A DNA stretch of 64,000 bases from Mobula hypostoma (taxonomy: Eukaryota). Position 1 is the first letter of the stretch; each line of letters opens with the position of its first letter. Below, in pieces: positions 1 to 64,000 of the stretch. The stretch spans positions 50,222,001 through 50,286,000 of the forward strand of contig NC_086097.1 in the NCBI RefSeq assembly GCF_963921235.1, read 5' to 3'. Made by a program: the position numbers and the translations under genes. The notes under the pieces were generated by a model. That model was not told the origin of the DNA and did not search any database. It saw nothing but the letters and a program-made list of their open reading frames with translations.

Positions 1-351
1 TGATCCCCGAGTGCAGAGCTATCTGACAGCTACTCTCGCTGTCTTCGATGTTCTGACTCCTGCTATCTTCAGTTTGCAACACCAGCAAGAATTTGGGTCC
101 TCGGGGCTGAGCAAGGCTGCACCCCAAAGGTATCGATTTCAGACTCAACCTGGACATATCGAAACACGGCTGATCGGCAGCCTCCAAGAACAGGAACACA
201 CTACCGTGCAACTGCAGCCTGAGTGCCGCTATAGATCAAAGACACCGACAGGATCGCAGCCACCCTGTAAAGGAAAATAGAGACATTAGAATAGGAAAAA
301 TTTAACTGTTTCGCTGATGGGCTGAGAGAAGTCTCCTTCCAATGCCATCTT
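1..351 (-). mobile_element. 5' part of a CpG-rich non-coding, probably LINE-derived non-autonomous element
   Basis: Minus strand starts AAGATGGC at 351; CpG-rich non-coding body of similar character to 45150-45757; runs off the window edge. Confidence 0.35.
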
Positions 352-1313
352 TACCTCTGCCCACTCACCCTAAACTCATTACTTCCCAAAATGTTGTTTA
401 CATTTTTGTAGCATCAATTATTTGCGGCAAAATACAAATTTCAGCCGCAAATACATGATTTGATGTCTATAAATTAGACATATTAGAGCATATCTTTCAT
501 GGATAACTGGTACAAAATAGACGTTTTGTACTGAGTAAATTGTACAAGCGATCGCTTTCGGGTTAATTGGACAACCATGCCGAAACTGATCCAGGCACTT
601 TTATACACAATGCTCAGTGCAGCTGACATTTTCTCAGAGTGTTGCACAGCTTTGACAGTCCAACTTTCTCTACAGCAATCGAATATTATGACCTTCATTT
701 ATAACTCAAAATATATGGACCAAGACAGATCAGCAAGGAGATATGGCATTAAAGATAGCTGCTATTCCATCTCTGCATCTGTTGTCCTCAGTTCTTATTT
801 AGCAACATATTGCTAAAAGCATTGTTGGGTATCTCATGTCTCATGACATGGAGCATCACTAACATAAATCACTGTACAGAGAATGATGAACAGAGAACCA
901 GTCACACTAAAAACGTGTATCCCATCTCCCCTGCCTTGCCTTTAGCTACTCGGTGACTACCAGGCAGATTGGTTCTTCTAAGAGTAACGTCCTTCCTATG
1001 TTTCAGAGTAACAAAGGACATGATAGCTGCAATCACTGCAGGCAGCTGCTTTCAGGGACTACACGGGTAATGCTATTATATATGAATGATGATATTTGCA
1101 ACTTTCCTGATTTATTTTAAATGGATAATGTGCTCCACATTACATGGAGCACCCAGTCTGTGCAAGGATGAACTCAAATTTCTAAGCGTAAGAATCTGCA
1201 CTCTTTTATAATGCACACAATAGTTTATTGGCAATCGAAAGTTCATTTATTATCAAAGCGTGCATCGATATACAACTGAAATTCGTCTTCTCCAGATCGC
1301 CATCAACATCAAT

Positions 1314-1385
1314 CCCCCCCACCCCCCCCCCCACACACACACACACCCCACACACACACACACACACCACACACACACACACACC

Positions 1386-1424
<39 letters not shown>

Positions 1425-1442
1425 CCCACACACACACACACA

Positions 1443-1475
<33 letters not shown>
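1314..1475. repeat. Interrupted (CA)n microsatellite with C-runs
   Basis: Directly visible; explains the THTH/VCVC ORFs. Confidence 0.98.
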
Positions 1476-1477
<2 letters not shown>

Positions 1478-2276
1478 GAATGGCAACACAACAGCATGCA
1501 GTGTTATGACATTATGGCCATTTAGGCATGAGTACGAAAAACTAAGGTGGTGGCCCGAATTCCCTTCTGCAATTTTATACCATCTCATTAACAAGCAGAA
1601 GTCTAATCATTGTTCTTTGCACAGTTGCACCACTGAGTTTACCAGATTCTTGCATTCACTATCAATTGCCCAGATAACTGGATTCTCAGTTCTGCCTCTT
1701 TGTAGCAGATATCATATTAAACTCAACAGCCGACAGTTTTTGTTTTAAATTGTGAGCAGGCATGCCACAAACCAAAGAGAAAAAGAATTCAGCCGTTGCA
1801 TCTTATGCCAACAAATTATTACTCAAATTTTTAGAATTCTAATCTTGTTAATGCTTCTGTATATCATAAACAGTGAGGTGATTTTTATTTGTTAGGCGTA
1901 CTGTATCTGGTACACCAATCGAAGTGCATTGATTGCGAAACAGCAATTAGCTTTCTGTATTGTTTATGAAGGAATAAAAAGACTTCATTAGCAGCAAGTT
2001 ATAGGCAGTTTATCCTGTTCCTGCACTATAATAGAACAAGTGCTCCTTTTAAATGTACTGTACTCGATAAGCACAGGTTACAAAACCTGGTCTTTTGAAT
2101 TTCTTCAGGTAAACAAAAATATTGTTATAAAAATACAATTTAAAGGTTGTAGGTTATTCATTATCCATGCCTGACACCACATTAAATATACAGTATAGGG
2201 CCACAAGTACAGAGAGTTCTCTGGATTTATTGCATAGTTTATTAAAATTAGCAGAGCAATTTGAGGAAGCATCATG

Positions 2277-3750
2277 ATCAAAGTTCAAAAGTAAATTTAT
2301 TACCAAAGTACTTATATGTCACCATACATACCTGGACATTCATTTTCTTGTAGGCATTCACAATAAATACAAAGAAACACAATGGAATCAATGAAAAGCC
2401 ACACACAAGAGGGACAAACAAATGGTGTGCATAAGACAATAAAATCTGCAAATACGAAAAGAAAATAAAAAACAAAATAATAATAATAAATAAATAATCA
2501 GTAAATAGCAAGAACATAAGAAGAAGAGTCCTTGAAAGTGAGTGGATAGGTTGTGGGAACAGTTCAGTGTTAGGGTGAGTGAAGTTATCCCCTCCGGTTC
2601 AAGAGCCTGATGACTGAGGGGTAACAACTGTTCCTGAACATGATGTTGTGAGTCATGAGGCTCCTGTAGCCCCTCTCTGATGGCAGCAACAAGGGGCGAG
2701 TACGGCCTGTTTTGTGGCGGTCCTTTATGATGGATGCTGCTTTCCTGCCACAGCAGTCCGTGTAGATGTGCTCACTGGGGGGGAGGGCTTCAACTACTTT
2801 TTGTAGGCATTTCCTTACAAGAGCATTGGTGTTTCCATACCAGGCTGTGATGCAGCCAATCAATATACTTTACACTGCACATTGATAGAAGTTTGTCAAA
2901 GTTTTAGATGACATGCAGAATCTTTGCAAACTTCTGAAAAGTAGAAGCACTTCTCTGCTTTGTTTGTAATGGCACTTACACTGGGCCCAGGACAGATCCT
3001 CCGAAATGAGGAATTTGACCCTCTTCACCTCTGATCCCCCAGTGAGGACTGGCTCATGGACCTCTAGTTTTGTTCTCCAGAAGTCAATAATCAGCTCCTT
3101 GGTCTTGCTAACACTGAGTGAGAGGTTGTTGTGGCACCACTCAGACAGATTCTCAGTCTCCCTCCTATATCCAGGTTCGATTGGGCCAATGACAGTGGTG
3201 TTTTCTACAAACTTTAAAATGGCATTGGAGCTGCACCTAGCCTCACATAAGTATGAAGTGAGTAGAGCAGGGGGCTAAGCACACAGCCTTGTGTTTTACC
3301 TGTGCCGATAAGACACAGGGCTGGAGAAGAGGGAGTCTGATAAGAGAGAACAGAAGGCCGTTAAGAAAGAAAAGGGGGGAGGCGAGGAGACACGGTGAGA
3401 GAGGGAAAAGGAGATGGGGAAGGGGGTAGCATTACTGGAAGTTTGGGAAATCGATGTTCATGACATCAGGTCAGAGGCTACTCAAATGGAATACAAGGTG
3501 TTGTTCCTCCAACCTAAGTGTGGCATCATCACGACAATGGAGGCCATGGATTGACTTCACTATGGATGCAAGTACTACAGGATGATAGTTATTGAGGCAG
3601 GTCAGCACGTTCTTTCTAGGCACCAGCACAATTGAAGCCTATGCATACCTCAGACTGCCAAAGCAAGAGGTTGAAGATCTCAGTGAACACTCCACCCAGC
3701 TGATCAGCACAGGTTTTCAGAACTTGGCCATGTACCCAATATGGATCAGA
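2277..3750 (-). mobile_element. Rex1/Babar-like LINE, decayed 3' portion (RT C-terminus + 3' UTR), interrupted by a Penelope fragment
   Basis: ORF 2585-2863 GCITAWYGN...LLPS.RGYRSL...FRNSCYPSVIRLLN; AATAAA and TTTGAAC-type tail at 2277-2301; RT-like sequence resumes ~3560. Confidence 0.8.
3312..3556 (-). mobile_element. Penelope-like element fragment nested in the LINE
   Basis: Similar to 51170-51970 and the reverse complement of 61060-61330. Confidence 0.7.
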
Positions 3751-4679
3751 TACAACAATCGGAGTCATAGTCCTTGTTACAGGAAAGCATTGTCATTGCT
3801 GTGGTTAATTGCATGTTTGGACCAGGTCATGATTTACTGATGTTGCCTTATGTATAAGAGGACACAAATGTAATAACTTCTTGTGTTAGATCATTGTTCC
3901 TGTATAGGCTGCATTTTTAAAGCACCCTTTGCAAGGATTAAGCCAATTACTTAAGAATTTCTCTGAACTGTCTCTGGGGATAAAAGAGCAGTACTCATCG
4001 AGCAATTCTGGATCTATCATTAGAAGCATTGAGCTCCAGTTTTCTTTTAAACAGAATGTTTCTTTTCCCCGACTTCAGCATTCCAGCAACAGCAGTTATT
4101 AACCAAAAGAATAAGGCTGAACTGATGATTGTTCGCAATGGGGTTTGATTCTCAAGCATGATGATTTCATCTAACCTTGTTAAATATATGACAAATAAAA
4201 TGTGTAATGTGCTGTATTACTCATCCTGAGACAGGAACATTGTTGGCTGCTCTGTGTAATATTCTGTAATCCTCCAAGACAATGCCGGTCAGCTGGATGA
4301 TCACACACCTGCAAGAGCAAAACCATACAGATTTGCATAAATAAAATGAAAAATCCTACTTTGTTAGAGATAGAGAACAGCTGCAAATTGTCTTTACAAA
4401 AGTGCACGAGCCTGACATCAGCAAAATAAAAGTAAATATTCCTTCAACTCTGATCTACTGTAATAGATAATCTGGCTTCAATCAAACTCTAAATCAGGGC
4501 ACTCAAAGCAGTGAAATAGACGTCTCTACCCAGGTTTGTAAATTTATTAGTAGATCTGGACTAGAGAGAGCAGCATATGCAGCTCAAAGAGAAACCACAT
4601 CATAATAATTAGAAGGTTCTGCATAACTACATTTTGGCAATGATTGTGAATTACATGGACAATTTCACTACCGAACCTG

Positions 4680-5121
4680 AACATGCCTTATGAGAATAGG
4701 TTGAGTGAACTTGGCCTTTTCTCCTTGGAGCGATGGAGCATGAGAGGTGACCTGATAAAGGTGTATAAGATGATAAGAAACATTGATCATGTGGATAGCC
4801 AGAGGCTTTTTCCCGGGGTTGAAATGGCTACCACGAGGGGGCATAGTTTTAAGGTACTTGGAAATGGGTACAAGGGGGATGTCAGAGGCAAATTTTTCCA
4901 CCCAGAGAGTGGTGGATGCGTGGAATGCACTGCCAGCGAAGGTGGTAGAGGCAGATACAATAGGGTCTTTTAAGGGACTCTTAGATAGGTACATGGAGCT
5001 TAGAGAAATAGAGGGCTATGCGGTAGGAAAATTCTAGGCAGCTTCTAGAGTAGGTTACATGGTCAGCACAACATTATGGGCTGAAGGGCCTGTAATGTGC
5101 TGTAGATTTCTATGTTCTATG
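4680..5121 (+). mobile_element. CR1 LINE 3' fragment
   Basis: RGDLIKVYK...TRGHSFK...TQRVVDAWNALP; TTCTATG tail; highly similar to the reverse complement of 26505-26940. Confidence 0.92.
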
Positions 5122-6319
5122 AATTTTGGACATTCTACGCTATAGTTTCAAGAGCAGATCATAAGCTGTATAAACTGCAGTAACACTTGAAGCCTTCTAC
5201 CATAAACAAAGCTCAGAACTTCGACCACCTGGCAGGAACAGTAGAACCACCTGTAGTTCTCCCTCAATGTCACATACCGACCTAACTTGGACATATTTTG
5301 CAGTCTTTTTGTTGTCATTGGATTTAAATCCGGAAACCCCAATCCAATAGCATGCTGGGAGTACCACCAACAGAAGATTTCAACAATCAAGAAGGTGGTG
5401 CATCACTATTCTCTCAAGGGTGAGTAAAAGTTGGCACAAATGCTGCCACATCCAGAAAAATTAACAGAAGAAATTCAAGGCTGCAAGAGGTTGAGGCACA
5501 GACCAGCCATGATTTTATTAAATGGCAGATCACGTTCAGGGGGTTGCATTGCCAACTCCTACGTCTATTCATCATGCTATTTTGTTCTTGTATCCTTGAC
5601 TTGCACTTTTCATGAGGTATCATGTAATCAATTAACTAATCAGAACAGTTTTGCTTTCCTCTGTCACCTTTCTTAGGTAATGAGGTAGATTTTCCCAATC
5701 GAGTTGGCTGAGCTTTGGATCATTATGATTAAACAATTATAATGCTCTCACCTACTTAATGTAATTCTCAGGGATAGAAACCAGGATCTTTGGGGCTTCT
5801 CACTCTTAGTGAGATTGTTTACTTCTGGGAAATCCACATCTTTGATTGAACATTCATTCAATAGGTTCTCCACCATAATATCTTTTTGACATAGTCATGC
5901 AAAAGGTCCACCATTTCCATATACCTTGAAATATAAGAACTAGAACCAGAGGATATCCCTATGAAATTAGAAGGTTCAAAACAAGAGTTCAAGAAACCCA
6001 GAACTCTTGAATAACTTCAAACACAAAGTATTGCAACAGAAGTCAGTGACTCATTTGTAAGTTATTCAGATTATCAGAAATACTGGGAGAATTGCCAAAA
6101 AATACTGAATAGACATTATTTTGTAGCCTTTCTGAGGCACACACCCAAGTCAGTCTTGAGTTACCATAAGAAGACACAAATCATGCTCATTTTTCATTCT
6201 AATGTGTCTGTGAAAAATATATCAGTCTCAAACTCTCCTCAATGCTAACATGCTTTTCTGAGTGAAAAGATTATGAATTTCAGACTAACTACAAATTTGC
6301 AAGAAAAACTTAATTTGCT

Positions 6320-6610
6320 ACTTAATGCTGTGGTGCTGAGTGTGTGATTGCTCAGATGGGATATTGATCACTCCAAAATGTTGTGATTGCATGAAACCCC
6401 ACTCTGAAGCAAAGCTGGATATTTTTCTGATTCCTTGGGAAATGTTCATGGTCAATTACTCCTCCTATCTGTAATTGATTATCACCGCTTTTGGAGTTCG
6501 TATGCCTTTCTAGTGCTATTAAGCCCACATAATAGTAATATCTCTTAAAAACTAATTTAATTATGATATGCTTTGAGATATCTATGGACCCGATTGGACT
6601 CTAAATAACT
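6320..6610 (+). mobile_element. Possible very old DeuSINE-like remnant
   Basis: Weak resemblance by eye to the Deu-domain SINE body and an L2-type tail. Confidence 0.25.
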
Positions 6611-6801
6611 TTGTTCATACTGTGCCTAATGATAATCAGTATAGATGAGGATGGGTGAGTTGCAGGACATTGTGCAAGTGGAAAATGAATATTAGCACAT
6701 TTCACAATTAAGTATTTTTATATTTAAATGCTATTCGGACAAACCAGGATGCAGCATACTGCATACAGCAAGGTAGTGCAACCCTACACCAGAAAGGTAC
6801 A

Positions 6802-6920
6802 ACACACATCAAAGTTGCTGGTGAACGCAGCAGGCCAGGCAGCATCTGTAGGAAGAGGTGCAGTCGACGTTTCAGGCCGAGACCCTTCGTCAGGACTAAC
6901 TGAAGGAAGAGTGAGTAAGG
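6802..6920 (-). mobile_element. Minimal Penelope-type terminal-repeat insertion (~120 bp)
   Basis: Same terminal unit as other PLE copies here; flanked by GAAAGGTACA (6792-6801) and GAAGGGTACA (6921-6930), a 9/10 TSD. Confidence 0.8.
6861..6898 (-). ncRNA. Minimal type I hammerhead ribozyme motif, core intact
   Basis: UAGUC-CUGACGA-AGGGUCUCGGCCU-GAAAC-GUC^GACUG: stem I UAGUC/GACUG, both core boxes, GUC triplet, stem III reduced to the palindrome ACGU. Confidence 0.8.
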
Positions 6921-8002
6921 GAAGGGTACACCATGTGAAGAAAGAATGATGGATATAATAATAATAATAATAATAAGTACCAAATAATAATATGTCCCAA
7001 AGCAAGAGTATGAAAGTACTGTTCCCACAAACTGAAATGCTACAAAGAGTCTCTCTTTGCAGAACTCCACAGTGACATATTACATGTAGATGAAAGAGAT
7101 ATCAGTCAGTCACCAGAAGCATGTGTGGTTACCGTTGGCACTGTTGATAAGATAACTAAAACAACTGGGCCAGGAACACATGCACTCTTATGACTCAAGC
7201 TTTCTTTTTATTCTACTTCTGCTCTGGGAGTACCGTATGACCTCTGTCACCCACACTGTTCTGAAGCCAGGACAGAAAAATGCTATTTTTTTAATGCAGA
7301 ATTGGCTTATCAATTACAGATATTGACTATTTCTTAAGGTGTATATGTTTGAATTCCTTACTTTCAAGATCAATTGCCATTCACAATAGTGGTGTTATAA
7401 GTCAATCAAAACTCCAACCTGACAACCGATGATATTTTGAAGTTAGTAAAGCAATTGTCCCTTAGTTGTTGGGTGTGTTTCACATCCTTTTGTTATTCCT
7501 ATCTTATCTGTCTCTGGCACCTCCTATTGTATAAAGGGATATTATGTTTTAGGATGATCGTTCGAGAAAAGCCTCACTACAGAGGCTTCATTCATCTGAT
7601 TTGCTTACATACTGCTGCCGTCACCCCATCCTATCTTGTCTGCAGGAAGCAGAGGTGTCTCCAGTGGTCTCACTCTGAATACAAATGCCCCAAGATATCC
7701 TTGCCTGGATGTTGCCTTTAGCCCTTGTCTTACCCCAACTTCCAAATTACCAACTCTGATGGGAAGTATTCTAGAATATGGGAAAGCAGGAATAAAACTT
7801 GTATGAATAGCAAATACATATTGCTCTTGATCACATTTGTTGTGCAAACAGCTGCAGCAAAATTATCTGAACAGTCCACTTTGCACCTTCCCTGCATTAT
7901 CCTGGACTTAATATTGCATGTCTCACTCTCAGTTAATTTCTCTCCAAGATGGAGATAACTAACAGATGGGCCCCTCTGCACCACACTGCCCTCTGTCAGT
8001 AT

Positions 8003-9060
8003 CAATGGCAAGACTTTGGAAAATGTGGAGACTACTTCCCTTAATACCAGGAGCTGCCTCTCAAAGACAGATCAATGAACCAATTATTACCCCTCAACCA
8101 TATGGCTCTTGAACCAGTGGCGATAACTTCACTCGCCCCATCACTGAACTGCTCCCACAATCTATGGATTCATTTTCAAGGACACATTTCATGTTCTCAA
8201 TATTTATTACTTATTTATTATTATTCCCCTTTTTCCTCTTGTGTTTGCATATTGGTTGTTTGTCCACCCTGTTGGGTCCGATCTTTTATTGATGCTATTA
8301 TATTTTTTAGATTTGTTGTGTATGTCTGCAAGAAAATAAATCTCAGAGTTGTATGTGGTGACACATGTACTTTGATAATAAATTTACTTTGAAAATTCAG
8401 CATTGCCTCCAATGAAATAGCACAAACCTTTTCATTTGAACAGAAGAGAATTTGAACATCAAGACCTCGGGCTTTACAATAAAATTTATTGCCTACAGTG
8501 ATTGCTGCCCTCTTCTGCTTATGAGACCTGGACTATCTGCAAGAGGCTTTTCAAGGCTCTGGAAAAATGTGTCCTACAGAGACTTCACAAATTCCTCCAA
8601 ATTCATTGGCTAAGCAAATCATGATCAATGTCCTCTCGCAGGCCAACATCCCCAGTATTGAGCCATAAGATACACTTCTTAAGTTACGTTGAACAGGCCA
8701 CATCATATGCATACCCGACACCACACCCCTTAAATGGGCACACCAAGCTCTAAGGTGGACAAAGGAAAAGATTCACGGATATGCTGAAAGCCACCCTGAA
8801 GGAAAGCAATATCCCCACTGACTGCTACGAATCTTTTATCCTTGATTATTCAAAGTCAAGAAGGAACATCCTGGATGGAATTGGGAACCTCAAGCCCATG
8901 CCAAGGTCCTCCTTGGTCAATGGAAGGCGTGCACTACTTCACAAGCTACTGCCCAATCAAGCATTTCTACCCCATCTATGGAAGCATATGTGGACCCCAC
9001 ATTGGTCACAGGCACCTCAGGACCCATCAGATCACAGTAGAAGCAAACTCTCACCCACTT
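8003..9060 (+). mobile_element. Old RTE-clade LINE fragment with a nested Rex1-like 3' end (~8075-8395)
   Basis: Degenerate RTE-type C-terminal motifs (YETWT; KRFTDMLKATLKE.NI); nested piece is similar to the reverse complement of 2277-2630. Confidence 0.6.
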
Positions 9061-9337
9061 ATTTTCCTTCTTCAGTAGCAGAAGAGATTCTGTTAGATTG
9101 GTAGCATCTGACAAATTATCCAGAAGTATATATTTGAGGTGATAATTTTAGGTGGTATCGAACAGGAATGCTATGCTGCCCAATTTCCATTCAGTAACCA
9201 CTCCTAAGTAGTCCAAGAGGGGAGACTTTCACATGAAAGCTCACACATAAGCATCAACAGGTTATTTAGGTGAGGGACTTGAAAAGTTAATCCTGTCTCA
9301 GCCAACATCCGTAAAGCAACATTACATATATCGATCA

Positions 9338-9851
9338 CTTTATACGTTATACTTTATACTTTATACTTTATTGTTGCCAAACAATTGATACTAGAACGTA
9401 CAATCATCACAGCGATATTTGATTCTGCACTTCCCACTCCCTGGATTACAAATATTAAATATTAAAAATAGTAAAAATTAGTAAATATTAAAAATTTAAA
9501 TTATGAATCATAAATAGAATGTAGAAAAATGGAAAGTAAGGTAGTGCAAATAACCGAGAGGCAAGTCCGGATATTTGGAGGATACGGCCCAAATCTGGGT
9601 CAGGATCCATTCAGCAGTCTTATCACAGTTGGAAAGAAGCTGTTCCCAAATCTGGCCATAGGAGTCTTCAAGCTCCTGAGCCTTCTTCCGGAGGGAAGAG
9701 GGACGAAAAGTGTGTTGGCTGGGTGGATCGTGTCCTTGATTATCCTGGCAGCACTGCTCCGACAGCGTGCGGTGTAAAGTAAGTCCAAGGACGGAAGATT
9801 GGTTTGTGTGATGTGCTGTGCCGTGTTCACGATCTTCTGCAGCTTCTTTCA
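9338..9851 (-). mobile_element. Rex1/Babar-like LINE 3' fragment
   Basis: IIKDTIHPANTLFVPLPSGRRLRSLKTPMARFGNSFFPTVIRLLN; (TAAAGTA)n tail. Confidence 0.85.
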
Positions 9852-10734
9852 CTTTTAGAGATCAAAAGTGGGAGCTCTGTCAGTAAACATCATAACCTGA
9901 TTATGTTACAAAGATTTTCATTTTACCAACTACCATTCTTATTAAATAGGCATTTTTTAAAAATACCTGATGTATTTGTTCCACATTTCCACTGTACACT
10001 TGATTCCAATGTTAATATTGAACACAGCTACCTAGCATGTTAATATTTTAAATCAAGTAGTTGTTATGGTAACCTTTACTATTTGTCATCAGTGGTAAGA
10101 ACACACCTGTCACCTGGAGGGATATCCAGGCTTTCTGGTTTTCTGTAATTGAAATTAAATTTTGCATCAGTCCCAGACTAGATTGTTTATCAATTACCAT
10201 GCAAAACATTACAACCCCAGCACTTCGGTCAGCATTGCTGTGCAAAATGCACACACTTGTTCTGTGAATCAAATCACCAGAGAAAATTACTGGTAGATAC
10301 AAATCAACTTCTTTGTACAAGGTACAGGAGGCATCATATGGAGACTTTTCCAGTCGAAAGGTGTCACTGGCCCAACATGGGGATGGGGCTCAATATTTTA
10401 TGTGCTAAACAAATGACAATTCCATACTTAGAATATATGGACAATGCTTTCTTTGAAACTACACACAAACTAGACACTTCTTGACTTGCACCCACACCAC
10501 AGACATCCAACTAATTTTTAATCAGCATTGTCTGCTCTGAGATTCACTGCTTTTAGGAACTCATTGTTCAGAGCTGCACTCCAAATTAAATCCACAATCC
10601 ATATTCAGATGCAAAGACTGTAGCCAAAGTCATTTGCTAAATGTATTATGTCCTGAACCCAAAAATTGTTCTAACAGTAACTATTTGATAAATATGCACT
10701 AAGATGCATCTCATAATGAATTGAGATGTACAAA

Positions 10735-11015
10735 ATACAGAGCTATAGAGTACTACAGCATTGAAAAAGGCACTTTGCCCATCTAGTCCATGTCAGCCTA
10801 GTTTTCTGCCTAGTTCCAACTATCTGTACCTGGACCAAAGCCCTCTATACCCCTCTCATCCATGTACCTATCCAAGTTTTTCTTAAACGTTACAATTAAA
10901 TGTGTTTCTACTACATCCACTGGCAGTTCATTCCTCACTTGCATCACCCTCTGAATGTGGACGTTCCCCTTCAGATTCCACTTATATATTTCACCCTAAA
11001 CCTATGACCTATGGT
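10735..11015 (-). mobile_element. CR1 3' end remnant
   Basis: Degenerate CR1 3' UTR and tail, similar to other copies in the window. Confidence 0.65.
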
Positions 11016-11215
11016 ATCAAAGCCTGTTTGAAGCCAGAGGAAATAAAGAAAACATGGTCTTGTTGCCCCCATTTGAGGCAGTAGGCATCAACATAGATCT
11101 GTTCTACTCGGCTTCCCTCCCCACCCCCTCAATCAACTGGGAACAGTAAATCTGGATGACACCTGGGCAAACTTGCCATCCCAACACGAACTGTTGGGAG
11201 GACAGGTTTGCTCAT

Positions 11216-12044
11216 TGTGACAAGAATACACATAAATTAAGATGTTAGCTGGCCTGGGCTGGCACCAGTGGGATCAGCAGTTGGCCTGCCACCTGTCTTC
11301 AGGAGAGAGAGAGATAAGGAAAACAATGGAGCAGCATTTGGAGATGTGTAATGAAGGGGAAGGAGAGCTGACAAGATCAGCTCCCCCTTTGAACCCTGAA
11401 CTGTTTGAAGTGTTGGACAGGCGATACCCCAGCAGGGGGATAAAAAGGGACAGGTTCACTAAGGCAGGACACACACACGGCACCTGAGGTAACGAGACCC
11501 TGGAAGCGGTGCGTCTCTCACAAGTCGGTGGGAAGTTTTGAAAGGCACGATCGGCCTGGTGTGTGTCCACCCTGGCCTGGGTGCCAGGTTCACCGCAGAG
11601 AAACGATCGTATCTGGAAACGGAGGGGTCACGGTCGGTGACCTCAGATGACATCACAAAGGACTCGCCCGAAAGCTGACTGCGAAGGTCTGTGTGGAAGC
11701 CTTGAATATTCATTCGTTTTGCTGTCTCTCTCCTTCCCCCACCCTGTCCATCTCCCACGGCAGCGATTACTGTGAACTGAACTGAACTAAATTGAACTGA
11801 ACTTTGCGTCACTTTGAAACTGGTCATTTACCCCTAGACAACGATAGAGCTTGATTGATCCTGTTATCTGAATTCTGTGTACATGTATGTTTATCATTGC
11901 TGAACTGTTGCATTTATTATCCTTTTGATTAGAGTACTGTGTTGCTTGTTTCTTTAATATAACTTTCTTAGTTCTAGTAATTCAGACTCCAACTGAGTGA
12001 TCCATTTCTGCTGGTTTGGCAACCCAGTTACGGGGTAAGTAACA
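11216..12044 (+). repeat. 5' LTR (~829 bp)
   Basis: Termini TGTGAC...GTAACA; TATA-like GATAAAAA at 11439; (TGAAC)n at ~11773-11802; immediately followed by PBS. The left boundary cannot be confirmed without a second LTR. Confidence 0.75.
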
Positions 12045-12048
12045 TAAG

Positions 12049-12073
12049 TGGGGTTCTCATCCGCGATTTTGAA
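12049..12073 (+). promoter_or_regulatory. Primer-binding site, tRNA-Pro type (degenerate)
   Basis: TGGGGTTCTCATCCGCGATTTTGAA versus the tRNA-Pro complement TGGGGGCTCGTCCGGGATTTGAA, 4 nt after the LTR end. Confidence 0.75.
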
Positions 12074-12143
12074 TGCTAAATTTGGGACGGAGTAAATTGA
12101 TTGGGTCAAAATTCCGGAAAGAAAGAAAAGACAAACAGCAGAA

Positions 12144-13388
12144 ATGGAGGCTGAGGAAATTATAAAGGCGCTGACCTTGGAGGCATTAGAGGATGCCAGG
12201 AAAGCGGAATTGTTAGCTGTGGCCAAACGGTTGGATCTTGCTAAGGGGAAGTCGACAATGAGGAGAGAGGAGATACACAGAGCTATCATAGAGCACTATG
12301 TATCTAAAGGTGTGTTTCCCCAAGGCGAGCTGGAGGTGGTGTCTGTTGAAAAACCTGCCGGAGACGCAGTACAGGTGCAGCTTGAAAAACTGAGACTCGA
12401 GCACGAGTTCCAGGTATGGCAGTTGGAGCGAGAAGAGAAAGAGAGGGACAGACAGTTGGAGCGAGAAGAGAAGGAGAGAGAGTTAGAAAGGCAAGAGAAA
12501 GAGAAAGAGTTAGAAAGGCAGGAGAGAGAGAGAGAGAGACAGTTGGAGAGAGAAGAGAAAGAGAGGCAATGGGAGCGAGAAGAGAGATAGAGGCAGAGGG
12601 AAAGGGAATTTGAGCTGGGGAAGTTAAAGATAAGGGCCGAGCAGGGGCCCATGCCGAACCAAGGTGGAGGGTTCCGGGCAACCCGGGAGGTTAGGCTGGT
12701 TCCCACATTTGACGATACTGACGTGGATCGGTACTTTCTCCATTTTGAAAAAGTTGCTATAAGTCAGGACTGGCCGAGGGATAAGTGGGCTGTTTTGCTT
12801 CAGAGTGTACTGAAAGGGAAAGCCCAAGAAGCTTACTCAGCTTTGTCCGCGGAAGATGCCCAGAGGTATGAGGTGGTGAAAGAGGCCATCCTCAGGATTT
12901 ATGAGTTGGTCCCGGAGGCATATCGGCAGAGGTTCCGGAATGCGTGGAAGCAGTGGCACCGCACGTATTTAGAGTTTGCCCGTGAGATGCAGACATATTG
13001 TGAGAGTTGGTGCGCCTCGAAGGGGATAGAGGGGGATTATGACGGACTGCTACAGCTGATCCTGATTGAGCAGTTTAAAGGTTGTGTCCCTGAGGGTATG
13101 AGACCCTACCTAGATGAGAAAGAGGTAGCCACGTTAGCCGCAACTGCTAAGTTAGCGGATGAGTATGCGTTGACGCATAAAATGAAGTTTGCCCAGAGTA
13201 AAGGCTACCAGAAGGGTAGTCAGGACAGCGGGGAGAGTCCGCCAGAAAAGTCAGAAAGTAAGCCGGGGACTAGTGAGAAGGATAAGGTAGACCGGGAGCA
13301 GTCTGTTAGGAAGTCTCCTGGGGTCGTCTGTTATAATTGCGGGAAAGTCGGACACTTTGCGTCCAGGTGCTTTGCCCCAAAGAAGTAG
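12144..13388 (+). pseudogene. gag: Gag: N-terminal helical domain, E/R/K coiled coil, SCAN-like capsid, CCHC zinc knuckle; internal TAG at 12588-12590
   Basis: ORFs 12144-12590 and 12651-13388 share a frame; FLHFEKVA...W...LKGKAQEAY...PEAYRQRFR...LILIEQF...LADEY; CYNCGKVGHFASRC at 13329-13370. Confidence 0.88.
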
Positions 13389-14783
13389 AAGGGAAAAGGA
13401 AAAACGGCGATTTTGACTGGCTGTATCGAGCTGGTAAACGAACCGCTAGGGAAGGACAGGTCTGCCAAAGTTCAGGAAGGGCGCGAGAGGTTTATCTCGG
13501 CCGGATTGGTGTCGGTGAAGGAGGGGTTAAAACCAGTTCCAGTGCAGATCCGGAGAGACACGGGAGCGTGTCAGTCACTGATACTGAAGAGTGTATTAGA
13601 GTTTAGCTCAGAGACCCAGACTGGGGAGCTCAAGGTCAAAGGTATTGGAAAAGGGACGGAAGCCGTCCCTTTGCACCAGATACACTTACAAAGCAACCTG
13701 GTCTCTGGACTAGTCACGATCGGGGTGAGGCCCGAATTACCGATGAAAGGCGTGGAAGTCTTGCTCGGTAATGACCTCGCCGGGGGAAATCGTGTTCGAA
13801 GCAGTGAGATTGACAGGTCAGCCTGCCAGCATTGAGGCCCCGCCCATGGACTCACAGGTTCACCACGGGACTGCGGTAGTAAATTTAGCTGAGACGTTTC
13901 TGCCAGCCTTGTACGAGAAGGGGGTAGAAAGTGAAAAGAAGGAGTGTAGTGAGACAAGAGGTAGTGAGGGAGCTGGGACAGACGTAGCATTAGCCAGGAA
14001 AGAATTTGTGCAGGCTCAGGGGCGAGACGAGGGGCTGATGGTTTTGGCGGAGACAGCTCTCTCTGACACAGAATTAACAAGGGAACTAGTGGGCTATTGT
14101 GTGGAGGAGGAAGTGCTAAGGAAGAAAGGGAAGCCAAGTACTGCACCCGCAGATGAGGAATGGGGGGTGGTGCAAAAGAGTTATGGGGATGAGGTTTTTT
14201 ACCTGGCCCACAAGGTACCCCCCAGTGGACATTTTGCGGTGCTGGAGGAAACAGTTGGTGGAATCATGAAAGAGGTTTACCGGCTGCCCAGGAGGAAGGA
14301 TGTTATTGATTATGACCGACGCGAACTGAGACGGTCACAGGCTTTTGATATGCTAACAAACCTAGTCGGTGTTAGCGTGGAAATCAATGAAGCTAGGGTC
14401 CCCCTGATAAGAGAAAAAAACCATTTTGAAAAGATGAGTATGGTATCGACCAGATGGGAGAAGGCTATTGTTTTGGCCAGCTCTGCTGATAAGGTCTCTC
14501 CCTTAATCCCCGAACAAAGCGACTCTTTAGGAGAAGTAATTAAACGACTCGCACACGTGTGTTTGATTGTCCCGAGGTGATGCAAAGAACTGGGACGTTG
14601 GGTGGTGTTTGTTATACTAGGCCAGCCTAGCGAACAACACACATATAGAATGAGTAATTCAGTGACAAAAGGTCTGACGAACACAGAGGTGTGCATTGGC
14701 AATGTAATACGGCTGTCTGATGCCAGCTTTATAGTGAACCTTGAAAAAAATGAGTTCGGCCACACGAAGGTCACTTACCTGGG
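13389..14783 (+). pseudogene. pol: Degenerate pol: aspartic protease, integrase Zn-finger remnant, RT remnants
   Basis: RRDTGACQSL (DTG 13557-13565) and LLGNDLAG; frameshift near 13790; LAHKVPPSGHF 14203-14235; EQHTYRM, VCIGNV, VNLEKNEFGHTKVTYLG. Confidence 0.8.
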
Positions 14784-15037
14784 TTTTACTTGTTCATTCT
14801 CACTCTGGTGCCGAAGTTGTGACTGTCCCTGGCTTCTGTGCATTTTTGCCCCGTGGGTGTAGTGAATTGGGACCAAGGCTTCGGCCTACTCCGGCTGCTC
14901 CAGGAACAGATGTGGGGACTTATTCTGGTTTAGAACGGGTTATTTAGGTTTCTTGCTTTGTGTCTGCCTGTAAGCAGACAAATCTAATAGGTGTATAATT
15001 TATACATTCTTTGATAATAATTGTACTTTGAATCTTG
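14784..15037 (+). mobile_element. Non-coding element with a Rex1-like 3' tail, abutting the truncated LTR element
   Basis: Shares body motifs and the CATTCTTTGATAATAA...GAATCTTG tail with 38695-39428. Confidence 0.65.
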
Positions 15038-15169
15038 CATCCTTTGCACAAGTTGTTGGACATTAAAACATAAGAATCAGGAGCAGAAGTGTCCTAAACC
15101 ACCCCACCCCCCATACCCCCAAGTTTACTCCACCGTTCAGTAAGATCATGGCTGATCTTACCCAAGCAC

Positions 15170-15403
15170 AGAGCACCAGACATGATTTAAACTGAAAAAT
15201 AACAAGCCACAGGAGGGCACAAAACAAGAGATAACAGATACTTAACACAACAAGGTAACTGGAGGCTGGGAGTAAACTGGTTGAGGCTGGCTGGTTCCTA
15301 TCAGTGAACAAGACTGTGGACGAGAGCTGGGTTTAAATAGGCTGCAGGTGATGAGTAGGAAATAAGTGGCAGGAGACTCATGTTAGTTGGGTGGAGACTA
15401 ACA
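15170..15403 (-). mobile_element. Probable solo-LTR fragment of a second LTR family
   Basis: Minus strand starts TGT at 15403; CACCTG...CTATTTAAACCC TATA region typical of fish Gypsy LTRs; not similar to 11216-12044. Confidence 0.4.
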
Positions 15404-15404
15404 C

Positions 15405-16390
15405 CATTCCTCAAATGGGTCTAGGGAATCTTTTCTGAGCAACATTATAATAGAGGTGAGCTCTCACCAACACTTCATACAATTGTATTAAGATTTCTTT
15501 GCCTGTGTGTTCAAATGCTCTCTTAATACCAGCTCATGTTCCATTTATCTTCCTAATCATTTGCTGCATCTGCAAGTTGGCCTCAGCAACTTGTCTAAAA
15601 GCTTACCTATGTCCCTTTGAACATCAGCACTACCCAATTTCTCCCCATTTAATCAATGCTCCACTTCTCTGTTAAGTGCACCAAAGTAGCAACTTTACAT
15701 TTTTCTACAATATTTTCCATCAGTTAAGTTTTCATCTACTGAGCTTGTCCATAATTCGCTTGTTGACTGTTTACATCTGACTTCATACTCACAATCCCAC
15801 TGAGCTTAGTATTTGCAGCACACTTGGAAGTATAACATTTGCTTCTGTAGTCAAAATGCTGATATGGTTTTTGCCCAATAACTCGTTCTCAATCCATGTC
15901 ATTATATTAGCCTCAATTTTATGTGCGCCAGTCTTGTTGATCTAACTCCTGAGCTGAACCGTCTCTGGACCATGCTGAACCACATCTTCTGAAACTCCAA
16001 ATATACTACATCTATTGGCACCAACTTATTTATTCTACCGGTTGCATTCACCAGCAAAACTGTCAAACACAATTTTCCCCGCTGCCTGTTCTCAATCTTA
16101 TTATTCTTTTCAAGATGTCCTTCATTATAGGTTCTAGCATTTTCCGAACACTGATGTCAGATTAATAGGTGGGCAGTTTCTCTCCTTCATCTCCTAAATT
16201 GTTGAATCACATTTGTTACCATCCAATCCACAGGATCTGTGGAAGTTTGGAATATGATAACCAGGGCACCCCCTATCTTTATTGGCACCTCTTTCAAAAG
16301 TCTGGGATGTGGATAATTGGTTTCTTGTCAATTATCACCTTTCAAGCTCATCAACTTCTCTAGTATTATTTTTGACTAATACATAGTTCC
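15405..16390 (-). mobile_element. Old CR1 RT-region remnant
   Basis: Degenerate similarity to other CR1 ORF2 copies in the window. Confidence 0.55.
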
Positions 16391-16414
16391 TTCAGTTCTG
16401 ACATGATTTTTTAA

Positions 16415-17540
16415 GACCATAAAACATAGAAGCAGCATTAGGCCATTCGGCCCATTGAGTCTGCTCTACCATTACATTACATCTGATTTAATTTCCCTCT
16501 CAACCCTATACCCCTCGTAACCTGTGACGCCCTTGCTAATCAAGAACCTGTCAAACTCTGCTTTAAATATACGCAATGACTTGGCCTCCACATCTATTTG
16601 TGGCAATGAATTCCACAGATTCACCACCCTCAGGCAAAAGAAATACCTCCTCACCTCTGTTCTAAAGGGATGTTCATCTACTCTGAGAGTGTGCTCCTTG
16701 GTTCTAGACTCCCCTATTATTGGAAACCTCCTTTCCTCATCCACTCTATCTGAGTGAGTGAGGCCGCCGTCGATCAGAGTCGACCATGGACGTTGCATCC
16801 AGCCTGGGCAGTACAGTATGGACAGCAAACTGTTGCCCATGAAGCAAACTCTCCCTCTCATGCAGCTGAAGAATCCAAAGGAATGGCAGAGAATGATACA
16901 ATTTGGTACCAACAGTGTCACGGGAGTTGCCAGTCAGTGATGAACTTTACGTACAACTGCCTTAGGGACTCCAGCTCTGGATTTTTCCCTCAAGGTGTAC
17001 TCCTGAAGCCATGAATGGGTATAGCCGCAAGGCAGCAGAGGTTCGAGATCAGAGTTTTCCTTCTCCTTAGTGAGTTGCCAACCACGGCTCAAGCCTCATC
17101 TGCCCGAAGCAACTGGTCTTAAGGCACCAGTAATCCACCTTTGCCCCTTCTCCTGTCATTAGGAATGGTTCCGCTGGACTTAGTAGCAATCTTAACATAC
17201 TCACATGTGAATGCCTTGGTTGTCAAAGGCTATTTGAGGCGCACGCCAATGGGAGCATTTAATAGGTAGCAGGAGCTTATCCCCATTACCACCTTCCGGC
17301 TATAACAAATTTAAGAAACTCTATCTAGGAATCCACGCTATCTAGGCAATTCTATAAGTTTCAATGAGATCACCGCCCCCTCCACCATTCTTCTAAACTC
17401 TAGTGAGTACAGACCAAAGCTATCAAATGCTCCTCATACGTTTCCTTTCAGTCAGGAAAGGGCCAAAACTGCTCACAATGCTCCCAACTACAATCTGACT
17501 CTTGACTTATGAAGCTTCGGCGTTACATCCATGGTTTTAA
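16415..17540 (-). mobile_element. CR1 3' fragment split by an insertion
   Basis: RVDEERRFPIIGESRTKEHTL...RVVNLWNSLP; CR1 resumes after 17318. Confidence 0.85.
16752..17317 (-). mobile_element. RTE-derived ORF-less non-autonomous element (~566 bp)
   Basis: TSD ACTCTATCT at 16743-16751 and 17318-17326; RTE 5'UTR-like GGAGAAGGAAAACTCTGATCTC; 3' end GGTCGACTCTGATCGACGG plus (CTCA)n tail. Confidence 0.7.
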
Positions 17541-17974
17541 CGTGACATTTTAGGGTATACACAGAGAAGCTAGATGAACATCTTAAGCTTTCCTGTTGTA
17601 TCTTACTTTTCTTTAGGCTTTCCAGAATTATTCTGGAATCACTCCAATGTCATAATAATCACCCACTAAGCTGTAATAGCAAATCAGGCCTATTCCTACG
17701 TTTTCAGTTTGATAGGAGAGAGGAAGAAGTTGTAGAACAGATATCAAGGTGTAAGCCAACATGAAAGGATGTTACAAAACAACAAATGATAGGAATGCAG
17801 AAGTGAAATGATGAGTGTGCAGGGATATTGAAGATAAGAATAGAGACGGAGAATGGACTTGCCTGCTTCATGTATTAATGTGGAAAATATGACTAATTGA
17901 GCTGGCATTTAGTGCAATTCTATTTATACATCCATGGGTTCTATGTGGATAAAACAGACAGAAAGTAATGGCTT

Positions 17975-18387
17975 CAGAACATCCTGATTGGCTGCATCAC
18001 TGCCTGGAATGGGAACTGTACCACCCATAACGGCAGGATTCTGCAGAGAGTGGTGCAGACAGCCTAGTGCATCTGTAGTTGTGAACTTCCCTTGATTCAG
18101 GACATTTACAAATACAGGTATGTAAAAACCCGAGTCACCTGAACCACAATCTATTCCAGCTACTACCATCCGGGAAACGGTACCATAGCATAAAAGCCAG
18201 GACTAACAGGCTCTGGGACAGCTTCTTCCACCAGGCCATCAGACTGATTAACTCACACTGATTTGAGTGTTACATTGACTGTCCTATTTATTATAAATTA
18301 CTATGATTGCATATTGCACATTTAGATGGAGACGTTACTCATGTATGTGAAGGATGTAAGAAATAAAGTCAATTCAATTCAATTCAA
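17975..18387 (+). mobile_element. Rex1/Babar-like LINE 3' fragment
   Basis: Same family as 53197-54190; AATAAA and (AATTC)n tail. Confidence 0.85.
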
Positions 18388-18389
18388 TA

Positions 18390-19022
18390 ACTTTTCTGCC
18401 ATTTCCTCATTCCCTGTGATAAGTTCTCTTGAACTTATATGTAAGGGGTCACACATGCCCTTGCTTGTCTTGCTCACCAGTCTACTCATTTGTTTTGCCG
18501 TTCATAATAAATATCTTGGTCATCCTTTGGAGAGTTCCAAAATGCTCACCATCATCAGGCCAACTCCTAGTTTAGTAACTTTATTCTTATATTAGACTTT
18601 ATTAGTCTTTTCCATTCTTTAATTTATTATGTCTTAAAGAACTTTTTTTTTGTAACTGGTACATTATTTCTTTAAATGCTATCCATTGCCTATCCACTGT
18701 CATACTTTTCAATGTATTCTCTCAATCAATCACAGTCAACTTTCTTTCTATGGCTTCATATCTTTCTTTTTAAATTTAAAATTCATTGAACAACATCAAC
18801 TTTAAACTCAATGTCAAATTCTATCGTATCATATTATGGTCAGTTTTCCCCAAAGGCCTCCTGACAATAATACTGTCAATTAATTCTTTCTCAGTGCACT
18901 GAATAAGATCTAAATGGCACTTTCCCTAGTTTTTTTTTGAATTATTGATCTAGAAAATCAGCTCATGAACATTCCCAGAACTCATGTTCCAATTTATTAC
19001 AACAACTTTGATTTGCCTAGTC
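18390..19022 (-). mobile_element. Old CR1 endonuclease/linker remnant
   Basis: Degenerate similarity to the reverse complement of ~21150-21800. Confidence 0.45.
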
Positions 19023-19364
19023 TAGAGTGAAGGGGAAGGCTTGTGGAGAAGGGAACTCTAGATGTTTGAGCCTCTGGTGAGGGAAAAGAGGGGTGTTTGG
19101 GTCAGGTACAGGCTGCAGGGATCAAGTGAATCCCTTGTGGAATATAGGAGAAGTTGGAGTATACTGAAGTAGGAAATCAGAAGGACAAAAAGGGGACATG
19201 AGATAGCTTTGGGGCAGAGAAGATTAGGAGCATCAAAAGAGATTTTATAAGTATATTAAGGGGGAAAGAGTAACTAGGGAGAGAACAGAGCCCATCAAAG
19301 ACCAAAGTGGACATCTATGTGTGGAGCTGAAGGAGATAGGTGAGGTCTTCAATTAATATTTATG

Positions 19365-22300
19365 TGAAGACAGCAACCTTTTCAATCAGGTCCGCACTCA
19401 AGATTAAAAAGGCAGAACGTCGTGGTAGTTTTTCAGAGTTGGAATGTGACAAATAATCGAGCGGGATTCATTAGAAAGAGCAAATAAAAATAACGCAAGT
19501 ACAAGCAGAGTGGCCATTGTTGTGAGTGGACCAGTGTTTGGAGTGGCTTTGGCTCATCAGACTTGGGCAGGGTGAAGTATTTAATAAGTTTTGCCTTTTT
19601 GTTCTTAATTCTCCATTCCTCGTCTGTTAGGGCCAGGTAGTGTAGTGGGAAAGGCTGCAAGGGCAGTATTTTGTACAGTGGGTGAGATGTGGGAAGTCTG
19701 GGAGACCCCCAGATAAACACATCTGCACCAGGTGCACCGAGTTGCAGCTCCTGAGAGAATGTATTAAGGAACTGGAGCTGCAGCTCGATGACCTTCGGCT
19801 CTTACGGGAGACTGAGGAGGTTATAGATAGGAGCTACAGGGAGATCATCACCCCTATGTTGCAGGAGACAGGTAACTGGGTGACTCAAGAGAAGGAAAGG
19901 AAATGCAGAGTACACCTGTGGCAGGTCCCCTCAATAATAAGTAGGCCACTTTAGATACTGTTGAGGGGAACGACCCACCAGTGGGTGCAACAGTGACCGA
20001 GTCTCTGGCACTGAGTCTGGTGCGGTGGCTCAGCAGTGAGGAGAAGAGGACTTCAGTGGTGATAGGAGATTCCATAGTCAGAGGTTCAGATTCTGTGGCC
20101 ACAATAGAGACACCCAGACAGTATGTTCCCTCCCAGATGCCAGGACCAGGGGTGTCTCGGATTGGGTCCATGACATAGTAAGGGGGAGGGTGAGCAGCCA
20201 GAAGTCTTGGTACATATTGGCACCAATGACATAGGTGAAGAGGCCCTGAAGAGAGATTTCAGGGAGCTAGGTAGAAAACTGAAAAACAGGACCTCCAGGG
20301 TAGTAATATCTGGATTGCTGTCTGTGCCACATACCATTGAGGGTAAGAATAGGATGATTTGGCAGGTGAATGCGTGGCTGAGGAACTGGTGCAGGGGGTA
20401 GGGGTTCAGATTTATGGATCATTGGGATCTCTTCAGGGGATGGTGTGACCCATACAAAAGGAATGAGTTGCACCTGAACTGAGGAGGTCCAATATCTTTG
20501 CTGGAGGGTTTGCTAGAGTTGTTTAGGAGGGTTTAAACTAATTTGGCAGGGGGGTGGGAACTAGAGTGATAGTACTGAGGATGAGGTGGTAGGTTTACAA
20601 ACAGAGGCAATGTGTAGTGACACTGTTAGCAAGGAGCGGATGCTGATAGGGCAAAATTGCAGATAACAGGATGAGTTGCAATATAAAAGGTGGACAAAAT
20701 TGTAAAGGGCTGAAGGTGTTATATTTGAATGTGCAGAGTATACAGAATAAGGTAGATGAATTTGTAACACAGTTAAACTTTGGCATGTGTGACATTGTGG
20801 GCATCAGTGAATCGTGGCTGAAAGAGGATTATAGTCAGGAACTTAACATCCAAGGCTATTCATTGTATCAAAAGGACAGGCAGGTAGGCAGAGGGTATGG
20901 CTGTATTGGTAAAAAATTAAATCAAATCTTTAGAAAGAGATGACATAGGATTGGAAGGTGTTGAATTGTTCTGGGTAGAGCTAAGGAACTGCAAGAATAA
21001 AAAGTCCCTGGAAGGAGTTCGATACAGACCCCCCAAACAGTAGCGAGGATGTGGTCTACAAATTACAACAGGAGAAAGAAAATGCAAGCCAAAAGGGCAA
21101 TGTAACAATAGTATTGTGGGACTTCAATTTGCAGCTAAATTGGGAAAATCAGGTTGGTGCTGGATTCCAAGAGAGAGAATTTGTAGAATACCTATGAGAT
21201 GATTTTTAGAGCACTTTATTATGTTTGAGCCCACAAGGGAGTCAGCCATTCTGGATTGGGTGTTCTGCAGTGAACTGGAATTGATTAGAGAACTTAAGGT
21301 AAAGGAACCCTTAGGGAAAGTCATCATAATATGATAGAATTCACCCTGCAATCTGAGAAGGAGAAGCTAAGGTCAGATGTATCCGTATTATAGAGAAGTA
21401 AAGGAATTTACAGAGGCATCAGAGAGAAGCTGACCAAAATTGATTAGAAAAGACCACTAGCAGGGATGATAGCAAAGCAGCAATGGCTGGAATTCTGGGA
21501 GTAATTCGGAAGGTGCAGGAAATATACATCCCAAAAAGGAAGATGTATTCTAAAGGCAAGATGGCACAACTGTGGCTAACAAAAGAAGTCAAAGCCAACA
21601 TAAAAACCAAAGAGATGTCATATAATAGAGCAAAAATTAGTGGGAAGTTAGAGAACTAGGAGGTTTTTAAAAACCAACAGAAGGCAACTAAAAAGAAGGT
21701 AAAAATGGAATACTAAGTAAGCTAACCAATAATATTAAAAAGGAAACAAAAGTTTCTTCAGATACATAAAGTGTAAAAGAGAGGCAAGGGTGGATATCAG
21801 ACTACAAGAAAATGATGCTGGAGAAGTAGTAATGGGTGGTAAGGAAATGATGAATGAACTATATAAGTATTTTGCAGCTGTCTTCACTGTGGAAGATACT
21901 AGCAGTATGCCAGAATTTCAAGAAAGTCGAGGGACAGAAGTGTGTGAAGTTACCATAACTAGAGAGAAGGTTCTTGGTAAACTGAAAGATCTGAAAGCAG
22001 ATAAGTCACCTGGACCAGATGGTATACACTGCAATTTCTGAAAGAGGTGGCTGAAGAGATTGTGAAGGCATTAATAATGATCTTTCAAGAATCAATTGAT
22101 TCTGGCATGGTTCTGAAAAAATGAAACATTGCAAATGTCACTCCACTCTTCAAGAGAGGAAAGAGGCAGAAGAAAGGAAATTATAGGCCAGTTAGTCTGA
22201 CCTCAGTGGTTGGAAAGAGTTGGAATAAAGGCAGTCTTTTCTGGTTGATTGCCAGTGACCAGTGATGTTCCACAGGGATCTATGTTGGGACGGGATCATT

Positions 22301-23250
22301 TTACGTTATATGTCAATGATTTGGATGATAGAATTAACGGCTTTGTGGCAAAGTCTGCAGACAATATGAGGATAGGTGGAGGGGCAGTTAAGTTTGAAGA
22401 AGTAGAGAGGCTACAGAAGGACTTAGGCAGATTAGGAGAATTGGTAAAGAAGTGGCAGATGGAATACAGTGGCAGGAAATGTATGGTCATGTACTTTGGT
22501 AGATGAAATGAAAGGGTAGACTATTTTCTAAATGGAGAGAAAATACAAAAAAAAACTAAGGTGCAAAGGGACTTGGGAGTCCTTATGCAGAATTCCCTAA
22601 AAGTTAATCTGCAGGTTGAGTTGGTGGTGAGGAAGGCCAATGTGATGTTAGCACTAATTTCAAGGGGATGTAATATTGATGCTTTATAAAGCACTGGTGA
22701 GGCCTCACTTGGAGTATTGTGAGCAGTTTTGGGCCACCTTACCTAAGAAAGGATTTACTGACATTAGAGAGGGTTCAAAGGAGGTTCACAAGAATGAATC
22801 TGGGCTTGAAAAGCTTTTAACAGCTCTGGGCCAGTACTCACTGGAATTCACAAGAATGAAGGCTGACCTTATTGAAACCTATTGAATGTTGAAAGGCTTT
22901 GATAGAGTGGATATGAAGAGGATGTTTCCTATAGTGAGGGAGTCTAAGACTAGAGGACACAGCTTCAGAATAGAGGGGAATCCTTTTTGAACAGAGATGA
23001 GGAGGAATTTCTTTCGTCAGAGAGTGGAGCATCTGTGGAATTTGTTGCCACAAGTGGCTATAGAGGGCAAGTCATTGGATATATTTAAGGCAGAAGTTGA
23101 TATATTCTTGATTGGTTAGGGCATGAAAGGATACAGAGAGAAGCCAGGAGATTGAGGCTGAGAGGAAAATTGGATCAGCCATGATGAAATGGTAGAGCAG
23201 ACTTGACAGGCCAAATGGCCTAGTTCTCCTCCTATATCTTGTGGTCTAAT
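19365..23250 (+). mobile_element. Near full-length decayed CR1 LINE (ORF1 Zn-finger/leucine zipper/SGNH esterase; ORF2 APE + RT)
   Basis: HICTRCTELQLL...LELQLDDLR; VVIGDSIVRG; VHIGTND; YLNVQSIQNK...GISESWL; KSPGPDG; SDVPQGSMLG; RPHLEYC; many stops and an internal RT deletion near 22217. Confidence 0.92.
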
Positions 23251-23379
23251 ATTTCTCCTCTGTTTCCACCATAAAAAATGTTTTTGGAATAATGACTGAA
23301 ATCCCAGCAAAGTCATTTGTACTCACCACCTATCGGAACTGCATTTGTCTCTTTTTCAAAAGACAGGTTCAGTGGGCTC

Positions 23380-24800
23380 CCTTGCAGAACAGTGTAAGGG
23401 GAGGTGCTGGACAAATTAAAATGTATGAAGGTAACTATATCTCCATGGTTAGGTATATCCAAGAACTTGAGAAACCCTGGATGAAATATACATCATCAGC
23501 CACAGGTGAGGTACCAGAGGACAAGAGGGGGAGTTTATTTCTACAGTACCTTTATTTAAGAATGGCTGCAAAGAAGAACCAGGACTATAACCAAGTAAGC
23601 CCAACATCTATAGCAGATAAAGTTACTGGAAGAGATTCTGACATATAAGGTATACAGTACATGTATTTGAAGCATAGTCAGAATAGCTTTATATGTAAAA
23701 GTTCATGTATCATAAATTTGAAGAAATCATGAAGGTCGATGGGGGCAGGGTGCTAGATATAGTCTATATGAACTTCAATAAGGCCTTGGATAAATTTCCA
23801 TACAGTAGCCTGTGATGGGAAGTTAAATTCCTTATGATCCAAGGAGAATTGGTTAATTGGATATACAATTGGCTTGATAGTAAGAAACAGAGGGTGATGG
23901 TGGAAGGTTGTTTCTCAGACTGAAGGCCTGTGAGCAATGGTGTTCCCCAAGGGTCAGTGCTAAGCCCATTACTTGACATCTACTTCAATGGTTTGAATGA
24001 GAGTATACAAGGCGTAGTGTGTAATTTTGCAGATGATACTCAAATAGCTGATGAAAGAGTGAAGGTATTATCAAGAATTACAGCAGAATATTGAGTAAGC
24101 AGCCGAGGAATGGCAAACTGCTTAATTTGGGTAAGTGTGATGTGTTGGATCAGAGTGGGACTTTCATGATGACTGGTGGGATACTGGGAAGTGTTGATCA
24201 ATAGAAGGACCTAGAAGTTCCCAAATATGGCTCCACAGGTAGCCAGGACAAGCTGGCCTTCATCAGTCAAGGCACTGAGTGTAGAAGTTAGGATTTGTTG
24301 CAGTTGTACAAGACATTAGTGAGGCGGCATTTGGAATATTGTGTTCAGTTTTGATCATCCTGCTATAGGAAATATGCCAGTGAATTGGAAAGGTTTACAG
24401 GTCAGGACTCAAAGAATGAGTTTTAGAGAGTGGTTCAGCAGGCTAGGTCTTCATTCACTGGAACGTAGAATGTAATCGTATAGAGGTGTGTAAAATCATA
24501 GACATGGTGCATGCACACTGTCTTTATCCGAAGGTTGAGCTGGAGGGCATAGGTTTATGGTGAGAAGAGAGAGGTTTAATAGGAGCTATTAAATATGTGA
24601 TCCACAGTGCATGCTGCCAGAGGGAGTGGTTAAGGCAGGTACATTAACAACACTCACACAACACTTGGGCAGGTACATGGACAGGAGAGGTTCAGAGGAA
24701 TATGGGCCAAATATGATCAAATGGGACAAGCTTAGATGAGAATGTTGGTCAGCCTGAAGCATTTTGGCAGAAGAACCTGTTTCTGTGCTGTATGACTATC
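23380..24800 (+). mobile_element. Older CR1 ORF2 3' part (5' piece probably at ~19110-19355)
   Basis: Degenerate VYMNFNKALDK, VPQGSVL, FADDT motifs; CTGTATGACTA tail. Confidence 0.75.
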
Positions 24801-25494
24801 AGCCTATGAATTTATGTTAATGCCTCTGCTGATTATTGTATGACACATGTCACACCCATCTCTAATTCTTTGATTTGTCATGTCCAATAATACAACTACC
24901 TTTTAGTGATATTTAAAAAGCATCTATCAATGTTTTTTCTGCCCTTTGTTATTTCTTAGTTCAGCCCAACTTGATTCTAATTCTGTGTCATGATCTGTCA
25001 AGCTAAGATCATTCATTGCCTCTGTAAAGATCCACTCCCTTATTAATTGTACTACACCACCTCTTTTCCTTTTGACTTCCCTTCTCAAATGTTGAACACT
25101 AGGGGTTGTTCGATTCAAGATTGTTTAATGTCATTTCCAGGACACAAATATAAAGGAGAATGAAACAATTGTTACTCAGGGTCTGATGCAGCACAGAAGA
25201 AAAACAATAAGATAGAGAATACAATAATAAAAAACACAATAAATATAAATGCATATGATAGGTTAATCCAAACGTAGCGTCACAACATCAGACACTGCTG
25301 CAGAGTTACAGCACTCTTACAGGCAGGCAGCTGAAAGATGAGGGCAATCACATACGTGAAAATGCACACATTCCAACCAATTGGGGCTTCTTTGTAATCA
25401 TATTTAACTCCCTTCCTTTTGTTCAGTCTTGTCAAGTCTTGATCGAAGCACAGTGATCAAAGCTCCCTGCTTATTTTAGTCCATGTTACAGAAA

Positions 25495-26348
25495 AGACCA
25501 TAAGATATAGGAGCAGAATTAGGCCATTTGGCCCATCGAGTCTGCTCTGCCATTTTGTCATGGCTGATCCATTTTCCCTCATCCCTAATCTCCTGCCTTC
25601 TCCCCGTCTCCCTTTATGCCCTGACTAATCAAGACTCTATCAACCTGTACCTTAAACACACATAAAGACTTGACCTTCACAGCTGCCTGTGGCAATGAAT
25701 TCCAGAGATACACCCCTCTCTGGCTAAAGAAATTCCTCCTAATCTCTGTTCTAAAAAGATGCCCCTCTTTTCTGAGGCTGTGCCCTCTAGTCTTAGACGC
25801 TCCCACCATAGGAAACATCTGCGCCACATCTGCTCTATCTACATCTTTCACCATTCGATAGGTTTCAATGAGGTCATTCCTCATTCTTCTGAATTCTAGT
25901 GAATACAGGCTCAGAGCCATCAAATGCTCTTCATATGACAAGCCTTTCAACCCTGGAATCATTTTTGTGAACCTCTTTTGAACGCTGTCCAGTTTCAGAA
26001 TGTCCTTTCTAAGATAAGGAACCCAAAACAGCTCACAGTTCTCCAAGTGAGGCCTCGCCAGTGCTTTATAAAGCCTCAGCATTACATCCTTGCTTTGATA
26101 TTCTAGTCCTCTTGAAATGAATGCTAACATTGCATTTACCTTTCTCACCCCAGACTCAGCCTGCAAATTAACTCTTAGAGAACCCTGCACAAGGACTCCC
26201 AAGTCCCTTTGCACCTCAGATTTTTGTATTTTCTCTCCATTTAGAAAACAGTCTACGTTTTCATTTCATCTACCAAGTGCATGACCGTACACTTCCCGAC
26301 ACTATATTCCATCTGCCACTTTTTTGCCCGTTCTCATAACCTGTCTAA
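25495..26348 (-). mobile_element. CR1 3' fragment
   Basis: 209 aa ORF QRDLGVLV...RPHLENC...LWNSLP; TCTTATGG tail. Confidence 0.92.
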
Positions 26349-26499
26349 AAAGATCAGTGATTTAGATAGATGCTGTTAGAGGAACAGTGCTAATTTAGTT
26401 CTAGGTTACTGGTTTTGAGCAGTTGTGACAGCCAATAAGAATAGTAAGTTAAAGTTAATGGTAAATCACTAATTCTGGAATCACAAAAGACTGCAGTAC

Positions 26500-29400
26500 T
26501 ATAAGAACATAGAACATAGAAATTTACAGCACACTACAGGCCCTTCAGCCAACAATGTTGTGCCGACCATGTAACCTACTCTAGAAACTGCCTAAAATTT
26601 CCCTAGCGCTTATCCCTCTATTTTTCTAAGCTCCATGCACCTATCTAAGAGTCTCTTAAAATACCCTATTGTATCCAATTCCACCATCATCACCAGCAAT
26701 GCATTCCACACACCCACCACTCTCTGTGTGAAAAACTTACCCCTGACATCCCCTCGGTACCTATTTCCAAACACCTTAAAACTATGCCCCCTCATGTTAG
26801 CCATTTCAGCCCTGGGAAAAAGCCTCCGGCTATCCACATCATCAATACCCCTCATCATCTTATACACCTCTATCAGGTCACCTCTCATCCTCCTTTACTC
26901 CAAGGAGAAAAGGCCAAGTACACTCAATCTATTCTCATAAGGTTCACCCTCTAATCCAGGCAACATCCTTGTAAATCTCCTCTGCACTCTCTCTATAACA
27001 TCCACATCCTTCCTGTAATGATGTGACCAGAACTGAACACAGTACTCCAAGTGGGGTCTGACCAGGGTCCTATATAGTTGTAACATTACCTTTCGGCTCT
27101 TAAACTCAATCCCATGGTTGATGAAAGCCAGTGCACCAGATGCATTCTTAACAACACTGTCAACCTGCGCAGCAGGTTTGAGTGTCCTATCAACACGGAC
27201 CCCAAGATCTCTCAGATCCTCCACACTGCCAAGAGTCTTACCATTGATATTATATTCTGTCTTTAAATTGGACCTACCAAAATGAACCACCTCACACTTA
27301 TCTGGGTCAAACTCCAACTGAACTCTGCCCAGTTTTGCATCCTATTGATGTCCTGTTGTAACCTCCGACAACCCTGCAGACTATCCACAACACCCCCAAA
27401 CTTTGCGTCATCAGCAAACTTACTAACTCATCCTTCTACTTCCTCATCCAGGTCATTTATAAAAATCACAAAGAGGAGGGGTCCCAGAACAGATCCCCGT
27501 GGAACACTACTGGTTACCGACCTCCATGCAGAATACGAACCATCAACCACCACCCTTTGCCTTCTGTAGGCAAGCCAATTCTGGATCCACAAAGCAAGGT
27601 CTCCTTGGATCCCAAGCCTCTTTACTTTCTGTAGGAGCCTTGCATGGGGAACTTTATCAAATGCCTTACTGAAATCCATATACACTACATCCACTGCTCT
27701 ACCTTCATCAATGTGTTTTGTTACATCTTCAAAGAATTCAATCGGGTTCTTAAAGCACAACCTGCCCTTGAAAAAGCCATGCTGACTATCCCTAATCAGA
27801 TTAGGTCTCTCCAAATGCCTATAACCCCTGCCTCTCAGGATCTTCTCCAACAACTTGCCCACCACTGAAGTCAGACTCACTGGTCTATAATTTCTGGGTT
27901 ATCTCTACTCCCTTTCTTGAACAAGGGAACAACATTTGCAACTCTCCAATCCTCCGGTACTTTTCCCTTCCCTATTGATGACGAAAAGATCATCGCAAGA
28001 GCCTCAGCAAACTCCTCCCTCACTTCCCACAGGACTCATCCAGTCCTGGTGACTTATCTAACTTAATGCTTTTCAAAAGCTCCAGCACATCCTCTTTCTT
28101 AATGTCAATATGCTCAAGCATTTCAGTCCACTGTAAGTCATTCCCACAATTGCCAAAGTCTTTTTCCCTGGTGAATACTGAAGCAAAGTATTCATTAAGT
28201 ACCCCCACAACCTCCTCCGACTCCATGCACACATTTCCACTATCGCACCTGATTGGTCCTATTCTCACATGGCTCATCCTCTTGTTCTTCACATACTTGT
28301 AGAATGCCTTGGGGTTTCCCTTAATCCTGCTCACCAAGGCCTTCTCATGGCACCTTCTGGCTCTCCTAATTCCACTCTTGAGTTCCTTCCAATCAACCTT
28401 GTAATTTTCTAGAACTCTAACAGTACCTAGTTTCTTGAACCTTTTGTAAGCTTTTCTTTTCTTCTTAACCAGATTTTCTACATACTTTGTACACCATAGT
28501 TCTTTCCCTGCCTCAATGGAACATACCTATGCAGAACTTCATGCAGATGTTCCCGAAACATTTGCCACATTTCTGCCGTGCATTTCCCTGAGAACATCTG
28601 CTCCTAATTTATGCTCCCAAGTTCCTGCCTAATATTATCATATTTTCCCCTACCCCAATTAAATGTTTTCCCAAACTGTCTGCTCCTATCCCTCTCCAGT
28701 GCTATGGTGAAGGAGATAGAGTTGTGGTCACTAACTCCAAAATGCTCTCCCTCCAAGGAGTCTGACACCTGACCAGGTTCATTTCCCAATACCAGATCAA
28801 GTACAGCCTCCCCTCTAGTTGGCTTATCTACATATTGCGTCAGGGAACCTTCCTGAACACACCTAACAGACTCCACTCCATCTAAACCCCTTGTGCTAAG
28901 GAGATGCCAATCAATATTAGGAAAGTTAAAATCTCCCATCACAACAACCTTATCATTATTGCACCGTTCCAGAATCTGCCTCCCTATCAGCTCCTCGATG
29001 TCTCTATTATTACTGAGGGTCTATAAAAAACACTCAGTAGAGTTATTTTCCCTTTCCTGTTTCTGACTTCCACACACATTGACTCAATAGACCATCTCTC
29101 CATGATTTCCTCCTTTTCTGCAGCCGTGACACGATCCCTAATTAGCAATGCCACGCCTCCACCTCTTTTGTCTCCCTCTCTGTTCGTCTTGAAACATCTA
29201 AAGCCTGGCACACTCAGCAGTCATTCCTGCTCCTGAGACATCCAAGTCTCTGTAATGGCCACAATGTCATAGTTCCATGTATTGTGTGCTGTGTGCTGGG
29301 GCAGCAGGCTGAGGGTGGCAGACACCAACAGAATCAACAACCTCATTCGTACAGCCAGTGATGTTGTGGGGATGGAACTGGACTCTCTCACTGTGGTGTC

Positions 29401-30580
29401 TGAAAAGAAGATGCTGTCTAAGTTGCATGCCATCTTGGTCAATGTCTCCCATCCACTACATAATGTACTGGTTGGGCACAGGAGTACATTCAGCCAGAGA
29501 CTCATTCCACCGAGATGCAGCCCAGAGCGTCATAGGAAGTCATTCCTGCCTGTGGCCATCAAACTTTACAGCTCCTCCCTTGGAGGGTCAGACACCCTGA
29601 GCCGATAGGCTGGTCCTGGACTTATTTCATAATTTACTGGCATAATTTACATACTACTATTTAACTATTTATGGTTCTATTACTATTTATTATTTATGGT
29701 GCAACTGTAACGAAAACCAATTTCCCCCAGGATCAATAAAGTATGACTATGACTATTGATCCACGCTCTAAGTTCATCTGCCTTGTTTATGATCCCCCTT
29801 GCATCAAAATAGACACATCTCAAACCATCAGGCTGAGTGTATCTTTGCTCTAACATCTGCTTATCCTTCCTCACAAACTCCCTACAAGCTGTCTCTACTG
29901 TGCTCCAACCTCCCCATCCTCTGCCTCTTCAGTTCGGTTCCCACCCGCCTGCAAATCTGGTTTAAACCCTCCCCAATAGCACTAGCAAATGTCCCCGCCA
30001 GGATATTGGTCCCCCTTGGATTCAAGTGCAACCCATCCTTTTTGTACAGGTCACACCTGCCCCAGAAGAGGTCCCAGTGATCCAAAAATGTGAATCCCTG
30101 CCCCCCACTCCAATCCCTCAGCCACGCATTTATCCTCCACCTCACTCGATTCTTATAGTCACTGTCATGTGGCACAGGCAGCAATCCCAAGATTGCTACC
30201 TTTGAGGTCCTGTTTCTCGGCTTCCTTCCTAACTCCCTGTATTCTGCTTTCTCCAGCCTTTTTCTATCTATGTTGTTGATACCAATATGTACATGAACTC
30301 TGGCTGCTCACTCTCCCATTCCAAGATATTGTGGACATGCTCAGAAGCATCACAAACCCTGGCACCTGGGAAGCAAACTACATCGGTATTTCTTTTTCGT
30401 ATCCACAGAATCGCCTATCTGTCCCCCTAACTATAGAGTTTCCTATTACCGCTGCCCTCCTCCTCTGTTCCCCACCCTTCTGAGCCACAGGGCCAGGCTC
30501 AGTGTCAGAGGCATGGCCACTGTTCTTCCTCCAGGTAGGCCATCCCCTCCCCCCAACAGCACTCAAAATGGAGCACTGTA
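26500..30580 (-). mobile_element. Long decayed CR1 LINE (esterase ORF1 part, APE, RT, 3' UTR)
   Basis: AVIGNSIVRGTD; KKDGLHLN; GGGVALLI; GDFNFP; QHGF...[11 protein letters not shown]...[23 protein letters not shown]; (TTCTATG)n tail. Confidence 0.93.
29285..29753 (+). mobile_element. Rex1 LINE 3' fragment nested in CR1
   Basis: CWGS...LIRTASDVVG...SHPLH...SFLPVAIKLY; (TATGAC)n tail; TSD TATTG at 29280-29284 and 29754-29758. Confidence 0.9.
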
Positions 30581-30889
30581 AGTTTGGGAAGTGTGCATTG
30601 TCCTGATTTCTGTTGCCCAATGGTGCTGTCAATTTTACACAATGATGACAGTGAGTGCTGACACTTTCACTGCAATTGCTAATTCCTGGCCATAACTTCT
30701 AAATCCCAAACCATCACTCCTCTGCGTTTAATGTAGATAGCAACTCCTGAGTTAATCGGATATTAAAGAAGCCTTTATGCTATCCACATATTGGAAGCCT
30801 TTTAGAAGCTCTAATTGCATCCAGGGTGCATGCAAACTGCTCTGAGCAACTTACTGCTCTCTGAATAATATAATCTAAATTTTATTGGG

Positions 30890-30990
30890 AGCACACACAA
30901 AATGCTGGAGGAACTCCGCAGGCCAGGTAGGATCAATGGAAAAGGGTAAACAGACAACATTTCAGGCTGAGACACTTCATCAGGACCTTC
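30890..30990 (-). mobile_element. Short Penelope terminal unit with decayed hammerhead motif
   Basis: CTGATGA-AGTGTCTCAGCCT-GAAA-TGTT on the minus strand (30951-30986). Confidence 0.7.
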
Positions 30991-31134
30991 AGCTAAATTT
31001 TATATTCAAGATTCTTCATGTTTATTTTAGGATATTGTTCAAAAGTAAAATTCAGTACTAAAATTACCTAATCTTAAAAATCCTTCTAAAGATTACACTT
31101 TGTCTTTAGTTACTTACTTGTATCCTGGCAATCC

Positions 31135-31390
31135 TGCACAGTGTCTCTATTGAGTAGAAAGGTTGGCTCCGTTATAGGGGTCAAACTGGACACAGTGGAG
31201 GCTGTGGTAGAACAAAACACCCTATGGAAAATCCTAAAATTCTGGACAATGTTTCTCACCCTCTGCATGCCACCTTGGCTAAACAGAGGAGCACTCTTAG
31301 TAACGGACTAAGACAACTGCACTGCTCCAAAGAGCACTATATGAGGTCATTCTTATCCTCGGCCATTAGGCTCTATAATGAATCAGCCTA
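31135..31390 (+). mobile_element. Rex1 3' remnant
   Basis: Similar to 29340-29580 (ILDNVSHPLH...SFLSSAIRLYN). Confidence 0.7.
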
Positions 31391-31399
31391 AAGCTAATT

Positions 31400-31590
31400 T
31401 ATTATAGGCCTTTCTGGCCCTTTGAGCTGCGCCACCCAGCAACCCTCAATTTAACCCTAGCCCAATAATGGAACAACTTACAATGACCAATTAACCTGCT
31501 AACTGGTACACTTTTGGTCCGTGGGACGAAACCGGAGCACTTGGAGAAACCTACACATTCCTCAAGGAGAACCATTCCACACAAGTGCCA
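31400..31590 (-). mobile_element. V-SINE (HE1-like) partial
   Basis: V-domain GGTTTCTCCAAGTGCTCCGGTTTC; similar to 46680-46960. Confidence 0.75.
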
Positions 31591-32559
31591 CAGTAGGAAT
31601 CCCCTTCTGAACCATTAACAACCTGAACAAATGAGGATTAAAAATACAGCGGAGTAGAAGAAACAAGCAGATTACGATCTATGTTGTTGATAAGATGTTC
31701 AGTAGTTAGGCGCCTTACCAATTATATATATATTTTACAGTAATGTTCATTTATTTTGGGGATTCTTATTGTTGCCAACCCTGAAATACTTTTCAGACTC
31801 CAGGGAACTTATAATTGAATAGTATTCTATTTCTGCCCATACATTATGAATTCATAGTGTTCTTGTGAGAAAGGGAATCTCCTAGGTTAAAAAAGTATGG
31901 ATATTGTTTATATACACCTTAATCCATTTCATATGAACAAGAGAATATAGAAATCTAATGTAAAATAGAGTTACTGACCCACATTTGATATGCACCTTTG
32001 CTATCTGCACCATAACACAACCAATTTGTTGAGCACAAGGGAAGAATAATAATGAATTTATGTATATTATAAATTAGTTTAACGCAGGCCTGAAGTTTTT
32101 CTTCCTTTCTCCAAAATAATGTACCATGATGGGTTTAATGCAAAGGAGGAATTGTTGCTGAATAGTACTTTACTCAAAACATCTCGGACTTTAGTCGTTG
32201 GCACCTCACTACAACAATAATTAATGCAAAAAAAATGAATAGCAACATTTTATTGTTAGCTCTGGTTCATCTCTGCTTCTGTGCTAGAGCTAATGGATTC
32301 AAATCTCTCTCCAGAGACTTGAATACCAAAAAAAACAGGCTGACACATGAGACTGATGCTGCCTTTAAAGATTTCAGTTCTCCTGTTGAAGGTGGATGCA
32401 TTGCAATATTTAAAAGAAAAGCTGAGAGTTTATTCTCAGTAACTGGAAATATCATATCACCAGTCTTTCATCGCTGCTGGGTCTGCATCATAGAACTCCT
32501 GCCTGAAATGCATTTTTGGGGTACTTTTACCAGAATGACTGCAGTGGTTAAGGATATTA

Positions 32560-33556
32560 TTAACCCCACTTTTTTATTCTGACTTCTTCTCCCTTCCTTT
32601 CCAGTCCTGAAGAAGGGTCTTGGCCCAAACCATCGACAGTTTCATCTTTTCCATAGATGCTGCCAGACCTGCTGAATTCTTTCAGCATTTTGTGTGTGTT
32701 GCTAAAGAAAAAGAACGTTATCCTTGACATAATTGACTTTGGTGTATAAAATGGATCAGATGACACAGATCTGAGATTACAATCGCACAAAATTCTGGAG
32801 GAACTCAGCAAGCCAGGCACGTATCGATGGAGGGGAATAAACAATCAAAGTTGGGCCGAGACCCTTCATCATGACTGAAATGGAAGGGGACAGAATAAGA
32901 GGGTAGAGGGAGGGGAAGGAGAACCAGCTGACAGGTGAAAGGTGAAACCGGGTGGGAGGGGGGTGGATGGAGAGGGTCATGAAGTAAGAAGCTGAGAGGT
33001 GATAGGTGGAAAAATTAAAGGGCTGAAGAAGAAATAATGTAATAGGAAAGGTAAGTGGACCATGGAAGAACGGGCAGCAGAAGAGACACCAGAGAGAGGT
33101 GATGGGCAGGTGAGAAGAGTAGAGATAAGATTGCAACCAGAAAGGGGAATGGAAAAAGAAAGAAGGGGGAGAGGAGAGAAATACTGAAAGAGAAATTGAT
33201 GGTAATGCTGTCAGTTTGGAGGCAACCTAGAAAAATATGAGGTGTTACTCCTCCAACCTGAGTATAGCCTCATTATAGCTGAAGGGAAAGACATGTCAAA
33301 ATGGAAATGGGAAGTTGGTTGCATCTGCAGAAACTTACATTTTACAATAACACTTCAGAAAATTCCAAGTGGAAAATTTATAAGATGGTCACTAGGTGGC
33401 AGTAAAAGACAGTCTCTGAATTATCACAAAGGAGCGACTCTGCCGAGGCTGGAAATCCAAGCAGCACACACAAAATGCTGGATGAACCCAGCAGACCAGG
33501 CAGCATCTCTGGAAAAATGTACAGTCGGTGTTTTAGGCCGACACCCTTCGGCAGGA
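32560..33556. mobile_element. Cluster of Penelope terminal fragments (+ 32560-32703; - 32783-33320; - 33445-33556)
   Basis: Three copies of the hammerhead-GATGCTGCC-GCTGAGTTCCTCCAGCA unit, all with core mutations. Confidence 0.78.
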
Positions 33557-34129
33557 GGCCTTTTCTCTCTGAATTATCAGTTAACAGTTGTGACCTAAAT
33601 TTAAGTCAAAGTCGAATTTATTGTCGTTTGCTCAATTACGTGTCTGGAGAAATGCAATAGAAAAAATACTTGTAGCAGCGTTACAGGCACATAAAATTAT
33701 ATAAGCAGTATTTGCAAGAAAAATGTAAATTTAACAATTCAACAAGAAAGAACTGAATTGGAACAAAATAAGTCCATTTTAACCAGAGCTATCAGTGCCT
33801 TAGATCTTTTATCAACTTCTGTAAATAGACGTCTTACCTTTAGATAACCAAGCAGAAATTTTGTAATATAATAATTTTGTAATACAATAATTGTGTTCTT
33901 GTGATAAAATACACCCTTGAAATAACAAAGACTGAAGTTAGAAAAACCTATGTTCATTCCATCAGATTAGAGGCTACCCAAACAGAATATGAGCTATTGA
34001 TCTTCATTGTAATTCTAATGTAAAAAATCATCTGGATGTTTTAATGGTCCGTTACCAGATTGACACAGAAGAGGTGGTAGAGGACTATCATGTCGTTCAT
34101 CCGTAAAGGTTGCAAATAGGCATGAAGAA

Positions 34130-37100
34130 TACCGGAACAGGAGTGAGAGTGCTGAGGATGGGGTAATTGGTTTACAAACACAGACAGTGTATAGTGAGAC
34201 TGCAAGATGATGACAGGGCAAAGTTGCAATCAAGATGATGAGTTGCAATGTAAAAGGCAGAAAAAAATTGAAAAGGGTGAATACTAGGAATGAAGGTGTT
34301 ATATTTGAATGCCAGAGTGTGCAGAATAAGGTAGGTGAACTTGTAGCACAGTTACAGACTGGCATGTATGATGCTGTGGGCATCACTCAATCATGGCTGA
34401 AAGAAAATTATAACTGGGAGCTTACGGTAAATAAACCCCTAGTGGCAAGTGATCAAAATATAATCAAATCCACCCTGAAATTAGAGAAGGAGAAGAAAAG
34501 GTCAGAATTATCAGTATTATAGTGGAATAAAGGGAATTATAGAGGCGTGAGAAAGCAGCTGGCCGACGTTGATTGGAAGGAAACATTAGCAGGGATGACA
34601 GCAGAGCAGCAATGGCTGGAATTCTTGGGAGCAATTCGAAAGGCACAGGATTTATACATCCCAAAGAAGAAGTAGTATTCTAAAGGCAGGGTGATATAAC
34701 AATGGCTGACAAGAGAAGTCAAAACCAAAGATAGGGCATATGAAAGAGCAAAACTTAATGGGAAGTTAGAGGATTGGGAAGCTTTTAAAAACCAACAGAA
34801 GGCAACTAAAAAAGGTCATAAAGAAGGAAAAGATGGAATACAAAGGTAAACTTGCCAATATTTTTTAAAAGGATACATAAGGTTTCTTCAGATGTATGAA
34901 GAGCAAAAGAGAGGTGAGAGTAAATATCGGACTGCTGGGAAAATAGTGCTGGAGAGGTAGCAAGACTATAACACATGGGAGCAGAATTAGGCTATCCAGC
35001 CCATTGAGTCTGCTCTGCCATTTCATTATGGCTGATCCCAGATCCCACTCAACCCCATAAGTTCTCACCATATCCTTTGATGCCCTGACCAATCAGAAAA
35101 CAATTAACTTCCGCATTATCTATACACATGGACTTTGGACTTGGCCTCCAGCGCAGTCTGTGGTAGAGCATTCCACAGATTTACTACTCTCTGGCTCAAA
35201 AGATTCCTCCTTGTCTCTGTTCTAAAGGGTCACCTCTCAATGTTGAGGCTGTGCCCTCTAGTTCTGGATACCCCCATCAAAAGAAACATCTTCTCCATAT
35301 CCAACCTATCTAGTCCTTTCAACATTCAGTAGGTTTCAATGAGATCCCCTGGCATTCTTCTAAGTTCCAGTGAGTACAGGTCCAAAGCTGCCAAACGCTC
35401 CTCATATGTTAACTCCTTCATTCCTGAAATCATCCTCGTGAACCTCCTCTGGATTTTCTCCAATGAGAACACATCTTTTCTGAGATATGGTGCCCTAAAC
35501 TTTTGACAATACTCTAAGTGTGGCCTGACTAGTGTCTTATAAAGGCTCAGCATTATCTCCTTGCTTTTATATTCTATTCCCCTTGAAATAAATGCCAACA
35601 TTGCATTTGCCTTCTTTACCACAGGCTCAACCTGTAAATTAACCTTCTGGGAGTCTTGCACAAGGACTCCTAAGTTCCTCTGCACCTCTGATGTTTGAAC
35701 CTTCTCCCCTTTTAGATAATAATCCACACTATCGTTCCTTTTACCAAAATACATTATCATACATTTCACAACACTGTATTCAACCTGCCACTGTTTTCCC
35801 ATTCTTCCAATTTGTCTAAGTTTTGCTGCAATCATATTGCTTCCTCAGCACTACCCATCCCTCCACCTATCTTCATATCATCCACAAACTTTGCCACAAA
35901 GCCATCAATTCCATTATCTAAGTCATTGACAAACAATGTGAAAAGCAGCAGTCCCAAAACTGACCACTGAGTCACCGGCAGCCAACCAGAAAAGGCCCCT
36001 GTAATTCCCACTCGATGCCTCCTTAAGTAATGAGAAACAAGGAAATGGTGGATAAACTGAATAAGTATTTAGCATCCGTTTTCACAGTGGGGGGAGCTCG
36101 AGAGAGTCAGGGGGCAGAGTGTGTGAATTTGCCATCACTAGGGAGAAGGTTATTGAGAAGCTGAAGGATCTAAAAGACCTTTCAGTTTCCCCAGGGTTCT
36201 GAAAGAGATGACTGAAGAGATTGTGGAGGCATTAGTAACAAACTTCAAGAATCAATTGATTCTGGCATGGTTCTAGAGGACTCAAAAGTTACAAATGTCA
36301 CTCCATTCTTTAAGAAGGTAGAGAGACAGAAGAAAGGAAATTTTTCGCCAGTTAATCTGACTTCAGTGGTTGGGAAGATATTGTAGTCGATTGTTAAGGA
36401 TGAATTCTCAGGGTACGTAGAGACAAATGATAAAATAGGCCCAAGTCAGCATGGTTTCCTAAGGGAAAATCTTGCCTGACAAATTTCTTGGAATTCTTTG
36501 AAGAAATAACAAGCAGGATAGACAAAGGAGAATTGGTGTATGTTGTATACTTGGATTTTCAGAAGGCCTTTGACAAAGTGCCACACATGAGGTTCTTTAA
36601 CAAGTTAGGAACCCGTGGTATTACAGGAAAGATACTAGCATGGATAAAGCGTTGGCTTATTGGCAGGAAGCAAAGAGTGGGAATAAAGGGAGCCTTTCCT
36701 GGTTGGTTGCCAGTGACTAGTGATGTTCCACAGAGGTCTCTGTTGGGACGACTTTGTTTATGTTGTATGTCAGTGATATGGATAACCAATTCGATGACTT
36801 TGTGGCCAAGTTTGTGGACTATACAAAGAGAGGTGGAGGAGCAGATTATGTAATTTTAAGGAAGCAGAGAGACTACAGAAGGACTTAGATAGATTAGGAG
36901 AATGGGCAAAGAAGTGGGAGATGGGATACAGTGTTGGGAATTGTATGGCCATGCACCTTGGTAGAAGAAATAAAAGCATAGATTATTTTCTAAATGGAAA
37001 TAAAATTCAAGAAACCTGAGGTGCAAAGATTCCCTGAATGTTAATTTGCAGTTTGAGTCACTAGTGAAGAAGGCAAATGTGATATTAGCATTTATTTCAA

Positions 37101-37690
37101 GAGGATGAGAAAGTAAAAGCAAGGATGTAATGCTGAGGCCTCACTTGGAGAATTATGAGCAGTTTTGAGCCCTTTATCTAAGAAAGAATGTGCTGACATT
37201 GGAGAGGGTTTAGAGGAGGTTCACAAAAATGATTCCAGGATTGAAAGGCTTGTCATTTGAGGAACTGCTGATGGCTCTGGCCCTCTACTCACTAGTATTC
37301 AGAAGAATAAGAGGTGGCCTCATTGAAACGTATAAAATGTTGAAAGGCCTCATAGAGTGGGTGTGGAGAGGATGTTTCCTATGGTAGGAGAGTCTAAGAC
37401 CAGAGGACACGGCTTCAGAATAGATGTAAGTCCTTTTAGTACGAAGATGAGAAAGGATTTCTTTAGCCAGAGAGTGGTGAATCCATGGAATTCATTGCCA
37501 GAGGCGTCTGTGTAGTCCAAGTCAGATGTTGATAGGTTCTTGATTAGTCAGAGCATGAGGGGATATGGAGAGAAGGCAGGAGATTGGGGCTGAGAGGAGA
37601 AAATGGATCAGCTATGGTAAAATAGTTGAGAAGACTCAATGGGTCAAATGGCTAATTCTGTTCCTATATCTCATGGACTAAGGGTCTTCT
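34130..37690 (+). mobile_element. Decayed CR1 ORF2, split by an opposite-strand CR1
   Basis: APE motifs from ~34300; LEFFEEIT...[11 protein letters not shown]...SDVPQ; text GCTGGAGAGGTAG resumes as AGTAATG at ~36026. Confidence 0.88.
34965..36022 (-). mobile_element. CR1 3' fragment nested in CR1
   Basis: 169 aa ORF QRNLGVLV...RPHLEYC...GDLIETY. Confidence 0.88.
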
Positions 37691-37864
37691 AATATATGGT
37701 CACAATAACTTGTACAATGAATAACTAGGAATACCTGACAAATACAGATTCAATAGGGGCTTCAAATGAGGACTTGGATAAATAGTTAAAGAAAAAGAAA
37801 GTGCAAAGATACTGTGAAAGAACAGAGAATTGAGTCTGACCGGACATTGCATATTGTTTACAAA

Positions 37865-38320
37865 AAGGTGTAATGTATGAGGAGTGTTTGACAGCTCTGG
37901 GCCCAAACTTGCTGGAGTTTAGAAGAAACAGGGGAGCAGGGGGTCTTATAAAAACCTACCAAATATTGAAGGGACTGGATAGAGTGGACATGGAGAGGAT
38001 GCTTCCAATAATAGGGGAGTCTAGGACCAGAGGACACAGGCTCAGAGTATAAAGACGTCCCTTTGGACCAGAGATGAGGAGGAATTTCTGTAGCCAGAAG
38101 GTGGTGAATCTGTGACATTCATTGCCTTAGGTGGCAGTGGAGGGCAAGTTATGGGTACATTTAAAGCAGTGGTTGTTAATTCTTGATTAGTTAAAGCATC
38201 AAAGGTTATAGGGAGAAGGCAGGAGAACGGGGTTGAGAAGGAAAATAAATCGGTCATGATCAAATGGTAGAGCAGACCCAATGGGCCAAATGGCCTAATT
38301 CTGCTCCTATGTCTTATTTT
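37865..38320 (+). mobile_element. CR1 3' fragment
   Basis: GESRTRGHRL region and CR1 3' UTR. Confidence 0.85.
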
Positions 38321-38694
38321 ATGATAATTATTAAATAAAAAATACCTGCCTATTATTCTCTGAAAACATGATTATGTTGAATGGATCTCTTAAGGAGATG
38401 AGCTACTTGACAAGCTTCTATCCAATATTATACATATTGTTACGCACGAGTAATTACGTAATGTGTTCTCTTCCTATTTCTGAAAACAAGCACAAACATT
38501 AGGTAAAAACATTCAAATGTTACATGGAGGACGGTCAGTTTGTTCACAGTTATTAGGGAAATCTATAACAATAGAAAGTTTCCTGTTTATTCTCAATTCT
38601 AGTGTGAGACTATAGATAAGGAATGTAGTAATCAGCCTTACCAAGCAGTGTAGCAGGAAATTGAGAAATAAATTTAAATTTTGACAGCTGACAC

Positions 38695-39428
38695 ACAAGT
38701 GTGAGGTTGGATCACTCTGGGTGCCGAGCTGATTTGAAGAGTTTGAGAGCAGCTTCAGGCCGGGCAGTGAAATCTTGGGCCGGAGCGAGTCGCTGGGTGG
38801 TGTGGTCCAAGCCTGGAGCCTTTCGTTGCAGCCGGGTCCTAGTGCAAGATACGATTCACTGTTTGGACAATTTAAACGCTGGCCCAGATTGGTGGCGAGA
38901 GCCGACATTGCTCACTCTCTGTGATGTTCACTCCTCTCTCCAGGGTGCTGGAGTTTTTTGCTGTTCCATTATTTGGTCAGTTTAAACAGCAGCCCACATA
39001 GAGTGAAAAGACGTGTGTTGGGATCCGGGACTAGAGTCGATTTTGTTCATTCTCTATGATGGTCACTCCTCTCTCCAAGGCACTGAGGCTACGAAGACTG
39101 TCCTGGCTGCTGTGCTCTGTGCCCGCTAATATGATGAACTGATAAGTGAGACTTTGGGCCTACTCCAGACTGCTCTGGGATTTGGATCTGAGGACTCCAT
39201 TTTGGTTCAGAATGTTGTTGTTTGCTTCAACTGTTTGCATGATCTGTATTTTTTTTATTTCTCTTGCACATCAAGTGTTGATATTTTATTTTTATTCTTA
39301 TTCTTTTTTTTCATTAATTGGGTTATTTTGGGTTTCTTGCTTTGTGGCAACCTGTGAGCAAGCAAATCTCAAGTTTGTACAACTTTTACATTCTTTGATA
39401 ATAAATGTACTTGAATCTTGAATCTTGA
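38695..39428 (+). mobile_element. ORF-less CpG-rich element with Rex1-like 3' tail
   Basis: Internal ~45 bp direct repeat (from ~38908 and ~39043), T-rich 3' region, AATAAA and (TTGAATC)n tail. Confidence 0.65.
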
Positions 39429-40444
39429 AGTCATGATGTCATACAGCTAGCAACATCACAGACATTCCAACCACTCTCTATTTACTACCAACTGTATTTT
39501 AAACTTAAATTACTTTAAACGTATTAGTCTAAATGGTGATCTGTAAATCATTTGGGAGAGTGTTAAAGTAAAAGCATACAGCTATTTTTCAAATGTATTG
39601 TTGAATAAGTATGCCAAGATTTATTTGCTACTTGTTAAATACACAGAATTTCATTAGACACTCAATTTTTTAAATTTCAAATTAACTACAGAAAATGTTG
39701 GGTTTTTTTAAAAACCGGAGATAGCAACATAAATGACAGAGAATTCTTATGACAGAAGGGAATAATGTTCCCATAATTTGTTCCCCATTTAGTTCTCCTG
39801 GCATTGAATGAAAAATGTTATTTGTTTGTGCGTCAGTTCTGAAAAATTATGCAAATTATAAAATAGCAATATAAAATAACAGTAGGATCAGAGAAGGAGA
39901 TTGGTCTAAAAGAGCATCTTCAAGAAAGGGAATGAAATGTAAGTTGCTCTTACAGAATTCTATAATTCAGAGAGGGATTGCCCAAGCTTGGAGTTAAGGC
40001 ATCTCGAAATACAGCACAACGAAGCAATTAAAATCAAGTTGGTAGAACTTGATTGGTGTGCAAGTGTTGTAGAGGTTGTAGAGGTTGTAGAAGTAAGGCA
40101 GGGGCAAACCTTTAGAGAGATTTGAAAACAAGGATGGGTATTTAATAATTACTGAACACATCCAAACTAGCTCAGTAAGTGCAAAGTTTGATGAGTAATA
40201 TGTGATGTAAATCAGGATGAACTCATGAGACAGCAGTAAAAGATAGGAGACAGTCAAAGATATAGCAATGGTCAAAGCTAGAGATAAAAAGGGCTTTAAT
40301 AAAGGCTAATAAAATGAGGTAAAATGGAAATCAGCAGTCTTATAGCAACACGTGTTAACAACATGGTGTGGAAACGGGATTAAAGTTCATCATTGGATCA
40401 GTATCTCCAAAACTGTGAACAAAATGGGTCAGCATTTGATATTG

Positions 40445-43395
40445 ACTGGAGCAAAGTGAACTACGGAAGTTTGAGGAAGGACTTGGCCAAAATTGACTGG
40501 AAGGGGACACTAGCAGGGATGATGGCAGAACAGCAGTAGCAGGGAGTTTCTGGGAGCAGTTTAGAAAGTGCAGGATAGATACCTGCCAAAGAAGAGGCAT
40601 TCTAAAGGAAGGATGAGGCAAATGTCAAAGGAAAGTCAAAGACAACATAAGAGCAAAACAGAGAGGATATAATATAGAAAAATTGGTGGTAAGTTAGAGG
40701 AATGAGAGGCTTTTAAAAACCAACAGAATGCAACTAAAAAGAGATAAGGAGAGATAAAGTGAAGTATAAAAGTAATCTAGCCAGTAATACAAAAAAGGAT
40801 ACCAAAAGTTTTCTCGGATATATAAAGAGTAAAAGACAGGCGAGAGTTAATTCGGAGTGCTCTAAATGATGCTGCCGAGGTAGTAACTCGATAAGTGTCT
40901 TGTATTAGTCTTTACTGTGGAAGACACCAGCAGTATACAAGAAATTCAAAGAATGTCAGGGCAGAAGTGAATGTAGTTGCTAATACTAAGGATGAGTTGA
41001 TTGGGAAGCTGAAATGTACTGTAGGTAAGTCACCTGGACCAGATGGACTACACCCCAAGGTACTGGAAGAGGTAGCTGTACAGATTCTGGAGACATTAGT
41101 AGTGATCCTTCAAGAATTAGTAGATTTTGGAATGGTTAAGAATTCAGGTTTATTATCACAAGTATGTGATGTGAAATATGTTATCTTAGCATCAGCAGTT
41201 CAATGCAATACATAATACAGAAGAAAAAAGCAAAATAAAATACTAATAATAAATAAATCAATTACAGTATATTTATTGAATAGATTAAAAATCATGCAAA
41301 AAACAGAAATAATATAAATTTTAAAAGTGAGGTAGTGTCCAAAGGTTCAATATCCATTTAGGAATCAGGTGGCAGAGGGGAAGAAGCTGTTCCTGAATCA
41401 CTGAGTGTGTACCTTCAGGCTTCTGTACCTCCTACCTGATGGTAACAATGAGAAAAGGGCATGCCCTGGGTGCTGGAGGTCATTAATAATGGACGCTGCC
41501 TTTCTGAGACACTGCTCCTTGAAGATGTCCTGTGTACTTTGTAGGCTAGTACCCAAGATGGAGCTGACTAGATTTACAACCTTCTGCAGTTTTTTTCAGT
41601 CCTGTGCAGTAGCTCCCCTCCCCCATACCAGTCAATGATGCAGCCTGTCAGAATGCTCTCCACAGTACATCTATAGAAGTTTTTGTGTGTATTTGTTGTC
41701 ATACCAAATCTCTTCAAACTCCTAATGAAGTATAGCTGCTGCCTTGCCTTCTTTATAACCGCATCAATATGTTGGGACCAGGTTAGATCCTCAGAGGTCT
41801 TGACACCCAGGAACTCGAAACTGCTCACTCTCTCCAGTTCTGATCCCTCTATGAGGATTGGTATGTGTTCCTTCATCTTACCCTTCCTGAAGTCCACTAT
41901 CAGCTCTTCCGTCCTACTGACGTTGAGTGCCATGTTGTTGCTGTGACTAGTTGGCATACCTCGATCCTGTATGCCCTCTCGTCTCCATCTGAGATTCCAT
42001 CAACAATGGTTGTATCTTCAGCAAATTTATAGATGGTATTTGAGATAGGAAATTATAAGCCAGTTTGCTTAACTTCAGAGTTTGGGTAGATGTTGAAGTC
42101 CATTATTAAGGATGAGATTTTGGGGATACTTGGAGGCACATCATAAAACAGGCCAAAGTCAGCATGGTTTCCTTAAGGGGAAATCTTGCATGACAAATCT
42201 GTTGGAATTCTTTGAAGAAATCACAGCCAAAGGAGAGTCAATTGATATTGTTTACTTGGATTTTCAGAAGGCCTTCGACAAGGTGCCACACATGAAGTTG
42301 CTTATTAAGATAAGAGCCCATGGTATAACAAGAAAGATACCAGCATGGATAGAAAATTGGCTGACTGGCAGGAGACAAAGAGTGGAAATAAAGGGGGACT
42401 TTTCTGGTTGGCTGCCAGTGACTAGCGGTGTTCCACAGGGAACAGAGTTGGGACAGCTTCTTGTCACATTATGTGCTGAAATTGATGGCTTTCTGGCAAA
42501 GTTTGCAAACACTACGAAGATAGGTAGAGGGGCAGGTAGTGTTGATGAAGCAGGGAATCTGCAGAAGGTCTTAGAAATGTTGGGAGGATTGGCAAATAGG
42601 TGGCAGATGGAATGCAGTGTAGGGAAATGTGTGGTCATGCAATTGGTGGAATGAATAAAGGAACAGAATTTTTTTTCAGAATGGGTGCAAATTCAAAATT
42701 ACAGGAGCAAAGAGACTTGGAGGTCCTCATGCAGAATACCTTGAAGGTTAACTTGAAGTTTGAACTGGCAGTAAAGAAGGTAAATGCAATGATAGCATTT
42801 ATTTTGAAAGGACTAGAATATAAAAGCAAATATAAAACACTGAGGCTTTATATTGCACTGGTCAAACAATATTAGGAGTATTGTGAGCAACTTTGGGTCC
42901 AGAGGAGGCTTACAAGAATTATTCCAGAGATGAAAGGGTTAACATATGAGGAGCATTTGATGGCTCTGGGCTTGTACTCACTGATGTTTCAGAAAAATGA
43001 GGAGAATCTCATTGAAACCTACCAAATATTGAAAGGCCTAGATAGAGTGATCGTAGAGAGAATGTTTGCTATAGTGGGTGAGTCTAGGACCAGAGGGAAC
43101 AGCCTCAGAACACAGGCACATGATGAACAGAAATGAGGAGGAATTTCTCCGTCAGAGGGTAGTGAGTTTGTGGAATTCATTGCCACAGATGGCTAAGGAG
43201 GCAAAGTCATTGGATATATTTAAAGTTGTGGTTGATTGGTTCTTGATTAGTCAGGGCGTCAAAAGTTATGGGAGAAGGCAGGAGAATGGGGTTGAGAGGA
43301 ATAATAAATCAGCCATGATCGAATGACAGAGCAGACTTGATGGGCCGAATGGCCAATTCCGTTCATACGTCTTTTGGTCCTATGGTCCTATGAAA
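40445..43395 (+). mobile_element. Decayed CR1 ORF2 split by a Rex1-like LINE
   Basis: KSPGPDGLHPKVL; QHGFLKGKSC...[11 protein letters not shown]...GVPQG; (CCTATGGT) tail. Confidence 0.9.
41136..42045 (-). mobile_element. Rex1/Babar-like LINE 3' part nested in CR1
   Basis: LNVSRTEELIVDFRK...FLGV..SEDLTW...KKARQQLYFIRSLKRFG...FYRCTVESILTGCI. Confidence 0.9.
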
Positions 43396-45149
43396 TGGCT
43401 CAGGGGAGAAGTTTTAGATAACCGCTTTATTGCTTTATGTTAGCAAGCAGTAGATAGTTTTTTTAATAAAATTGATTCAGCAATAATTTATTGTTTATTT
43501 TGTATGTGGAGATTGCCCTCTGCAGTTCATCAGTTGTAAAAACAAATTTATATTTACTATTAATAAATGCTACCCTGAAACCTAGATCTTTTTGTGAGAG
43601 ATGATTTTTCACCCTTAATGGGTCTTGGCAACTTTTTTAGTGTTGAGTATATTTTATAACTCTGCTGATGTTACAGTTTAATTGTATCTTTAAGGTTCAT
43701 CTTTGTGCAGTTCGATATGTAGAACTACTGTCTGGCTTTTCTCACTTATAATCAATCATATCCATAAATGAGTTGGAAGTTCAGTGATAATTTTTATAAA
43801 CTTTGAATCAAATGTGTTTTCAATGGGAAAAGAAAACAAACTACTCTCATTTAGATCATTCAAGGGTACCGTGATTTGACTCTGCATTACCGACAGATCA
43901 TCAATGAACAGCCATGCTGAACCCTCTGTAAAAACAAAGAATAAATGTTTACAACAGTAAATGTGAGGATCACTGCAGGGATTTTTTAACATTGTTTCTA
44001 CAAATGCTGCATGATTTTCAACATTACATTGGATTAGCAATTCTACTCCTAGATGTAAATTAAATGCAAACACCTTGTAGTGTTTATCAATGGTGTTAAA
44101 TTATGGAAAAACATTGCAATCCAGTCTGCAGACATGTTTTACAACTGATGAAAGTCTTATGAGTTGCAGTTAGGCTCAATGTAACTGGCTGAACACTGCA
44201 AAATATTAATTTATTCAACATTTATGATTAATAAATCTATTACCATATAAAGCAAAACGTCATGCTTTGATATTTGCTGCTGCCAGTTTCAATGTGGTTG
44301 GAAAGAGTATTTTTAAAGAATTCAAAAATAAGGAGTAATAAACATGACTCAAACAATTTTCACAACTTTTTCTCACAAAACTGAACAAAATGTTCTTCTA
44401 ACAAAGCACACTCAGTTACATAGTAAGTACAGTGTCAACTTCCAAAGTCCAAATTTTAATTAGTTTGCTTAAAGAACACTTAATTTCTTTGTTCAAAAAG
44501 CCTGTTATTGAAGTCACTTATGACATCAAACACATACGTATACTGTACGTGACTAAGGTAAATTTATCCAGAATCATTCTTTTATATGTTTCCGCAGACG
44601 TCTTTCTTCAATGTCTCTCCAGCACTGCCTGGCTGAGTGGAATCCCACACGGCTGGTTCCATTCTAATAGATCTGGTAACATCCAGCGAAAAGTGTGTAG
44701 TGAATTCTCTTCCTATTCCCACATACTGTAGGTACCACTGGTTGTTATCCAAAAATCTATCATTGACCCTTCCTCATTCCCACATGCTCCCTATTCTCCA
44801 TACTGTTATGTAAAAAGAATTGATTTCCATCTGTATGCTGATTGCCCACAGTTGTATAATCACCCCAACCACTCCAAACTTTCCATAGTTTCCAATTTGC
44901 ATTCAGTTTGTCCAACATCCAGCAGGGCAAACCGGAGCCGATACTTTGGTCACATCACAGGCTTTGCCCGCAAAACCATGCTGCCTGAAGGCATCGTTAC
45001 TCTTTCCAAATAGCTCTGATCAGGAACAATTAGAAATAGTTGAAAAAACGCTATAATGCCTACTTCCTTATCATTTACATTGGGCAGTTCCATGCATTCT
45101 CCAGTTTATCTACCATAAAAAATATTCATAATCTTTTTATTAGATTAAT

Positions 45150-45757
45150 TAGTCCTCTTTTATTGTCATTTAGTAATGCATGCATTAAGAAATGATACAA
45201 TATTTCCTCCGGTGCGATATTACAAAACACAAGACAGACCAAAACTGAAAAAACTAAAAAAAACACATAATTATAACATATAGTTACAACAGTGCAACAA
45301 TACCATAACTTGATGAAGAACAGTCCATGAGCACAGTAAAAAGTTCAAAGTCTCTCAAATGTCCCACATCTCACGCAGACGGGAGAAGGAAGAAAAACTC
45401 TCCCTGCCATGCCCGACCATAGTCCGACCCTGAGTCGTCCGAAAACTTCAAGCCTCCGATCAGCTCTCTGACACCGAGAACCAAGCACCATCTCTATCCG
45501 AACGATTCGACCTCAATCTCAGTTGCCAACAGCAGGCAAAGCTGGGGATTTTGAGGCCTTCCCTCAGGAAGATTCTCGATCGCGCAGTAACAACAGCAGT
45601 GAACCAGCATTTCAGAAATTTCTCCAGATGTTCCTCTGTGCTTTCACGTCTGTCTCCATCAAATCAGAATTGTCCACGGCCCCTATTTAACGGATACAAT
45701 ATCATTTTCACCGGAGGGCTGTGCATGCACGGCGCGCTGCTATCTCTCCTCCCGCAC
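45150..45757 (-). mobile_element. ORF-less CpG-rich element with LINE-like 3' tail
   Basis: Minus strand starts GCGGGAGGAGAGATAGCAGCGCGCC; retained CpGs; T-rich 3' part ending ...GACAATAAAAGAGGAC. Confidence 0.6.
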
Positions 45758-46679
45758 TAATCTTCCATTATCTCTCAAATTAATTATTCCAATCTGGCTT
45801 CACACTGTTTAGCTTCTATAAATTTAAGATAATGCCAAACTCAATGTCCTTAGTGTTAATTTGCTTCAAGCTCCATCAACCTTGCATGTCTAAGTAATAC
45901 AGAGTCTCACTTAATCAATGCTCCATTTTCAGATTTCTGTCCTTGCTTTAAAACCTCTGGATCTCCTCTCCCTTTTCTCTTTTTAGTTTCCATACCTAAG
46001 CTGCCAAGGCCTAAGCTCCAAGCTATTGCTCCTTCGACTGAATAATTTATTTCATAACTTGGTGCTAAAATTCTCCTGTTAATACTCCTGTGAATTACAC
46101 TGGAATAATTTACCATTTTATAGATCTATATATAAAAGTTGTTGGAAAAAGCTTCAGTGCGAGATATCAATTTGCATTTGTTTTATTCCCCCTCGTGACC
46201 TTAAAAGAGAATCATAACTGCAATGTTATTTTCTAAACGTGTTGTTGAGTTGGTATTTCTCGTCTGTCCCAAACTCCCCTGAGGAATGTGAGCTCTCAGG
46301 TGAGGTAGAAGAAGGGAGTGGCATGTGACATGCTTGAAACCTTAAAATGACGTAGGTTTCTAAGTGCTTTTCAGTTCAGCTGCTTATTACTGCGTCTTTA
46401 TCAGATTTCCCAGTGATTGCCAAGAATGGGAGTGGTGGCAACCTGTTCAAGTCATTTCAGACTCTGGAATGTTTAAGCCAGAAGCATACCATTTGAAATG
46501 ACACCATTTAAAATGCCATTGCCCTTATCTTCCATAATTCCTTCAAACTGGGAAGGACTCATTTAGATGGGAAGAAAGCTTATGTCACTCTACTTGTTAA
46601 AAATAATTGCTCGCCAAAGAAAGCTAGGGATCTGAAGAAAGGTGTTCATTACGTTATTGCTAGCAGAGAAATATTAATT

Positions 46680-46960
46680 TTATTTATTGATTGATCTTCA
46701 GTATGGAGTAGGCCCTTCCAGCCCTTTGCACTGCAGAGCCCAACCAGTCCCCCAATTTAATCCTAGCCTAATCCCAGACAATTTACAATGACCAATTAAC
46801 CTACCAACTGATCGGCAGATCTTTGGGAGGAAACCAGAGCACCTGGAGGACACCCACATGGCCATGGGGAGAATGTACAAATTCCTTACAGGCAGTGGCA
46901 GGAATTGAACCCGAGTCACTGGTAATGTAAAGCCTTGTGCCGTACAATACCGTGCTGCCC
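46680..46960 (-). mobile_element. tRNA-derived V-SINE (HE1-like), full length
   Basis: Head GGGCAGCACGGT, B box GGGTTCAATTCC, V-domain GGGTGTCCTCCAGGTGCTCTGGTTTCCTCCCA, CR1-type tail GAAGGGCCTACTCC. Confidence 0.85.
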
Positions 46961-47879
46961 AATATGGGAGTGTCAACAGATGATAGCTAAGGGGGAAATG
47001 GAAGAGGGAGCTACAATCCATTTCTCACCATTTTTCCAAATCGCAGCCCTTACTTAGCACTCCATATCTCATGGCCAGCTCTCTCCTTGCACAGGTGAAG
47101 TTAGGATTCAATACAATAGGAATTTAAATTCCATAGCTGTCTTGGTAAGGCTTGTACTCCGAGCTCTGGATTGTTACTTCATAGATACTCGTCTAGCAAC
47201 TTAACATTTGTGCACCGCAGTTGACTATAATATATGATTGTCAATACTGTGCAAGTATCTGTTTTCAAAGACAAAGAGGCTGAAATGGTGACTTCCATAA
47301 CTATTACTAAAAACATGACAATTGGGTCTTGTTCCAGTTGTCTGTGAATGTCAGCACCACTTGACCAAAATCCTTATTTGGAAGAATCTGAATCCCATTT
47401 GATCACGTTGAGGAAGCATAGATTTTTTTTACTCTCAAGGGTAGTGAAACTCTGGAAATCTCTATCTCAGAGGATGGTGGAGGTTAGATAAATATAAATA
47501 AATGTATAAATATGATTAAGGTGGAAATAGATAAATATAAATAAAAGTAAAGATTGAGGAATGTTGATCATATTGAATGGCATGGCAGACCTGTTTCTAC
47601 TTTATGTTCTTGTGTTCATAAAATACTATTTGCCTCTTCATCCTCCACTGGTTCACTCCTTCTGTGGAGCTGAGGATGTGTGAAATTAGTAGTCTGACAT
47701 GATTGTTGGGGCTTCTCTTTCTACCGCTGCTACTTCCATTCTTTTTCATCTTGGTTCTCATCTGAGGCCCACAGTAAAGCAGCATATGCAACAAGGTGAT
47801 GCTTTGTTAGATCAGAAGACTAAACAGGAGACAGATCTGCAACCTTGTGAAGCTGTCAAAGTAACCTCCAAAGTTGCCA

Positions 47880-48285
47880 AATTAGCTTTCCCTCTTTCAC
47901 CATTCCCCATCCCCTTTTCCCTCTCTAACCCTATCTCATTGCCTGCCCATCGCCTCCCTCTGGCACTCTCTTCTTTCTTCCATGGCCTTGTGTCCTCCCC
48001 TGTCAGACTCCCCTTTCTCCAACTGTGTATCTCTTTCACCAATCAACTTCCCAGCTCCTTACTTCATCCCTTCCCTCCTGGTTTCACCTATCACCTGGTG
48101 TTTCTATCTTTCCTACCCCTCCCCCCACCTTTTAAGTCTACTCCTCATCTTTTTCTCTCCAGTCCTGCCGAAGAGTCTCGGCCTGAAATGTCAGCTGTGC
48201 TTTTTTCCATAGTTGCTGCCTGGCCTGCTGAGTTCTTCCAGCATTTATTGTGTGTTGCTTAGATTTCCAGCATCTGCAGATTTTC
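47880..48285 (+). mobile_element. Penelope-like 3'/terminal fragment with decayed hammerhead
   Basis: Pyrimidine-rich body; CAGTC-CTGCCGA-...-GAAA-TGTC at 48160-48197. Confidence 0.8.
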
Positions 48286-49109
48286 AAAGGAGGTTCTCAG
48301 CAAAAGTATTGTGCACAAATCAAGAAAATAACTTTACGTGTTTGACTACTTGTTGGTATATTTCCCTCTCATATCTTAAATTGCTACAGTGTCCTCACTT
48401 TGCTTTTCTTGGCAAGCTCCGGAAAAACTGAGAAATCCAAAGACCTTGATAATTTGCAACACTATTGTTAATGTAGTTCCGATGTATTGGAATTTGAAAC
48501 AGGGTTCTCTGAACAGGGTCACCCTCCAAGTCATTCAAGTTTTAATTAAATGGTTTGGTTCCCAAGTACTCTCCATTTCAACATTATGAAGCCCTCTCTC
48601 TCCTGCATTTCTCTCCGTATTTCACACTAAATAGTGACGAGAGATGCCCTTCCCTGAAGGATATTAGTGAGTCAGTTTGTTTTTTTGACAACCCAGCTGT
48701 TTCAATGACTATTTTATCTGGTGTAGGCCAAAAAATTACCAGCTTCAGTTAGTTCTAAAGTAGCCATGATGCAATTTGAGTTGAAAACTGGGACAAAGAC
48801 CTTATATATTCCTAAATATTTCACTGAAAAATCTATAAAGAATTATTAAGGTGGATGTGTAGTTGAATATTTTCTATTAAACAAAAACAGGAAGCACAAA
48901 AGCAGAAGTATTTAAAAGATCGGACTTACTCTCCTCCCATTGAAGCAGCGTCGCACCCTGTCTGTCGTCAATGTTCCAGCTGGGTATTGGAAAAGGAAGA
49001 TTTACTCAAAATAGCAGCTGGCAACCACAGAGGTAGAGAGCCTGTTTTGACATTGACCTCCAGTCTCACAGCCTACTTGCTTTTCATTCCTGGAGTACGC
49101 TCTAAGGCC

Positions 49110-49740
49110 ATGTGAACATAGAGTAGTACAGCACAAGAGCTTCAGCCGATAATGTATGCCAAACTAATTAAACTAAATGACACCTGCCTGCACTTGGTCC
49201 ATGTTCCTCCATTCTCTGCATATTCATGTGCCTATCTAAGAGCCCTTCAGTGCCTCTATGTATTTGCCTGCAGTACCACCCCTGCAGCACATTCCAGCAG
49301 CCAGCACTCTGTGTTAAAAAAAGCTTGCCCACACATCTCCATTAAAATTTCCCTCTCTCACCTAAGTGTATGCTTCTAGTATTAGATATATTGATCCAAG
49401 AGAAAAGATACTGGTTGTCTGCTCTATCTATGCCTCTCATAATTTTATAAACTTTTATCTCCCCTTGACCCTAGTTTGTGCCATCTCTCCTTATAGCACA
49501 GGTACTCTAATCCAGACAGCATCCCCGTAAACCACTTCAACATAGCATCCACGTCCTTCCTATAATGGGGTGACCAGACATACAAAAATCCAGAGTTTTA
49601 TAAAGCTGTAACATAATTTACTACTTTTGAACTCAGAGCCTCAACTAATAAATACAAACATGCTTGCACCTTCTTTACCCCCTATCGACACAGGCAGCCA
49701 CTTCAGGGAGCTCTGACTTGGATACCTACATCCCTCTGTG
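49110..49740 (-). mobile_element. Old CR1 3' fragment
   Basis: Similar to 26500-27230 but more diverged. Confidence 0.7.
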
Positions 49741-50912
49741 ATCCTTTGATTGTGAGGTGAAGAAATTTTTCTGTTTGCTAGAACTCTAGAACAGACAATT
49801 GAATGTTATGATTATAATTGTAGAAACCTTTTTAATAATTGGCTCATCACAGATATCACTTATTAATTTAGGGAGTTTCCAGAAGTAAAATCAAGACTCT
49901 TGGACTTGTACTTTCATTTGACTTTAGTTTCTATAACTCAGATTCCTGAACGTCCTCTCGAGGAAACGTGTATCCCACATGGTTTATATCTTTCTGGGTA
50001 AATGTTACATTTAATGGTTTCATGTTAGATGTTTTCCTATCACAACTGGTTCAACTGATTTTTAAAATTGCCTTAAACCAGGATAGCTGGAAGAGAGACA
50101 AACGAAAATAAATTATAGGCCGGGTAGTCTGACCTCAGTGGCTGGGAAGATGTTGGAGTCGATTGTTGAGGAAGTGGTTTTGGCGTACTTGGAGGCGCAT
50201 GATAAAATAGGCTGTAGTCAGCATGGTTTCCTCAAGGGAAAATATTAACTGACAAATCTGTGTTGGAATTCTTTGAAGAAATAACAAGCAGGATAGACAA
50301 AGGAGAATCGATGGATGTTGTGTGCTTGGATTTTCAGAAGGCCTTTGACAAGGTGCTACACGAGGCTGCTTAACAAATTAAGAGCCCATGGTACTAAAGG
50401 AAAGATTCTGCCATGGATAAAGCAGTGGCTGATTGGCAGGAGGCAAAGAGTGGGAATAAAGGGAGCCTTTTCTGGCCAACTACCTGTGACTAGTGGTTCC
50501 CACAGGGATCACTGTTGGGATTGTTTGTTTTAACGTGACATGTCAATGATTTGGATGACAGAATTGATGGCTTTGTGGCCATGTTTGTGGATGATATGAA
50601 GAGAGGTGGAAGGGCAGGTAGTTTTGAGAAAGCAGAAACGCTACAGAAGAGTGGGAGATTAGGAGAATGGCAGTTGGCATAGAGTGTTGGGAAGTGTATG
50701 GTCATGTACTTTGTTAGAAGAAATAAAAGGGTAGACTATTTTATAAATGGAGAGGAAATTCAAAACTCTGAGGTGCAAAGGGACTTAGGAGTCCTCGTGC
50801 AGGATTTCATAAAGGTTCATTTACAGGTTGAGTCTGTAGTGAGGAAGGCAAATGCAAAGTTAGCATTTATTTCAAGAGGACTAGAATATAAAAGCAAGCA
50901 TGAAACGTTCAA

Positions 50913-52423
50913 TCACAAACAAGAGAAAATCTGCAGATGCTGGAAATCCGAGCAACACACACAATATGCTGGAGGAACTCAGCAGGCCAGGCAGCATCGA
51001 TGGAAAAGAGTACAGTCAACATTTCAGACCAAGATCCTTCAGCAGGACTGGAGAAAATAATATGAGGAGGCAGAGTTAGAAGGTGGGGGAGGGGAGGAAG
51101 AAACACAAGATGATTGGTGAAACTGGGAGGAGGGAGGGGTGAAGAAATGAGCTGGGAAGTTGATTGGTGAAAGAGATACAGGGCTGGAGAAGGGGGAGTC
51201 TTATAGGACAGAAGGCCGTGGAAGGAAGAAACAGAGGAGAGGCACCAGAGGGAGGTCTTCTTCTTATCGTATCCACGGACAGTCTATACTTGGCCCAGCC
51301 AGAAATGGACACATTTTTGCGCCTTGTTGTTGAATTCGGCAAGATCTGCAACAGTCATGGTTCTTCTAGCGATGGGCATTGCAGGAGATGTTCCATAGTT
51401 TGTGGCTCAGTTCCACATTCACAAGTTGTCGGGCTGGTTGTATATCCCCATTTGCTTAGTCACACCTTTGAACGACCTACACCAGTCCTAAGTCTGTTAA
51501 GGCACTTCCAGGTTGCCCAGTTGCGATTAGCTCCTGGGGGAAAGCTTTCATCCGGTGGAATTTCCATCATTGGGTGTTGTTTGAGACTGGCGAACCGGTC
51601 TTTCCACAAGGCGATGCGGGCTACAGATGGTGTTGATTGTAATGGAACAACACTGTTCATGAAACTCTTGGAGGCGACCCCAAGAAAGCTGCCCAACATC
51701 CCAATGTGTCTGCTAACCGAGCTGCACACCAGTCGCTCCTAAATGGAAAAACCAGAGGGAGGTGATGGGCAGTTAAGGTTAGAGAGGGGAATGGGAATGG
51801 GGAATGGGAAATGGGGAATAGTCGGGAGAGAGGGCATTACTGGAAATTCAAGAAATCGATGTTAATGCCACCAGGTTGGAGGCTACCCAGATGAAATATA
51901 AGGAGTTGCTTCTGCTACCTGAGCGTGGCCTTACCAAGACAGTAGAGGAGGCCATGGACTGACATGTCAGAATATGAATGGGAAGTGGAATTAAGATGGG
52001 TGGCCACTGAGAGATCCTGCTTTTCCTGGCAGACAGGGCATAGGTGCTCAGAGAAGCGCTCTCCCAATCTACTGATGGAGCATAGGTGCTCAGCAAAGCA
52101 GTCTCCCAATCTAATTCCATTTTAATTCCACTTCCATTCCCATTCCGACATGTCAGTCCAGGCCTCCTGTAGTGTCATGAAGAGACCGCACTCAGCTTGG
52201 AGGAGCAACACTTTATATTTCCAGTCATGTCCTTCCCCCCACCTCCTTCACCATTCCCCATTCCCTTTTCCCTCTCTCACATCACCTTGTGGTTCCCCCT
52301 CTCCTCACCCCACCTTCTAACTCTGATTTTCTCCAGTCCTGATGAAGGGTCTCGACCTGAAATGTCAACAATACTCTTTTCCATAGATGCTGCCTGGCCT
52401 TTCTGAGTTCCTTCAGCATTTTG
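50913..52423. mobile_element. Penelope-like insertion with inverted architecture (- 50913-52112; + 52113-52423)
   Basis: GIY-YIG C-terminal remnant (LGERFSEHL...VATHLNSTSHS); mirrored arms each end in a hammerhead-like unit (51013-51050 -, 52334-52371 +). Confidence 0.8.
51257..51750 (-). mobile_element. Vingi/Ingi-like (I-group) LINE 3' fragment
   Basis: WKCLNRLRTGVGRSKV*LSKWG...CECGTEPQTMEHLLQCP; (AAG)n tail; 13 bp TSD ACCAGAGGGAGGT at 51244-51256 and 51751-51763. Confidence 0.72.
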
Positions 52424-53196
52424 AGAATGTAATGCTGCTTTATAAAGCACTGGTGAATCCTCACTTGGAGGATTGTGATTGGTTTTGAAGCCCTTATCTA
52501 AGAAAGGATGTGCTGACATTGGAGAGGGTTCAAAGGAGGTTCACAAAGATGATTCCAGGTTTGAAAGGTTTGTCATACGGGGAGCATTTGGTGGCTCTGG
52601 GTCTGAACTTACTGGAATTCAGAAGAATGATGGGCGGGCCTCATTGAAACTTCAAATTTTGAAAGGCCTCAACAGAGTGGATGTGGAGAGGAAGTTTCCT
52701 ATGGTGGGGAAGTCTAAGACCAGAGGACACAGCCTCGGAATAGAAGGATGTCTATTTAGAACGGAAATGAGGAGGAATTTCTTTAGACAGAGGGTAGTGA
52801 ATCTGTGGAATTCATTGCCAGAGGCAGCTGTTAGGTCAAGTAATTGGGTATATTTGAGACAGAGGCTGATAGATTCCTGATTAGTCAGGGCATGAAGGGA
52901 TATGCGAAGAAGGCAGGAGACTGGGACTGAGAGGGAAATGGATTAGACATGATGAAATGGCGGAGCAGACTCGATGGGCCAAATGGACTAATTCTGCTCC
53001 TATATCTTATGGTCTTACAAACCTGCAGGGGTTGCGTGGGATATTTCCTTTGAAGGATAAGAACCGAATGGCTTAATTGCCCTTTTCCCTGTTGTAATTT
53101 GAATGGTAGGTCATTTAATATCAAGGTTCTTGTATTATTCTGAGGAACAGAGATTTGGGGGGGGGAATAGTTTCTAAAAAAATAAAAGCAAATGTG

Positions 53197-54190
53197 ATTG
53201 AATTGAATTGAATTGACTTCATTACTCACATCCTTCACATACATGAGGAGTAAAAATCCTTACATTACATCTCAGTCTAAGTGTGCAAAGTGCAATTTAT
53301 TTTAATTTATAACAAATAGCACATGCAACAGGACAGTCAATATAACATAGAAATACAATTGTATAAACATGAAGTAATCAATCTAATGGCCTGATGGAAG
53401 AAGCTGTCCCGGAGCCTGTTGGTCCTGGCTTTTAAGCTATGGTACCGTTTCCTAGATGGTAGCAGTTGGAACAGTTTGTGGTTGGAATGACTCAGGTCCC
53501 CATTGATCCTTTGGGCCCTTTTTACGCACCTGTCTCTGTAAATGTCCTGAATCATGGGAAGTTCACACCTACAGATGCACTGGGCTGTCCGCACCACTCT
53601 CTGCAGAATCCTGCGGCTCAGGTAAGTACAGTTCCCATACCAGACAGTGATGCAGCCAGTCAGGATGCTCTCAATTGTGCCCCTGTAGAAAGTTCTTAGG
53701 ATTTGAGGGCCCTTACCAAACTTCCTCAACCATCTGAAGTGAAAGAGGCCCTGTTCTGCCTTTTTCACCACACAGCCAGTATGTACAGACCACGTGAGAT
53801 CCTCGGTGATGTATATGCCGAGGAATTTAAAACTGTTCACCCTCTCAACCCCAGATTCATATTCATTGTTGTCAATAGGGGTTAGCCTGTCTCCATTCCT
53901 CCTGTAGTCCACAACCAGCTCCTTTGTTTTTGTGACATTGAGGGGGAGGTTGTTTTCTTGACACAACTGTGTCAGGGTGGTGACTTTTTCTCTGTAGGCT
54001 GCCTCGTTATTATTTGAGATTAGGCCAATCAATGTAGGATCGCCAGCAAATTTAATTGGCAGATTGGAGCTGTGGATGGCGACACAGTCATGGGTATACA
54101 GAGAGTAAAGGAGGGGGCTTAGGACACAGCCTTGAGGGGAACCTGTATTGAGGGTCAGAGGGGCAGAGGTGAGGGAGCCCAATCTTTGCC
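53197..54190 (-). mobile_element. Rex1/Babar-like LINE, 5'-truncated, 281-codon open RT C-terminal frame
   Basis: GSPQGCVLSPLLYSLYTHDC...KFAGDPT (catalytic ADD altered)...FKFLGI...DSFFHQAIRL; (AATTC)n tail. Confidence 0.93.
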
Positions 54191-54862
54191 AGCGATCTGA
54201 TGAAATCCAGGGTATTGTTAATGAAGAAATGGCTTGGCGTGTAGATTTTGCTGCTTAACTTTTACTCTATTTAAGAAGAAGTTGAGAAATTAACCATATT
54301 ATGTTTAATTTCTTGAACAAGGCAGAGATCAAACATATCAGACACCCATTTTTTATGGGGGATATTGTTATTGTTGTTAATGGTGGGATCGCTTTCGCTG
54401 GTTATTCAACACACTTGGCTCAGATTAATTAAGCCCGTTACCCTAATTAATTGCAAAACTTGCTGGGTAATTGATATCCTGATGATAACTTGGAATTAGG
54501 CATGTGATGACGAGACATGCAGGGTCAATGGTCAATGGTTCTCTGCAATCTTTTGGACAGGCATATTGCAGACATTGCAAAATTCGGACTTTGTTCATCT
54601 GTGTACCAAGGATCATTCTAAATTGTGATGTGAGAACAATATTTTAACATACAAACATTTCTAAGCTTTAACATGTGTTGGAGAGGCACCGAAGGAGCTG
54701 AACATTTATTGGTCTGCATAGTTATTATCTGGATGATAATTATTTGGAGCCTTGGGCTTGTGGAAACAGACTTTCAGCAAGATCATCAAGTGATGGACAT
54801 GGGATTAGAGCAGCAGCAGTAATGACAATGGATCGTTTTCAGCTTGTGATTTCCTACCCACA

Positions 54863-55406
54863 TACACTCAGTGGCCATTTCATTAGGTAAACCGATACGC
54901 CTGCTCGATAATGAAAATATCTAATCAGCTCATCGTGTGGTAGCAACTCAATGCATAAAAGCATACAGACCTGGTGAAAAAGTTCAGTTGTTGTTCAGAC
55001 CAGATATCAGAATGGGAAAGAAATATGATCTAAGTGACCTTGACCATGGAATGATTGCTGGTGTCAGACAGGGTGGTTTGAGTATCTCAGGAACTGCTGA
55101 TCTCCTGGGATTATCATGCACAACAGCCACTAGAGTTTACAGAGAGTGGTGCAAAAATCAAAACAAAAAAAGATTCTGTGAGCATCAGTTCTGGAAGTGA
55201 AATGCCTTGTTAATGAGTGAGGTCAGAGGAGAATGGCCAGACTGGTTGAAACTGGCAGGAAGGCGACAATGACTCAAATAACCGCACATTACAACAGTGG
55301 TGTGCAGACGAGCATCTCCGAATGCACAACATATCAAACCTTGATATGGATCAGCAACAGCAGCAGAAGATCATGACCAAACACTCAGTGGCCACTTTGT
55401 TAGGTA
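54863..55406 (+). mobile_element. Tc1-like DNA transposon deletion derivative (TIR + N-terminal HTH)
   Basis: TA + CACTCAGTGGCCA...TTAGGTA end; MGKKYDLSDLDHGMIAGVRQGGLSISGTADLLG from 55012; no DDE domain. Confidence 0.85.
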
Positions 55407-55927
55407 TGTTTTCAAGGCTTTTAGTTCCCAGATGGAGTTTGAAATATGATGCTCTTTGCAGCTTTCATGCAATGTAGTACATAGATGCTTCAGATTGCAG
55501 TCAGGTATTGACTTGGTGCATCACTGTCACGTTTATAATGCCAGGGACTGATTGGAAAATTCAGAACTTAATCATTTATCTTTTCTTTTTGCACCTGCTG
55601 ATAAACTTATATCTAGCTAGTGCATGGGAGTGTGGAGTTGCTTTGCTACATGTTTGTTGAATGTAAATACACATCATGAGCCACTAGCAAAGCCTCAGAA
55701 CGTGCCACAAATCTGATGGTAATGAGATAGTAAATCCGTGTAATTAGAAGAGGAAATGCTGGAAATAATTCAGTTATTCAAATAGCATGCTTGTTTACTG
55801 GGAAGTAATGTTAATATTTCAGACTGATGCCTTTTCAATACTACTTGTAAATCACTTTGCTATCTATAAGCAATCTGTTCTAACAGAGTAAGTGGTGTTC
55901 TTGCTAAAGCATTAAGTTAAACAGTTA

Positions 55928-56068
55928 ACCCCCTCCCCTTCCTCCCCTCCCCTCCCCCCTCCCCTCTCCCTCTCCCTCTCCCCCTCCCCCTCTCCCCCTC
56001 CCCTCTCTCCCTCCTCCCTCTCTCCCTCCTCCCTCTCCCTCCCCTTCCTTCTCGCCTCCCCTCATCCC
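55928..56068. repeat. Polypyrimidine/polypurine (CCCTC/CCTCT-like) tract
   Basis: About 140 bp of almost pure C/T on the plus strand. Confidence 0.95.
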
Positions 56069-56284
56069 TGAATACTGTCTAATCTGTTGAGTATTTCCAT
56101 TGTCTGGCGTAATCTCATATTTCAAACTTCCACATTGTTTAATGCGATTGTTCTGATCAGACTCATGCGGAAAGATAAATGTGATACGATGAGATTGGAC
56201 ACATTTCTGAACGTGGCTGGAATTCGTGACACTTGTGTTTCAAATGCTGGAACCCTGGGCTGGATGACCCAGTGAAATAGTAAC

Positions 56285-56620
56285 ATTTGCGGCGCTCCGC
56301 TAGGCGGGTCCGAATGTGAAGGCGGGGCTGGGCAGAGGCCACCGGTAGATACTGCGAAGCTCAGCCGAGCGGCCGTGGAGGCGCCGAGCAATAGTACGGT
56401 ACTGGCGACGGAGCTGGAACGGAGGGAGGGGCAGAACAGCAGCGGGGAGTCAGTGGTGGAGGCGGAGGCGGAGGAGCTGAGAGAGCTGAAGCGGCGGCGG
56501 CGGCGGCGGCGACTGACGGATCGGGTGGTCAGCCTCGGGTACGGTAGCACTGTCTAGTTGTGATGGGGCACTTGCTTCCCCGCGATCCGGGCGCCGGGTC
56601 ACTGACGACGACGGTTCATT
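56285..56620 (+). promoter_or_regulatory. CpG-island promoter and probable non-coding first exon
   Basis: Densest CpG cluster outside TEs; GC boxes at 56302-56308 and 56319-56328; (GCG)7 at 56491-56511; candidate donor CGG|GTACGG at 56539. Confidence 0.75.
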
Positions 56621-57119
56621 TTCAGGTTAAATTGTTACCTCCCCGCACATTCCATACTGGAGGTAATTTACCCAGGTTCGGAGTCGGTGAGGATTACGGT
56701 GAGAGTTGTGCGGGTTATGGATGAATGTAACACCAACCCTCCTCCCGACCGTTCGCAAACAGTAGGTTTTAAAATGGACATTGGCAAAGTTTAATTACAG
56801 AGCCCCCACAGCCATGAGTTCAATCAAACAGGTTACAAATCCTTTCAGTGTTTCAGGAGTGATATGCATTTGCATGTCTTATTTTATCTGAAATAACTTA
56901 TTTTCTTCCTACCCTGTAAAAACTGCCGGGCAAGTGACAGATAGTGGTAGGGAAAGAAACATTATTATAGATCTGGACATGGGTTAGGCGAGGTGAGCGC
57001 TCAGGTGTAAAGGGGATCTGCTTGGCCGGGGCAATTCCTAGCGGAATGATGTCAGTTTTCGACCATCATCATTTTAATCTCACCTTCATGCAATAATCCA
57101 GTGACAGAGGGTGAAATTG

Positions 57120-57333
57120 CCTCGTCAGCCCTCTCACTTCCGGGTGTTAAATAATTCGATACCGCGATCGATCGCGAATGTTCGTTTACAGCTTTGAACG
57201 ATTGATAACAATCTTTTAGTAGATCACGATCTAAGGATTTTGTTTACTACAGAATACACGGTTGAAGAATATTGTTGCTATGCTGACTTTTTATTTACCA
57301 ACTGATCAGGTTTTTTGGTGCATGCGGGTAAGT
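57120..57333 (+). promoter_or_regulatory. Possible alternative promoter/first exon
   Basis: ETS motif CACTTCCGG 57135-57143; palindrome CGCGATCGATCGCG 57163-57176; donor CGG|GTAAGT at 57328. Confidence 0.45.
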
Positions 57334-58409
57334 GGGTAAATGTAATTATTTTTGTAACAAATTCGGGTTTAGGTTTAAAGCGGTTGATGGCAAAATAATG
57401 GTCCGTTTAATTGAGCATTTTGTGTGTCTGGCTGTGCATAAATAATCTCAAAGCTCAAGCCCCGTGACCGAAGGTCTTTATTTTTGAAAAGAGCCGCAGA
57501 TGGAGGAATGGACAAATATTTTAAAATCACTTTTAAGATCAGTTTTCTTTTGCCGAGAGAGCGAGCTGAACTGAAAACATGAAAACGTTGTATGGTAGCT
57601 TTACCCTTCGGCCCTGTTGGTCCGTGCCAACCTAAATGCTCCATCCAAGGTAATAACCTCATGAATTTTTACTATCCATCTACCTGCCCAATTGTCTTTT
57701 AAAATTTGTTATTCAACCACTTTACTCTGGCACCTCATTTGACATACAAATTGCCCTTTCCCCTCTCACCTGTAGTTAGTTCTGCAAGGCTTCTTGAATG
57801 TGTTTGGGTTCTAAGTTAGAAGCCGGGTGCCGGATTAACTGGAATGCTGTTTGTAAATATTGTATATGAGCCAGCCAATTTGTGATGCGAAGCCTAACGT
57901 GCAGATGGTGGTGGTGTTTCTGTATTTAGGTGGTAAGACAAGCACTGGATTGAAACAAATCCTCTTCTAAGCACATTTACTGGCTATGGGTGGTTTAACC
58001 GTTGGATGGTGGTTAAATAAGCCAAATCAAAGTGAATTTCTTTGCTGGATGATTCTGAGGTGGCTATTCTTGTCTAGCCTGGACAAGTAAGGAGAATACC
58101 ATTATACCTCAGTTTGTGCTTTTTACAGACAGGAATGCAGCCGAGGTGTGTCACTTACTGTAGGATATTTACAAAGTTTGTAGTAACTAACCTGCTTCTG
58201 TATATGAGATGTCCAAACAGCTGATCTAGTTAAATTTCTGGTTAAAGGCAATGAATGGCATTGATGCTGAGGTCTGCTTTCGAAATACAAAGTGCCAAAA
58301 GAGTATGAGTAGACTCTTGTAGAAATATGACATTTAAAATGCATAGAAATGGACCAATCATAGAAAATATTTTGGGTTATTGAAAAGGATTAAGAATTTC
58401 CACCAAAAT

Positions 58410-59600
58410 AAAGTCTTGCGCAAATTTGCACGGGAGATCATATCTCGTGAATTTGAGTATTTTGAAGAAGTAACGACGAAGGTCAATGAGGGAAAGGTAG
58501 CAGATGTAGTCCATAACAGATTTCAGCAAGGCCTTTGGTAGGCCTCTATATTGTAGGTTACTCTGGGAGGTTAGATTGCATGGGATGCAGGGAGAGCCAG
58601 CTAACTGGGTACAAGATCGGCTTGATGGTAGGAAGCAAAAGAAGATGGTAAATTCAATTTCTGGACCGGAGGCCTGTGATTAGTGGTGTGCCTCAGGGAT
58701 TAGTGCTGAGCATCTCATTGTTTGTCGTATCACCAATCTGAATGAGAAGATAAAGGTTGTGATTATAAAGGTAAATTTGTTGATGACAGTAAAACAGGTG
58801 GTATTGTAGGTAGCGAAGAAGGTTTTCAGGGCTTACAAAGGAATCGTGATCAGCTGGGAAAGTCAGCCAGGGAACCGGCAAATTGAGTTTAATAAATGGT
58901 GTTGCATTTTGGGAAGTCAAACAAGTGGGGCCCTAGGGAGCGATGTAGAAAAGAGGGAACTAGGAGTACAAGTACATAGTTCCATGGAAATTGTGTCACA
59001 GGTGGACAGGGAGGTGCAGAAGGCTTTTGGCACAATGGTTTGCAACAGTCAGAACACTGAATAAAAAAAGTTAGGCTCTTATGTTGTAGTACAAGACATT
59101 ACTGATGCTGGACTTGGGGTTGTGTGTTTAGTTCTGCTCACCCTTCTATAGGAAAGATGCCATTAAGATGGAAAGAGTGCAGAAAGATTTGAGGATGTTG
59201 CCAAGACTTAAGAGCCTGGGTTATAGGGATAGGTTGGGCAGGCTAGGACTTCATTTTTTTTAAAACATGGGAGAATGAGGGGGTGCATAGGTAAGGTGAA
59301 TGGTCAGACTTTTTCTTAGGATAGAGGAATCTAAGACTAGAGGGCATGGATGTACGGTGAATCTGAGGGGCAGCCTTTGCCATACAGAGGGTAGTACATG
59401 TGTGGAATGAGCTGCTCAATATAGACACGTTGTTGACAGAGGTAAAATAACATTTAGAAGACATTTGAACAGGTACATGGATAGGAACGGTTTTGAGCGA
59501 TATGGGTCAAATGTAGGCAAATTGGACTAGAACAGTTGCACATCTTGATCAACATTGTAAATTGGGCCAGAAGGTCTGTTTCTATCCTGTACAACTCTGT
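58410..59600 (+). mobile_element. Old intronic CR1 fragment
   Basis: Degenerate DFSKAF, SGVPQG, RELGVQVH motifs and CR1 tail. Confidence 0.78.
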
Positions 59601-59806
59601 AAGCATTGGTGCGTCTGTCTCAAACTTGCATATATTCACATGGCCTCCACATCCCTCTCGAGCAGAGAACTGCAAAGATTCACAACCTTTGAAAGAAGAA
59701 ATTCCTCCTTGCTCTAGCTTAAACCGGTGATTTTCCAGGTTATTCTATGAGAAGAAATGTCCTTCCCTTTTAAGCCCCTTTGGGATTTCTGACTCCATAT
59801 TGCATC

Positions 59807-60106
59807 GGGGGCACGGCTAGCAGAGCCCGCTCCATAGCCAATGATCAATCCCGACCTCTGCATATGTGTGGAGTTTACATATTCTCCCTGTGTCCACATG
59901 GACTTCCTCCAAATGCTGTGGTTTCTTCCACATTGCAAATCTTTGTAAATATGAGGGTTTCTAGATTAGTTAGCACTGTAAATTTCTGTGTGTGTAATTA
60001 TAAGAATGTGGTGAAGGTAAACTAGGTTAGTGTAGGATTAGTGTACAACTGGGTGCCCAATGGTCCTTGTAAGGCAAAGGGCAGTTTCCATGCTTTCTTC
60101 TTTCTA
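59807..60106 (+). mobile_element. V-SINE (HE1-like), diverged
   Basis: GGGGGCACGG head; TGTGTGGAGTTTACATATTCTCCCTGTG V-domain; CR1-type tail. Confidence 0.7.
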
Positions 60107-60719
60107 CTCAACTCTCCCTAAACCCAGTTTCTGTTTGACTCCTACGGCTAAGTGCATGTGGTCATTTTATTTGGGGCACAATCTGTTTTTATAGTTGAAC
60201 AGCTGGAAAGGTTTGACCAATTTTGGCTTGCATTGCGCTCAGACCTGAGGTCTAGCATTCGATTTCACCAAAAGCAAATTGCTGTTGGCATTCCTAATCT
60301 CACTAGTTACAGTGGGTCCAAGATTTATCTCGAGCAGCTCGGTGTTATAAGTGTAACATGAGAACAAGAGATTCTACAGATGTTGGAAATCCCGATAAAC
60401 ACATGCACACAATGCTGGAGGGACTCAGCAGGTCAGGTGGTGGCAGGGTGCTGCTGAGCATAGTGGAAGTTACAGAGACTCATGGGGTGCTAGTTGAGAA
60501 CAAGAGGAACTCTATCGCTGTTAAAGCAGCAGGATAATGAGGTAAACACGGATTACCAGGAAATGGAGATGCAGGTGAGGGCAGCAACAGTGGCAGAAGA
60601 AGGTAAACTCTGATGCCCTGTAAAGGAAATCCCCATCCTGGGAACAAATGTGGCAGAGACGAAGAGTGGAGGGTGGGGTAAGAGGAAAGGAAATGGCCGT
60701 TTCACTGGAGACATGGTAG

Positions 60720-62650
60720 GAAGAGGTACAGTCATGATTCCCTTGTACATTTGTCCCTCCCCACTAATCTCCTTCCTGACATTTATCCCTGAAAGTGGAG
60801 GAAATGCTTCATCTTCTCATGTACCTGTTCCCTCGCCTCCATTCATGGCCCGAAATATTCCTTCCAGGTGAGGCAAAACTTCATCTGCGAATCTTTTAGG
60901 GTTGTCTACTCTCTCCAATGCTCCCAATGTAGCCTCCTGTACATTGGTGAGTCCTGATGTAGGTTGGGGGGCTGCTTTGTTGAGCACCTTTAATCCATCC
61001 ACAAAAAGCAGGATTTCGCGGTGTCTAACTATTTTAATTCCATTCCCCATTCCCATTCTGTTATGTCAGTCCATAGCTCTCTCTTCTGCCACAATGAGGC
61101 CGCTCTCAGATTTGAGGAGCAACACCTCATTCTGTCTAGGTAGCCTCCAACCTCATAGCATGAACATCGATTTCTCCTGGTAAATTTCCCCCCTCCCCCT
61201 TCCCCACCCTGCCCCCCCACCTCTGCTCCCCACCCACCTGTCACTCCCCACTGGTGCCATTCCTCCATCTCTTTCTCTCATACTCCACTCCCTTCTTGTA
61301 TCAAATTCCTTCTTCTCCAGCCCTTTCCTTTTCCACCCATCACCTCCCAGTTTCTTGCCTCATCTCTCCTCCACTCACCTGACTTCACCTATCACCTTCT
61401 AGCTTGTACTCCTTCTCCCCTCCCCAGTTTCCCCTCAAAACTAAACAATAAGCTTCAAGACCCAGGCCTCAATTCCTCCTTGAGCAACTGGATCTTCAAC
61501 TTCCTCACTTGCAGACCCCATTCAGTTTGGATTGGCAACATCACCTCCACAATCAACATCAGCGCTGGTGCACCACAAGACTGTGCTTAGTTCCTGCTCC
61601 GCCCACTCTATACTTATTGACTATGAGGCTAAGCACAATCCAATGCCATATTTAAGTTTTCTCTTCAAGTGACACCACTGTCATTGGCCTCATCAATGGT
61701 GGTGACGAATCAGCATATAGGAGGGGGATTGAAAATATGGCTGGGTGCCACAACGACGATCCCTCCTGCAAAGCAAAGGAGATGATTATTGACTACAGGA
61801 GGTCTGTTGGAGGATCAGAGGTGGAGAGGTTCATCAACTTTAAATTCCTCGGTGTTATCATTTCCAATAATCTGTCCTGGGTCCCTCACACAAGTACCAT
61901 CACGAGGAAAGTACAGCAGTGCCTCTACTTTCTTAAAAGCTCATGAAGATTCGGGATGTCAGCCGAAACTTTGACAGACTTCTGTAGATTTGTGGTGGAG
62001 AGTATCCTGGCCTGCTATGAAAACACCAATGCCCTTGAATAGAAAAACCTGCAAAACATAGTGGCCATGGCCCAGTCCATCATGGGTAAAGCCCTTACCA
62101 CCACTGGGCACATCTGTATGGATCATTGTTGCAAGAAAACATCATCCGTTATCAAGGACCCCCACCATCCAAGCCATGCTGTTTTCTCACTGCTTCCATC
62201 AGGAAGGAGGTACAGGGGCCTTAAGATCCACACACTCAAGTTCAGGAATAGTTATTACCCCTCAACCATTAATTCATGAACCAGAGAGGATAACTTCACT
62301 CACCCCATCACTGAACAGTTCCCACAAGAACTTCACTCACTTTCAAGGATTCTTTATCTAATGTTCTCGATTTTTTTTTTCTTTTTGCTTTCTGTATTGG
62401 CACATTTTGTTCTTTTTTGCTTGTTTGTCTTTCTAATTGGGTATGATCTTTCATTAATTCTATTGTTTCTTGCTATTTACTGCACATGCCCATAAGAAAG
62501 TGAATCGCAGGGTTGTATGTGGTGACAAATATGTACATTGATAATGAATTTACTTTGAATTCTGGCACCTTTCCCCTTCCTTTCCGGCCCCGATCAAAGG
62601 TCTCAGCCAGAATCCTCGACTGTTTATTCATCTCCATAGATGCTGCCTGA
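60720..62650 (+). mobile_element. Penelope-like element (GIY-YIG remnant + terminal unit) split by a LINE
   Basis: 60841-60990 translates IHGPKYSFQVRQNFICESFRVVYSLQCSQCSLLYIGES*CRLGGCFVEHL; terminal unit resumes ~62563 with a decayed hammerhead at 62584-62622. Confidence 0.8.
61432..62560 (+). mobile_element. Rex1/Babar-like LINE 3' half nested in the Penelope element
   Basis: GAPQ; KEMIIDYRR; FKFLGVIIS; IKDPHHPSHAVFSLLPSGRRYR; TTTGAA tail. Confidence 0.88.
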
Positions 62651-62774
62651 ATTTCTTACTCGTATTTTTCCAAAAATAAATAACACTTTTCTTTTGAATT
62701 CAATTTCATTCATTTGTAATTCCCTTGGTCCTTAAAGCAGAAAATCATATGTTAGAGCATTTTGTTGTTGTACT

Positions 62775-62950
62775 AAGAGTTGCTACGTTGTCAGAGGTGT
62801 CGTCTATCAAACGAAATATCAAACAAGGCTTTATTTTTATGCAAATATGGAGAAAGGTGCAATGGCAGTATTATGAAAATTAAATGTACAATATTTTTAT
62901 TGTGCTGATTAGCATTCTTTCAAAAGTACCATCAGTAACAGATTATTCAC
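62775..62950 (+). mobile_element. Possible DeuSINE-like remnant
   Basis: GTTGTCAGAGGTGTCGTCT...ATGGCAGTATT...AACAGATTAT resembles the Deu domain by eye. Confidence 0.4.
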
Positions 62951-63621
62951 TTAAGTCTTCTACAGTGTAAGAAAAAACACAGAAAACAGTTTAATGCTAA
63001 AATAGAGTAGAAATTATTGACCTTAGGTACTCTGGGGATCTTGGTGGTACAGCTTATCTCTGGCAAGGGTTTCTACTCCCTCCGGCATTATCAGTGGCTG
63101 CCATTGAGAATGTTGGGCTTGATTGTCTTATGTCTTCTGACTTTTGCAGAGCCTCAGTCCTTGCTGTTAAGGCTTGTGTAAAGCGTAGGCAGTATCTTGT
63201 CCATCCAGAGTCCTTAAAGGTGGTGGAAAGCTTTTCAAATGGACCATTGGAAGATAGCTATTGTGCCAGAATTGATGTTAGCCTGGTTAGAATAGCCCTT
63301 TGCTTGCGTTTTTAATTCAGTATCTGATATTACAGCAACCTTTCACTTCCTAATGTTTTATATTTTTAACAGACTAAGCTGACTATTAGCATAAATCCTG
63401 AAGATCATGTGAAAACAATACAATTAGAGGCTAATCTATTCTATTTAATAATTTAATGTGACTAATGTATAATTGAAAAGTAATGTCCATGTTGTGCAAA
63501 TGCTATTTTCAAATCATTAATTTTTCTTGAAGTTACATTATTACTAGTTTTACCTCTAAACTAATTTTAGCTGTAAACTTGAAAACAAAATACTGAAGAT
63601 AATTTTCCATTTTTTCTTCAG

Positions 63622-64000
63622 AACCATTAAGTCCTTCGTGAACCACTTTCAATTTCTGAATGTGTTAAAACTCCAAACTAATATTTTTGAAGACTATGTA
63701 CCATCAACATAACTGCTTTTATACTGTGTTAAGAAAGATTACCAGCAGCAATTTTGCAACAAGATGAAGAAAATTAGAATGCAAATATTTTTTCCTGGAA
63801 CATGGCAGGACACTCCATGAAACAAAAAGAAATAAATGGAAATGTGGAAATTTCTGTTCCATTGGATGACTGTGGATTAGATGTCAGAAATCCATTAGCA
63901 AATCAAATATATCTTAAACCTAAGGAAGCCTTCAAAAGAGAGACAATAAAATCAGATGCAAATATATCTTTTGATTCTGAAGCATTGGATTCTCAGGAGT
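63622..64000 (+). other. Probable exon containing 5' UTR and start codon; continues beyond window
   Basis: Strong acceptor TTTTCCATTTTTTCTTCAG ending 63621; non-repeat sequence ~7 kb downstream of the CpG island. Confidence 0.65.
63802..64000 (+). CDS. N-terminus of an unidentified host protein (partial)
   Basis: AACATGG Kozak context; in-frame upstream stop at 63775; open to the window end: MAGHSMKQKEINGNVEISVPLDDCGLDVRNPLANQIYLKPKEAFKRETIKSDANISFDSEALDSQE; no domain recognised. Confidence 0.6.
   Translation, partial: MAGHSMKQKEINGNVEISVPLDDCGLDVRNPLANQIYLKPKEAFKRETIKSDANISFDSEALDSQE

Follow-up and report, generated by a model that had tools for sequence, protein, structure and literature searches.

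A short Penelope-like insertion carrying a minimal hammerhead motif in a cartilaginous fish

Introduction

Minimal hammerhead ribozymes (min-HHRs) occur in the pseudo-LTRs (pLTRs) of metazoan Penelope-like elements (PLEs), and the G10.1-C11.1 pair is listed there as highly conserved (Cervera and De la Pena, 2014, PMC4209133; this and the other published systems are cited for the passages concerned). In the same work, no cleavage was seen with a single Schistosoma min-HHR and only a low level with dimers. PLE insertions have target-site duplications (TSDs) of 8-10 bp and microhomology at their junctions (Arkhipova et al., 2013, PMC3846280) and are frequently truncated at the 5' end (Craig et al., 2021, PMC8557442), the latter study also assigning the CX2-5CxxC linker before the GIY-YIG domain to Neptune/Nematis. 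For Poseidon, internal initiation at two adjacent sites yields an optional tail and insertion proceeds from unprocessed RNA, while the PLE hammerhead depends on assistance from protein and is not required for insertion in vitro (Frangieh et al., 2024, PMC11167929). Among vertebrates, Neptune and Poseidon were found but not Hydra or Naiad, and the passages concerned list no Nematis (bioRxiv 10.64898/2026.07.22.740005). In the literature we found no description devoted to a min-HHR of cartilaginous fish or to a ray family of this kind, although such a family may be catalogued in Repbase, Dfam or supplements.

Here, we analyse a short insertion bearing a min-HHR motif within a 64-kb stretch of DNA, referred to throughout as the window. 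A first-pass annotation had offered two readings of it, either an extreme truncation of a Penelope insertion or a discrete, ribozyme-only mobile unit of about 120 bp.

Results

The hammerhead motif

Motif reading and folding place a minimal type I hammerhead at 6861-6898 of the minus strand, with the following parts:

6898-6894 with 6865-6861, minus strand: stem I, four Watson-Crick pairs and one terminal U-G
6893-6887, minus strand: core CUGACGA, read from the sequence
6886, minus strand: extra unpaired A ahead of stem II, from the best stem II fold
6885-6874, minus strand: stem II, 4 bp with loop CUCG
6873-6870, minus strand: GAAA core strand, read from the sequence
6869, 6868, 6867 and 6866, minus strand: C, G, U and C, read from the sequence
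6870-6867, minus strand: stem III, the loop-less palindrome ACGU (A15.1-C-G-U16.1), read from the sequence
between 6866 and 6865, minus strand: predicted cut, from the hammerhead layout

The conserved min-HHR core (C3-A9, G12-A15.1 and U16.1-H17) is present in full, and stem I has the 4-5 bp that close a type I layout. The first-pass annotation had described an intact minus-strand minimal hammerhead with all core nucleotides, a 5-bp stem I and a loop-less ACGU palindrome as stem III. The core and the palindrome were borne out, and stem I does have five pairs, albeit with U-G as the terminal one. 'Intact' holds for the presence of core and stems but not for the composition of stem II, in which two pairs are G-U, one of them the closing pair 10.1-11.1 that is normally G-C. 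Across nine copies of the family in the window, the flagged one included, this closing pair is G-U in six and G-C in two, and the G-U presumably arose from an ancestral G-C by a CpG-type change.

The core pattern alone is at chance level in the window (one match against 1.38 expected), and an Rfam scan of the 64 kb returned no match at E<=1. A full hammerhead descriptor, composed after the motif had been seen, matches the window once, at 6861-6898, and was matched in 1 of 1000 shuffles in relaxed form and in 0 of 1000 in strict form; the flagged copy is the only one of the nine to pass it. These shuffle counts, together with the contig evidence of insertion given below, rule out an artefact or a chance motif. 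Stem I is paired in 78-89% of cells across the window copies, whereas covariation over the stems amounts to one compensatory cell, a score reached by 113 of 500 shuffles in an alignment of only 10 decayed rows. The predicted fold of the whole insert as a monomer lacks the hammerhead (z +0.87), and cofolding two copies gave an extended duplex, not the active dimer shape. Judged by its sequence, the hammerhead of this lone copy, with no tandem partner and with a G-U closing pair, is most likely inert; by analogy with the published motifs, that of the parent element probably requires dimer formation or protein help in order to cut.

Boundaries of the insertion

The insertion and the features in and around it are as follows:

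6800..6922, minus strand: 123-bp 3' end of a Penelope-like retroelement, from its pseudo-LTR, truncated on the 5' side and lacking the optional tail (loose contig ends, window copies)
6792..6801, no strand: target-site duplication, left copy (10-mer match; contigs of organisms C and D stop exactly at 6801)
6921..6930, no strand: target-site duplication, right copy, with one mismatch (10-mer match; a loose-end class starts behind 6922)
6896..6922, minus strand: pyrimidine-rich stretch ending in YAG at stem I (sequence; same arrangement in older copies)
6816..6832, minus strand: 5-bp hairpin near the element's 3' end (arms kept in most older copies; present in only some predicted folds)
6956..6976, plus strand: (TAA)7 microsatellite in the flank (sequence)

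The 10-mers at 6792-6801 and 6921-6930 are identical at nine of ten positions and enclose 119 bp, in agreement with the first-pass annotation; site pairs equally good arose in 523 of 200000 random trials. Homology to the family, which defines the element itself, covers 123 bp (6800-6922) and overlaps each target repeat by 2 nt, so that there is a 2-nt microhomology at both junctions. Positions 6800-6801 also match the element's 3' end, consistent with microhomology used in priming, and 6921-6922 also fit the family sequence, consistent with microhomology at the 5' junction.

Loose contig ends pile up at 6800 (685 contigs in organism A, run X1; 459 in organism B, run X5), and 6800 is the family's fixed 3' end. 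Behind 6919 and 6922 there are two loose-end classes with different consensus sequences and an agreement of 0.63-0.80, a value that we assume to be the share of the commonest letter. Past 6922 the family sequence agrees at 0.76-0.80, where about 0.32 is expected of unrelated flanks, and the contigs that continue beyond the copy's 5' end number 127+175 in X1 and 88+191 in X5. Since the family runs on past 6919/6922, the copy comprises 6800-6922 and is truncated at its 5' end. The limit at 6922 is inferred from the separate loose-end class, in evidence that comprises 24 of more than 1300 loose-end entries, among which a smaller peak of unique flank at 6922 is possible. The motif with which the loose ends continue has no match within three mismatches in the 64-kb window; by eye, the continuation resembles an older tract.

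The insert has kept its CpGs, as had been noticed before, with an observed/expected ratio of 0.58 against 0.29 for the window. Summed contig depth is about 1e7 in the element and 14 in the flank, figures that are sums of depth and not copy numbers. The pyrimidine-rich stretch at 6896..6922 is similar in sequence to a 3' splice site and, as a weak match, to an initiator, YYANWYY being common (12 per kb).

A Neptune/Nematis-type family

The window has eight other ends homologous to the insert, all more diverged than the flagged copy, at about 74-82% identity over the parts aligned by BLAST (two align only briefly and were placed otherwise). Without tails, they measure about 95, 97, 125-130, 140, 305, 317, 370 and 540 bp. 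A ninth BLAST match, at 60716, was an unrelated 18-mer and was dropped. The copies at 33462, 48257 and 50953 carry tails beyond the shared 3' end, so that the family has the fixed 3' end with an optional tail of 30-40 bp that marks an endonuclease-bearing (EN+) PLE. TSDs of 10, 14 and 11-13 bp were found for three copies, and none that convinced for the other six of the nine tested.

Two of the eight copies are contiguous upstream, on the same strand, with DNA homologous to a GIY-YIG C-terminus, a link that comes from older subfamilies about 20% diverged from that of the flagged copy. One remnant (60736-61149, with X at stops) matched 860 proteins at E<=0.001 with HMMER, the top two being 59% identical and named from a stingray genome, with others from skate and whale shark. 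Of nine proteins scanned, four had RVT_1 together with GIY-YIG, the GIY-YIG of those four falling below Pfam's cut-off. The CX2-5CxxC linker is present in the homologues P0003 and P0004 as well as in the full-length matches, and decayed in the window remnant. The 64-kb window holds no intact RT/GIY-YIG open reading frame, and Pfam found nothing meaningful on two remnants; a word-based search among longer proteins gave no match, although HMMER did find relatives, and viral, prokaryote and metagenome collections scanned with DNA patterns gave 0 matches.

The subfamily of the flagged copy is a younger one, with about 80% identity to the other window copies, and its diagnostic 3' end is nearly absent in organism C (depth 32, against 3.6e5 in organism D, in bin 6772-6815). 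The insert is thus the 3' end of a very abundant Neptune/Nematis-type PLE of cartilaginous fish. Since no Nematis is listed for vertebrates, the clade is likely Neptune rather than Nematis. The core features of the motif and the copies linked to GIY-YIG support the connection to Penelope minimal hammerheads that had been drawn from the motif at the outset.

The window also contains composite PLE insertions at 51750-52433 and 60363-61424, made of head-to-head inverted pieces and GIY-YIG remnants in a layout described for PLEs. At 32550-32780, two family copies face each other tail to tail with about 70 bp between them; the one of 140 bp lacks a direct TSD, but, by eye, 11 bp of its left flank reappear in inverted orientation immediately beyond its 3' end. 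On the same strand, the closest family copy found within the window is 24 kb from the insertion and decayed.

Orthologous sites in relatives

Contigs covering 6200-7500 came from 4 of 23 listed runs, one per organism (A-D), with a flank divergence of 1.8% for organism B, 4.4% for D and 6.0% for C. In organism C, a contig of 1441 letters bridges the site, aligning to 6211-6801 and 6985-7216 with 45 letters between the aligned parts where the window has 183. In organism D, a contig likewise stops at 6801; depth arithmetic has it resume at 6986, with 40 letters for the window's 184. The shortfalls are 138 letters in C (129+9) and 144 in D (129+15), 129 being the insert plus one copy of the repeat; the 9 and 15 extra missing letters correspond to whole TAA units and can be put down to a change in length of the microsatellite. 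The site is therefore empty in organism C and, by this arithmetic, in organism D, and so the insertion postdates the split from both.

In organisms A and B, contigs with unique flank extend 25-26 letters into the element at both junctions. This falls below the bridging rule of 31 letters, with the same pattern in both, and the insertion appears to be common to B, the closest relative; it probably predates the A/B split. The prediction that related species would hold an empty site came true in the two more distant relatives. The suggestion that the insert is young holds in a relative sense only: it is recent enough to be missing from C and D, but appears to be common to B at 1.8% divergence.

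A possible preferred 5' boundary

Short copies are over-represented in the family, five of the nine window copies measuring 140 bp or less. Contigs that break behind 6896 number 127 in organism C and 91 in organism D; their long loose parts have an agreement of 0.33-0.35, against 0.32-0.33 expected of unrelated flanks. Two of the eight other window copies (33462-33556 and 30890-30986) start at the equivalent of 6896, within 1 nt of the edge of stem I, and have TSDs of their own (14 bp and 11-13 bp) with 4-9 unassigned letters; the flagged copy starts 26 nt beyond. Because of the excess of short copies and the apparent pile-up at 6896, truncation does not seem to be simply random, which suggests that the family has a preferred 5' boundary at 6896, one not used by the flagged copy.

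We tentatively consider, as a possibility that we rate well short of even, that part of the short copies form a defined, hammerhead-headed class of about 97 bp (6800 to 6896). A transcription start or a splice acceptor at the YAG would fix the 5' edge of this class, reverse transcription running off that end would turn out ribozyme-only inserts in large numbers, and the flagged copy would be a neighbour longer by 26 nt. In D. virilis Penelope, an intron ends at helix I (PMC4209133). If genuine, a boundary at 6896 would account for the large excess of single min-HHRs over full elements, and the RNA start of the PLE could be located from genomic data alone.

Separately, 3 of the 12 joints listed for run X5 re-enter the element at 6866 or 6867, at most 1 nt from the predicted cut. 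Such joints could be template jumps onto RNA ends cut by the ribozyme, or alignment trimming at a mutated CpG.

Neighbourhood of the insertion

A short inverted repeat with a 6-bp stem (6749-6764) occurs 30 bp to the left of the insertion site, and about 200 bp to the right of the insert another high-copy repeat (7124-7500) has a summed contig depth of 1e2-2e4 in all four runs. Long open reading frames with a CCHC knuckle and a protease-like motif (12096-14580, plus strand) look like a remnant of what we take to be a Gypsy-type LTR retrotransposon, and the many LINE reverse-transcriptase fragments at 16408-17450, 21290-28526, 34134-43382 and 50089-53021 are presumably CR1-like, to go by their appearance. 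The PLE at 50912-52433 sits within a LINE fragment region. At 56250-56650 (plus strand), a CpG-rich open frame that ends acidic and then arginine-rich is, by eye, possibly the 5' exon of a host gene or a CpG island.

Discussion

We believe that the flagged copy is very probably a dead-on-arrival, 5'-truncated insertion of an endonuclease-bearing PLE of the Neptune/Nematis type in a cartilaginous fish, probably a ray. On the model of published PLE biochemistry, an RT/GIY-YIG protein from an intact copy elsewhere would have cut the target with a 10-nt stagger, and reverse transcription, primed at the fixed 3' start at 6800 through the 2-nt microhomology, would have stopped early, after 123 nt. 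The 5' end would then have been joined through the other 2-nt microhomology, leaving the 10-bp duplication. With the hammerhead only 60-100 nt from the 6800 start, even short copies will nearly always include it, as a passenger. Because the scissile bond falls within the insert, the RNA template was uncut, or re-ligated, at the ribozyme; likewise, the retention of the YAG stretch means that the template was not spliced there.

Thus, of the two readings offered by the first-pass annotation, the extreme Penelope truncation is supported by the continuation of the family past 6922 and by window copies whose lengths range from about 95 to 540 bp. The other, that of a discrete, SINE-like unit or monomeric retrozyme of about 120 bp, non-autonomous in that it would be transcribed by itself but copied by PLE enzymes, is improbable. 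A clean TSD with an empty site and the abundance of short copies (5/9 in the window) would suit such a unit, and both pLTR-derived retrozyme monomers and non-autonomous PLE derivatives have been published. However, it finds no support in the flagged copy, since the loose ends continue past 6919/6922 (0.63-0.80) and beyond 6922 reach 0.76-0.80 rather than the roughly 0.32 of unrelated flanks. Moreover, none of the other window copies has its 5' end at 6922, the locus has neither a tandem arrangement nor a tRNA gene, and the cleavage site does not define the ends, as it would in a retrozyme monomer.

A solo pseudo-LTR, left by recombination between two direct repeats of a longer, partially tandem insertion, would look identical, TSD included, and partial tandems are the normal PLE layout, with solo pLTRs reported. 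We nevertheless hold this to be very unlikely, given that it needs an extra event, that the short junction pattern is common to organisms A and B and that short copies are abundant without such recombination. That the host has exapted a functional ribozyme under selection at this locus is barely credible: the flagged copy is the one window copy in nine to pass the full descriptor, but youth explains its intactness, two relatives have an empty site, the whole insert is predicted to fold (z +0.87) without forming a hammerhead and the older copies have decayed with no covariation above shuffles.

As a truncated PLE insertion, the flagged copy illustrates, in datable form, the spread of minimal hammerhead motifs through a vertebrate genome by short Penelope insertions; it combines an empty site in relatives with a template uncut at the ribozyme. 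The insertion could be used as a presence/absence marker among rays. What is known of these ribozymes is unchanged by it.

Set against the min-HHRs of PLEs (PMC4209133), the flagged motif agrees on all core features compared except for the closing pair, G10.1-U11.1 here and a conserved G-C there, and its stem II has 4 bp where that of the Schistosoma min-HHR has 7-8 bp. Motifs of this kind were already described in 2014, and the flagged copy is not a new stand-alone ribozyme element. The non-LTR retrozymes (bioRxiv 10.64898/2026.07.22.740005) are similar in being pLTR-derived and non-coding and in having a type I hammerhead, and the passages concerned report one from a chondrichthyan. In contrast to their definition by tandem units with a ribozyme in each, the locus has a single, TSD-flanked copy, and no tandem array was found there; its ends are a PLE 3' start and a truncation point, unlike those of the retrozymes. 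Poseidon of Anolis carolinensis (PMC11167929) shares the two fixed 3' ends, with and without a tail, the hammerhead shortly upstream of them and insertion from uncleaved RNA, but belongs to another clade, and its open reading frame starts inside the hammerhead. In the flagged copy the core reads ACG at the N7 position, so that there is no start codon there. The last comparison is with the Neptune/Nematis EN+ PLEs (PMC8557442; PMC3846280). While the flagged copy differs from these in consisting of the last 123 bp only, with no coding DNA, its homologues have the same C-terminal GIY-YIG with a CX2-5CxxC linker, and the likeness extends to the 5' truncation, the optional tail of 30-40 bp, the inverted 5' pieces, the TSDs of 8-10 bp and the microhomology at the junctions.
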